Shown here piece after piece: positions 1-64,000 of a DNA stretch of 64,000 bases (position 1 is its first letter; the number at the start of each line of letters is the position of its first letter). The notes below the pieces were generated by a model that did not search any database, was not told where the DNA came from, and saw only the letters and a program-made list of their open reading frames with translations. The stretch covers positions 39,432,001 to 39,496,000 of the forward strand of contig NC_135660.1 in NCBI RefSeq assembly GCF_964188315.1. Reading direction: 5' to 3'. The position numbers were made by a program, and so were the translations under genes. This DNA is from Podarcis muralis (Eukaryota).

Positions 1-496
1 TCTGTGGAAATCACATGAACAAATGATCACATAGAATATTTTTCTGCCACCAGAACACAAACAACTTTTCCCAGGGTCTTCCCATTTGGATCGTTGCACC
101 AGCACTTGTTGTGAGGGTACACAATCTCCCAACTCTGTTTCCTCTTTTATAAAAGCAGAATTTGCTATTTGAAGGAGAATAATAATTTTATCTCCATTCA
201 CTCTACAGCTGTGCCTGCAATGCAGATCAGTTCACTTTTACTTGAGCTAAGACGGGCTTCAAACCCAAATCCCCATTCATTATGCATTTTGACAGGACAC
301 TTACCCCTTCCAGTATCTTATATGACAAAGTGCATTCTATGCCACACCTGCTAGATCATACATGAGCACATGCAGCTGCCTTTGTCAGCAATCCAAGGTC
401 TTAGGCCATGTCATCCCTAGGCTGGCTAACCCAAATTCTTGTAGTTACAAGATGCCAAAGTTTGACCCTGTAAACTTCTGCATGTAAAACATAGGT

Positions 497-628
497 CAGG
501 CTTCCTCAACCTCAGCCCTCCAGATGTTTTGTACATTCCCCATCATCCCTGACCACTGGTCCTGCTAGCAAGGGATCATGGGAGTTGTAGGCCAAAAACA
601 TCTGGAGGGCCAAGGTTGAAGAAGCCTG
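497..628. mobile_element. Short hAT-type MITE
   Basis: Inverted ends caggcttc...gaagcctg, with the 8-bp TSD acataggt at 489-496 and 629-636. Confidence 0.85.
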
Positions 629-688
629 ACATAGGTTGTCAGTCAACCAGCTGAGTACAGGGATGCACCTGTCACCTTCACTATACAG

Positions 689-938
689 CAGGGGTAGGCA
701 ACCTAAGGCCCATGGGCCGGATGCGGCCCAATCGCCTTCTCAATCCAGCCCTCAGATGGTCCAGGAATTAGCGTGTTTTTACATGAGTAGAATGTGTGCT
801 TTTATTTAAAATGCATCTCTGGGTTATTTGTGGAGCATAGGAATTCGTTCATTCTTTCCCCCAAAATATAGTCCAGCCTACCACATGGTCTGAGGGACGG
901 TGGACCGGCCCACGGCTGAAAAAGGTTGCTGACCTCTG
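689..938. mobile_element. hAT-type MITE
   Basis: Ends caggggtaggcaacct...aggttgctgacctctg, with the 8-bp TSD ctatacag at 681-688 and 939-946. Confidence 0.9.
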
Positions 939-1057
939 CTATACAGGTTTCGACAAATGTTGAAGATGCACCTCTTTACTGTGGCCTTTCACACCTGAGG
1001 TGTTTTCAGGACCTGCACTAGCCCTTCAACTGCAATTTGTTTTTACTGTTTTTAATA

Positions 1058-1299
1058 CAGTGGTACCTCGGGTTGCATGCGCTTCAGGTTACATACGCTT
1101 CAGGTTACACACTCCACTAAGCCAGAAATAGTGCTTCAGGTTAAGAACTTTGCTTCAGGATAAGAACAGAAATCGGGCTCCGGCAGCGCAGCAGCAGCAG
1201 GAGGCCCCATTAGCTAAAGTGGTGCTTCAGGTTAAGAACAGTTTCAGGTTAAGTATGGACCTCCGGAACGAATTAAGTACTTAACCCGAGGTACCACTG
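1058..1299. mobile_element. Tc1/pogo (Tigger-like) MITE
   Basis: TIRs cagtggtacctcgggtt...aacccgaggtaccactg flanked by TA. Confidence 0.92.
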
Positions 1300-4065
1300 T
1301 ACTGAATTTTGAATTCTGGTCATCCTGGGATCTGCTGGTGAAGGACAGGCAAATAAAATAATAATAATAAATGCCTCCAGTAGAGCAAATAAGCTGTGTG
1401 GCTTAGTATGTGTATTTCCATCCTCCTAGAAATCTTTCACCCTGTTATTAAAAAAATAGAAAGAAAAAAGCATAGAATTGCAGGTAACTATGGAGCCCAC
1501 TTCTTTTGAATTTTTGCATATGGGCTGAATATACACCATTACATGAAGCTTAATAATAGAAGTCTCTGTGAATTCCACAAACACACACATTTTTGAAGTC
1601 TAGTAGATTGATGCTGGAAAATTCTCTCCTCTTCAATTTCATACATTATCAATGACAGCCATCTTCCACCTCCTTGTGGGCTACTCTCATCTTCCAGACA
1701 CTAGCCAAGGGGGCAGATGTATTTTCTGATGCACAGTCATGGATGGCCTTTGACATAAAATGTTTTACAGATAGAGAGCGCACACACATACACACACCAC
1801 AGGTGGCCAGAATGCCAGACCTCTGGCCCTATTGGTGATCAGGTTGGAATAATGGACTATGATTACAAAGTTCTGGTGCACAACAACTCAGCTGGAGCAA
1901 TAAATGCAATGCTCAGAACAGCTGCACAAAAGTAATGAGTGGGTAAATACAGCCTTTATCTTGACTGTGGTCCCAGTCAGAAAGAGGAATTCAGCCTTTT
2001 GACAGAAGGGAAACTGCCATCCTTTCAATCTGGGCAAGTCATGCAAGGTGCTGTAAGACTGAACTCCAGGTCTCTAGACTGTGGTCAAAGCTAATAACAG
2101 GAAGCACTCATACTTAAGCAGGAGAAGAGGTAAGTGTTGAGGGATCTCAGACTGACTGGCTTTCCCCCAGACTGCAGAATGACTAAATAGACGCTCATAA
2201 ATATCCTGCTGACAGCTCTCCGGCTACTTCTCTTCAAGTGCCCCAAAACAGAGAGAACTGAGGTATTCAGTGCGGGAAGTATGGGGGTGCATGAGAATAG
2301 AATCTTCAAATTAGACCTAAAGTATGATAAAATAAGTACAGATACGCTGGCTGGCTGAAGCTTTCACAATGTAAAATCTGCACTTCTGTGAATAACAAAC
2401 AATGCTGTGTCATAGCAAGACTTAAAAAATAAATAAATCAGGCTGGCATTGATACAGGCTTACTTTTAACTTATCACATTTTAATGTATTTTAGACTTTA
2501 AGTTAATATCTGTTTTACAGTGTTACCCACCTTGGCTCCACAGAACAAGGCTACAAACAGCAGCATACCAGATTAACATTTTGATAGGTCAGCAAATAGC
2601 TTGCGATTTCACATTCATAAAAAGCCACAGAATCGTGAAACCAACCCTTGATCTTGTCTTCTTATCCCTATTATCAGCTGGACTGGCTGTATCTGTGTAG
2701 CAAAATAAGTTGAAATAGACATGAGTCTATCCTGGTCCCTACTTAATTGCCTTCTTTGAATTCCTTCCACAATGGTTCTGAAACTCAAAAGCTTTCAAGA
2801 AATACACATAATATAGCATAACACGTAACATTTCCAGACGGACATTTTCCCCCCATATATTTGTGCCTGGCTGTCCTCCCCAATCCAGCAAGTTTCATTT
2901 TATCAGTGTTTCCCCATCAACAGGGCCAGCAAGACATTCTTCACAGCAGGTCTGATGTTTTCCTATGACAGTTAACTGAAAAGTAGTCCTTGGGGTCTTC
3001 TTTTCATGGATACAAACAAAAGACAGTTCAGGGAGCTGATACAGATCTACAAAATCAGCTTACGTGCCAGGAAAACAAAGGAAAAGGCTAACCAGTTAAA
3101 AAATATAGCATTTGCTCCTACAGATGTGACAAATCCCCTAAAAACATTAGGCACCATCTACTGGGAAAGAAGATGCTAGGCAAGAGTCTTATTTTCTCTA
3201 AATTCTCTGAACTCTTTTTACAGGAAACAAATATTAATACCCTATTTGAGGGCAGTCCATCTAAGGAAATACAATGATTCCTGTCTCCCTGAGTTGAGTA
3301 AAATCGTTCCTATTCCTGTAGGATTAGACCTACTAGTTTCCCATGCACAAAACTGAGGAACTGCATGTGGGCTTCTGGTGCTAACAATTTTCTCTGATAA
3401 TATAACCAGCCTACCTATGTGCCTCACCTGGGACTTTGAATATATATGTATTGGTCCCTTCTCCTGCCCACAAACAAAATAATATAGGACAGTATTCAGC
3501 TAAATAGTTGCATTAGTGCAATGGAACCCCACCCCTCTCCTCCCCCTGTGCCTCCCCTCCAAATCAGCTCCTGAGGGTTGGGTGAACCCCCATAACAGAT
3601 TCAGCGTTACACAGGGGGAGAATGTTCTGCTGCGCAAGGAGAAGTTCTTGCACCAACAGAATATTCACCTTAGCACTATGGAGTATACAATCCATCCTGA
3701 CTAAATTACTATTTTATAATACCTATCAAGGCTGCAGCAATCCAGGGACCCCCGATAAGATCTGAAGGTGCTGACAAAAAGGAGGGAGAATCTGAACTCT
3801 GCTTGCCTTACCACTCTTCTGTCCTTGCCCCACCCCTTTCTCCAGTTCCCTCCTTTGTAACAAAAGTACTGGCTCTTTCATGATAGAAAAGAGAGCACCA
3901 TGCATCACAGTGTTTAGCACAGAGATGGACTATGGTAGCTTAATGTGCAAACTTGCTTATATAAGTGAGAAGGCATAACCTTCATCCTTCCCCTCACTCT
4001 TCATGCTACAAAACACAGTGCCTGCAGTGGCAACTGCATAATATGCTGCACAGGTCAAGGTGGCA

Positions 4066-4745
4066 GACCTTAGGTATTTGAAAATGGCTACCATATCACC
4101 TCTCATTCGCCTCTTTTCCAGGCTAAACATACTCAACTTCCTCAACAGTTCCTCTTCTGCACATGTTCCAGCTTGTCAAAACCCTGTTGACTCATGATAA
4201 GCTTGTGATCTACCCTAGATCATTTTCACAACTACTACTGGCAAGCCAGGTGTCCCCCATTCCTGCCTAAGTGCAGAACCTTACATTTCATAGGATTATA
4301 GAGTTGGAAGGGATTCTTAACGTCATCTAGCCCAACTCCCTATTGAAATTTTGTTAGTTTGGGCCAATTCTCTAATCTGTTAAGGTCATCTGGAATCCGA
4401 ATTTTGTGTTTTGCAGCATTAGGTACCTCTCCAAGTTTAGTGTCATCTGCAAATTTGACTGTCACCCTCTCAATTCCTTCATGCAATTCGTTTATAAAGA
4501 TGTTGAACAGCAATGGGCCCAGGACAGAACACCCAACTTGTCATTTTTTTCCAGGATGATGAGGAACCATTACTGAATACTCTTTGGGTTTGGGAGCTAC
4601 AAATCCATCTAACAATAACCTTGTCCAGCAAACATTTTACCAACTTCTCCGTAAGAATTTAATGGGGGACTTTGTCGAAAGTCTTAGTGAAATCAAGCTA
4701 CACTACATCCACAGCATCCCCTTGATTCACCAGGCTTGTAACTTT
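4066..4745 (-). mobile_element. CR1 LINE fragments
   Basis: Antisense translation gives LSMFSLEKRRMRGDMVAIFKYL, typical of the CR1 RT C-terminus. A CR1-like 3' tail lies near 4285-4345 and more RT-like sequence runs to about 4745. Ends are approximate. Confidence 0.75.
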
Positions 4746-6312
4746 CTCTCTATATATATAATGACAAAATCCCCCATGATATTCTTGCATATAGGTGCCT
4801 CCTTCTCACAGACAAGGTAAGCAGTTACAGCAATGGGTCCATGTGGTACCTGTCCTTCCCTGCAGGGGGAAACTCACTGTAAGAGCAACCCCTGCCATGC
4901 ATCCTGACAAGGAAGAGCAGTGTTTTCAGAATGCCTTGTAGGCAAGACAAAGAGCAGCAGAAGAGAACTGCCTGGAAAGCCAGACTTCTCACCACCACCT
5001 GTTCTTATGGGAAAGTAAACCATTGCCAGTCAGATCCTTGCTGTTGGCTTGATCAAGATGCAAGCCAGCTGGGCAGGCAATGACAAGAGAACCAGCATGC
5101 AGTTGTCTACCATTTGCTGATGGAAAATGATTGCTATGCTGGCTCTCTTGACATCACCTGCCCCATCGTTGGGAGTATTTCTCCATTTAGGGTAAACCAG
5201 CAGCAACAGCTACAACCAGGATCTGTTATTGCAAGAGCTACGTGAGATGACAGCTATGATTGATTTCCCCCTTTTGGTGACCAGGGCAGATAGTAGCAGT
5301 AATTATTCCTGGTTCAAATCCCCCACCATCACCATTGCCATTTCCAGTAGGATTCTTTTCATAAATTAAATAGCCCTTTAACACTAGGGGATCATTCACA
5401 CTTCTACTTGTGCAGTGCCTAGAAAGTATGACTTTGAGTAGTTTTCTGCTTGACCCACTCCTTTGCAAGGGAAAACTCACTCTTTAGCAACAAATCAGAA
5501 CAAATAGCAATCCGGGAAAAACCCAAATTGCCATTTGCTCTGATTGAGCGCTAAAGAGCCGTTTTCTCTAGAAAAAGCAGCAGGACAATGGAAGTGCGGA
5601 TAAGCCCTAGTTTAGAGAGGTTGGTATCTATGCAGCCTTCATAACACAAAACACAGCAATGTGAAATGAAAGTTTCTCTCTTTCTCTTTCTCTCTCTCCT
5701 CTTCAGCTCTAGAAGAATGCACATTCTAGTCCCACTGCACATATCAATGCTAAACACAGTGCAATACTATAGCAGCTACAACCTGTTGCTACAGCAAGAA
5801 GAAATATTCATGTTCCTTCAGTGTTTATATAGAGGGCAACTGCTTTTCATTCCTGGTAAGGAATACCCCAGAAGGGTGGCATCAAAAGAGTGGCTGTTTC
5901 CAGGTACCAAGGCAAGCTCCCAATTTTTCAATATTTTGGGATTCACCTGTCCATTCAAACCATAATATTTAGGCTTGTTTCCTGAACCCATGCAAAAACT
6001 GCAATCATAGATCTAAACATCCAACTAGAAATGTTTACCCACTTCAATGAGTAAAAACTGCTGGCAGAGCCTGCTCAGCATAGTGACTACATTCAGGGAG
6101 CACTGATTTCTGGCCTGCTGTATTCAAGGGCTGGGGAATCACTAGAGATTATTCAACGAGAATTCAGTGGCCAGAAGCTGACTAGAATGTTATCTAGCCT
6201 CATTCTGTTAAATGTAAGTAGCACCTAGAGCAATGGAAAATTAGGGTCAGGTAAGCTCACTTCCTGGTTTTAGAGGGCAAAACTGTCTCACTTAGGTGAC
6301 TGAAAATCTGGC

Positions 6313-9300
6313 CTATTGTAGCTGAGCCACAGCCTGCTTCAGATCTTCCACAATCAGGTCCACATCCTCCTTGCTGGTAGCACGACCCACACTGAGACGC
6401 AAGGCGTTCTGTGCCACGTCATAAGGAATTCCGCAGCTAAGCAGGATAGAGGATGGCCTGGTGAACAAAGATAAAATAAGTCAAGTTTAACCTCCTAAAA
6501 TTCCCTACAGTGGTTCCAAGAAGTGAACAGAGGAAGGAAACAAAAATTATGCAGTCCTATACTTATTTCTAAGTCTCATTAGTTTCCAATATGAGCCGCA
6601 AAGAATTCTGCCTCTGTAGTGCACATTCACATCACTGTTCTTCCTAAGAATGCTGCAGTCACCCCAGCTTAGGTGCAGATCCACTGCAGTGTTGGTTTTA
6701 AATGATAGGCAACACTTTTCTCTTGCAGGCAGACTCTGAAATATTGCCCAGGAGGGAATGTGGCTAAAAAAGATTCCCCATCTACTGGTATGTAGAGTGG
6801 TTAGAGTGTCAGATTACAACTGGGGAGCGCCTAGGTCCCAGCTCAGACATAATTAACTGACCTTGAGCTAGTGACTAGCTAACTTCCTCACAGGTTTGGT
6901 GTCAAAAGAGAGTCAAAGAACTGTGTATGCTGCTCTGAACTCATCAAAGCATGAGAAAGAAATGTAAAAAACAAACAAATAAATCTGACTTAAGCCCAAA
7001 CTAGATGCAAGACCATCTAGTGTTAGCAAGAAGAGCTGGATGGGGATCCTGGCATGGAGGTACTGTAAGGGAGCTTTGACCCTGCTGTGGCCCCCTGCCC
7101 CTATTAATCACATTGGGGGGAAATGTTTCTATCTTCTCCAGTGGAAGCTTTCCCCCCATGCATATAGCAGGCACAGGCAGCTCCATCCAGATTGGGACCA
7201 CCATGGCAGGGGAGGAGTGGTTCAGTTCTCTCCCCCAATAACAGGGTGCCAGTCCAGACTTGCCCCACATTCCTGCAGTTGTTACTTGTGTGAATGGCAT
7301 TGAATTTTGTTTGGCCCTTCATGCTTGCTATTCAGGAACCTGCTTTTGAACGTGATCCTGTGCGCATCCATGTGGAAACATGGAACTGAAATGTATTATC
7401 TCTGGAGCAGGTATGTGAGCAAAAGCCTCGATTCTAGCACATTCTGTTCTCAGATTTGGCTCCAGCATTATGTAGCTAATTAATTGGGACACAAGGCTTG
7501 TCATACCAATATGCTTATATGATTTTGCAGGTCTCAGACATAAAACTGAACCACAAGCATTCTAGGAAAATCTTTAGGTGAAAGAAATACAATACAAGGC
7601 ACTTAGGTTTCCACTGCTCTCTCCAGTATTTGAAACAAGCAGCGCACAACAGCAGGGGAGCAAGTTGCTGCTCAGACACATGATCTGTCACACTACACTG
7701 CTCTCTCTATTCAAAGGAAAACCACTTGATGATATCCTAATTCTAGGCACTTAGCTGATCACCTACTTCCCTGCCCAGCTGGAACCATCCCCTGTGAGTT
7801 CCAAAAGGGTGGGTGCCAAGGTAGAAAGGCCACAGCTTATGCAAATGTTGGCTTGTACAAAAGTGCAAAGAAAACACTTTCCACTAAGATACAAATACAT
7901 TAACCGGCTTATGAACTTAAAGCAAATTGACCAGCTTGCAAAATAAGCTCAGCTCCTCAATAAGCGGCAACAGTCTGCAACACTATCTCAGTAACCCCTA
8001 CTGCTAGCACCCTCTCCTGTGCTGCCCTTACCACCTGGCGGAAAAGTGGGACTGGCACTGTGGCAACTATACAACCCCTTCCACTTCTTAGACCTGGACC
8101 AGTAGCTCTTTAAAGCCAGGAGAAGGGTGGTTCACACAGCTAAGTGGAGGGACAGGATTAGTCTGCCCATTGTCCAGGGGCAAATGGCATGGCCTGGATG
8201 CAGGGTGAGAGATTGTGGGAGGCGGTGTCACATGTCTCTGGCAGTCTTCTCCTAAAGCAGGAGGATTTCATGTTTGAAAATGGAAAACGTTCCCTTGGTA
8301 CATCTTTGGGGGGCAGGAGAGAAGACCGTAAGATGTAAGGGCTGGCGTTACTGTCATAGGGTGGAATTCAACATTGTGCTCTTCCAATCATTCTGCCTGC
8401 ACAAGCATTTCAGCTTGCCACCATCTCCACCCACTGTTGTGGGATTCTCCTGACTCCCCTCCCCGAGCCAATTTTGGGGCACATGGTGGGAGATGGGAAA
8501 GTTACGCTGTGCAAGTACAAGTACTTGTGCAGGGCTGCTGCTGACAGGGCAGGTTGGGTGAATCCTGCTATTGTCACACACACACTAATACTACCATTAA
8601 GAAGAAGAGTTCCCTGAGAAGGTGGGTGAGTACAGGTGTTGCACCCTTTGCTTTCACTTTTCTACATCAGATGGATCTGTCCCCTCCAGCCACAGAATGC
8701 CCAGTTTCCCAACATGGTTCCTTACCGGTCACCCTTCTCGGAGTGGCATGCAGCACCAACACTGGCAAGCAAAGTCCTACAGTGAGATAGTACCAGCCGA
8801 CCTGCAGAAAATACAAGACATAGGCGTGCCATGAAATACCCAAGGACCTGGTGGAGGAAGGAACCCATAGAATCAGTTTTCAACCTCCCCTCACTCCATT
8901 CAGTGCTTATCCCACCTACACTTTTGCTAGAACTGACTTCTCACTAAAGCTGGAGGGGGGGGGGAATAAACAAATGCAAAAGTTAATGCACATCATACAT
9001 ATAAAATTGTCAAATGCAGATCTGAACAGGCAAAGTAGGGTTTTAATGACAAAAAGGTTTAATAGATAAAATCAGGATGTGGGTTTTACAATTAGAATCC
9101 CTCCTGAGATAAATATGAAATTCATGCTGAAATTATAAAAAGCCAAACTTAAAACTCATTTCCTTTTTTTACAGTGGTACCTCTAGTTACGAACTTAATT
9201 CGTTCCAGAAGTACGTTCTTAACATGAAACTGTTCTTAACCTGAGGCGTGCTTTCGCTAATGGGGCCTCCTGCTGCCGCTGCCGCGCCGCCACGCGACTT

Positions 9301-12300
9301 CCGCTCACATCCTGGGGCAAAGTTTGCTACCAGGGATATCTACAGTGGTACCTCGGGTTACAAACACTTTGGGTTACAGACTCCGCTAACCAGGAAGTAG
9401 TACCTCGGGTTAAGAACTTTGCCCCAGGATGAGAAGAGAAATTGTGTGGTGGTGGCGCAGCGGCAGCGGGAGGCCCCATTAGCTAAAGTGGTACCTCAGG
9501 TTAAGAACGGACCTTCAGAACGAATTAAGTTCATAACCAGAGGTATCACTGTACTTCCAGGTTAGCTGAGCTCATTACCCGAAGTGTTCATAAAGGGGAC
9601 GGTACGTAACCCAAGGTTCCACTGTACAGTGGTACCTCGGGTTAAGAACTTAATTCGTTCTGGAGGTCTGTTCTTAACCTGAAACTGTTCTTAACCTGAA
9701 GCACCACTTTAGCTAATGGGGCCTCCTGGTGCCGCCGCTGCATGATTTCTGTTCTCATTCTGAAGCAAAGTTCTTAACCTGAGGTACTATTTCTGGGTTA
9801 GTGGAGTCTGTAACCTGAAGTGTATGTAACCTGAAGCATATGTAATCCGAGGTGCCACTGTATTTGCAAAATTTCACAATTTGTTTGAGCAATTAGAAAA
9901 CCAATTTCCAGGACCATATTTTAGCTTCTCCCCACTCTCCCTCACACAGCAGCAGTCTGGTTTTCATCTGCTCTGAAACTATCTTAAGAGCAATGCAGTC
10001 TTGAGATCTATTGACAGGTTTAACACATATGTTGGTCACCGAGGAAGTTGTAGGCAAAAAAAACCCCAACAACACCTAAAGTAGACTGACAGCAGCCATA
10101 TAGGAATGGTGAAAATTTAGAGCCATAGGGGATACCTTTTAGTCCTGAGCCCTTGACAGAAAAGTTACAGGTGTTGCACAGTCTCCTTGAGCCTTTCAGC
10201 CTGCAGTTAAAATAAACTCCTTGCTCTTCAAACGCTGCCTAAAATGTGCAAAAATAATACTTTCAAGAAATGTTTGTTAATGATTGCCCTCACTTCACTA
10301 TCCCCCAGCTTAGCGTTCCTACAAAGGAAGGCAGCAAGAAGAAAGTGCCATGCAATTCTATCTACAAACAGGGGTCAATCCTCCCTTCCCTATGCAAAGG
10401 TTGCAGGCCAAACCAGAAAACAGGCACCCAGAGAACTCACTTCAAGTCTCTCTTCCAGGTAATCCCGGACCTTCCTCATGTGAGCTTCATAAACCTCACA
10501 GTGCCTGCTCACCAAGTCTGCTGCCTGCAAAGGAAGACAATCAGCATACCATGTTTCTCAGTGGCTACAACAAGAGACAGAACCATGAAGGGAATGGTGA
10601 TTCCCATAGAATGTCCCCATCCAGACAGATGAAAACAGATCAGGATATTCAATGCAGGACTGAAATGGGTAGGCAATCTGAATGAAATCACCTTTTGTGC
10701 CTATTCATAATGTGATTCCTTTGGTCTGACAGTGATTTGTCAGAGACCAAGGAAAGTCTACATGGCACAATTTTGCACGGGCCTCTCTCTCTAGAGCACA
10801 CCTGCAAGGTACCCACCACTCTCAATCAACTAAAAGAAAACCCATTAATCATATAACTATATACCTGTAACCTCAGTGACATAAGCTCTCTTCATATGTT
10901 TACTCACCTGATCTATCAGGCTTCTAAACTGCATTGGCAGCCTACACAGATAGTAAAGGCTCCCTGCTTTAAAACCTATTCCTCTGTGGTGCATTTTGTT
11001 TTAATACACTGTTTACTACTGGGGGGGGGGGGCATTTGGCCAAAAAGGCAATAGCAGGAGCTGGGAGGAGCTACACAACCTTGGACATGGGGCTAAAGAT
11101 GCTGACCCACAGCTCCTGGTATGTGTGTTGTCCCTTTGTGAAAGCAGCACATGAAGAGGTCTACTAGAGAAAATCTGGACATATTCTCCAACAGACCCTC
11201 AAACAGTGGCTGGGTGTTGAGTTATTGAGCACACTTTCTCCTCACCCCACCCCAGTGTATATATAGGCCAACTTGATGTACCTTTCTTGTTCTGGCATGC
11301 CATTCACATAAAGCCACAGGGAAAACTGTAAAGATTAGCTATTTGCTCTGAAAAATATGCCTAGAACAACCTTTAGTATTTCAACAAGTCCTCAGTAACC
11401 AGATCCTCACAACGATGGGAAACAACCGGAGTTTACAGTAAAGCATTTGTAAGCATCCTTGTCTCCTATCAATGTCCCACTGTGCACAGATTTAGAACTT
11501 TTGCTCCATAGGTCAAATAGCACTCCACCTCTGGCATCAGAGCGCGGGGGTGTGAGGGAAGAGAAGCACCAGCACAGATAAGCAAACCCAGGGAAATCTG
11601 TTGCACTGCTTCTGCCTTTAAATTATTGTAAGAAGAATGCTGGGTTGAAATCTGAGCCTTGCTACCAGGACAGCATCTCATGTTGAATCCATAACTGTCA
11701 TTATTAGCCCTCATCAGCTTACCTTGCCAAGGCCAGCAATCATTGGTGTATTCTCAGTCCTAGAACAGAGAAGTGCAGTGTATATTTATTCCTAAAGCAT
11801 AATAAAAGTGGCACAAGCACAGGGGCTATATCTACTTGGGTAACTAGCATAATGCAGGGACTGAAAATGGCGCTACTGTGTGATAGGAGCTACTGCTCAG
11901 TTGTGGGGGGAGGAGATCTGGTCTTTCTTGTCATCTGAATGTGACTTAGGAAGCTCAGATGCTGCCTTATACCAAGTCAGACCACTGGCCCATTGAGCAC
12001 CGTATTACTGACCAGCAGTAGCATTCCAAGGTTTCAGGCTGTGGTCTTTCCCAACCCTACCTGGAGATGTTGGGGGTTGAACCTAGAATCTTTTTGCATG
12101 TAAAGTGTGTGTGCACTAAAACTCAGCCACAGCCCATGACGTAAACCCTACACTGCATTTCCCAGCAGCTTATCCTGAAACGCTTCACACTTTGCCAAAT
12201 GAGAAACATGATATGAAAGGGAAAGGTTTTCAAAAGCTGAGCCTTTCACTCCCTAATCTATGCATCCTTGGAGTCTCAAAGAAAACTATCTTCAAAAAAA

Positions 12301-15300
12301 ACTGCTTGGTGTCTTCTCTCACAGCCCCTCACCCGCGTGAAGAAGAGGAACATGGGCTACCCACATATTGCTCCCACATCCAAGAGAGGTCCCCACCTTA
12401 CTTGGCCTCCCCCTGGATTAACTGGCTACCTCTGTGCCCTCATCCTTCTTACCCAGGGCGGAAGTTCCGTTCCTGCCCACCTCCAAACAGCATGGGATGG
12501 AGAGGAGTGGTGACACCAGGGCCTCGCACATACAGCGCTCCAATACGCGGGGCATAGAACTGCAACAATAAATCACAAAGCTAATGCCTCCAGACAAGAA
12601 CTAAGTGGTGTGTCCAACAGGAAACTGAGGTGCCTTGACCACACAGAAGTAAGGCTGACAAGAGCAGAGAAGCAAACATTAATCCTTGGGGAAATCATGT
12701 TTGCCCGTGGGAGAGAAGTATGGGTGAATCCTATGCTCACTGCTACCCCTCCCCTAGACTACCTCAGTGCTATTTCACACATAACAGAAGAGTTTCCTGT
12801 GTTTTCTCCCCCTGTTCTGTATCACTTGACAGGCATTTGTGTGCTTCAAAAAAACATGACAAACATGTTCCCAGATGCCACAGTTATTAAACTAATTACG
12901 CCTGGAGATTAACTTGAATCATTACTTGGCTACTGACAAAATAAATAAAAAAATGATAAGCTGTTTTTGAATACTGTAATGGAAAGTGACGTTGACACAC
13001 TGGACATCTCCTGCTATGGGTCATGCTCTCCTGCGCAATGTGAAAATGTGGACAAATTCACTCAACATTGTTCCCAGATTGCCATCTGGTGGAGAAGCAG
13101 TTGAGTTGCATTGCATCCTAAGAAGTGAGTTATCGACTGTCCACTATGTTTTTAGGTGTTCCAAGAGTTCATGATGAAAATAAAAGACAATTTAAACAAC
13201 ACTTTCTGCATTTCTGTGCAACCATGCTAGATGCATGGGCTGCAGAGAAGAGGGCCAAGATACTGTTCAGGGCAGAGTTTACATTGCAGTCACCATATGA
13301 CAATCTGCATGGCAGCTGTAGCAAAATACAATTGTCAGCAGCAAGCAAATCAACAATGGTTCTCATTTTAAAAAAACCCTGACGAACTGCTGCTCTAGCA
13401 CATGGATTCCCCAAAGTTAACAAAAGGCCAAAGTGAGATGGCCTCTTTGTATATTCTTTGTGTGTACATATTGTGCACTGTTTTTATGAGAGTAAGGAAA
13501 GAAGGAACAACTTTCAAATGAAAAAAAAAGTTTTGGAAATCAGGATGTAGATAGCATTAGACACATTTATTAAACAACGTAAGAAAAACACCTTTAGCCC
13601 TAATAGAGTCAGTCTGCAATCCTGCACAATGAGAACTGTGAGTGAGAGAACCAATTATGAACACCCAAACGTTTTTACTGCCAGCTTCCTGTCACACAAA
13701 GCACCTCTGGATTATGGTCACTGTCTGGTTCTCAGAATGATGGCTGGTGTTCAGGGAGCCCTGGTATGTTCTTTCTTATTTTTCTCTCTAAATATTTTAT
13801 CAACAATAAAGGATGACTCTATGGGCTGACAGCAACCCTCTGCTTAATGGGTATTGGATTTACCATGTTGGGAGATGACCTAGATGCATGGACATCTCTT
13901 ATCCTGCATGTAGAAACTACATTGTAGACCGAAGAGAGAAGCACCATACCTTGTGCCCCACAATAGTGAGGTAATCCACTCCCAGATCCTGCACGTCCAC
14001 TTGACCTTTCCCAATCATCTGGGCTGCATCTGTGTGTACCAAGATCCGTGGCAGACCAAATGCCGTTCTCTTCCGATTGAGAGCTTGAATCCGTTGGCTG
14101 AGTTCGGAGACAGGCTGATAGAAGAAAGAACCATTAGGAGGCATCATCTCACCAGGAACACAAGTGTTCTGGCTCTCTCTTTTCCTACTGCCCTACTGGC
14201 TGACATATGATGCCTTCACAGAATTACTTGCCTGGAAAGCTGGTGGTTGCCTTTGAACTTTTATTGATGGTATTCTATGGTTTTATTGTTATGTAGCACA
14301 ACTGCCCCGCCTTTGTAATTAAGGTAGAAGTTAGCATTTGGTGTAACTCAGCATCCAAACAAAGGACACCACATATAAACTCCACAGAACACACAACCCT
14401 ACACAGGGAGACCGTGGTTCACGGCATAGGGCTATGTCTCTACGTCTCCGGAGAGCAAAACCTGTAATTCCAAACTAGATTGGGGGAGCAATGAGGTGAC
14501 AAAAATTGTAGAACTAAAGGTTTTGCTATACAGTGGACCTGTGATTTACAGTGGTGCCTCGCAAGACGAAATTAATCCGTTCCACGAGTCCCTTCGTCTT
14601 GCGGTTTTTTCGTCTTGCGAAGCATGGCTATTAGCGGCTATTAACGGCTTAGCGGCTTTAAGAAAAAGGAAACAAACTCGCAAGACGTTTCGTCTTGTGA
14701 AGCAAGCCCATAGGGAAATTCGTCTTGCGGAACGACTCAAAAAACGGAAAACCCTTTCGTCTAGCGAGTTTTTCGTCTTGCGAGGCATTCGTCTTGCGGG
14801 GCACCACTGTATGTACATTTAACATGTGTGCATTCAGCTTTAGGCACTTGGCAAAAACAAAAAATTAAAAGAGGGGCAGAAAGAGGAGCGAGCATCTGGG
14901 GGGAAAACTTTGGCAATCCCACCTGGCGTTGCATCCAGTGTGTTTTGACTATACATGATTTTGGCTTTATGCACTATCCCCGGTACTTAAACCCCTGTGT
15001 AAGTTGCGGGGCTTACTGTATACCTAAAAATACATTGGTACCTCGGGTTAAGTACTTAATTCGTTCCGGAGGTCCGTTCTTTTTTTTTTTAATTTTTTAG
15101 CAAATTTTCCTTTTACAAATTAAATAAACATCTCCATATTTCCATTTCACAGATTACAGCTTTTTGACTTCCACCGGTTCCTCCCACCATCCTCATATTC
15201 ATATGTTTGTTACGCATTTTCTTTATATTATATTGCCAGTTAATAAATCCTCTCTTCTTATTTCTATTACAATACCCTTTATCATCACAAAGCCTCTTTA

Positions 15301-18300
15301 AACCCAACTAGCGTTGTCTGTTCATCACAGATGTTTTCCAGATAAGTCGTGAACTTTTTCCAGTCCTGGTTGCATTATCTTCAAATAAATGAATTGTTTA
15401 AAAAAGATTTGAAAGAAAGGGGATACATTGAAAGAGAGTCCAGATTTCAAATAGAGATAATAAATAATGATTATAAAGTATTGTCAAAAATGTATAAAAT
15501 GTTATTGGAATGGTTTACAAAGGATGAAGAGATTAAATCAGTCATGATACATTGGGCAAGAGATTTTGGTTATAATATACAGTTAGCAGACTGGGAAAAA
15601 GTATGGAATGATAATATGAAATTTACTGCATGTATGACGATAAAGGAAAACATAATGAAAATGGTATATAGATGGTATATTACCCCGGTTAAACTTGCAA
15701 AAATGTTTAAGACATGTAATAAGTGTTGGAAATGCAAAGAAAAGGAGGGGTCTCTCTTTCATATGTGGTGGGAATGTAAGAAGGTGAAGGGCTTTTGGGA
15801 AATGATTTACAATGAGCTGAAAAAGATGCTCAAATATACATTTGTAAAGAAACCAGAAGCTTTTCTGTTAGGAATTACAGGAAGAGAAATTAACAGAAGT
15901 GACTTTAAACTTTTCCAATATGCAGTGATTGCGGCAAGAATTTTAATGGCCCAAAAATGGAAACAAGAGGACTTACCGACAGTGGAAGAGTGGAGAATGA
16001 AACTTATGGATTTTGCAGAGTTAGATAAAATGACTGGGAAAATCAGATATAAGAAAGACCACAAGTTCATTGAGGACTGGACTGGACCGGAGGTCCGTTC
16101 TTAACCTGAAACTGTTCTTAACCTGAAGCACCACTTTAGCTAATGGGGCCTTCTGCCGCCGCGCAGCCAGAGCATGATTTCGGTTCTCATCCTGAAGCAA
16201 AGTTCTTAACCCGGGGTACTATTTCTGGGCTAGCAGAGTCTGTAACCTGAAGTGTATGTAACCTGAGGTACCACTGTACTGAGATTGAAAGTCGGTGAAA
16301 TGAAAGGAGAGTGGAAATATTTTGGGGGAGCATCAGCTCCCTCTCATTGGCTCTTGGGATCATCTGACCACATATATGAACCTCATATTCTTAAACATGT
16401 AATAAGAAGGCACAACTCACCATGATAACCCCAGTTTCATTATTGGCCAGCATAATGGAAACTAGACATGTAGTTGGACGGATTGCTGCAACAACTTCAT
16501 CTACTTCCACCTGTCCTGTCACTTTGGACACGGGTACAAAAGTGGCTTCTGTAAATCAGGATGCAATAAAAGATGTTGATCCCATAGCTCAATGCATTCA
16601 TCAGCACTTACTATGTATCTGGCAGCAGTGGAGAAAGTCACAGGGAATAGCAGACCTATTGCTAGGCAACAGACAAGCGCTCCTTAGTCTTGAAAGATTA
16701 AGATATGGCTGTCATAAGGGAATTTGGGAGGAAGTGGCTATTGACTTAGAAGCAGCATTTAATGAAAGAGGCAGCTGAGCAAAAATGGATTTTCCTGGAG
16801 CTCAGCTAGATACTTGGAAGATAAGAGAGGAGGAAGCTGAGGGGAAATGCTGCATGCTGTTTAAGTCTCTTCAGTTTGCAAAAGGCCCCACTAAGAGCTC
16901 TGAGTCTCATACTGAGTTCTGCCATGATCCTGCCCAATTGGAGAAGCACCGTTAAACCTAAACCTAGCACCGTTTGAACACAAGCTATATATTCCTCCCT
17001 CCCTACGCAGTGATAAGAGCACTTATCAGCCAGGTTAGGAATGCCATCTCTGACTCCATGTGTTGGTTACTTTTTGACAGGCAAGAAGGATAGGATAGGA
17101 TAGGATAGGATAGGATAGGATACCATAGGAAAGGATAGGATAGGATAGGATACCATAGGAAAGGATAGGAAAGGGAAAAGGAAATGATGCAAATAAATGC
17201 ATTTGAATTAAAGGTTCAGAACTGCCCCCAATTCTGGACATTAGCACCACAGTGAAAGTACTGCTGAGCCAGCTTTAGACAGCTCACATTCGGAGTAACC
17301 AATAAAGAGACAGTATACCATACAAAACCCCTTCATGGATCACTGCCTTGTTGTGGTGAAGGGACTTGAATAACTTCAAGAAGCTCTGAGCTATGCTGTG
17401 CAGGGCCACCCAAGACAGACAGGTCATAGCCGAGAGTTTAGACTAAATGTGATCCACCTGCAAAGGAACTGGCAATCCACTCCAGTATTTTGCCAAGAAA
17501 ACTCCATGGACATAAAAATGGAGAAGCTTTGAGAAGAAAGTGAGAGTTTCCAAGGCATGCTCTGGTTCATGGGGTCACAGAGAGTTGAACACGACTAAGA
17601 CGACTAAACAGCAATACCAAAAAAGTAGTATTTGCTACTCAGAAACTAAAATTGCTAAAAAAAGAGCTTTTGCCTAAGCAGAATCTGGCAAGTGTGTATA
17701 ATTTTATCAGCAATCTCTGACTATCCACTACAGTATACTCACCAGCCTCATGCTCTTTCACTAGGTGCTCCACAGGGAGACGGACTGAGTCATGCTCAAT
17801 GCAAGATGTAATTAAATGTGGACACAGCCCCAGAGTCTTTTGTTTATCTTCTCTTGGTCCATCAGAACTTTGCTTGTTGCTTTCCTTAAAATGCTTCACT
17901 GCAGTGTGGATCACTAAATTGTTTGCCTGAATGGAAAAAGGAGGGATACAAATCCCCATCTCATAAGTTCATATGAATATCCAGATTTACCAGTGCAGTC
18001 CTCTGGAGTAGACAATGCTGAATTTCTTACCCAAAAACTAGTTCAGTGGCAGACTTGTCTTTCAGTCTCAGAAGGATCAGAGGCAGAGGACTGATTTGTA
18101 GTCATTACCTCCATGTGAGTGAATCAAATTGCAATACATGCTCCTTTGCAGGTTTTAAATAAAAGATAGAGCCATTCAACAGAAGAGGGATAGACTTTCT
18201 TTTTATCTGATGGGTGTTTGCTGGGTCTTACTTGGCACTAATTAAGAATGGAGTCACCAATGCTATGAGAAGCAAATAAAGTCAGACTCCATTTAGGGGG

Positions 18301-19664
18301 GAAAGAGAGCTAGCATGTTATGGGTTGATCTCTTAAATGACTACCAGGTCAAAACAGTGCTAGCAGAATCTCATATCTCACCTCTGTCCCACCAGAAGTG
18401 AAGACGATGTCCTGGGGTCGTCCCCCTACCATTCTAGCCAGACTTTCACGGGCTCCATCTATAATATTTTTAGCCCTTCGACCTGTGAAATCAAAGGCAC
18501 ATTTATCTTATTATCAAGGCAAGGTGTGTGGGGTGTGTCTCTCCAAAGGGTGGCATTAGGGGAAAACTACCACCTTGAGTTCCAGGATGTAATAAAGTGA
18601 TAAATAAACAAATTATTAAGTCCACCCAAATTCTGGAAGAGTTTAATTGTTTTGATACAGAATAATTATTTCTGGTAACAATAAGTGCCAGATTTGGCTC
18701 TGTGTTCCTTGCATGAGCATTTATTTCAGTGAGTGCTAGAGACTGGATCACATGTAGTAATACATTCCTTTAAGGCCATTTCAATGCAGTAACTTGAATT
18801 TAAAAAGGCAAGACAAATATAAAAATGAGATGGATGCTTTCATAGAATGTTTCCATCCAGGCTTGCTCTCACCTTCTGCGTAAGAGCTGCTCGGATTGCC
18901 CCATGCTTCATGCATGGCTTCTGTAACTGTCTCAATCACCTCTGGAGCCAGAGGGGTGGTTGCATTGTAATCTAGATATATCTTCCTGAAGGGAACAGAA
19001 TGCAAGAATAGTTACAACAGAAAAAGGAATTAAGATACATTACCTCTAGCACTCTTTTGGCCAAAGTTGCATCATTGGTTATGAAAAATGCTGCCCTAAC
19101 CAAACCACTCCTAAAGTCGTCATTGCCACAACCACAAAGATGATACTGGGGTTTTGAAATAAAACATCACTATCTCTCCCCAAGCTTTTAAATGTGGTGC
19201 CAGTTTTGATGAATACATCATATGACACACTCACATAAATGTGACAAAGTGGGCCCAGGCCCATGAAAGCATATGCCACAATGCATTTGCTAATCTTTAA
19301 AGTGATTTTGCTGAAAATCACAGCATTCTAGCACTTAAGAAGTTGACTACTGTAATGATCTTTCAGTTCCTAGAGCTCAATCCTAAGATTTTTTTACTTG
19401 CTTGGAGTTTTGCAATCCAATCTACACACATTTACTTGGAAGTAAGTTCCACTTAATTCAACAGGACTCATTCCCAAGGTATATTGTGGGTAAAATAGCA
19501 AAATCTCAGCACTTACCATTGTCAAAACATTGTCTCCATTTTTTAAAGTCAAGGGAAGCTACAAACCTGTTTGATGAGTTGTTCTCTTCCCCATCAAAGC
19601 CAATTTTCTCTCTGTTCTCATTTCCTTTGTTCACTAATACTTTCTTCATTTGCTTCTCTTCCAT
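6313..19664 (-). CDS. SCLY: Selenocysteine lyase, 12 coding exons: 19664-19567, 18985-18873, 18482-18382, 17926-17743, 16548-16421, 14114-13950, 12559-12453, 11759-11723, 10524-10441, 10238-10136, 8801-8726, 6457-6313
   Basis: All exons have GT-AG borders and join in frame. Translation includes [33 protein letters not shown] (EHD as in SCLY, not the EHK of NFS1), [20 protein letters not shown] (PLP lysine), [21 protein letters not shown] (catalytic Cys) and ALRLSVGR, ending in TAG. The first coding exon (MEEKQMKK...NNSSNR) is the least certain and was chosen for its phase-2 donor. Confidence 0.97.
9172..9860. mobile_element. Stack of three Tc1/pogo MITEs: A 9172-9624 containing B 9343-9551, then C 9627-9860
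   Basis: Three pairs of cagtggtacc TIRs, each flanked by TA. Confidence 0.85.
13169..13400 (-). mobile_element. Possible decayed RTE-clade RT fragment
   Basis: [10 protein letters not shown]...FSAA resembles the ELLFADDCAL...FSAAC segment of RTE reverse transcriptases. Similarity is short. Confidence 0.35.
14549..14809. mobile_element. Tc1/pogo MITE, second family
   Basis: TIRs cagtggtgcctcgcaagacg...cgtcttgcggggcaccactg with TA flanks. Confidence 0.88.
15033..16276. mobile_element. Tc1/pogo MITE interrupted by an L1 insertion
   Basis: Left arm 15033-15081 and right arm 16087-16276 rejoin into the same MITE family as 1058-1299. Confidence 0.85.
15082..16086 (-). mobile_element. 5'-truncated, 5'-inverted L1-clade LINE
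   Basis: 16-bp TSD ccggaggtccgttctt at 15066-15081 and 16087-16102. Poly(A) and the ORF2 end ([26 protein letters not shown]) read on minus, 15082-15367. The upstream ORF2 part ([24 protein letters not shown]) reads on plus, about 15368-16080. Confidence 0.88.
17086..17170. repeat. (GATAG)n microsatellite
   Basis: Direct pentamer repeats with interruptions. Confidence 0.95.
17322..17615 (+). mobile_element. BovB/RTE-related non-autonomous element
   Basis: gatcactgccttgttgtggtgaagggacttg head, ccactccagtattttgccaagaaaactccatgga, and ggggtcacagagagttgaacacgactaa tail. Confidence 0.7.
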
Positions 19665-21370
19665 TCTCCACTAACCTATTTTAAGAAAAACACAACCCAC
19701 TATGTTTCATGAAACATTAGACTTCAAATTGCACACAAATAAATTCTGACATGCCTTTGCACATTAATCAAAAAGACACGACTACTCGTTCTGCTGTATC
19801 TTCAGGAATCAGAGGCACTGACTTGCGCCCCAGATTGGAGGGGCCCAGCATTGCACGCAAGCGCAACGTGACATCATGACATCACACATGTGAAACCAAT
19901 GGGTACGCAATGAAGCCCAACACCACTGCCCCCTGCTTGCAACTGCAGCCCTGAACGCCACCACCCATGCACCACCTTACCTCCACTGGCTCTCCACAGC
20001 CACTGCAGCAGCTAGGCCAAGGTCTCTGCCGCAAGGCCTCCAGTGGAGGTTAGGCGGCAGGCAGCGGCAGTTTGAGGTGGTCCAGCTGCATTTGTAGGCA
20101 GGGTGGTGGTGGTGGGAGGAGCCCAAGGACTAGACACACATCATTGGGAGGCTTCCTCCACCCCCTCAACATTGGGGGGGGGGGCTTGGCCTGCCTACAA
20201 ATATTGAGGGGGTCCAATCCTATAGAGATGGCACCAGTGTCAGGAATATTGAATTACCATTCTGTAGAGGTACCTCCAAAGATGGACATAAGAAAGTTAG
20301 AAGAAATACTTCCCATCATATTCCCTGTCTACCTAGGATTGATATACTATCTTCCCTGGTTTCCAGCTGGGAGGCAGTCAAAGGAAGAGTCACACACATT
20401 GTCAAAAGATTTGTATATGGGAGATATGTTTTAGGGCTGACAGTGGCTCTCCAGAATTCCCCCCCCCCAATCCTACCTGGAAATGCCAAAGACTGAAAGT
20501 GAATCTGGACCTTTTGCATGCAAAGCATGTGCTTTACACTACCAAGCTACAACTCTTCCTCAAAGGTGAATTGCCTAATGTTCCCAAGGAAGCTCATAGT
20601 AGAGGGGAAATTATTATCATTATTTATTAAATTTCTATTCCACCCTTCATCCAGAGATCACAGGGTGGTTGACAATATAAAAACACAAAAATACATACCA
20701 TAATAGCAAACAAAAACAATACTCCCCACAGTTTAAAAAGCCATAGAAAGCCAAAAATTCTAAATTGTAGTTCAATCTGCAGTGATGGTAGTTATTCTGT
20801 TATAATTTTCACCTGTTCCCACATTTTCTCTCATAGGCTCAATGCACAGGCACTGTTTATGAGCAAAGAGCTTCAGACACTTCCAACACATAACCAGAAT
20901 AAAATTTTGTTGTGTAGCTTATCACTCAACAACAGAGGGTTGTTGAGTGGAATGGGAGAGCTTCACACTATATGAAAGACCCTTAGATGGCTTGCAGTCC
21001 TATCCACAGTTGTTATCATTCCTCTCCGTTTTGTAATTATCATTGCTTTGTTTTTGCACTGAAACCCCGCCCTTTCCATTAAGACTTTAGCACAACCTTC
21101 TAATCCCAATGCCCTATTGTAATTAACCCTAAATACATGTACCTGAAATAACTGCTTATCTAAGCCTTGTCTCTGCTTCCCTCCCGTTTCTGTCATTGCC
21201 TATTTCTGGATTGTGAACCCCTTGGGGCAGGGACCTAGCAGCTCCTTCTTGTTTTGTTGCAAAGCCTCATGAACATGGATGGCACCATACTAACATTAAT
21301 ACAAGAAAACAATTTATATGAGTCACCAAGTTGGTTCCTTTTATTTTATTTACAGGGAGATGTTTCTTAC

Positions 21371-22900
21371 TGCTGAAATTGTGCTAAACAAAATGGGGAA
21401 CTGTTCTCTCAGCTCTTGCCCACAAGACATAAAGTGAACCTCCCTTTGGACTAGGGAGCGTATATCTTAATAGAGACAAAGAAAAGAGACGACTACTCCC
21501 GCCCCACGGGTGAGAGATGCCTATCCAATAACAGCTGAAAACAGAATGCTCGACTGCACAACCTTCCGCCTCAACGCGACCATTTTTATACAAACTTCGA
21601 GGCGCACCTATTGGCTACTACGGCATAATTTCAGCTACGAACCAATCCGCGTCCTCCAACTCACCACGTAGCTATTGGCTGCTGAGGCTGCTTAACACTC
21701 CAGCCACCGACAAATCAGTTCCGCGCCACACAATTCGGACTGACAGTGGCAAGGCGGGTTGACGCGTAGTTAGACGCAGGAGCCGGGGCATCCGTTGACT
21801 CTCTCTTCCCACTCTCACTATCATTAGTAATATGACGACAGTCTCCCGAAAGAGGGCATTGGTCTATGGTCGAGTCTGGTACTGGTGTGGCTTCAGCTTC
21901 CGCCCAAGAAAGGCTATTAGTTTAATCGCGACCAGGCGGGTCGACTCCTCAAGGACCAATCAGCTTCCTCCTCCGCCAGTGCGTAATGGCGCTCAGCAAG
22001 GCACGGCTGCGTTAGTTAACCAATCGGTTGCCTCGCATTGACGATAACCTGCCTCCGACCTTCCCCTTAAGAAGCAAGACCCCTTCGTCCATTTGCCTTG
22101 GCTTCGCTTTACTGATTCTGCTCACCTGACGGTAGTTGGCGACTGGGTCTTTTTTTTTTTTTTGCCGTCGTCGTTACTTGTTCGACCTATTTTTTCCCCA
22201 CAAGGAGGCCTCACAGGCCCGGTTTTCGCCTCAGCTGCAGAAACGGGACCATATATTAGCTACCAACGCCCAGTTTATTTTTTCAAAGCAACTCGGTGAA
22301 TGACAGTTGAGATCATAGAGACGTCGGCATGAGAGACCACCACAGGGGAAGGGTTGCTCGCGCTGCCCTTCCTCAAGATGGCGGCGGCGGCGGCATCGCT
22401 TTCCCTTTTCCCGCTGCGTAGGGCTCGCTCGCTCGCTCTCACTTACCAAGATGGCGAAGGATGGGCCGCGGGCTTTTAATTGACGCTTTACCTCTTCTGG
22501 CTGGTTCTGCTGATCGAAGGCAGGTCTTGGGGATAACGGGAGAGGCGGGATTAGAGCCGGCCAGGCCGGGCTATTCAACGGTTGGCCGGCCGGGCAGGGG
22601 AAACGGCGCCTGGGCCTCAGGCGGCTTCGGCCTGGGAGTGGGGAGGAACTTGCCGGGGCTGAGAGGGAGGGAGGCCGGGCCCCACCCCCATCCGCCTCAT
22701 GGCGCCTGTGGCGGCTTTCGCCTCACTGGCGTTATTTTCCAGGCAGGAATAAGGGCTGGCAACTGCCTGTACGTGGAGTGCCTGGTCCCTGCCTTGCAGA
22801 CGGGCAGTGGGGTGCGCAGGTGTTCTCTGGTGCTCTTGACAGCCTCGTGGTTTGAGGCGGTACAGGGTTGGTCCGCTTGACAGGTTTTAGAAAGATCCCT
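21371..22900. promoter_or_regulatory. CpG-island bidirectional promoter shared by SCLY (minus) and the transposase-like gene (plus)
   Basis: High CpG density. Several CCAAT/ATTGG boxes between about 21520 and 22030. Minus-strand TATAAAAA at 21583-21590 and a minus-strand donor (gtaaga) at 21370. YY1-type CAAGATGGCG motifs near 22375 and 22447 on plus. Confidence 0.8.
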
Positions 22901-24117
22901 TCCTTCTCGGTGGGCTGTTTTAATCCCCCCTGTTGACCTCCAGAACGTGATCCCCGGACGCTATGCTCTCAAGCCTCTTTGGTTTAGTGCACTACCTGCG
23001 CTCATAGTTTCCAGGACCTAGAGTGGACTTTCATAAATCCCGTGATTGCATCTCCTTAAAAATCCAAGTTTTGAGCCCTTCAGTTGAGAATTTGCTTACA
23101 GTTTGAAAATAGGAAATTGCCTGAATGCTAAAACTTGGAAGCATCATTGTATATATGTTGACAGGTGCTATTTGTATTTATTTGCCTGTTTCCATTCTGG
23201 GATTCGGGTTTCCTTTAGAAAATACTGTTCCATTTCAGATTGCAACACTATGCACATCTGGGAGGAAAAGCTGTAGTCAACTCACTGGGACTTGCTTGTG
23301 AATATATATGCATGAGGTTGCACTGACAGGAAGATTAATGTAGTTATACCAGGGCACTTACTGCAGCAGGCAGCTTTGAAAAAGCAAGATTGAGGAAAAG
23401 GTACAGCTACTTGGAACTGTTGCAGTGCAATCTGTTAAAGGCTACCTGTGTGATGGGAGAGCAGGCTCGAAATGTTGTAAATAAATATTTTTAAAGATTT
23501 GAAGGTAACTTGGCCACCACAGATTTCTGAGTTATAATGGACAAAATACAAGTATTAAGACTGCTTGTCGAGGTGATTTGTGGTTAATCGGAGAAACACC
23601 TGTGCCATTGCTAGAAGGCTTTTTGTGAATTCCCTAATAGGGTTTAATAGATGGTATCTAATGTTAATCGTGCTCAAAGGAGACCCACTGAAATCAACGG
23701 ACAAGTACTCTGGGTCTACCTTGTATGATATTGCACTATATTTTTAAATATTAAAATATAAGAACATATTGAATTATATATGAATGATTTAGCTGTGCCA
23801 ATGACAGATCATGTGGGAAATTCAGACTGCAGCTAACATGAATAAAATACTTTATTGATGCTTTACTGCTCGACAAGTCAGTTTTGTTTTTCAGATAGGA
23901 GCTTACTTAGTCCAAATGGGTGGAACTAAGTAATGCTCTCTCCAGAAATTACTTGATTGTTTATGTTGGCTGCAGTCCTGAACACTTTGACCACCTTGAC
24001 TTACATATTCTTAGCTTCACATAATTAAGTTTTTCTTTTAATTCTTGTTGCTACTCTATTTCAACTGTCTAATATCTCTTTATTTCAGCTTTTGGTATAA
24101 AGAGACACTGGAAAGGA

Positions 24118-24996
24118 ATGATGGCGGCTTTGGATACTAAAGCAAAAGCAAAAAAAACTCTGGGAACAGTTGATTATGTGGAGTCATCAGAATTTGCACA
24201 AGGAATTCTGCCTACCAAGAAGGATGTCATTCAAAACATGCTATATCTATTGCACCCGAAAAGGGCTGGGCAAGCCCAGCGATCCAAAGAAGATGCTGCC
24301 CAGTTGCTTGCTGAACTTCTGCAGGAGCACTGGTTGTTTTGCAATTTGTATACCATAGCAACACAAAGCATAAAGAAGCATATTCTTAAGGTGTATGAGG
24401 AATTTTCAAAATTATATCAGTCCAGAAAGCGGAGAAAAAATGAGTTGTTTACACAGAAAGCAGATGATTTCAACAGGAGTTCAGAGCAGCTTTTTGACAT
24501 ATTTTGTACAGACACAGGAACAAGAGAGAAATTGGAGCAATACAGTGGTGTGAAGATGACTGACATTGAGTGGAAATTTCTTGAAGATCAGAGGAGTGAA
24601 AGAAAAATGTACTTTGAGGACTTCGTGGACAAGAAACAAATGGAAACAATAGAAAGACGAAGAAAAGTAGAATCACTGGAGCATTTCAGGAAGATTGCAG
24701 AAGAAGAGAAAGATGCATGTAAGCGTAAAGGAATGACTTCCAATAGAGATGAGCAGCCAGTTGAAGATGTCAGCAGTAGGAAGAAAGATGACCCCTGCCT
24801 TGGACGCAGCAAAGGAATTGGGAACTTTTCACATAAGGCAAAAAGAAAGCGCCTATCTTCTGGCTGGATTACTGGGACAGCATCTTCAACTAGCTATAGC
24901 GAGTCAGTTGCACCTGAATGTCAACATATACGTATGAGCATCAGAAAAGTCAGACCAGGGTTCTATGAGACTTTTGACAAATATGAAAACTGCTAG
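24118..24996 (+). CDS. Intact 292-aa ORF resembling the N-terminal region of hATm-like (Cc8K15.2-like) DNA transposases; candidate domesticated gene
   Basis: No stops or frameshifts. Preceded by a good acceptor (tctctttatttcag, exon starts 24089) and a strong Kozak context (GGAATGATGGCGG). Motifs LPTKKDVI, WLFCNLYTI, LFDIFCTD, GVKMT, FLEDQRSERKM and RKVRPGFY match my recollection of this family. Basic NLS-like patches RKRRK and KAKRKR. No DDE core and no TIRs seen. Confidence 0.7.
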   Translation: MMAALDTKAKAKKTLGTVDYVESSEFAQGILPTKKDVIQNMLYLLHPKRAGQAQRSKEDAAQLLAELLQEHWLFCNLYTIATQSIKKHILKVYEEFSKLYQSRKRRKNELFTQKADDFNRSSEQLFDIFCTDTGTREKLEQYSGVKMTDIEWKFLEDQRSERKMYFEDFVDKKQMETIERRRKVESLEHFRKIAEEEKDACKRKGMTSNRDEQPVEDVSSRKKDDPCLGRSKGIGNFSHKAKRKRLSSGWITGTASSTSYSESVAPECQHIRMSIRKVRPGFYETFDKYENC

Positions 24997-27900
24997 CCCA
25001 ACATTCAAAATCTGTTTCTGTTGAAGTTTTGGGAGGTCTTAATACCCTGACTAATTGGAAGTTGATGTAGATAATTTTGTTGGGCTCCATTAATGTACAG
25101 CAACACCACCAAAGCAATGGCACCAGTAGAAATGGGCTTTTAGCTTACTGAGAAAGTAAGATTTGTTTAGGCCTGCACTGATACTTTCACAAGGTGAAAG
25201 TACTGTGTACTAAAAAGCTATAGTGTAGCAAAGGAAGACAGAAAAACCAATGTTTGGATGTTAAAGCAAACCAAATGCACAATAGTAGGTTATGTTATAT
25301 AATAACAATTTAACCACTGGAACAGACTTCTTAGGAAGGTGGTGCATTCTCCATTTCATACAGTCTTCATGTTGGGCTGGACACTCCTAAAAAAACATTT
25401 TGCTGAAATGTTGTATAGTGGCCTGAAATAGAAGTGTGAGGAGAAAATGCAGACTCTCCTGTAGGAGAGTCATATTATATAACCTGTTGCCCATTCCAAC
25501 CTCAGTGTCTCCCAAGACTGGAAGACCATGTACAATTAAAATAAAAAATGGTAACTAGTGAGATGGCAGCTAAAAGGGGAACATGGTTATGGGGCTGTGT
25601 GTCACAATGCAGGATCTTTTTGAGACTCAATAGACTGCTAACTTCCTGCCTGTTAAAACGAGTAAGCACACCTGAAGGGAAAACAGTAATTGGCTCAAAT
25701 ATCTAAAAAGTACAGTAGTTTCCTGTAATGCCCACCCCCATACCTTGATAATACTTGTATGGTCTTAAGAGACTGACCATATACAATTTGCCATTACTTC
25801 ATTGAGACTTGAAGGGGTTCTGCGCCTTTCAGGACTAGGTGTTTACAGGCGAAAGAAAATAGGCTTCCTCTGTTTGATCTTGCAGATATTTAGTTCCTAA
25901 AATACCTATACAGTTCTGAAAAGCAGCTTTTGATAGATAGCATTGGCTCATGTGAGAAGGGGGGGGAAAGAGTCAGGAAATTTAAAAAATGGCTTTTGGT
26001 ATAAATGTGGTGGTAACAACTTTGTATATTTTCTGCATTCTTAGCAATTAAATATCAGTGGTGAGAAATATATGTGGAAAAGTTGAATTTGTAATTGAAA
26101 ATATTTGAGACATAAACATGTATAATGCACTGAACATAGCATGGGCTTGGAACTGCCTTACAAATTATTTTAAAGGTGTTTAATTCTTTTCATTAAGTAA
26201 GGATTGCAAATGAATGCACTGTAATGTTTGCTACAGTGGAAGGACGTAGCTGCACTGCAGTTATAATGTCCACTGAAACAGAAGCAAGTCCTTCCATCTT
26301 GAGAAATTTGTAGCTCTGCCTGCAGTGAGCATTGGTAGTACAGATTGCAGCCCTTTCAAAGCTAGGCAAAACTTCTGTTTTCATACATCACTGTTTTTTT
26401 TCCAGCATACAGATGGCTAGTTTTCACAGTCTCAGATCCAGACATATTGTATGCATGATGGTCTGTGCATGTACTGTTACATTACATGACCTCTGGATCA
26501 CATGGTGTATACACAGACATCCACATGTGGAATTTCTTTATTCTTATCTCTGGAAAGTCACAAACACCCGGCAACACACCCATACACATGTTTCCCATCA
26601 TGTTGGGAAGAGTATATTCCTCAGTACACTGCCCCATTGGCTGTATAGTAGTTACATCCTAGAAATCATGGGGTATTGGGAATGGTTTACAAATATATGT
26701 ACATCACTTGATCTATCACCACCTAATGGTTCTTTGCTGAAGATGTGAACTGTGCACCATAATGCTGTGTGTTGGTATTAACGTTGGGCGATATAACTGG
26801 CCTGTTAAAGTTAGCATAATATTTTAAATTTTGTTCACATAATTTCCATAAATACAAGTACTTCAAAATATTAAATGGTTACTTTTAGGCAAAGGGCACC
26901 TGTCTAGCCCCAAATCCTAATAACAAATTGCCATCGTTTTGTTACCCTTTGCCAGAAATGGTTTTATTTCATCTGTTGCCTTTTTTCATATGGACCAAAA
27001 ATGTAACTTTATGCAGCATTATATGCATGTTGTGTCAAGCTAAGGAACAATGATTTATTACTACATCTGCCCTTGCTTATACATTTGATTTTCCATATGA
27101 GAAGTAGCCCCGCTCTAAAACCATGTCAAAAAGGCTGACTGGAGAGACGATTAATCCAATTAATTGTAATGTAATTGGGTGATGTGCATTATGTCAGTAA
27201 TACAAGCAGTTTTACTGGATCTTTGAAGCAATAAAAGCACCCTCTTTTTTCGGGAAAACAAGTGAGCCATCACTAATGGTAGTGACTGCTTCCATTAAAA
27301 TTTGTCTCCTTTAAAGTTTTTAGATGGATATTTCCAAATGTTTGCATTCAATAGTCATAGTTAATTTTGAAGTTGTTTCCATTCCCAGTCAAGATAAGCT
27401 AACCAAATGCCTAAAATTATCATCCCTCATTCGTCCTAATATTAAATGCCTCCCCAAATTGCAATATATTTTCTGCACAGGCAAATTTTGAACCTTCGAA
27501 TGGAGGAAATTGTCAGAATGAGATTCAGTCACTCTGAGTTTAATGTTTTAGGGATCAAAAATCTTTTTTGTTTCCTGGAAGGGATAATTCAAATGATATA
27601 TGTTCTGTAGCATACATACAAATGCCTCGCTCCATACATTGCAAAAAAGCAGCTAATTTTTCTTTTTCCATGTGTTCGTATTGATTGGTTAGGTTCATTT
27701 AAAACTCAAAGTAATGAATATATGATTTAGTAGTAAGTGTGTGATTATCGCATTACTGCTGAATTAATCCTACTTTTTTTTAAAAAAAGTATGAATAATC
27801 AGGCCCAGTGCTAAAGGTTTCTGGAATTTGTTGATGGCAGGCCTGCCAAAAGATCATGTTGAATTTCTTGATAGACTGGTCATGTTCAAAAGAAGCAGCA

Positions 27901-29624
27901 AAAGAGAAAGTGTTGATTGTTTTTGCTTCTGGAAATTTTGACATTTTGTGTTCTCTGATGCTTCTGCATGTATAGGAGTGTCTGATTACCAAGACTGCAT
28001 TTCTAAACAGACTAGTAAGCCTCTTGCTCTGCCTGAGGGTTTTTCATCAAATCCGTCCACTGTTGAGGCTTCTCTTCCTACTTTCATACTCGAATGACTT
28101 GATTTATTTACAATATATAGTATTTTCCAACAAGAGCTTCTCCTAGAAGGAGAGCAATTAAATTATTCTCAAGCACAGTCATGCAACACTTTCACCTGCG
28201 TTTTGTAGGCCTCAGTGGGCAGGTGATAGCTGCAGCTTCTGCTTTCAGAACTCTCGGAGGTGCTGGGGGACCAGAACTATAAGAAGTCCTCTCCCCAGCC
28301 CTCTTGTTGCTGTTGCTGCCTCACTCGGCTTAAGATGTGCACAGGGGAATAGCCCCACTGCCTTGAAAGTGTTGCCAAGCACCAGGCCTAGGTAACACAA
28401 GGTGTTAATGTCCTTGATCCTTGGCAGCAATAACGTTCTTTAACAACCATTTGGAAATCTACTCTGCTGCAAAATGTGGTGCCTTGCTTCTTGCAGCAGG
28501 AGATATCTTGTACCAAAGTCACAGTATGCTTGTGGCTATCTGTCGTCTTCCAGGTATAGCATGCTCCTGTTACCCAATAAAGTTTTAAAAAACTGAATAC
28601 TACATGGCTTGAGAAAAGCTCGCAATGATCTGCCCAGAGACTTACAATTGGCTGTCTACATCATCTTGATGGTGTAATCTGTGCACCATGGGAGTGGGGT
28701 TTTTTGGGGGGGAAGTAGTGCCTAGGAAAAGATTGTTGGATGCCCAAAACTTTTCAACAATAATTACAATTTTAGCCAGGAACCTTCTGCTGTAAGCATA
28801 TGAATGACTATCTTTTGATCTCTTAGCTAAAACTGCAGCTGATTGTGGCTCCCATGGAGAATTCCAAATACTCATTTGGAGCCTTTCCTCATATAGAAAC
28901 ATCAAGGGTGTGCATAAATACTGAGTCAAACCATTGGTTCTAGGATTTCAGATGGGAGTCTTAACTAGCCTTACCTGGAAATAACTGGGGATTAAACCTG
29001 GGAGCTTCCTTGCACAAAGCACAGTCTCCACTGCAAAAACTGGAGATGTGGCTGAATGCCTCACTCTATGGACACTGCTCTGTTCCTTGTCTTCAGGGGC
29101 ATGTGATAGCATTGGCACCACTTTCTCCACAGGTGGACTATGGAGCCAAACAGCCATGCTGTGGTTTATCCTATCTCACTCACCTTAGCCCCCGTGATTT
29201 CCCCTTGGGAAATGCTGATTGGGGTGGGACCAGGGCACTGATTGCAGCTGTCTGAAGGCACCCTACATTGTATGTTTCCTCTGGAGCTCCAGCCATCCAA
29301 CAGGTACAGAGGCGGAAATCTGGCATGTCTCTGCTGCTGCCCATTGGCTTCAGACTTTAGAGGAATAGTAGAGGCACTCCCTTTTATCCCTGACTTCATG
29401 CTGCATTTCACAGATGCTGTACGAGATCTGGGGCAAGGCAAGACCACCTCTTGGGGCAGGAGCATGTTCTGGTGATTCGAAGAAAGAGAAAAGTGGGTGG
29501 CAGGAAGAGATGGCTCCACCCAACATAGGCTCAGATCCCAAATGACTTTTGTGAGTTGAATCATGGACCTCCATAGAAATAAGCTTTCCCGCCTCCTATG
29601 TATGATTTTCAATATAGTAAAGAG

Positions 29625-29882
29625 CAGGGGTCAGCAAACTGTTTCAGCAGGGGGCTGGTCCACTGTCCCTCAGACCTTGTGGGGGGCCAGACTATATTTT
29701 GGGGGGGGAGGGAGAAAAAAGAACAAATTCCTATGCCCCACAAATAACCCAGAAATGCATTTTAAATAAAAGCACACTTTCTACTCATGTAAAAACACGC
29801 TGATTCCAGGACCATCCGTGGGCTGGATTTAGAAGGCGATTGGACCAGATCCGGCCCCCGGGCTTTAGTTTGCCTACCCATG
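29625..29882. mobile_element. hAT-type MITE, same family as 689-938 in the opposite orientation
   Basis: 8-bp TSD gtaaagag at 29617-29624 and 29883-29890. Confidence 0.88.
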
Positions 29883-31247
29883 GTAAAGAGAGTAGGGGCA
29901 GAACTAGAATTACTTTGTTCTGGCTCCATCTCCACTTGGTCTCTCAGCTTTTTGCACTACCAGTTCCATGGGCCATGGAGAGGAAAAGGTGGTTAAACGA
30001 GTATGAAGTTTTTAAAGGGGGGGGGGTTTAAATTCCCCCCTCCAAAGTAACCACAGAGTAATTGGAGTTGTGTACCCCTATTTTAGGTGACTATAAATAA
30101 GCCTTCTAAGCAGTTAAGAGATAATAGCTAGGTATCAAAGTTTATAAACCCTGCCACTGACAGCAATGTTTCAAGGTGCTTTGAAGCCAGTGGTATGCTT
30201 GGGAGTTTGCATGAGTTTTCATCTCTGAACTTGTTCTCCCAGATTTAGCATGTAAAAAGTAAACAAACCCACCCACTGCTTGTAATTAACTGCTGCCAGC
30301 CATCCTGAATTACATTGGAGAACAATTAAGAGAAGTGTTTGGTTTCTAAAATAATTCTGGGAAGTCCATTGAAGTTTGGAAGGGTGGGGCAACCCACAGA
30401 TCTTACTAGGAGTATCATAACGAGCAATCCTTAGCCACTTGCAGAAACGATTTGGAGAAGCAACTCTTATTTGTGGACCTACGGATTTCTTCCCTATCAA
30501 TCTGAAATAAAGGATCCCTTGATTTGACTTGGAAAATATTATGGGCTGCCAACCAGTCAACAATGTACTTGTTTGCTTAGTAGAGCCATGTTCCACCAGA
30601 AAACTGATATCAGGCTCTAAATGGACCATATAATCTGGGTTTTCCCAAATTTCTGCAAATCAAGATCCACCCACAATAATGCCAATAATGATCCAGTGGA
30701 TTTCATGCTGGCTGCACCCGTGACATTGACCTGCTAGATTATATTAGGGCTGCATCCCTGATCACCCCAGATTCTCCCTTGCTCTAGGCCCACCCAAGGG
30801 GTTCTTGAATTTGGAATTTGGAAATTGACAAATGTAACTATATCTTGTGACATAACATGAATCTAGGGTTTATTTCTCAGGGTGGGCTGTGTAATGGCTT
30901 GTCGTCACCTCTGAATACATTGTACTGTACTGTGGGTTTTTTAAAAGCTCTAACATAGCCCCAACACCGAGCCTATAGAGCCCAATCCATGTCTTGTTTT
31001 GAAAAGTACCTCCCATAATCCTTCCATTTTCCAGTCCTGTAAGTGTGTGCAGATGGTGTAGGGTGGAGTGAAAATTTCTCAAGCATTTCAGAAAACGAAG
31101 CAAGCCAAATAGACTTAATTGGAGATAGCTTCAGCTTCCCAGATCTATCAGAGGGTCATCACTGGGATTCTATTGGTTCACCAACAGGGTTCTTTGGTGG
31201 CGGTTGTTTTTCGTTACACCCCCACTCCATTCTCCACAGACTGAGCA

Positions 31248-31322
31248 TATAAAAAGCACAGGGAATGACATAAAACAGGTTCATGTGAAATACAGATACC
31301 AGATAACATCTCCTTTTGACAG
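31248..31322 (+). promoter_or_regulatory. Putative AIRE TATA box and short non-coding first exon
   Basis: TATAAAAAG at 31248-31256, donor CAG/gtgagg at 31322/31323, and an acceptor (ctgtctcag) ending at 31736 just before the ATG at 31738. Confidence 0.5.
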
Positions 31323-31737
31323 GTGAGGCCAATAAGACCACCTTCCTCCTTTGTTTAGCAAAGACAGAGCAAGCAAAACAAATCTAATCTGGATGTTCAG
31401 CAGTCATTGAAGAAGTGAAAGACAATGAGTAATAGAAAAGGAGTGATATAAATATGAGTTTCTTTTTACAAGCTATCCTTGTAAATCTGAATTTCCACAG
31501 GCAGGTGGTCTTGAGAGTGAGGTTTCTAAAATAAGACAGAATCTGACTGCTTACCCTACCCTGTACGGTCACTTCTACCCAAGATGCATGTTCCTTCACA
31601 GCATCTGCCATGACCCAAGCAAGTGTACATCAAAATTAAGGTATCTTTTAGTAAGGGTTAGCAGCTGCACCGTGACCAGAAATGGGCATGGAAGATGCAT
31701 GCTTCTAACAATCCTGTAAATGTTACCCTGTCTCAGG

Positions 31738-45511
<13,774 letters not shown>

Positions 45512-46576
45512 AACTCTGGATTTGGCACCGTTTTGCTATTGTGTCAAACATGTTCCTATTGTCTCTTGCTGAAACACTGGCACCCAAAACTACTTGCTTT
45601 CATGTAGTCTATATCACCGCAATGATAGTTCTGTTAAATTGATACTTCTCTGCTCATCTCCAATTGAGAGAATTGATATTTTCAGTCTGTACCTGAGTAG
45701 ATTATTGTAATCACCCTTCAAATAATTGAGTGATGGGGTAGTAATTGAATTGTAGGATAGTCTTTTTTCCACAGATTTTTTTGGTGAGGGTTTCAAAAGC
45801 AAAGTCCCTCTGAACATTCTTCCTGGACAAGTTCCATGCTTCCTTTGTCAATGAGATTACTTTATGCCATTCCTATAGTGTGCTACAGCCTAGATTTAAC
45901 CAGAAGCTTTTCCCTGGACACTTTTGAGGTTCTACAGGAGCCATTGCTATGGTTCTAGTTCTCAGGCAGCATGAAGAGGAAGCTATGTAAAAACCATGTA
46001 ACAAGCAGACAAAGCACAGCAGAATTTCCCAGATGCTCTGAAATGTGGGGAATCCAAGCTGCCTAAGGGGACATTATAGAACCAAAAGTATTCAAGAGGG
46101 CAGGGAGTCAAACTGCCATCAGCACCAGCCAGCATGGCCAATTGTAAGGGATGATGGGGATTGCTGTCCTACAATATCCAGAAACCCACAGGTTACCAGC
46201 CATGTCTGGTATATAAGAGATCTCCTTCAGGCTTAAAAGTTTATAACAACTGATGAGTTTACTAATATGAGTTAATATGTGTTGCTTATGATTATGTGAT
46301 ATTGTAGGTGTTTGTGGACTGCTCTTGAGGGAGTCTGCTTGTCCCTTATAGCTTGTCTCTCTCAGCTACTAATGGCAGAGCACCTTGCAGCAATTCATGT
46401 CATATGCTGAGTTAAAACATTAAAGGTGTCGTGGCTGCTCCTAAATGATAAAATTGTTCTCCTGGAAGGCTTTCCCAAAGTCAACTTGAAACAGTAAGAA
46501 CCATTTGGGCTGCATTTGGAGGGTAAGGCGAAACTAGCAAATATTTTATTGCTTTCTAGTGCATGAATATCATGGA

Positions 46577-46960
46577 AGAAGATTGGAAGAAATTTAAAGA
46601 TTATTTACAGAAATATTGTAAAATTAATGAATGTTAGAATGATGTTGGATAAAAAGTTAAGTGGTTGCTAGCTATAACGCTATAAGGAATATGAAAAAAA
46701 TGGATCATTAACAGGTTAAAATTTAAGGTTATAATATTGTAAGATTGAAGACTAGGATAAACAAAGAGGGAAAGGATTTGCTGAACTAATAATTTGGAAT
46801 GGAATACAAAAAAGGGAGGTGCGAGGAGGTTCGGGAAATAAGCATATGAAAAATAAGTGATGGAAAGATGGAATTGTTTTTTAACTATTTTTACTTTGTA
46901 TTTCTCTTTTTTCTTTTTTCATTCTGTAAAATCTTAATAAATATCTTTTTTTAAAAAATA
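46577..46960 (+). mobile_element. 5'-truncated L1-clade 3' end
   Basis: 11-bp TSD aatatcatgga at 46566-46576 and 46961-46971; EEDWKKFKDYLQKYC ORF2 end; AATAAA and an A-rich tail. Confidence 0.82.
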
Positions 46961-47410
46961 AATATCATGGACATTTTATTTTAATATTGTTGTTTTTAAC
47001 TTTCGTTAGTTACCTGGGGAATCCCCTTTGGGAGACGATGGGTTGCAATTTAAACAAATGAATCATTGCTTCTTAATTAGCAAAATATGTAAAATGCATA
47101 GTTTTTGCCATATTTTACCAGTGAAATAGGAAATCCAACCTCTTTTAGAATTGGTTTACTAATCTGGACCAATAAATCAGTGAATGGTAAAACACTGCAT
47201 GGAACATCTCTTCAGTTTATGGGAATACAGTTTGATAATAGCTAAGATAGAACTAGAGATGAGGAGGAAGGAAGCAAAATCACATCTTATGAAGATTGAA
47301 AGGAGCTCCAAGTAATGAATTGGCAACAAAATGACAAGTGAGACTTAATATTTCACAATTTCCCGTTCCTTTTCTACAGGGGAGGGGTGGGTGGGAACCA
47401 TCCCTTACGG

Positions 47411-50400
47411 CTAGGACCTTTCCACACCCAGTGTTGTCAGGATCTTCAGCACTAATGTTTCCAGTTGCATCTGGTGCTCAATGATGCTGTTCATTTGCTT
47501 CTGCAATGTCAAAACATCCAGGGCTACATCAAGCCGACTGCACCGGTCGAGGGCTTTCTTTAGGTCTGCATGTTGATGCCGCAAGCCAATTAGGTGGCCA
47601 TTGATATCTTGGAGCTTCACCTGCAAGGCTTTGCGATTTCCAATGGTGTTTTGGAATAGTCGTTTCATTTCATGCACAGAACGCAGGATGGCACATCCTA
47701 GGCTGGATGCTGTGGGAAAAAGAAACAAAGACCAGACCATGGGGAGGATTGAGACAATAATGACATGTTTATGTTTTGACGTGAGGACCTAGCAGAGTCA
47801 ATGCCCATCTGACATTCATCCCAGTGGGTGGAGGGAATCCTAGCTGTCTAGCCCTATAGCCACTCCCATTCCACCTCCTGTGCCAGTGAGAAAATCTGCC
47901 ATCCCACCCCAGACAGCTCCCTCTGCCGGCCACCTCCCCCAAATCCCCATGGCCACCAAAAATCAAGGCAGAGAGGATGCAGCAACTGTAGCCCCGTGGT
48001 GTAGGGCCTGGGGCTATCAAACTCACACATGGTGTGGGGCTTCATACTCCGGCGCCAATGGCATCTTCGATATGGTGTCCTCAGCACAGGTGGTGGGTTC
48101 GCCTGTGGTGAATCCGGTGGGTTCGCCTGTAGTGAATCCGGTGGGCTCGCATGTGGTGAATCCGGTGGGCTCGCCTGTGGTGAATCCGGTGGGCTCGCCT
48201 GTGGTGAATCCAGTGGGCTTGTGTGTGGTGAATCCAGAGGGTTGCACCATGCCCTGGTGAGTTCAGATGGTGAGAGACGCGTCAGCTCCACTCGAAGGTG
48301 CTTATGTGGGGTCCTGCCTGGTGACTGAGGTGCCACTGGAATAGTTTCTTCTGATGGCCCGGGCATGACCTCTTCTGATGGCCCTGGCGTGGCCTCTTCT
48401 GATGGCCCTGGCTTGGCCTCTTCTGATGGCCCTGGCGTGGCCTCTTCTGATGGCCCTGGCGTGGCCTCTTCTGGGCCATCATGACAGACCACAGCTAGGG
48501 TGGGAGATGATGAAGCTCAGTAACTGACTGTCTCTATTCTTCACAGTAGCCATGTCATTCCCCAAAGAATCAAAGCTTCAATGAAGTTCGCATATGTGGG
48601 CGTCCAGGGAATACATGTCCTGAATTATGGTAGCATTCTAATGGGAACAGGGAATGACTTTGCCTATATCTGTGAGAGGCACATCAAAGATTCACCCAGC
48701 AAAGGGCATACATCACAATACCACAATACAAAATTGGGCATTCCAGGCAACCTTTGGTGCAACCACTTTATAAAGCCAGCCTTGGACCCAAAGGCATGAA
48801 TTTGATCCTGGGCTTCCCACATATAACCCAACACTCTCACTGCTTTGTAATACATACCTCACAGAAAGTTTTCACTGACCTGATGACTGGAACTGAGCTG
48901 ATTCGCAAAATGATATCGATGGATTCTTTACCTGCCAAATAAAAATAGGCACAGATGATTCAACAGGCATAGTCAAACTGCATGTCATTCAGCAAAACAC
49001 AGCACCTGCAGTCTAGAAAGACAAGTCTTGCATTTTTTATATTAGAATCCTAGAGTTTTAGAGTTGGATGGGTCCCCGAGGATCATCCAATCACAGAATC
49101 TATTAGTAAGAAAAATCTCAGCCAGGTGTGTTTGTCACCACCTGTGCCAACTACCTTTTCTCAGTTTAGCTTTTGCCTATCCCCATTTTGTTTCAACTCT
49201 TTCCTAGTTCACCAAGCTCTTGTTTGGGGCAAATGCAGTAAAAGGCCATCTCATCTGCTGTCAAGAATCTCAGCTTGCCTTACTGTTTTCTGGCCCATAA
49301 ATCATTCTTTGGTTATCAGTCATGGTCCCTGGATCCTGCTCTTCATCTGACCCATTCTCTGGTGGCCTCACCAGACATCCTTTTATAATGATATTTATTA
49401 AATTTTCCATTTTAACAATCCAATAAAACCACATCAAAAACATTCCAAATCATACAATAATCAAACAGTCCGAATATTATACCAAATTATAAATCTTTGG
49501 TTGGCTTCCCATGTTCTGAGGTCGGGGAGTACAGATCATCTCACATTTGTGCTGCTTTTCATAGTTCTTCCAGGTAGTTCCCATAAGGCAACCCGATGTT
49601 AATCCTTCATTTGTTTTTAACAGCCTTGAGTTCATCTGGCAAGCAAGTTAAATCAATACAGTATATTTCTGTGTGGGTGTTTATATTCCTTTTCTCTCTC
49701 TTTATATTCTTTGTACTCTGAATCTGATCGTGGCATTTCACTTTCACTTCCTCACGCCTGTGATTATCCACTGCGACACATCCCAAAATGGAGGAAATTT
49801 GGCTGCCAGTTGTACCAGGCATATGTCCAAACTTCTCCATTTTATCTCATTCCAAAGCAATTAAGTCTGTACTTTAGCTAGAAACCTTGATTTCCACAAT
49901 TGAAAATTCATTAATCTTTTCCAAACTGTTAATAATTAGACCAAAATTATTTCAATGAATACAATACTCTCCAGTCCCGCTTGCGTAGATAAACAATCCA
50001 GTAGTCAGTCCTTCCAGGGAGATTTGCCAAGTAAAATAGCAAATACGAAGTATATCAAAAAGAAACAAAGAAGGCTCACCCCTTCCGTTCCGACATACCA
50101 GTCCCGTACTGATGATAATCCTTCTTCCACTCAAATCTTTTGGCACCTCAGTGGCTGAATCAATTAGCAGAGTAGTTTATCTCCCCTCACTCAAAGCATG
50201 CCCATTAATTAAGTCCGAATTTTCATCTTAAAAAACAGAATTTTGTTGCTCATGGCGGTGACTTTGGAAAGTTGCCAAAGAGACGCATGGTGTTTTCCAC
50301 CTAGCGCTCCCTCCCCCTCATTCCTCCCGGACTGGGAGCAGGTGTTGGGTGATCTGCGGGTGAAGCTCCTCCCCCCCCAGGCCTGGGGCGATTGGGAGGA

Positions 50401-50963
50401 TGATTACTCCCATCTCATCCTCAAAATATTCCATGCAAAATGGCTCCGATGTAATGGGTAGTCGCCATCATGGCAAGCCAAACGGGAAGCCCTCACCAGA
50501 CATCCTTTTAACTGTGCCTTCAGGAGTGCTTGTGCTCATGATGTTATTAGGGCAGCTCTACACAACCCTGGACGCGGGTGGCGCTGTGGGTAAAACCTCA
50601 GTGCCTAGGACTTGCTGATCGTATGGTCGGTGGTTCGAATCCCCGTGGCGGGGTGAGCTCCCGTCTTTCGGTCCCAGCTCCTGCTCCCAGCTCGAAAGCA
50701 CCCCCAAGTGCAAGTAGATAAATAGGTACCGCTTTATAGCAGGAAGGTAAACGGCGTTTCCGTGTGCTGCGCTGGTGCTCGCTTGCCAGAGCAGCTTCGT
50801 CACGCTGGCCATGTGACCTGGAAGTTTCTTCGGACAGCGCTGGCTCCTGGCCTCTTAAACGAGATGAGCGCGTAACCCTAGAGTTGGACACGACTGGCCC
50901 GTACGGGCAGGGGTACCTTTACCTTTTACCTTTACACAACCCTACTTCCGATACTGTTTGTAC
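47411..50963 (-). CDS. Probable C-terminal exons of the SP-like gene: 50963-50930 (uncertain), 48494-48027 (octapeptide repeats), 47709-47411 (coiled-coil-like, stop)
   Basis: The 468-nt exon (phase 1-1, ccaccctag acceptor, gtgagt donor) joins in frame to the 299-nt terminal exon (tttttcccacag acceptor). The link to the SAND exons needs a phase 0-to-1 exon; the 34-nt exon at 50963-50930 fits. Confidence 0.55.
48088..48240 (-). repeat. Coding 24-bp minisatellite, about 6 copies (PPDSPQAS/N)
   Basis: Repeated ggtgaatccggtgggctcgcctgt units on plus. Confidence 0.9.
48340..48480 (-). repeat. Coding 24-bp minisatellite, about 5 copies (PGPSEEAT)
   Basis: Repeated gccctggcgtggcctcttctgatg units on plus. 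Confidence 0.9.
49385..50490 (-). mobile_element. Degenerate L1-clade insertion
   Basis: 19-bp TSD cctcaccagacatcctttt at 49366-49384 and 50491-50509, the right copy followed by AA (TTTT/AA endonuclease site). The internal sequence is decayed. Confidence 0.72.
50570..50932 (+). mobile_element. Sauria-type SINE
   Basis: Full-length copy with the 11-bp TSD tacacaaccct at 50559-50569 and 50933-50943. Confidence 0.92.
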
Positions 50964-51390
50964 CTGCAAAAGTTTCAGTGTTGACATACTTGCTTTGCTT
51001 CCAATTGGTGACGACTACTATTGCCTGGCCATCATGCCTGCCCCACAGTTAGGCCACAGTTATTGCAGCACGTCTCTTAATTATATGTAGAAGTCCCTAG
51101 ATCTTCCAGAGACAACACTTCTTCCCCAGTTCCATTCACAACAGGCCTACTAGCATTGACAGGGAGGTGGTGGTGGGCTCAACCATTTCATCTTTCTAGG
51201 GCTCACAGGCAGCACCCACAGTCTGAGGGTTTTTTTTCATGCTGATAGTGCAGTTCCTTTTTTATATATATTTTAAAATGTCAGCTGCTTTGAGCACAGG
51301 TGTATTTGTGGAAAATATAATATACGAATAAATTGACAATATCTATGGCTGTCACACACCAATATGGTAAAACTGTTGATAAACTGTTAC

Positions 51391-54300
51391 CTTTTTCCTC
51401 CTGCCGTATATTCGTTTTGGATTAGGAAGATATCCACTCTGAAATAAGCATGACATAATTAGTTACTCTGATGCATTAGCGGGATCCCAAAATAGTATTT
51501 GAAATGAGGGAATCCACACAAAGAAATGGGAACTATTTTTGAAACATCTATTTTTTGACATCAGTATATAAGAAGTTGGCTCTATTTCTTAGCACAGATA
51601 CCGCTCACATCACTCCCATATATATTTATATGTGTTATTGTCATAGGTGCCTGAAAATGTTAATACATCTTTGCTCCAGGAAATACACCTCTTGACTTTA
51701 ACTGGCACACACCTGAGCAACATACAGTGGTACCTCGGGTTAAGAACTTAATTTGTTCTGGAGATCCATTCTTAAACTGTTCTTAACCTGAGGTACCACT
51801 TTAGCTAATGGGGCCTCCTGCCGCTGCCACACGATTTCTGTTCTCATCCTGAAGCAAAGTTCTTAACCCAGGGTACTATTTCTGGGTTAGCGGAGTCTGT
51901 AACCTGAAGCGTCTGTAACCTGAGGTACCACTGTATAAGAATAAAAAGTAGCAGAAAATGCAAGCAAAAGGAATTCCTTTGTTTCCAATTCTTTTAGTCT
52001 AACCAACACCTCCCATTGTTGTAGCAGGTGCAAGGAAGGTACAACAATACTATATGATTACATAAGGACAGGATATTGTATTTGTGATTATAAGAAGGAA
52101 AGGTGTGACTATCTGAAGACTTGAAAGTATCATCTGATACTTCTTTCAGATCACATGTAGAAAATAAGGCATTAAAATTACAGGCATTACAAGTGAACTG
52201 CATACCACTATTAATTTTTCTAAAGGAAGCCCTTTATGGCGGATACTTCTTTTCCAGGATTTCCAGCTTTCACGTTCTCCTTCAGCCTCAAATTCTGGTG
52301 GCGTGAACCACTTTCCATCAGAACTCTTGATGGACTTCTGTGAAATTCCTATGACAAACAGAGAAGTCACATGAATGTTACACACCTATCCCAATCAGCA
52401 AAGTTCACTGAAGGATGTAAGAAATCTGTCAACAATTTATCCAATATATACTTTAGAAAACGGCGTTTCCGTGCACTGCTCTGGTTTGCCAGAAGCAGCT
52501 TAGTCATGCTGGCCACATGACCTAGAAGCTGTACGCCAGCTCCCTCGGCCAATAAAGCAAGATGAGCGCCGCAACCCCAGAGTCATCCGTGACTGGACCT
52601 AATGGTCAGGGGTCCCTTTACCTTTTTACTTTAGAAAAAAACCATATGAACAAAGATTCTGATATAAGCACTACAATAAATTTCTGCATGGGGCTTGGTG
52701 CTTCTGACTAAAACTATTCAGTGTTTGATTTTGTTGTAAATAGGCATGCAATAAGAATCACTGATCAGGGAACACAAGTCTGTCTTGATACTTCAGCAGC
52801 TCCTCTGCTGAACTATTCCATTATTTGCTTACATGCTGGTTATATAAAATTGTTTGATTGCTTATTTTTAAGATGAATCATGCATAACCTCATTTTATCT
52901 GGCTTTGATTAAATCTAAGATACCTTGAGTAATTTTTTAGTCTACATTATTTTAGTCTACATTATTTTAGTCTACATTATTTGGCTATGTTGCTGAGCAG
53001 TGTCTGAGGAAAGGTGCCTTCTATTTGTTGTATTACTCAGCTACGAGTGATTGCCAAAGAAGAAGCAGCAGCAGCAGCTACCACAACTGTCTCATGGCTA
53101 GCAATTGTAAAATTGCAGGTTGAAGAGGCAATCCATCTGAAAACTCTACAATCACATTTCTGCACACTTTTGGTTCTGACAATAGAGAAGTACTGGTATT
53201 TCTTTTCACTTCACAGTATACGGGAAGCGAAAACTATAAAAAATTTAGTCAAATTCATAAATTACATGCTGAAATACTTAAAGCTGACGAAATCACTTGT
53301 GCTTTTAAGAGGGATTCAAATGACTGAAAATCTCATTATGATACTGAAGTAATTGCTGTAAGCTACCCTGGCTCCATAAGCAGAATGGGATATGTATAAT
53401 ATAAAATAAACTGTTTTCTGGGGAAAATTTGGGGGCTTCTATATACACTTACCTAGGAACCTTCCAACTGGACTACAATAATGCACTCTATGTGAGACTT
53501 CCCTTGGGATTGGCAAGAAGCTGAAGCTGGTGAAGAATACTGTGGCCAGATTTTGAGTGAACACCGATGTCATGTAAAGATATAGCTTTTTGCCCAAGCT
53601 TTCCCTGACCCATAAGACCAGACCCTGCTTTGTGTGTTTGAATACACTGAATTTATGCTCTTAAATGAACAAATAAATGAAAAGGCACTTATTTCTGTTT
53701 TGAGAAGATATGTAGAAGAAATAGTTCTTCCCCAAATGCAAATGGTAGTCATATACTAACTACATGATGGCACCCTTCCCATCCCAATTTTTAAATCTGC
53801 CGTTAATATTATATGCCTTGTACAGATTTAATACACACAGATATACTCTTCAAAACCAATAGTTTACCTGCTGCCAATTTCTCCTTATATAAAACACCTT
53901 TAACTTGTCCACAGTGCACAAGAAGGGTGGAGCCCTGCAAATCCTCCTCTTGAATTTGAATCTGCCTTCGTTTTACTAGATGAGATCAAGAAATCCAAGT
54001 CAAATAGTTAAAATTCCTATATTTTGGGCTTCTAGAAAATAAATCTGATACCAAACTCCAGACCACCAACATGCAGCACAGAATATTTCATATCATCTGA
54101 AAGTAATTCAGATCACTTCTAGTAAGAGTAAATTTTAATCTGAGAGATAAGTGAAAAGATTGTGAATTATATTCATCTAGTCAACAGAATTTATATACTG
54201 CTTGGTTGTAATAAAACCTCTAAGCAGTTTACAATCTGCCAGTCCACTCCAGTGAAGTTCTAGAACAGAGTGATGGAATGAAGTACCGTATTTTTTGCAC

Positions 54301-57300
54301 CATAACACTCACTTTTTTCCTCCTAAAAAGTAAGGGGAAATGTCTGTGAGTGTTATGGAGGGAATGCCTATGGGTGGCATGCCTACAGATTTTCCTCCTC
54401 TAAAAACTACATGCGTGTTATGGTCGGGTGCGTGTTATAAAGCGAAAAATACGGTACTTAACTATTAACAATAAGGCATGAGTGGCAGGCTAAATGAAGA
54501 AAACAGTGAGGAAAAGGATGGGCTTCGCCAGCATAAAACTGCAAGCTTATTTAGTATCAGAAATTTTACAACATTATGAAAAGTTTGTGACATTCTACAG
54601 CATTGAACTCTTTACCTTTTCGAATTCTTCTACCATTCCATCTTTCAGTATATTGCATTCGATGCTTTCTCTTTCTTTTTCTTTTTCTCTTTCTCTTTAC
54701 TGCATTTGTTGTTCCTTAAGAAAATGTTTCCAATTAATTACACACACTTATTTCTAGTTCCTTCTTCACGCTGCATTAAAGACAGTGCCCAGTGCTAGAC
54801 GAACTCCATGAAGCCTTTGAACTGTTCTGGAAACCCTACCACATTTTAAATCATAATTTGGTGAAACATTATCCAAATTTCCCAAACCAGAAAACAGCAC
54901 TTAAGAGCTTTGGAACAAGCCAGGATATTAAGCGATAGCTTAATACTCTACTTGTTTTAAAGCTTTTCACTATAGTTTCCTGGTTCAGATGAAATGGAAA
55001 TATAATTAATGAAAGACTTTCTGGTTTGTTTGCTGGCTCTTTGCATGACCAACCTCTCTTCCCTGAACTACATGCCTTAAACTCCCCTACATATCCTTGT
55101 TGTTACTCACGGCCATTTCCTAAGGAGTAATCCGGATCACTTTCATCTGTGGAAGTTGATAATTCACTGCTGTTCGCTTCTGAAGTAGAGTTATTTCCAG
55201 CATTCTGGGTAACTAAAAATGTATTATTATTAATAATTAAAATTGCATACTGCCCTTCATCCAAAGATCACAGGGCAGTTTACAATATAAAAATATAAAA
55301 TGAGAACACAAAATACATAACAAAAGAACAGACATACGCCAATAACCATCCTCGCATAAACACATTTTAAAAGCCATAGATTACATAATCAGCTGAAGGC
55401 CTGGCTATAGAAAAATATTTTAGCATGGCATCTAATGTATGTTGAATATCTGTAAAGCTATGTCTGCATATTCATCATAATTTTGAAGCCTTTATTGCTT
55501 TCTCTCATCACCTGTGCAGCAGCTTTCTTAACATAAAAGCAGCCCTGTATTCCCAAAAACCGCAGTTTTTTGGGGGTGGGAAGGGGGGAGCTACTGATGG
55601 CGAACCTTTTAAAGACCAAGTGCTCACTTCTGGATTTCCGCAACATGGTGAGCGGACTGCGAATCTGACGGCTCCGTTAGATTCGGCTTCATGGAGCCTG
55701 GGGGAAGAGCACTAGGGCGAAGCACCTCCCCAAAAAACCCCAAGAGGAGCATTGGGGGGTCTCGGGGTCCTGCGGCTCACAGACGGCATTGCCGGTCCCT
55801 GCTCCTGTTTCGAAAGGAGCAGAGAGTGCCGGGGAAGCCGAGCACACCGGTGAGCTAGGCACCATTGCGGCTGTGTAGAAGCAAGCCTCTGATCCAGCCA
55901 CAAGCGGAAGTCTTTCCAACAATTGTGCCGATTGAAAGGTGAGGAATCTGACTAATGTGACTGACTAATTTGGCGAATCTGGCAAGAAAATGGGAGTGAT
56001 AAAAGAAAGTCCACTCCCATTCTGGGTGCTGTGAGCACCAAATACATACAAGCGAAGTGTGGATGAAATTTACTTTGGGAGATAAGTTAACTAATAAGTG
56101 ATTAGAATAAAAGAAATACGCATAGCTTTTGTTCATACCACTCTCAAGGCTTTTTAAACAAGATATTGACCTGAACTTAATCTGAACTTGACTGGATCCT
56201 ATGGAACTTGATGTAGAATGCAGGATAAATCTGAGAAGGATTACAATGTTTCTTGAAGGAAGAAAACTGCATTTTTATTTTTATTTTTGAAGATTAGCAC
56301 TTGGGAAATCATATAACTTTGAGAGAGAAACTTATGTTCTATAAAAGTGCTGAAGACGTCTAACCTAATGGAATTATAACTGTCATTTAATTTATTAAAA
56401 GGCACTTGCTGGCTAAAATCAAGATCAAAAGAAGAGGACTACAACATCCATTATTAATACTGGACTAAATTAGAATCAGGTCGGCGGTTCGAATCCCCGC
56501 AACGGGATGAGCTCCCATTGTTCGGTCCCTGCTCCTGCCAACCTAGCAGTTCGAAAGCACGTCAAAGTGCAAGTAGACAAATAGGTACCGCTCCGGCGGG
56601 AAAGTAAACGGCGTTTCCGTGCGCTGTTCTGGTTCGCCAGAAGCGGCTTAGTCATGCTGGCCACATGACCCGGAGGCTGTACGCTGGCTCCCTCGGCCAA
56701 TAAAGCGAGATGAGCACCGCAACCCCAGAGTTGGCCACGACTGGACCTAATGGTCAGGGGTCCCTTTACCTTTACCTAAATTAGAATCAATATTTAATTG
56801 TATAGACTTATTATATTGAATATATAGAAATGATTTGGATGTGAATGGATGTCAAGATTTGAATATATAACTGTTATAAATTATATTTGTGAGTAAGTTG
56901 GGAGAGGGGAGGGATAAAGTTGGAAGCACTGGTTTCCTCTTCTGAACCTAGTGAAATGTCCTTGGCAAAGTATTGACAAAGCTAAAAATAACACTATTAG
57001 TGGTGGGAAAGGACTTTTTGTTTTAAAAGTAAACCCTGGAGGAAGCTGGGAAACAGGGAGAGTTAGCCCCCCTTTACTCCAAACTAGAAATGGCAGAGGA
57101 AAAAATCCATATGTTAAAACAAACAAACCAGGCCGTAATGCAAAAGAACGTAAGAGATGAATTGTATGATTTTCTTTTAGACATGAAAAGAGAACTGTTT
57201 GATCAGATAAAAGATGTTAATAAGGCAGCTTCTCAAATCTGTAAAAGTAATAACATACTTGCAGAGGCTGTGGGACAAATAAAAGAGTCAAACACACAAA

Positions 57301-59705
57301 CCACCAACGTGAAAATGGTAGAGAGACAAAGAAAAGTAAGAGTAATTCAAGACAAAAATGGTATTACAGTTATAACTCATGTTGCGTCTGCTTCAGGTTA
57401 TGTCTTTTCAAGTTGCGTCCTGCGGGAACCTGGAAGTACAATTACTTCCCGGTTTCACCGCTCACCCATGTGCAGAAGCGCTACGCATTCTGGATGCGAA
57501 TGCTTTGAGTTGCGGATGTGCCTCCAGGACAGATTACATCTGCAACTCGAGATTTGGGAGACTTTGACTGTGATAGAGAAGAAGCAGGAAGGGAAGGTAA
57601 AATGCATAAGAGCTACTATATGTGGTGGCAATGTAAAATTATTAAAAAGGCCTGGGAAAAGACATAATAAAAACTTGAAGAGTATGTGGGAAATGATTAA
57701 TGTTAAAAAAAAAACCTGAAATCACCAGCAGGGGAAAATAAATGCAATTCAAATTGGGGAAAATAAATACAGTGAATTTCTTCTCCTGCATGGGTCCTTC
57801 CAATTCCTGGATCCAGCAATCTAATGGAGGATTCTTTTGTTGAAGTAGCCAGGCAGGGGCCACACTAGCCCCAAAGTACTGCATGGGTTGTTAGTACATT
57901 GGTACCTCTGGTTGTGAACGGGATGAAAGGAACACAACCTGCAGCGACGTGTCTGTGCATGCCCGGGTTGCGATTCACCGCTTCTGCACATGACGTCATT
58001 TTGCAAATGGGTGGTAAGAAGGACAAAAGTCAGCATGGTATGTGAGAGCAGGAATTAGAAGCAGGCTGCAGGCAAAAGCCTGAGAGGGAGAGCCATGCTT
58101 CGTTTCTGCTTGAATCCAAGGCTGTGGCAATGGGAGAAGCAAGACCATCTGGGCATGACTGTAGCCAAGACCATCTGGGCATGACTGTAGACAGCCGCCC
58201 CCCTTAAATCAAGTAAATAAATAAATGAACTGACAGTGTCGCAGATAGCTTGGTTCTGCACCCCTCCCAAAACATAAATCCTGGCTACACCCATATGAGC
58301 TGTTACTACTTTGAGTCCCAAGCCCCAGGAGGTTGTAAATATGACAAATGCTTAAAAGGAGTATGCTTCGTATTTTACTGCTCTTAAGATTGCCACAGCT
58401 TGAAGCGCCAAGGAGAGGGTAGTGGTGCCCAACCTGTGGAATGCCCTCCTACCAGATGTCAAAGAATTAAACAACTACAGTATCTGACTTTTAGAAGACA
58501 TCTGAAGGCAGCCCTGTTTAGGGAAGCTTTTAATATTTGATGAATTGTTGTATTTTAATATTTTGCTGGAAGCTGCCCAGAATGGCTGGGGCAACCCAGC
58601 CACATGGGTGTGGTATAAATAATAATAATATTAATAATGGTTATTATTATTCTTACACATCTTTTCCAAACTTTGGAAGGCAGGAAAAACTTCATAGAAT
58701 CATAGAGTTGGAAGAGACCACAAGGGCCATCGAGTCCAACCCCCTGCCAAGCAGGAAACACCAGCAGAGCACTCCTGACATATGGTTGTCAAGCCTCTGC
58801 TTAAAGACCTCCAAAGAAGGAGACTCCACCACACTCCTTGGCAGCAAATTTCACTGTCAAACAGCTCTTACTGTCAGGAAGTTCACCACTTGTACAGTGG
58901 TACCTCGGGTTAAGAACTTAATTCGTTCTGGAGGTCCGTTCTTAACCCGAGGTACCACTTTAGCTAATGGGGCCTCCCGCTGCCACCGCACAATTTCTGT
59001 TCTCACCCTGAAGCAAAGTTCTTAACCCGAGGTACTATTTCTGGGTTAGTGGAGTCTGTAACCTGAAGCATCTGTAACCCGAGGTACCACTGTACTGTAC
59101 ATATGTACATATGGGGGGGGGGGTTACTGTGTGACACGGATGCAAATCTGATCGTTATTTTCAAAAGAAGCCAACGTCCCCATGTTTTGGAGGAAGCACA
59201 TTAGCAGAGTGTGACCAGCCCTTTGTACTCTTGCTCGCTCACCACTTGTAAGGAGAATCTTCACTTTCTGGGTCTGATAATATTAAGCAAATAACTGTGA
59301 CGTGGCTGTTAATGAAGCACATCCTCTGGAGGCTGGCATTTTGAGAAGGGCTGCTTTACTTCCTTCGCTCCTGCCCACACAGTTCCCCGCTTAAACTCGA
59401 ATTTCCCGCTCAATCCCTCCCGGCTCCCAGGCTTCCCCAGCGGGCGCTCCCGCCTCGCTTAGGACGCGGGTGGTGGGCGCACAAGGGCCAGGGAGCCCCT
59501 TATAAGGGTCTTCCAATCCGGGTTACAAAACGACGGCCCGAGAAAGCCTATGGGACGGGGCGGCGACTCCGCCAACACCGTCTGAGACTGAAGCAGCAAC
59601 TCCTTCCCCTGTATGGGAATGAACCGGGCACTTACTTCCCTCTTTCGCCTTGGCATTGGTCAGAGCAGAGGCGCGAGGCGCCGAGGCACCAGCGCCACCT
59701 TCCAT
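51391..59705 (-). CDS. SP100/SP110/SP140-family SAND-domain nuclear protein, N-terminal and SAND exons: 59705-59636, 55212-55111, 54714-54616, 53975-53868, 52348-52206, 51438-51391
   Basis: GT-AG exons join in frame: MEGGAGASAP..., an acidic Ser-rich exon, a KRKRKRKRKRK NLS exon, SAND (LLVHCGQVKGVLYKEKL-AAGISQKSIKSSDGKWFTPPEFEAEGERESWKSWKRSIRHKGLPLEKLI), then SGYLPNPKRIYGRRKK, the typical post-SAND segment of SP proteins. The exon 1 link across a 4.4-kb intron is inferred. Confidence 0.85.
51725..51933. mobile_element. Tc1/pogo MITE
   Basis: cagtggtacctcgggtt TIRs with TA flanks. Confidence 0.9.
52458..52630 (+). mobile_element. 5'-truncated Sauria-type SINE
   Basis: Matches the 3' half of the other copies, ending in gggtccctttacctt. 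Confidence 0.8.
54286..54454. mobile_element. Tc1/pogo-type MITE, third family
   Basis: TIRs ccgtattttt...aaaaatacgg with TA flanks. Confidence 0.8.
55625..57800 (+). mobile_element. Internally deleted L1-clade element: CpG-rich 5'UTR, ORF1 start, truncated MITE, ORF2 end fragment
   Basis: GC-rich leader at about 55625-55900; coiled-coil ORF1-like start at 57090; MITE at about 57367-57551 missing its right TIR; then YMWWQCKIIKKAWE (ORF2 Cys-rich end) in another frame. Boundaries are approximate. Confidence 0.55.
56479..56775 (+). mobile_element. 5'-truncated Sauria-type SINE inside the L1 leader
   Basis: 14-bp TSD ctaaattagaatca at 56465-56478 and 56776-56789. Confidence 0.88.
58690..58890 (-). 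mobile_element. CR1 3' end
   Basis: catagaatcatagagttggaagagaccacaagggccatcgagtccaacccc, the antisense CR1 tail. Confidence 0.8.
58895..59092. mobile_element. Tc1/pogo MITE
   Basis: cagtggtacctcgggtt TIRs with TA flanks. Confidence 0.9.
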
Positions 59706-59765
59706 GAAAACAGCCGAGCGCCGCCAGACTACCCGAACTGTCTTTCTCGGCCGAGGTATTCAGCA

Positions 59766-59792
59766 GAAACGAAAGTGAAGACATCACTTCCG
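59766..59792. promoter_or_regulatory. ISRE/IRF-like element with an adjacent ETS motif in the CpG-island promoter of the SP-like gene
   Basis: GAAACGAAAGTGAA at 59766-59779 and CACTTCCG at 59785-59792, 60-90 bp upstream of the ATG at 59705, in CpG-rich sequence (about 59400-60330). Confidence 0.6.
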
Positions 59793-61548
59793 CAATGAAC
59801 TTGAACGAGGATTGCTATTTGTTTCTTGCGGACTCGTTTAGCGCGGGGAGGCGGAGAACTGGTCGCTCTGCCCTTAACGCCTTTCTCAGGAGATGAAATG
59901 CCCATTCCCTCGCTCTCCCACACCTGTCGCAATAGGTTTTGCCCATAAAGCGTGTCTCCCTCGACGAAACGTTATGCACTCTTTTGTCACACACGCACAC
60001 GTGTCGTTCTAGCGGAGCTCTGCTCTGTCTCCACCCCTCGTGGTCCGCCAGGGCTTTCCAGGACACGTGAACTGAGCATACACTCCAGTGCGTGCGCATC
60101 GTCTGTACAGAGGAGGACTCGCACGAATTCCTTCGCCAAAGTGCCTTTCTCCTTGCAATACATCAAAGCGGTGCTGCAGCCTTGAGAATCATGACGCGGA
60201 TAATTCCTATCTCTTCTATAAACTGTTTTAGTTAGTCTCGCTACTGACTTGTCGATGGATGTTAGCACGCTCAGTGAAGCAGCTTGATCCACGATCGGAG
60301 TATAGAGAGGCTTGGCAGGGCGCAAGACTTTGGCGGAGAAAATGGATTGATTGATTGATTGATTGAGGATTCAGTCTCTTTCTCGTGTTCAACTTTCACA
60401 TGGGGCTGGCAAGTTAATGGACTTGTTGCTTTTCAGTGGAAGTCCTTTTGGGGTTGGGGCAAAGATGCTGAGCTTTTTTTAGTTTTGCCCAGATATTTTT
60501 TTCAGCAAAAATGCAAAAAATGCTGTTTATTTTTATGGAAGATAGGCCAAAACGGCACTGCCAACACGGGCTGCCATACATCCGTATTTTCCCAGACATT
60601 TACCAGATTTCCACCAGGACACTGCTAGAGACAGCTGTATTCCATATATGTCCTGGAAATGCCAGATGGATTGCAACCCTACAATAGTCCAATGACAGCA
60701 TATTCTTCAGGCAGTAAGAAAGCCAACAAGCCCTCTCCCTTTCCCATATTTTCACTTAAACTGCTCTCACACATATATTCAAGATGTCGAGTTGGTAGGA
60801 AGACTGGAAGGTGTCCCAATGCAGATGCTTCTTTTTTGCCTCTAATCCTGTGCCTAAAAAGAATAATTTAGCAGGTGATGTTCTTCCTGCCACTTATCTT
60901 TACCACTGAAAAAACATATGTCAAATTTTTGGCTGCTAAAGAAATAGAAGGGCCAAGAAAAGAAGAGTCAACTAGAGTTGTGCAAAGCCAGCTATTTTAT
61001 TTCCATGAAGTCTTCTATATTTCACATCTTTACATGCACAAATGTGCCTTATTGCAGGTTGCTCACTTAATTCACATTTTCAACAAAAATTACATTTTCT
61101 AGTCCTAATGCAAAAGCTAGTGATTAAACTTAGCAAAATCCCCTTTCTCTTGAGCATTGTTCATTTCCTTGTTACAGAGAGGGGGCTTCTCCCACTCCCT
61201 GCAGCAGTGTAGAAAGCTTGATACATCAAACAGTACAGTGCATATGAAGAAATTAGCCATCTTTTATCTGCTTCAAAGTACAGCTGCACTAAAGAAAAGC
61301 GGAGCCATTGATTTGAGACAATTAATGCAGATGTGTATTAGGAATAAAACGGAAGCTGGCCCAACAATTCATTTTTTAAAAAGTGACCTGGGCTACTTTG
61401 GTACCACATCCTTTTCCATTTTCCTTTTCAACAAATATTTTATCTGTTTTCAGAACTGTGGTAAAAAAATAATGAGGACAAGGACAAATACTTAACGTGT
61501 GGACTGTAATTTCCTTTCTGGGCCCGCCTCCCTCCTTGTTCATTCCCC

Positions 61549-61890
61549 TTGAAAGAGTGCAATCCAAACTCCTCAGAGCCCTTCTACGTTCCTAGATGCG
61601 TTTCAAATGCATGGGTCAGACTAGAAGCAGGGATGATGAAAGTCGAAGATCTTATTAGTCTAACCTCAATATATAAGTGGCTAACTCTGAAACTGCTCCC
61701 CCAAGGAATAGCCCCATTGATTCTGAGTGACCAGTTTCAGTCTGGCTGGCAGACAGCAGTCTTAAACACTCTTCAGAAACTGGGACTTGCTCCCCAAACC
61801 CTCATAACTATGGGCCTGGGGCAAGCTAGATCCATGGTTAGGCAAAGAATCATGGACATAGAGACAACAGGACTGTACAAGGGTCCCTGA
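61549..61890 (+). mobile_element. Probable non-LTR retrotransposon fragment downstream of the RT domain
   Basis: KLGL...MGLGQARSMVRQRIMDIE resembles LINE C-terminal segments I recall from reptile genomes. Not verified. Confidence 0.35.
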
Positions 61891-64000
61891 TTATAAAATC
61901 ATAGAAAATGGGAGATACATAGCCACTCCAGCAACATATCTCTATTTCCTCACATCCAGAAACGCAAGAAGGGCTTTCACTCTTGCTAGAAGCTCGACCT
62001 TGCCCTCACCGGTTCTGGAAGGCTCCTATAGAAGAGTCCTGTATGCACAGAGACTTTGCACCTGTCCATTAGGGGAAATAGGAAGCCCTGAACATATATT
62101 TTTTAGATGTCCTTTTTATGTTGAGATTTTAGAGACACCACTGATCCTTTGCTGAAGAGGCTCACCGATCTTTCAGACAAGTCTAAACTTAATTCTCTCC
62201 TCTTAGGCAAAGATCACAAGGCTACCTGGTTGGTAGCCAGATTCTGTACCCAGATTTGTAGGCACAAATCAACCTCTAGAATAAAATAGCTTACTAGGGA
62301 CATGCTGAAGTCGCCCTTTGGGGTGCCCCAGGGTCAATTTTTATGGTAGCCCAAATCTCAGTTGTACAGGTGTATGTATATATCTCAATTTTAACTCATG
62401 AGCTATTGCTGCAATCTGCTCTGATTGTATATTTTATCTTTATGAACGATGTTTTTATTGTGTTATGTGAGCTGGTCTTTGACCATAATAAATTATCTAT
62501 AACATGTGTGGACTGTAATTTCCCAAACACCTACAAACAATACATGGTTGAAAACAGTGAGTCAGACATTTAAGCCGAGTGTATTTCACAAGTGGAGTAG
62601 ACAATAAACTACCCCACATATAAATGGAAACCTTACTCTGTCAAATTGGTCATGTTTTGTGACATATCTGATTATTCATTTATGCTGTGTTATGTGTTTC
62701 TGAAAGTGCTATTGCTTGTCAAGCAAACCACTTACCATGAGTGCCCCTGAATCTTTTTCGTATGAGCTCCCACAGGGGCGTGAAGGCCAAATCTTTATGT
62801 AGCACTGAAAGGTGTGGGTCAGTTTGGTTTACAATGAAGCCAAGACCAGACATCACATCCTCTGATATGAAAGCCTTGTCCTTAATCACTGGTGGGTTGG
62901 TCAGAAGCCTGAGTGTTTTGACTTAGGGCTCATCCACACTTCCGATTACCATATACCCTGATGTTTACCACTGAATCGGAGCATCAGTCCAGTGGATGGA
63001 TGTTTGCTCTGATTCAGTGGTAGAGAGTGGGTTTCCCCAAGGAAAGTGGAAGGGCTCAGTCCCGTGCCTAGAAAGCAGAAAACTCTCAGGCCCATGATTT
63101 CTAGATGTGGGGCAAATGAAGAATGGACGAGCCCTTAGTGTTGAGCAACTGGCTTGAAGTGATACCACCTGAAGACCGTTTTGCTAGTCTCAACCAACTC
63201 CAGGTACTTATTTCAGAAGCTGCCTGGCCAGAGAGGTGAGCAGCTGGCTTGGAGTTAAGATGCTTGACCTGTTACCCCTGGATAAATCATCTAGTGAGTA
63301 CCTTGAGCCATGATGGCCACAGGAGCTTATGAGTAGCAAATAGGCTTTTGTAACACCTGCTCCTGGTTCCTTGTTCCTGCTGTGGTGGAGATGAGCAGAG
63401 AGCAGGATTGACAGATGGAACAGCTCTAGACTAAGCAGCTTCCTCCCGTGGACACGAACATCTGGCTTCAAGGTGGCTTCTGAGGGGAATTTTGTGATGC
63501 TGTTCTCCAACCAAAGAAAATTTACAAAAATGGATATATACTAGGGGCAACTGCATTAAAATGGATATAGTATTGCAAATAACATACAAAAAATACATTA
63601 TGGCTTGCAAAAATATGCACTTCGGTCAAAACTGCATACAAAGATGTGTTTACTTTGCACTAAAATGCTGTAGAATTCTCATGAGGATTAAAAAAAAATA
63701 AAATTCTCAAATTGCTACAGAAATGGAATGGAAAAATGACAAAAAGAGAACCGAAAATGACAAATCCCACCACTCCTAATGGGAACATTTTGGCCAAAAG
63801 GGAGAACATTTCACTGAGTTCTTGTGTTACATAGATTGCATTTGAGACTGTGTTGACATGAATTTAAATTAGACTTGTTTTATATTTTGATCTAGGCTAT
63901 GTTTTGTTACTGGACGGATACTTCGTGTTGAGTTGCTCTTACTATTTTGTTTAGTAAATTTGGGCTGCCTTCAAGCAGCTATTTACAAATAGAAAACGCT

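Follow-up and report, generated by a model that had tools for sequence, protein, structure and literature searches.

The question raised by this locus of Podarcis muralis is whether the longest open reading frame in the 64,000-nt stretch of DNA analysed (the window) is the remnant of a transposon that remained open by chance, or a host gene made from one, and, in the latter case, which transposase it came from and what the retained part may do. The frame encodes 292 residues on the plus strand without interruption, as had been described, the runner-up in the window being 251 residues long. The initial annotation had singled it out as a candidate domesticated transposase gene, with an intact hATm-like N-terminal domain placed under a host CpG-island promoter. 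The locus was found to be a two-exon host gene, in which exon 2 holds the entire reading frame (Table 1). It is a real gene that is transcribed, spliced, and strongly conserved among reptiles and birds, and we estimate the probability at roughly 0.85 that it arose from the non-catalytic front third of an ancient hAT-type transposase; that it serves as a regulator in the host is about as likely as not.

The single intron ends in the TTTCAG acceptor, whose last nucleotide precedes the first ATG by 29 nt, the distance given in the initial annotation. A strong Kozak start had also been assigned to the frame; the second of the two ATG codons is flanked by A at −3 and G at +4. Because the sequence ATGATGG in the P. 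muralis window reads GTGATGG in turtles, alligator, and birds, the second ATG is regarded as the conserved initiator. In exon 1, the two AAGATGGCG boxes are paired ~70 nt apart in the sauropsids checked, with one exact box only in alligator, and the second AAGATGGCG box is directly followed by GTGAG in birds and turtle. The CpG island that contains exon 1 has a GC content of 0.45–0.63 (at least 0.54 in the core) and a CpG observed/expected ratio of 0.6–1.04, in comparison with 0–0.35 in the flanks. On the other side of the island, the spliced open reading frame of the RNA contigs L031 and L032 (439 residues, Aminotran_5) was mapped onto the blocks of the selenocysteine lyase gene SCLY, in agreement with a separate mapping of the exons; all SCLY coding exons are located at or below position 19649 on the minus strand.

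Table 1. Positions of the gene, its neighbouring features, and the parts of the encoded protein in the window
Feature	Position	Strand	Remarks
SCLY (selenocysteine lyase), 12 coding-exon blocks	6194..19649	-	spliced ORF of L031/L032 mapped
CpG island, probable bidirectional promoter	21250..23000 (about)	.	between SCLY (-) and gene (+)
Exon 1 (non-coding), at least this extent from homology	22339..22468	+	squamate RNA contigs L031, L032, L036
AAGATGGCG boxes, n=2, within exon 1	at 22375 and 22448	+	
Splice acceptor TTTCAG, single intron	24083..24088	+	kept in 7/7 sauropsid genomes aligned
5' untranslated leader, exon 2	24089..24117	+	
Complete CDS	24118..24996	+	292 aa plus stop; conserved initiator is the second ATG, 24121
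Conserved N-terminal domain, residues 1-165	24118..24612	+	beta-hairpin plus six helices; probably inherited from the transposase
Long charged helix, residues 166-210	24613..24747	+	AF2 helix at 172-207
Disordered, fast-evolving linker	24748..24912	+	pLDDT ~30; dN/dS 0.2-0.7
Basic patch KAKRKR, candidate nuclear localisation signal	24835-24852	+	within linker
Conserved C-terminal block, residues 266-292	24913..24993	+	dN/dS 0.03-0.17
3' untranslated region, minimum extent	24997..26095	+	squamate RNA contigs

The squamate RNA contigs L031, L032, and L036 align over exon 1, then jump to 24087–24089, and squamate contigs cover 24087–25557 and 25911–26095 of the window. This transcript support consists of assembled contigs from at least six runs of a squamate other than P. 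muralis. The initial annotation had predicted a junction from an exon near 22400–22520 into 24089; the contigs bear out the junction itself, whereas the candidate donor in the window, CAG/GTCTTG at 22518/22519, is plausible yet unconserved in Sceloporus or Anolis. Squamate contigs also contain the fully spliced SCLY frame joined head-to-head with exons 1 and 2 of the gene. In birds, the first 27 nt of one short contig (L030) match the genomic sequence L027 before a GT, and the remainder resumes past TTTCAG, ~470 nt downstream, which is consistent with splicing at the orthologous TTTCAG and with the GTGAG donor. The alligator Logan contig L006 is colinear with the genome and therefore uninformative on splicing. 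Spliced transcripts start from the exon in the island, as expected from the host CpG-island promoter proposed earlier; the gene is expressed from the island in common with SCLY, in a head-to-head arrangement, and the island is probably a bidirectional promoter.

Orthologues of 274–316 residues, with 59–92% identity, were found in lizards, snakes, turtles, crocodilians, and birds. The order of SCLY on the minus strand followed by the gene on the plus strand is seen in the window and in 7/7 other sauropsid genomes checked (Sceloporus, Anolis, Gopherus, Alligator, Struthio, Cyrtonyx, and Accipiter), so that the synteny beside SCLY looked for in lizards, turtle, alligator, and birds is present in all of these groups; within the flank examined, AIRE lies downstream on the plus strand in the three birds (Struthio, Cyrtonyx, and Accipiter). 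The orthologues are single-copy at this conserved chromosomal place in eight sauropsids, P. muralis having one copy in the window. Pairwise Nei–Gojobori dN/dS values are 0.07–0.2 overall, indicating the purifying selection anticipated for a domesticated gene; residues 1–200 show the same low range (0.03–0.17) as the C-terminal block, and the values rise only in the linker (Table 1). The stop position is conserved among the sauropsid orthologues. In an unrooted tree, the sauropsid proteins form one clade with 100/100 support and short branches, and its branching follows the species tree, in the order squamates, turtles, and alligator together with birds. The origin of the gene was thus single and predates the split of lizards, turtles, crocodiles, and birds. 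No short host form was found in the called-protein databases for mammals, amphibians, and fish. The initial annotation recognised no named vertebrate gene, and the NCBI label reads only 'uncharacterized LOC...'; a search of the literature on LOC424740 and on sauropsid hAT domestication returned no paper on the gene.

For the host protein, AF2 gave a model of only moderate quality (mean pLDDT, 61), with values of 79–93 across residues 10–130 and poor ones past residue 205. The N-terminal domain is 64% identical (105/163 residues) to that of the element transposase P0211. All the motifs from which a transposase affinity had been proposed are present in the 292-residue protein, namely LPT..DV (residues 31–37), EHWLFCNLYT (70–79), LFDIFC (125–130), GVKMT (144–148), and FLEDQRSERKM (154–164), and HIR..RKVRP.FY in the C-terminal block (within 266–292). 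Basic patches resembling nuclear localisation signals, also mentioned there, were located at RKRRK (103–107), RRRK (180–183), and KAKRKR (240–245); a (K/R)RKR patch is retained in both the sauropsid proteins and the transposases, and the overall pI of the host protein is 9.15. The long charged helix gave generic coiled-coil-like structural matches only. The C-terminal block corresponds to the segment of the transposase that directly precedes its Hermes-like core, the alignment with P0211 reaching residue 286.

Known domains and folds were searched for in Pfam and the PDB. Nothing scored above threshold when the host protein, 10 partial and 10 long relatives, and 29 full-length transposases were scanned with Pfam; an ElaD/SseL-like match reached 15 bits (E, 0.022), short of the cut-off of 27, and was noise. 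By Pfam, a BED zinc finger is absent from the host and parent proteins, and there is no Cx2C pair before the conserved His71 and Cys75. Foldseek with the host model found no PDB match under E = 1, and a wide structure search (VIA) gave a best Z-score of 5.2, for a single long helix only. Because no solved structure matches, the N-terminal domain resembles no known DNA-binding fold. All that was retrieved from the ESM Atlas and from the clusters of AlphaFold DB were element-like arthropod proteins without a name, a few of them carrying MULE or SWIM labels. The full-length sequence profile had no matches in the PDB, and a huntingtin match obtained with the N-terminal profile sits on the charged low-complexity linker and was therefore treated as compositional. 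The nearest families in language-model features are of the SAP/HeH type, with scores below 0.7, and are accordingly a lead only.

Relatives that allow the parent to be recognised were found outside the sauropsids. Element proteins of ~925–945 residues from molluscs, amphioxus, a crustacean, a fish, and marine metagenomes align colinearly, over their residues 1–287, with the host protein. Three of the elements (L008, L009, and L010) have the inverted termini TAGGGGGTGGTGTTA or close variants, which fit the (C/T)A(G/A)NG start of hAT-type short terminal inverted repeats. A target-site duplication (8 bp in hAT elements; 8–9 bp for the hATm group) was looked for in all three: L008 sits in a (TATAC)n microsatellite, with 7 or 12 nt matching, and L009 and L010, both on short metagenome contigs, show no clear duplication. 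In the AF2 model of P0211 (pLDDT, 83), residues 310–775 match residues 135–609 of Hermes (Z-score, 16.2; rmsd, 3.4 over 339 aligned residues), the next class of matches being at a Z-score of ~10, and the Hermes-like part starts at residues 275–310. The 12 best PDB matches of P0211 in Foldseek are all Hermes, and the top 30 Swiss-Prot matches are nearly all known hAT-derived proteins. Asp364, Asp433, and Glu739, together with Cys460 and His463 (CxxH) and Trp524, are invariant in 29/29 parent proteins and probably correspond to the D/D/E, CxxH, and W residues of Hermes. PF05699, the hAT C-terminal dimerisation domain, gave no match at E up to 1 in the 29 full-length proteins; nonetheless, the structural match extends to Hermes residue 609. 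An identity of the parent as a MULE was rejected once the full-length model had matched Hermes. As judged from this modelled structure, the parent is a DNA transposon of the hAT superfamily.

In comparison with the Hermes/hAT transposases (PDB entry IDs, 6dwz, 4d1q, and 2bw3), the parent shares the catalytic fold with a helical insertion domain, has the D, D, and E residues, the CxxH motif, and the W, all of them invariant, and its termini begin with TAGGG. It differs in having ~150 additional C-terminal residues past the Hermes match, and ~200 N-terminal residues that correspond neither to a BED finger nor to any solved structure; the host gene differs from Hermes in lacking any core. The termini reported for hATm elements, 5'-TAGGGTG...CACCCTA-3' (PMC6004678), are resembled by TAGGGGGTGGTG...CACCCCCCCTA in the present elements, and the termini TAGGGGGTG...CACCCCCCCTA show the same pattern with extra G/C residues; the spread across invertebrates is similar as well. 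The N-terminal module also heads a second element-like family (P0129 and P0152; 742 and 724 residues), which is of the size reported for the insect hATm-6 (624–730 residues; PMC6004678), but PF05699, reported for hATm-6 in the same study, matches none of the proteins here. Of the hATm-like origin proposed in the initial annotation, therefore, the hAT parentage stands, with a Hermes fold and elements bearing terminal inverted repeats, whereas the hATm label is only consistent with the terminal sequences.

In the numbering of the transposase, the host protein stops at residue 287, whereas the first catalytic Asp is at residue 364. In the window, tblastn with the catalytic core detected no downstream remnant, and the parent terminus motif gave three matches with three mismatches each, a chance level; the earlier impression that neither terminal inverted repeats nor a core is visible, and that the host kept only the non-catalytic part, was thereby confirmed. 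We conclude that a hAT transposon inserted between SCLY and AIRE, and that only the first ~287 of its ~930 transposase codons were kept. The retained part consists of the ~165-residue helical domain, the long charged helix with a basic patch, and the 27-residue block preceding the core. As the host protein is without the RNase-H-like DDE core, it is unable to cut or join DNA.

In hAT transposases, the region before the core recognises transposon ends, and a BED zinc finger is the usual end-binding module. Given this role of the pre-core region, the likeliest mode of action of the host protein would be nuclear DNA or chromatin binding, and the odds are about even that it is a nuclear protein binding DNA or chromatin via the N-terminal domain. 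Its basic pI, the conserved basic patches, and the SAP/HeH-type neighbours point weakly in this direction. Self-association or partner binding would then fall to the long helix and the C-terminal block, and the protein would exert its regulation at host sites. More specifically, and only as a tentative suggestion of low confidence, the ~165-residue module may be an undescribed DNA-binding fold that substitutes for the BED finger in end recognition, making the protein a sequence-specific nuclear regulator of sauropsids. In such a case, the promoter in common with SCLY and the place immediately upstream of AIRE suggest that the regulator would have host targets, possibly including these two neighbours, and there would be no mammalian counterpart.

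The retained part might alternatively be an adaptor for protein interaction or oligomerisation that does not bind DNA, for example one recruiting a host factor that the transposase once needed. The N-terminal domain has no likeness to any known DNA-binding fold, the charged long helix and the constrained C-terminal block resemble interaction surfaces, and the region directly before the core contributes to multimerisation in Hermes. We nevertheless consider such an adaptor unlikely, since some part of the ~930-residue transposase must recognise the ends and its position favours the retained part, and since the protein has a basic pI, keeps its basic patches, and has, weakly, DNA-binding neighbours of the SAP/HeH type in the language-model features. 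An N-terminal transposase fragment without the core also has the architecture of a trans-dominant repressor of the parent family, which would bind the TAGGGGGTGG transposon ends or poison transposase multimers instead of regulating host genes, and the 64% identity of its N-terminal domain to present-day element proteins makes recognition of related ends conceivable. However, the strong constraint in every sauropsid lineage sampled far exceeds the usual span of activity of a DNA-transposon family, the window is without an element-like copy or terminus, and no full-length copies of the family were returned from sauropsids by searches that were not designed for decayed copies, all of which render a repressor improbable.

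Two further explanations concern the origin rather than the function. As the tree is unrooted, the direction of transfer lacks formal proof, and an old host gene might have given the domain to transposons through capture. This is highly improbable, because the host protein spans the entire pre-core part, including the linker, the basic patch, and the pre-core block, and ends before the core, and because element proteins from many phyla, a second element family among them, carry the module, whereas the short host form is seen in sauropsids only. The lack of a Pfam domain and an annotation reading only 'uncharacterized' would also suit a decaying or recent transposon fragment with a chance open frame, but this practically untenable explanation is refuted by the synteny in eight species, the dN/dS of ~0.1, the conserved stop position, the conserved acceptor and promoter exon, and the spliced transcripts. 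The derivation from the front of a hAT-type transposase is thus preferred.

Domesticated transposases are a recurrent source of vertebrate regulators, and, to our knowledge, nearly all documented hAT domestications have been recognised by either their BED finger or their hAT dimerisation domain. Having neither, the present gene would be missed by domain-based surveys, even though it is intact and strongly constrained in all reptile and bird lineages sampled. It also provides a way into a transposase N-terminal module that is found widely among invertebrate elements but is uncharacterised, and with it the conserved SCLY–AIRE neighbourhood of sauropsids gains a protein that is unstudied and probably nuclear.

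Among known hAT-derived proteins, CGGBP1, which occurs in mammals and contains a zinc finger of the BED type (PMC11575156, citing Yellan et al. 2021, PMC8097297), is comparable by description: it is likewise a small protein made solely of the non-catalytic front of a hAT transposase, conserved in amniotes and without a DDE core, with an N-terminal structured module followed by a poorly structured tail, whereas the present protein has no BED or other Pfam domain, stems from another hAT lineage, and was found in sauropsids only. The ZBED family, ZMYM, FAM200, GTF2IRD2, and KIAA1586 belong to the same superfamily and come closest in structure to the parent core, but have kept most or all of the transposase body, in contrast to the front only in the present case. 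In the Drosophila P element, the KP repressor is likewise a transposase truncated to an N-terminal fragment that lacks the catalytic domain, but it is made by a live element, on which it acts, whereas the sauropsid gene is an ancient host gene that is fixed, single-copy, and equipped with a promoter exon of its own.

The host gene, an unnamed gene of reptiles and birds, carries the longest reading frame in the window (runner-up, 251 aa), and, as the initial annotation had described, the frame is uninterrupted and contains all of the quoted protein motifs in the order given. A TTTCAG acceptor ends at 24088, with the first ATG 29 nt further on, as also described. At the start-codon site the window reads ATGATGG whereas turtles, alligator, and birds read GTGATGG, so the second ATG (24121) is the start common to all species. 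The proposed promoter region coincides with a CpG island. The remaining window ORFs longer than 180 aa, at 15349-16104 (+, within an SCLY intron), 47854-48492 (-), and 57090-57719 (+), gave no Pfam match.

A word-indexed search of ~5.8 billion proteins recovered orthologues of 274-316 aa and 59-92% identity from lizards, snakes, turtles, crocodilians, and many birds, the nearest being that of Sceloporus (92%). Each is labelled 'uncharacterized protein LOC...', with one snake entry bearing the chicken LOC424740 name; the gene is already annotated, solely as an uncharacterised locus, and our literature search found no paper on it. The syntenic orthologue anticipated beside SCLY was found in seven genomes besides the window: an Aminotran_5 gene (SCLY) lies on the opposite strand just upstream in Sceloporus, Anolis, Gopherus, Alligator, Struthio, Cyrtonyx, and Accipiter, and an HSR+PHD gene (AIRE) lies downstream wherever the flank extends far enough. 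The window has the same gene order. Pairwise Nei-Gojobori dN/dS is 0.07-0.2 over the whole protein, indicating constraint rather than a value near 1, with 0.03-0.17 for residues 1-200, 0.2-0.7 for the linker (residues 201-262), and 0.03-0.17 for residues 263-292. In a maximum-likelihood tree that also holds 39 element proteins plus two further proteins as outgroup, the 12 sauropsid proteins form one clade with short branches (support, 100/100), within which the order is squamates, turtles, alligator, birds. The host gene is an ancient single-copy gene under constraint, and a host promoter drives its expression.

Assembled contigs point to transcripts in two lineages. A squamate orthologue (87% identical) is encoded by six contigs of one project, each of which also holds, just 373 nt away on the opposite strand, an unbroken SCLY frame of 439 aa. 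Mapped onto window 6194-26095, these RNA contigs (L031, L032, and L036 among them) give 12 SCLY exon blocks, exon 1 of the host gene, and a block that starts at 24087, spans the ORF, and reaches at least 26095; because of this exon-block mapping, they are spliced RNAs of SCLY and the host gene merged by the assembler. The head-to-head merging suggests overlapping 5′ ends of the two transcripts within the shared CpG island. A stretch of about 160 nt in the squamate contig, lying between the start codon of SCLY and exon 1 of the host gene, found no alignment in the window. A bird orthologue is encoded by ten contigs assembled from public runs, eight of which retain intron sequence up to TTTCAG; another, L022, starts right where exon 2 begins and so says nothing on splicing. 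In the tenth, L030, 27 nt ending in CCAAGATGGCG are followed directly by the first base past the acceptor, and the same 27 nt occur ~470 nt upstream in the bird genomic contig L027, with GTGAGC next. This one short contig end is consistent with a GT-AG intron excised exactly at the predicted acceptor. Splicing from the CpG island into 24089, as proposed, is seen in the squamate contigs, and L030 is consistent with it in the bird orthologue. The upstream exon expected near 22400-22520 does exist; CAG|GTCTTG at 22518/22519 is a candidate for its donor, although neither Sceloporus nor Anolis conserves that site.

The pair of AAGATGGCG boxes, which we take to resemble a YY1 site, is kept from lizards to birds (the window, L001, L002, L003, L004, L007, L011, and L027), with only one exact box found in alligator (L005). 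The second box directly adjoins the splice donor (GCG|GTGAG) in birds and turtle, relative to which the squamate donor is shifted downstream. An upstream ATG within the first box opens a short frame (window 22378-22479, +). Its peptide is alike in three lizards (MAA.AS...FPLR) and unlike in turtles and birds, so that exon 1 conservation more likely reflects a DNA box than a peptide.

Positions of the host gene, its promoter region, and parent-type elements (window numbering unless a contig is named)
Feature	Position	Strand	Remarks
SCLY exons	19649 down to 6194	-	
CpG island	~21250-23000		CpG observed/expected 0.6-1.04, against 0-0.35 on both sides
Exon 1, non-coding	22339-22468	+	block in squamate RNA contigs
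Two AAGATGGCG boxes	22375-22383 and 22448-22456	gene's strand	~70 nt apart, in/around exon 1
Host-gene ORF	24118-24996	+	292 open codons
DNA transposons with TAGGGGGTGGTGTTA-type termini	L008:5647-9147, L009:13-4782, L010:61-4453		one ~930-aa transposase each

Alignment of the host protein covers residues 1 through 286-287 of P0211, a parent-type transposase of ~930 aa, with 64% identity over the first 165 residues. Since the Hermes-like part of the P0211 model begins at ~275-310 and the first catalytic aspartate is residue 364, the host gene stops just ahead of the catalytic core. A tblastn search with the core against the entire window found nothing, and the terminus motif is not enriched there, bearing out the reported absence of inverted repeats and core. 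The catalytic core is missing from the host protein, and the source of its gene is the stretch of a hAT-superfamily transposase ahead of that core.

This superfamily assignment, also that of the initial annotation, comes from structure. None of the 29 full-length parent proteins matched Pfam, and a PDB sequence search with their profile found nothing. The AlphaFold2 model of P0211 is confident (mean pLDDT, 83), and its best 12 Foldseek matches in the PDB are all Hermes hAT transposase, with P element, RAG1, and Transib far below. By VIA-align, residues 310-775 superpose on Hermes 135-609 (Z, 16.2; 339 residues; rmsd, 3.4), against Z of ~10 for retroviral integrase cores. Among the best 30 matches to Swiss-Prot models, nearly every one is an established hAT protein, with ZMYM1, FAM200A/B/C, ZBED4/5/6, GTF2IRD2, KIAA1586, RICESLEEPER, and Ac among them. 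As D364, D433, E739, C460, H463, and W524 (P0211 numbering) are also invariant in 29/29, the parent is a hAT-superfamily transposon unseen by sequence models. The narrower hATm-like label is consistent but unproven: hATm elements are reported to have TAGGGTG...CACCCTA termini and 8-9 bp duplications (PMC6004678), a terminal pattern that the parent termini TAGGGGGTGGTGTTA resemble, but PF05699 was not detected in the 29 proteins. We put the probability of the hAT-transposase origin and of gene status at about 0.9, and class the gene among domesticated hAT transposase genes.

The host model is good only over residues 10-160, a β-hairpin followed by six helices; a long helix follows at 172-207, and the remainder is disordered apart from one short helix close to the C-terminus. 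Structure searches with the model found no related solved structure, the only neighbours being unnamed arthropod proteins. The ~160 N-terminal residues also head a second element-like family from arthropod-like contigs (P0129, 742 aa; P0152, 724 aa), and so behave as a module common to transposon lineages. The rest of that family does not align to the ~930-aa family and has motifs like DGRKD, DGT..MTG, C.LH, and VERH; its size matches that of insect hATm-6 transposases (PMC6004678). The domain escapes domain-based surveys and no fold is known for it, which adds to its interest.

The retained domain may be the former end-recognition part of the transposase, and the host protein may act in the nucleus by binding DNA or chromatin, the long helix and C-terminal block possibly mediating association. 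The protein is basic (pI, 9.15) with conserved basic patches, and its language-model neighbours are SAP/HeH-type families, with scores that provide a lead only. We rate DNA binding at roughly even odds, the main alternatives being a role in protein interaction and repression of cognate elements. The closest parallel in kind that is known is CGGBP1, a small protein of amniotes likewise made from the leading part of a hAT transposase (PMC11575156); it has a BED finger, whereas the host protein has none.

Weaker matches (35-51% identity) came from starfish, mantis shrimp, amphioxus, a bivalve, and many marine metagenome contigs, in proteins that extend beyond the sauropsid stop (...DDGSKKQG...TDQTSHN...CNVHP...). 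An exhaustive HMMER search gave 456 matches, mostly fragments, as is typical of a repeat family. Querying with the downstream part retrieved numerous proteins 925-945 aa long, encoded on contigs of 3-5 kb, from sources including limpet, amphioxus, octopus, clams, and toadfish. The L008 copy lies within a long (TATAC)n microsatellite (L008:5194-5646 and 9148-9418), which makes its target-site duplication (a match of 7 or 12 nt) unreadable. In all three elements examined, 3.5-4.8 kb are enclosed by inverted termini that read TAGGGGGTGGTGTTA or nearly so, and this transposon family is abundant in data from marine invertebrates and metagenomes.

Follow-up and report, generated by a model that had tools for sequence, protein, structure and literature searches.

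SP100B is a SAND-bearing SP product without the PHD-bromodomain cassette, and GMEB1 and GMEB2 use a coiled coil or helical region for homo- or hetero-oligomerization and bind spaced CpG-containing half-sites. The archetypal SP architecture consists of an NLS, a CARD, a SAND domain and a PHD-bromodomain unit (PMC11879014). Mouse Ipr1/Sp110 carries a SAND domain without the PHD-bromodomain cassette, and the KDWK region mediates the binding of SAND proteins as homo- or heterodimers (PMC5021326). DEAF1 binds paired CpG motifs (PMC4274154), and both foci formation and activity of AIRE are driven by CARD multimerization (PMC7118133).

We analyzed the gene LOC114597665 of Podarcis muralis in a stretch of 64,000 nucleotides (the window), with positions counted from its first letter. 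The gene is transcribed, codes for a protein and belongs to the SP100/SP140 cluster, a family of immune chromatin regulators; it is already in databases under misleading automatic names and is itself unstudied. It resembles SP100, SP110, SP140, SP140L and the squamate SP140-like proteins in having an SP100/SP140-type SAND domain preceded by a basic, NLS-like stretch, and it shares post-SAND linker exons with an FQSS motif with the squamate SP140-like genes, lying directly downstream of one of them. In contrast to SP100, SP110, SP140 and SP140L, it has no HSR/CARD, PHD or bromodomain and carries instead a disordered region of Ser-Pro repeats and a helix of ~94 residues at its C terminus. The PHD-bromodomain cassette, present in SP140, SP110 and SP100C and absent from SP100A/B and mouse Ipr1, is missing here as it is in Ipr1/Sp110 and human SP100B; however, the latter keep the N-terminal Sp100/HSR-CARD region (nuclear-dot targeting and multimerization), which LOC114597665 lacks while possessing a helical tail. 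An earlier note made from the sequence had called this architecture unusual, which is correct with respect to the described SP family but not to the databases, since RefSeq automatic annotation already has the same CARD-less SAND layout in five lacertid species. The reading that we prefer, a CARD-less SP gene with a SAND domain and a helical tail, a history as a duplicate, and a mechanism as a stand-alone DNA binder or competitor, is probably correct when all of its parts are taken jointly.

Gene structure and transcription

The sequence and splice sites define nine exons on the minus strand, with an ATG at 59705 and a stop codon at 47411-47413. AG/GT sites and compatible intron phases were found at 9/9 exons, the predicted product has 462 residues (sum of the exon lengths), and exons 3 to 9 are identical residue for residue to RefSeq isoform X2. 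The product runs from an Ala/Gly start through an acidic Ser-rich stretch, a Lys/Arg run, an SP100-type SAND domain, a basic linker and a disordered Ser-Pro repeat region to a long amphipathic helix. Every element listed in the earlier note was present on the minus strand, but two small exons, 6 and 7, had been overlooked; the frame breaks without them because exon 5 ends in phase 0 and exon 8 starts in phase 1. The gene is part of a tandem SP cluster. A canonical SP140-like gene (HSR-SAND-PHD-bromodomain) lies upstream on the same strand, with its last coding exon at window position 64000, ~4.3 kb upstream of LOC114597665, and AIRE lies downstream in a tail-to-tail orientation. The SAND domain and bromodomain of this upstream neighbor were identified in both P. 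raffonei and L. agilis and its PHD and bromodomain exons were located, while its HSR was seen in P. raffonei; the L. agilis sequence stops at the end of the locus.

All exon coordinates given here refer to the minus strand. The coding part of exon 1 (59636..59705) comprises MEGGAGASAPRASALTNAKAKEG plus 1 base before the donor A/GTAAGT and encodes the Ala/Gly-rich N terminus MEGGAGAS...KEG; conservation of the exon and its ATG extends to P. raffonei, P. lilfordi, Zootoca and Lacerta. Exon 2 (55111..55212), with phase 1 introns on both sides, is acidic and Ser rich and showed 92-98% identity in two lacertid loci, L002 and L003. Exon 3 (54616..54714) encodes the Lys/Arg run, a putative NLS, followed by HRMQYTERWNGRRIRK. 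The run alternates Lys and Arg, is encoded by a purine microsatellite, and is 11 residues long in P. muralis versus 4-7 in other lacertids. Thus, the Ala/Gly N terminus, the acidic Ser-rich segment and the KRKRKRKRKRK run described previously were all recovered, in exons 1, 2 and 3, respectively.

Six stranded RNA reads (X21) and one spliced contig (X1) connected exon 1 to exon 2 (59636 to 55212), and exon 1 was the only exon listed in the RNA reads as joining into exon 2. This is the read-supported joint, and the joints from exon 5 through exons 6, 7 and 8 to exon 9 are supported by RefSeq models, by intron phases and by conservation. RNA started at ~59950-60000, with a contig of X1 reaching 59929 and a contig of X5 running unspliced from exon 1 to 59946. 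The 5' leader and start region (59706..59950, minus strand) lies in a CpG-rich promoter with a CpG observed/expected ratio of 0.82. A motif scan covering ~1 kb around the start detected no canonical ISRE and a single conserved IRF-type core, in the leader at ~59775; a GAS-like palindrome near the start turned out to be merely the start codon context. These motifs do not support the interferon inducibility inferred in the earlier note, which is speculative. The leader contains upstream ATGs at 59946, 59905 and 59784. Since all three are out of frame with the exon 1 ATG, and RefSeq isoform X2 is predicted to start at a Met in exon 3, the true N terminus is uncertain.

SAND domain and absence of other SP domains

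The two halves of the SAND domain are encoded by exon 4 (53868..53975), which, in addition to its splice sites, matched positions 3-28 of the Pfam profile PF01342 (E value, 2.9e-5), and by exon 5 (52206..52348; ends in phase 0), which matched positions 26-71 (E value, 1.4e-16) and contains a KSWK motif that aligned with KNWK of SP100B. Together they form the complete SAND domain, with a KSWK version of the KDWK-type motif, that had been proposed. Sequence matches in the PDB included SP100B (5.6e-19) and SP140 (3.7e-17), compared with 1.3e-5 for GMEB1, and identity was 47-50% to human SP100B and SP140 versus 32% to GMEB1. A model of the domain superimposed on the human SP140 SAND-DNA structure 8J70 with a TM score of 0.95 and an rmsd of 0.7 Å (Foldseek). 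In a SAND tree with DEAF1-like proteins carrying PF01753 as the outgroup, LOC114597665 fell among the amniote SP proteins, within a squamate SP140-like clade beside mammalian SP100 and SP140L; the Sceloporus protein was not resolved as sister to the lacertid clade. The similarity to SP100B and SP140, the tree position and the SP140-like neighbor all agree with the assignment to the SP family made in the earlier note.

Three other identities were considered and rejected. Membership of the GMEB family does not fit a SAND match that is well below those to SP100 and SP140. The layout of SAND plus a helical region is shared with GMEB1 and GMEB2 as an analogy rather than as membership, as their SAND domain is distant (1.3e-5 versus 1e-17 to 1e-19 for SP proteins), their helix is dissimilar and their genomic origin is different. 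DEAF1, after which RefSeq names one Zootoca isoform, has next to its SAND domain a C-terminal MYND zinc finger that is missing here, SAND being the sole Pfam family in the exons and orthologues. AIRE also has a SAND domain, and in squamates there is physical linkage between AIRE and the SP cluster; however, the CARD and the two PHD fingers that AIRE possesses occur in the window only in the neighboring plus-strand gene, and the SAND domain of LOC114597665 has closer relatives than that of AIRE. Downstream of the SAND domain, exon 6 (51391..51438) encodes the basic linker SGYLPNPKRIYGRRKK and is 100% identical in P. raffonei, and exon 7 (48880..48931; ends in phase 1) encodes VKNPSISFCESAQFQSS, with an FQSS linker motif that is common to squamate SP140-like proteins. 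Exon 6 was located by tblastn with RefSeq orthologues, exon 7 by tblastn, and both by their splice sites.

HSR/CARD (PF03172) was searched for with a 59-sequence HSR profile in six-frame translation and was absent from the minus strand at 47.4-64 kb; the only matches in the window were AIRE exons on the plus strand. The profile also had no match in the P. raffonei locus (L002, 1-22804), including 10 kb upstream, so that the CARD exons whose presence upstream would have overturned the earlier note were found neither up to 64 kb nor in that flank. We therefore consider it very unlikely that LOC114597665 is an ordinary CARD-bearing SP gene, with HSR/CARD exons beyond the window or acquired by read-through from the SP140-like gene and with exon 1 as one start among several. 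Such a structure would fit the HSR/CARD in the positional orthologue of Sceloporus, the HSR-bearing gene so close upstream on the same strand, the RefSeq isoform with a different 5' end at the exon 3 Met, and the spliced X1 contig, of which a terminal 25 nt have no placement on the window. However, besides the negative HSR profile, all RefSeq models in the five lacertids lack HSR and the precomputed Pfam content of the lacertid orthologues is PF01342 alone, RNA read depth was zero beyond ~60000-60200 (none at 60200-60599), no other joint into exon 2 was listed, and the X5 contig was unspliced. The RNA start and the profile search likewise uphold the claim that no HSR exon lies between 55212 and 59705.

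The absence of PHD and bromodomain exons downstream was confirmed as well. Using five PHD/bromodomain-bearing SP proteins as tblastn queries, we found in the window only PHD1 and PHD2 of AIRE, on the plus strand, and no bromodomain match. The AIRE stop codon, at ~45480 on the plus strand, is ~1.9 kb past the LOC114597665 stop in a tail-to-tail arrangement, which therefore leaves no space for such exons.

C-terminal tail, orthologues and sequence evolution

Exon 8 (48027..48494; phase 1-1) encodes the Pro/Ser/Glu region, and the repeats noted earlier correspond to two coding 24-bp arrays identified by TRF, of the PGPSEEAT type (48347-48473) and the DSPQASPP type (48092-48235). The arrays differ in copy number from species to species as well as between two assemblies of P. 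muralis, the exon holds 16 Ser/Thr-Pro sites, RefSeq isoform X3 skips it, and the encoded region is predicted to be disordered (AlphaFold pLDDT below 50). Exon 9 (47411..47709; starts in phase 1) encodes the C-terminal helix and ends in the stop codon at 47413-47411. It is followed by a probable 3' untranslated region (46550..47410, minus strand) whose ends are inferred from the poly(A) signals ATTAAA at 46985 and AATAAA at 46550. AlphaFold predicted a single helix of ~94 residues (mean pLDDT, 89.6), and the sequence contains two heptad blocks. This supports the single, heptad-patterned helix of the proposed oligomerizing coiled coil; the coiled coil itself is still putative, and on this model the helix could plausibly oligomerize. 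It matched nothing in Pfam, the PDB or other retrieved proteins apart from the last exon of the Sceloporus orthologue, to which it is homologous (E value, 2e-4).

The SAND-only architecture is also that of four other lacertids (P. raffonei, P. lilfordi, Zootoca and Lacerta), so the same domain order does recur among squamates, as the earlier note had suggested looking for, while the Sceloporus orthologue adds HSR/CARD. That positional orthologue is an HSR+CARD+SAND gene lying tail-to-tail with an HSR+PHD gene. Its product (Sceloporus undulatus XP_042315346.1, "SP140-like") shares with LOC114597665 the orientation toward AIRE, the SAND domain and the FQSS linker, together with a middle part that is acidic and Ser rich and the homologous helix; in contrast, it keeps two 5' HSR/CARD exons, its middle consists of three short exons without the 24-bp arrays, and its helix is 13 residues shorter. 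The combination of HSR/CARD, SAND and the same tail in one gene indicates that the tail is old and that the CARD loss is lacertid specific.

These orthologues also bear on whether the exons at 47411-48494 belong to a separate transcript, with the SAND gene ending after exon 7, an arrangement that we regard as extremely unlikely. The L. agilis RefSeq model does end soon after the FQSS exon, and the joints between exons 7, 8 and 9 are supported by models, not reads. However, the truncation of that model is explained by exons 4 to 8 occurring twice in the L. agilis assembly, where exon 9 is present 1.8 kb before AIRE. Furthermore, exon 7 is spliced to exons 8 and 9, or straight to exon 9, in the models for P. 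muralis, P. raffonei, P. lilfordi and Zootoca, the phases fit throughout, the Sceloporus model links SAND to the homologous tail, and no space for another gene exists between exon 7 and AIRE. The placement of these exons in one gene, as first proposed, thus holds.

Exon divergence was 5.3% and 7.2%, compared with 4.2% and 7.2% for introns, and dN/dS was 0.86 without exon 8 and 0.63-0.72 overall (about 0.6-0.9). With exon divergence equal to or above intron divergence and a high dN/dS, constraint on the residues is weak. Together with the 7-9 nonsynonymous changes versus 1 synonymous change in the N-terminal exons, the upstream ATGs in the leader and the low expression in two bulk RNA runs, these values would suit a decaying remnant, under relaxed constraint since the CARD loss, transcribed but functionless and becoming a pseudogene. 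We nevertheless find this explanation unlikely. The frame is intact and P. muralis retains 16/16 splice sites. The exons recur in the DNA of P. raffonei and L. agilis as well as in the models for P. lilfordi and Zootoca, the SAND core residues and helix heptads are kept, and the tail has been retained since the iguanian split. Indels in exons were in-frame only, whereas introns, as the adjacent neutral DNA, had 4.7-8.5 per kb, mostly of a frame-breaking kind (72-79% were not multiples of 3); the probability of encountering no stop codon by chance after 65-80 random substitutions is 2-4%. Judged from its sequence, LOC114597665 evolves fast yet keeps its frame, like many immune genes, and such rapid change in the protein fits an immune role without demonstrating one.

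Proposed origin and mode of action

Under the preferred reading of a CARD-less SP gene, an SP140-like duplicate beside AIRE would have exchanged its PHD-bromodomain end for a helical tail before the lacertid/iguanian split. The lacertid lineage would later have lost the two HSR/CARD exons, with the start moving to a short new first exon with a CpG-rich promoter. The protein may enter the nucleus through its basic stretches, as a putative NLS, and bind DNA via the KSWK surface of its SAND domain, other SAND proteins recognizing CpG-containing half-sites. Avidity could come from GMEB-like pairing of the C-terminal helix instead of CARD filaments. Without a CARD, PHD finger or bromodomain, the protein would not be expected to enter SP or AIRE filaments or nuclear bodies, or to read histone tails; because it has no CARD to enter those filaments, any modulation would operate only through competition for DNA sites. 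Its role would thus be that of a DNA binder working on its own or of a competitor at the sites of its CARD-bearing neighbors.

The roles of restriction factor and dominant modulator put forward in the earlier note are speculation. A bolder version, in which a fast-evolving CARD-less SAND dimer with a new coiled coil occupies CpG targets of the SP140-like gene, perhaps of AIRE, or viral DNA, without filaments or histone reading, has a rather small chance of being correct. If true, lacertids would possess a dominant-negative of their own or an antiviral DNA binder that works alone, and the CARD-bearing Sceloporus orthologue would serve as its natural control.

Exon structure and maintenance of the reading frame

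The SAND-helix gene, LOC114597665, was read from the DNA as nine exons on the minus strand, each boundary being verified by script. An Ala/Gly-rich start (e1, 59705-59636) is followed by an acidic Ser-rich segment (e2, 55212-55111), a Lys/Arg run (e3, 54714-54616), the first and second halves of a SAND domain (e4, 53975-53868; e5, 52348-52206), a basic linker (e6, 51438-51391), an FQSS linker (e7, 48931-48880), Pro/Ser/Glu repeats (e8, 48494-48027), and a helical tail with the stop codon (e9, 47709-47411). In the scripted check, AG was found at every acceptor end and GT at every donor start, and the intron phases (1 for introns 1 to 4, 0 for introns 5 and 6, and 1 for introns 7 and 8) are compatible, so that the frame runs without interruption through 1389 nt (462 codons and the stop). 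The earlier note had listed e1 to e5, e8, and e9, and all of these were recovered, its Ala/Gly N terminus, acidic segment, and Lys/Arg run being e1, e2, and e3 in the minus-strand reading. However, it had overlooked e6 and e7, without which the frame would break, since the phase 0 end of e5 does not fit the phase 1 start of e8. From the Met of e3 to e9, the window translates into the RefSeq protein of P. muralis isoform X2 (P0164) with zero differences, which identifies the window as P. muralis. Protein searches were run exon by exon or with this stored protein, which matches e3 to e9 exactly.

Two segments were repetitive. The Lys/Arg run (54665-54697), the sole such run in the window, is a purine microsatellite within the properly spliced e3 and encodes 11 residues, compared with 4 to 7 in other lacertids. 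Exon e8 carries 16 Ser/Thr-Pro sites and two 24-bp arrays (48092-48473) that range from 4 to 12 and from 2 to 5 units across species; array copy number also differs between two P. muralis assemblies. RefSeq isoform X3 skips e8, which is permissible because of its 1-1 phase. The "share of words" in runs guessed to be RNA was rejected as evidence of e8-e9 expression, as contigs of two RNA runs (X1 and X5) covered intron 1 at exon-like depth.

In pairwise Nei-Gojobori comparisons with P. raffonei and L. agilis, dN/dS was 0.86 without e8 and 0.63 to 0.72 overall, and exon divergence (5.3% and 7.2%) was not lower than intron divergence (4.2% and 7.2%). All exon indels were in frame; intron indels occurred at 4.7 to 8.5 per kb, and 72 to 79% of them were not multiples of three. 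In simulations on the concatenated exons, 65 to 80 random substitutions left the frame free of stop codons in just 2 to 4% of cases. Together with the kept splice sites and transcription, the in-frame indels and the simulation argue for a preserved reading frame with rapid residue change. Immune genes usually look like this, but the pattern is also not far from relaxed constraint.

The SAND domain and the C-terminal helix

Of the 76 Pfam SAND profile positions, e5 alone matched 26-71 (1.4e-16) and the e4 reading frame matched 3-28 (2.9e-5), and thus the domain is complete, as the earlier note had claimed, and is split across the two exons. Its KSWK motif was likewise confirmed by alignment with the KNWK of SP100B. 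The top sequence matches among solved structures were SP100B (5.6e-19) and SP140 (3.7e-17), with GMEB1 far weaker (1.3e-5). In the AlphaFold model of P0164, built with 15 aligned sequences, the SAND domain was confident (pLDDT about 90) and superposed on the human SP140 SAND-DNA complex with a TM of 0.95 and an rmsd of 0.7 A. No Pfam family besides SAND was found in any exon.

The expectation that PHD and bromodomain exons would be missing downstream held. A tblastn search with SP proteins carrying these domains matched only 40161-40265 and 42083-42169, both on the plus strand, the first of which matched human AIRE PHD1 at 1.4e-21. Nothing can follow e9, because the AIRE stop lies at about 45480, only 1.9 kb from the stop of the SAND-helix gene.

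In the P0164 model, residues 109-283 (e6 to e8) were disordered and residues 289-380 formed one helix; the tail alone, modeled with 5 aligned sequences, gave a single 94-residue helix with a mean pLDDT of 89.6. Leu, Ile, Val, Met, and Phe make up 36% of the tail, which has no proline. It contains two heptad blocks with a register shift between them, and hydrophobicity at a/d positions was 0.62 to 0.88, versus 0.10 to 0.30 elsewhere. These features fit a coiled coil with a discontinuity, through which, judging from the model, the protein may oligomerize. Thus, of the Pro/Ser/Glu repeats and oligomerizing coiled coil proposed previously, the repeats and the helix are present, whereas the coiled coil is compatible with the data and self-association is a prediction.

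Word searches with the P. raffonei tail matched lacertids only, and those with the Sceloporus tail matched only that tail itself. A full-length alignment search yielded no additional tail-bearing proteins among at most 8000 candidates, a local tail profile matched only lacertids and Sceloporus among 166 fetched proteins, and the tail had no match in Pfam, PDB sequences (E up to 10), or the ESM Atlas; these blank searches do not imply that the tail is absent from other squamates.

Transcript start and the missing CARD

A profile of 59 SP-family HSR N termini was run on six-frame translations of the window and the comparison loci. In the window it matched only two plus-strand exons, 31720-31917 and 32684-32896, both belonging to AIRE, with no match on the minus strand from 47.4 to 64 kb; in P. 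raffonei it likewise matched nothing between a point 10 kb upstream of the gene and the gene end. The profile was sensitive enough, since it matched both Sceloporus HSR exons at 1e-13. RNA reads were placed on window 54600-60599. The joint 59636|55212 was seen in six reads of the stranded bulk RNA run, in all of which the first mate was on the plus strand, as expected for minus-strand RNA, and also in a 422-nt spliced contig from another run. Expression was low, 25 nt of that contig were unplaced, and the e2-e3 joint was invisible in reads because the microsatellite was masked. Unspliced contigs reached 59929 and 59946 and RNA depth was zero at 60200-60599, which places the transcription start at around 59950-60000 in a CpG-rich region; no read-through from upstream was visible in window 54600-60599. 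The profile, up to 64 kb, and the RNA, up to 60599, bear out the absence of an HSR/CARD exon upstream of e2.

Out-of-frame ATGs occur at three positions in the leader (59946, 59905, and 59784). The one at 59905 has a good initiation context, which suggests either translational control or a start at the downstream Met of e3. A RefSeq isoform is predicted to start at that Met and, given the three leader ATGs, the start at 59705 is a putative N terminus. RNA reads and contigs carried two nonsynonymous e1 variants, Asn17Ser (59656) and Ala7Pro (59687), both of which are residues found in other Podarcis sequences. A motif scan of the promoter failed to find a canonical ISRE and turned up a single conserved IRF-type core near 59775; the interferon induction proposed in the earlier note is thus not supported by the sequence.

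SINE-like repeats lie in intron 1 (56400-56800 and 58400-59200) and at 52367-52552 and 50598-50891, and their translations hold a tRNA-derived GFEPPT string. They gather RNA-seq reads to hundreds-fold depth, along with many spurious joints, and depth in these bins is uninformative about the gene. Farther upstream, about 874 bp (61306-62180) have no counterpart in the P. raffonei alignment and are probably an insertion.

Origin beside AIRE and proposed action

An exhaustive search with e5 found a 418-residue protein with 98% identity (Podarcis raffonei LOC128414428) and a 206-residue protein with 85% identity (the Lacerta agilis "SP140-like protein"). Further orthologues were found in P. muralis, P. 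lilfordi, and Zootoca vivipara, and SAND was the sole Pfam domain in all. In L. agilis, e4 to e8 occur twice (locus L003, 20018-32704 and 33164-39050) with equal percent identities to the window. This doubling reflects a recent duplication or else an assembly artifact and probably explains why the RefSeq model ends after e7. The gene model is already public under automatic names, yet uncharacterized: RefSeq uses "uncharacterized," "SP140," "SP140-like," "rho GTPase-activating protein 17-like," and "DEAF1 homolog," of which "SP140" and the last two are misleading and better not propagated. Full-text literature searches found no paper on this gene and none on SP genes beside AIRE in reptiles.

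In both P. raffonei and L. agilis, a canonical SP140-like gene lies upstream on the same strand. It carries SAND, PHD, and bromodomain, together with HSR in P. raffonei, and its PHD and bromodomain exons were located in both loci. It lies at 1-6351 of the P. raffonei locus (L002); only the last 20 or so coding bases fall in the window (63979-64000, minus strand), position 64000 being inside its last coding exon, and a spacer of about 4.3 kb separates it from e1. AIRE lies tail to tail downstream (window 31720-45480, plus strand; 39832-48005 in the Sceloporus locus, L001; 24596-32804 in L002). Lacertidae and Sceloporus share the same order, an SP-family gene followed by AIRE, and hence the SP cluster is linked to AIRE in squamates, whereas in humans AIRE and the SP genes are on different chromosomes.

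The same domain order was sought in other squamates, and lacertids matched it. Sceloporus undulatus has a 401-residue "SP140-like" gene (protein P0016) in the same tail-to-tail position beside an HSR+PHD gene, and it shares the SAND, the FQSS linker, the acidic middle, and the last exon with the lacertid gene but retains two HSR/CARD exons that the latter lacks. Its last exon is homologous to e9 (E of 2e-4 against the locus; common motif QKQMNxIIxxQ), which argues that the tail replaced the PHD-bromodomain end before the lacertid/iguanian split; lacertid e1 and e2 had no counterpart in the Sceloporus locus. On this sequence evidence, the HSR/CARD exons would then have been lost after the tail was gained, no later than in the last ancestor shared by Podarcis, Lacerta, and Zootoca. 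In a SAND tree of 74 columns, with weak resolution, the lacertid genes formed one clade (support 93) within a squamate SP140-like group adjoining rat SP100 and a primate SP140L, with DEAF1-like proteins distant; the placement of Sceloporus within the group was not resolved.

The archetypal SP set comprises CARD, PHD, and bromodomain, with the PHD-bromodomain cassette acting as a chromatin reader (PMC11879014), whereas the lizard gene retains SAND only, joined to a different helical element for putative self-association. Binding by SAND proteins is homo- or heterodimeric (PMC5021326), DEAF1 binds paired CpG motifs (PMC4274154), and CARD-driven polymerization is thought to be required for the nuclear foci and activity of the SP100 family and AIRE (PMC7118133). 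We infer that basic stretches would direct nuclear import, that the SAND KSWK helix would bind DNA, and that pairing via the C-terminal helix may supply the avidity that CARD filaments give in AIRE and its SP relatives. Without CARD, PHD, and bromodomain, the protein would neither enter CARD filaments nor read histone tails; it may act on DNA independently, or it may compete for sites with the neighboring CARD-bearing proteins.

Overall, the observation in the earlier note was confirmed and extended, with the architecture, transcription, and family placement of the gene now demonstrated and its probable history reconstructed, and its interpretation was partly supported. The order SP140-like gene, SAND-helix gene, and AIRE in two squamate families is relevant to the shared ancestry of AIRE and the SP genes. 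The CARD-less lacertid gene and its CARD-bearing iguanian orthologue constitute a natural experiment on the role of the CARD in SP proteins, and the SAND-helix gene shows that the SP family is able to exchange its effector end.
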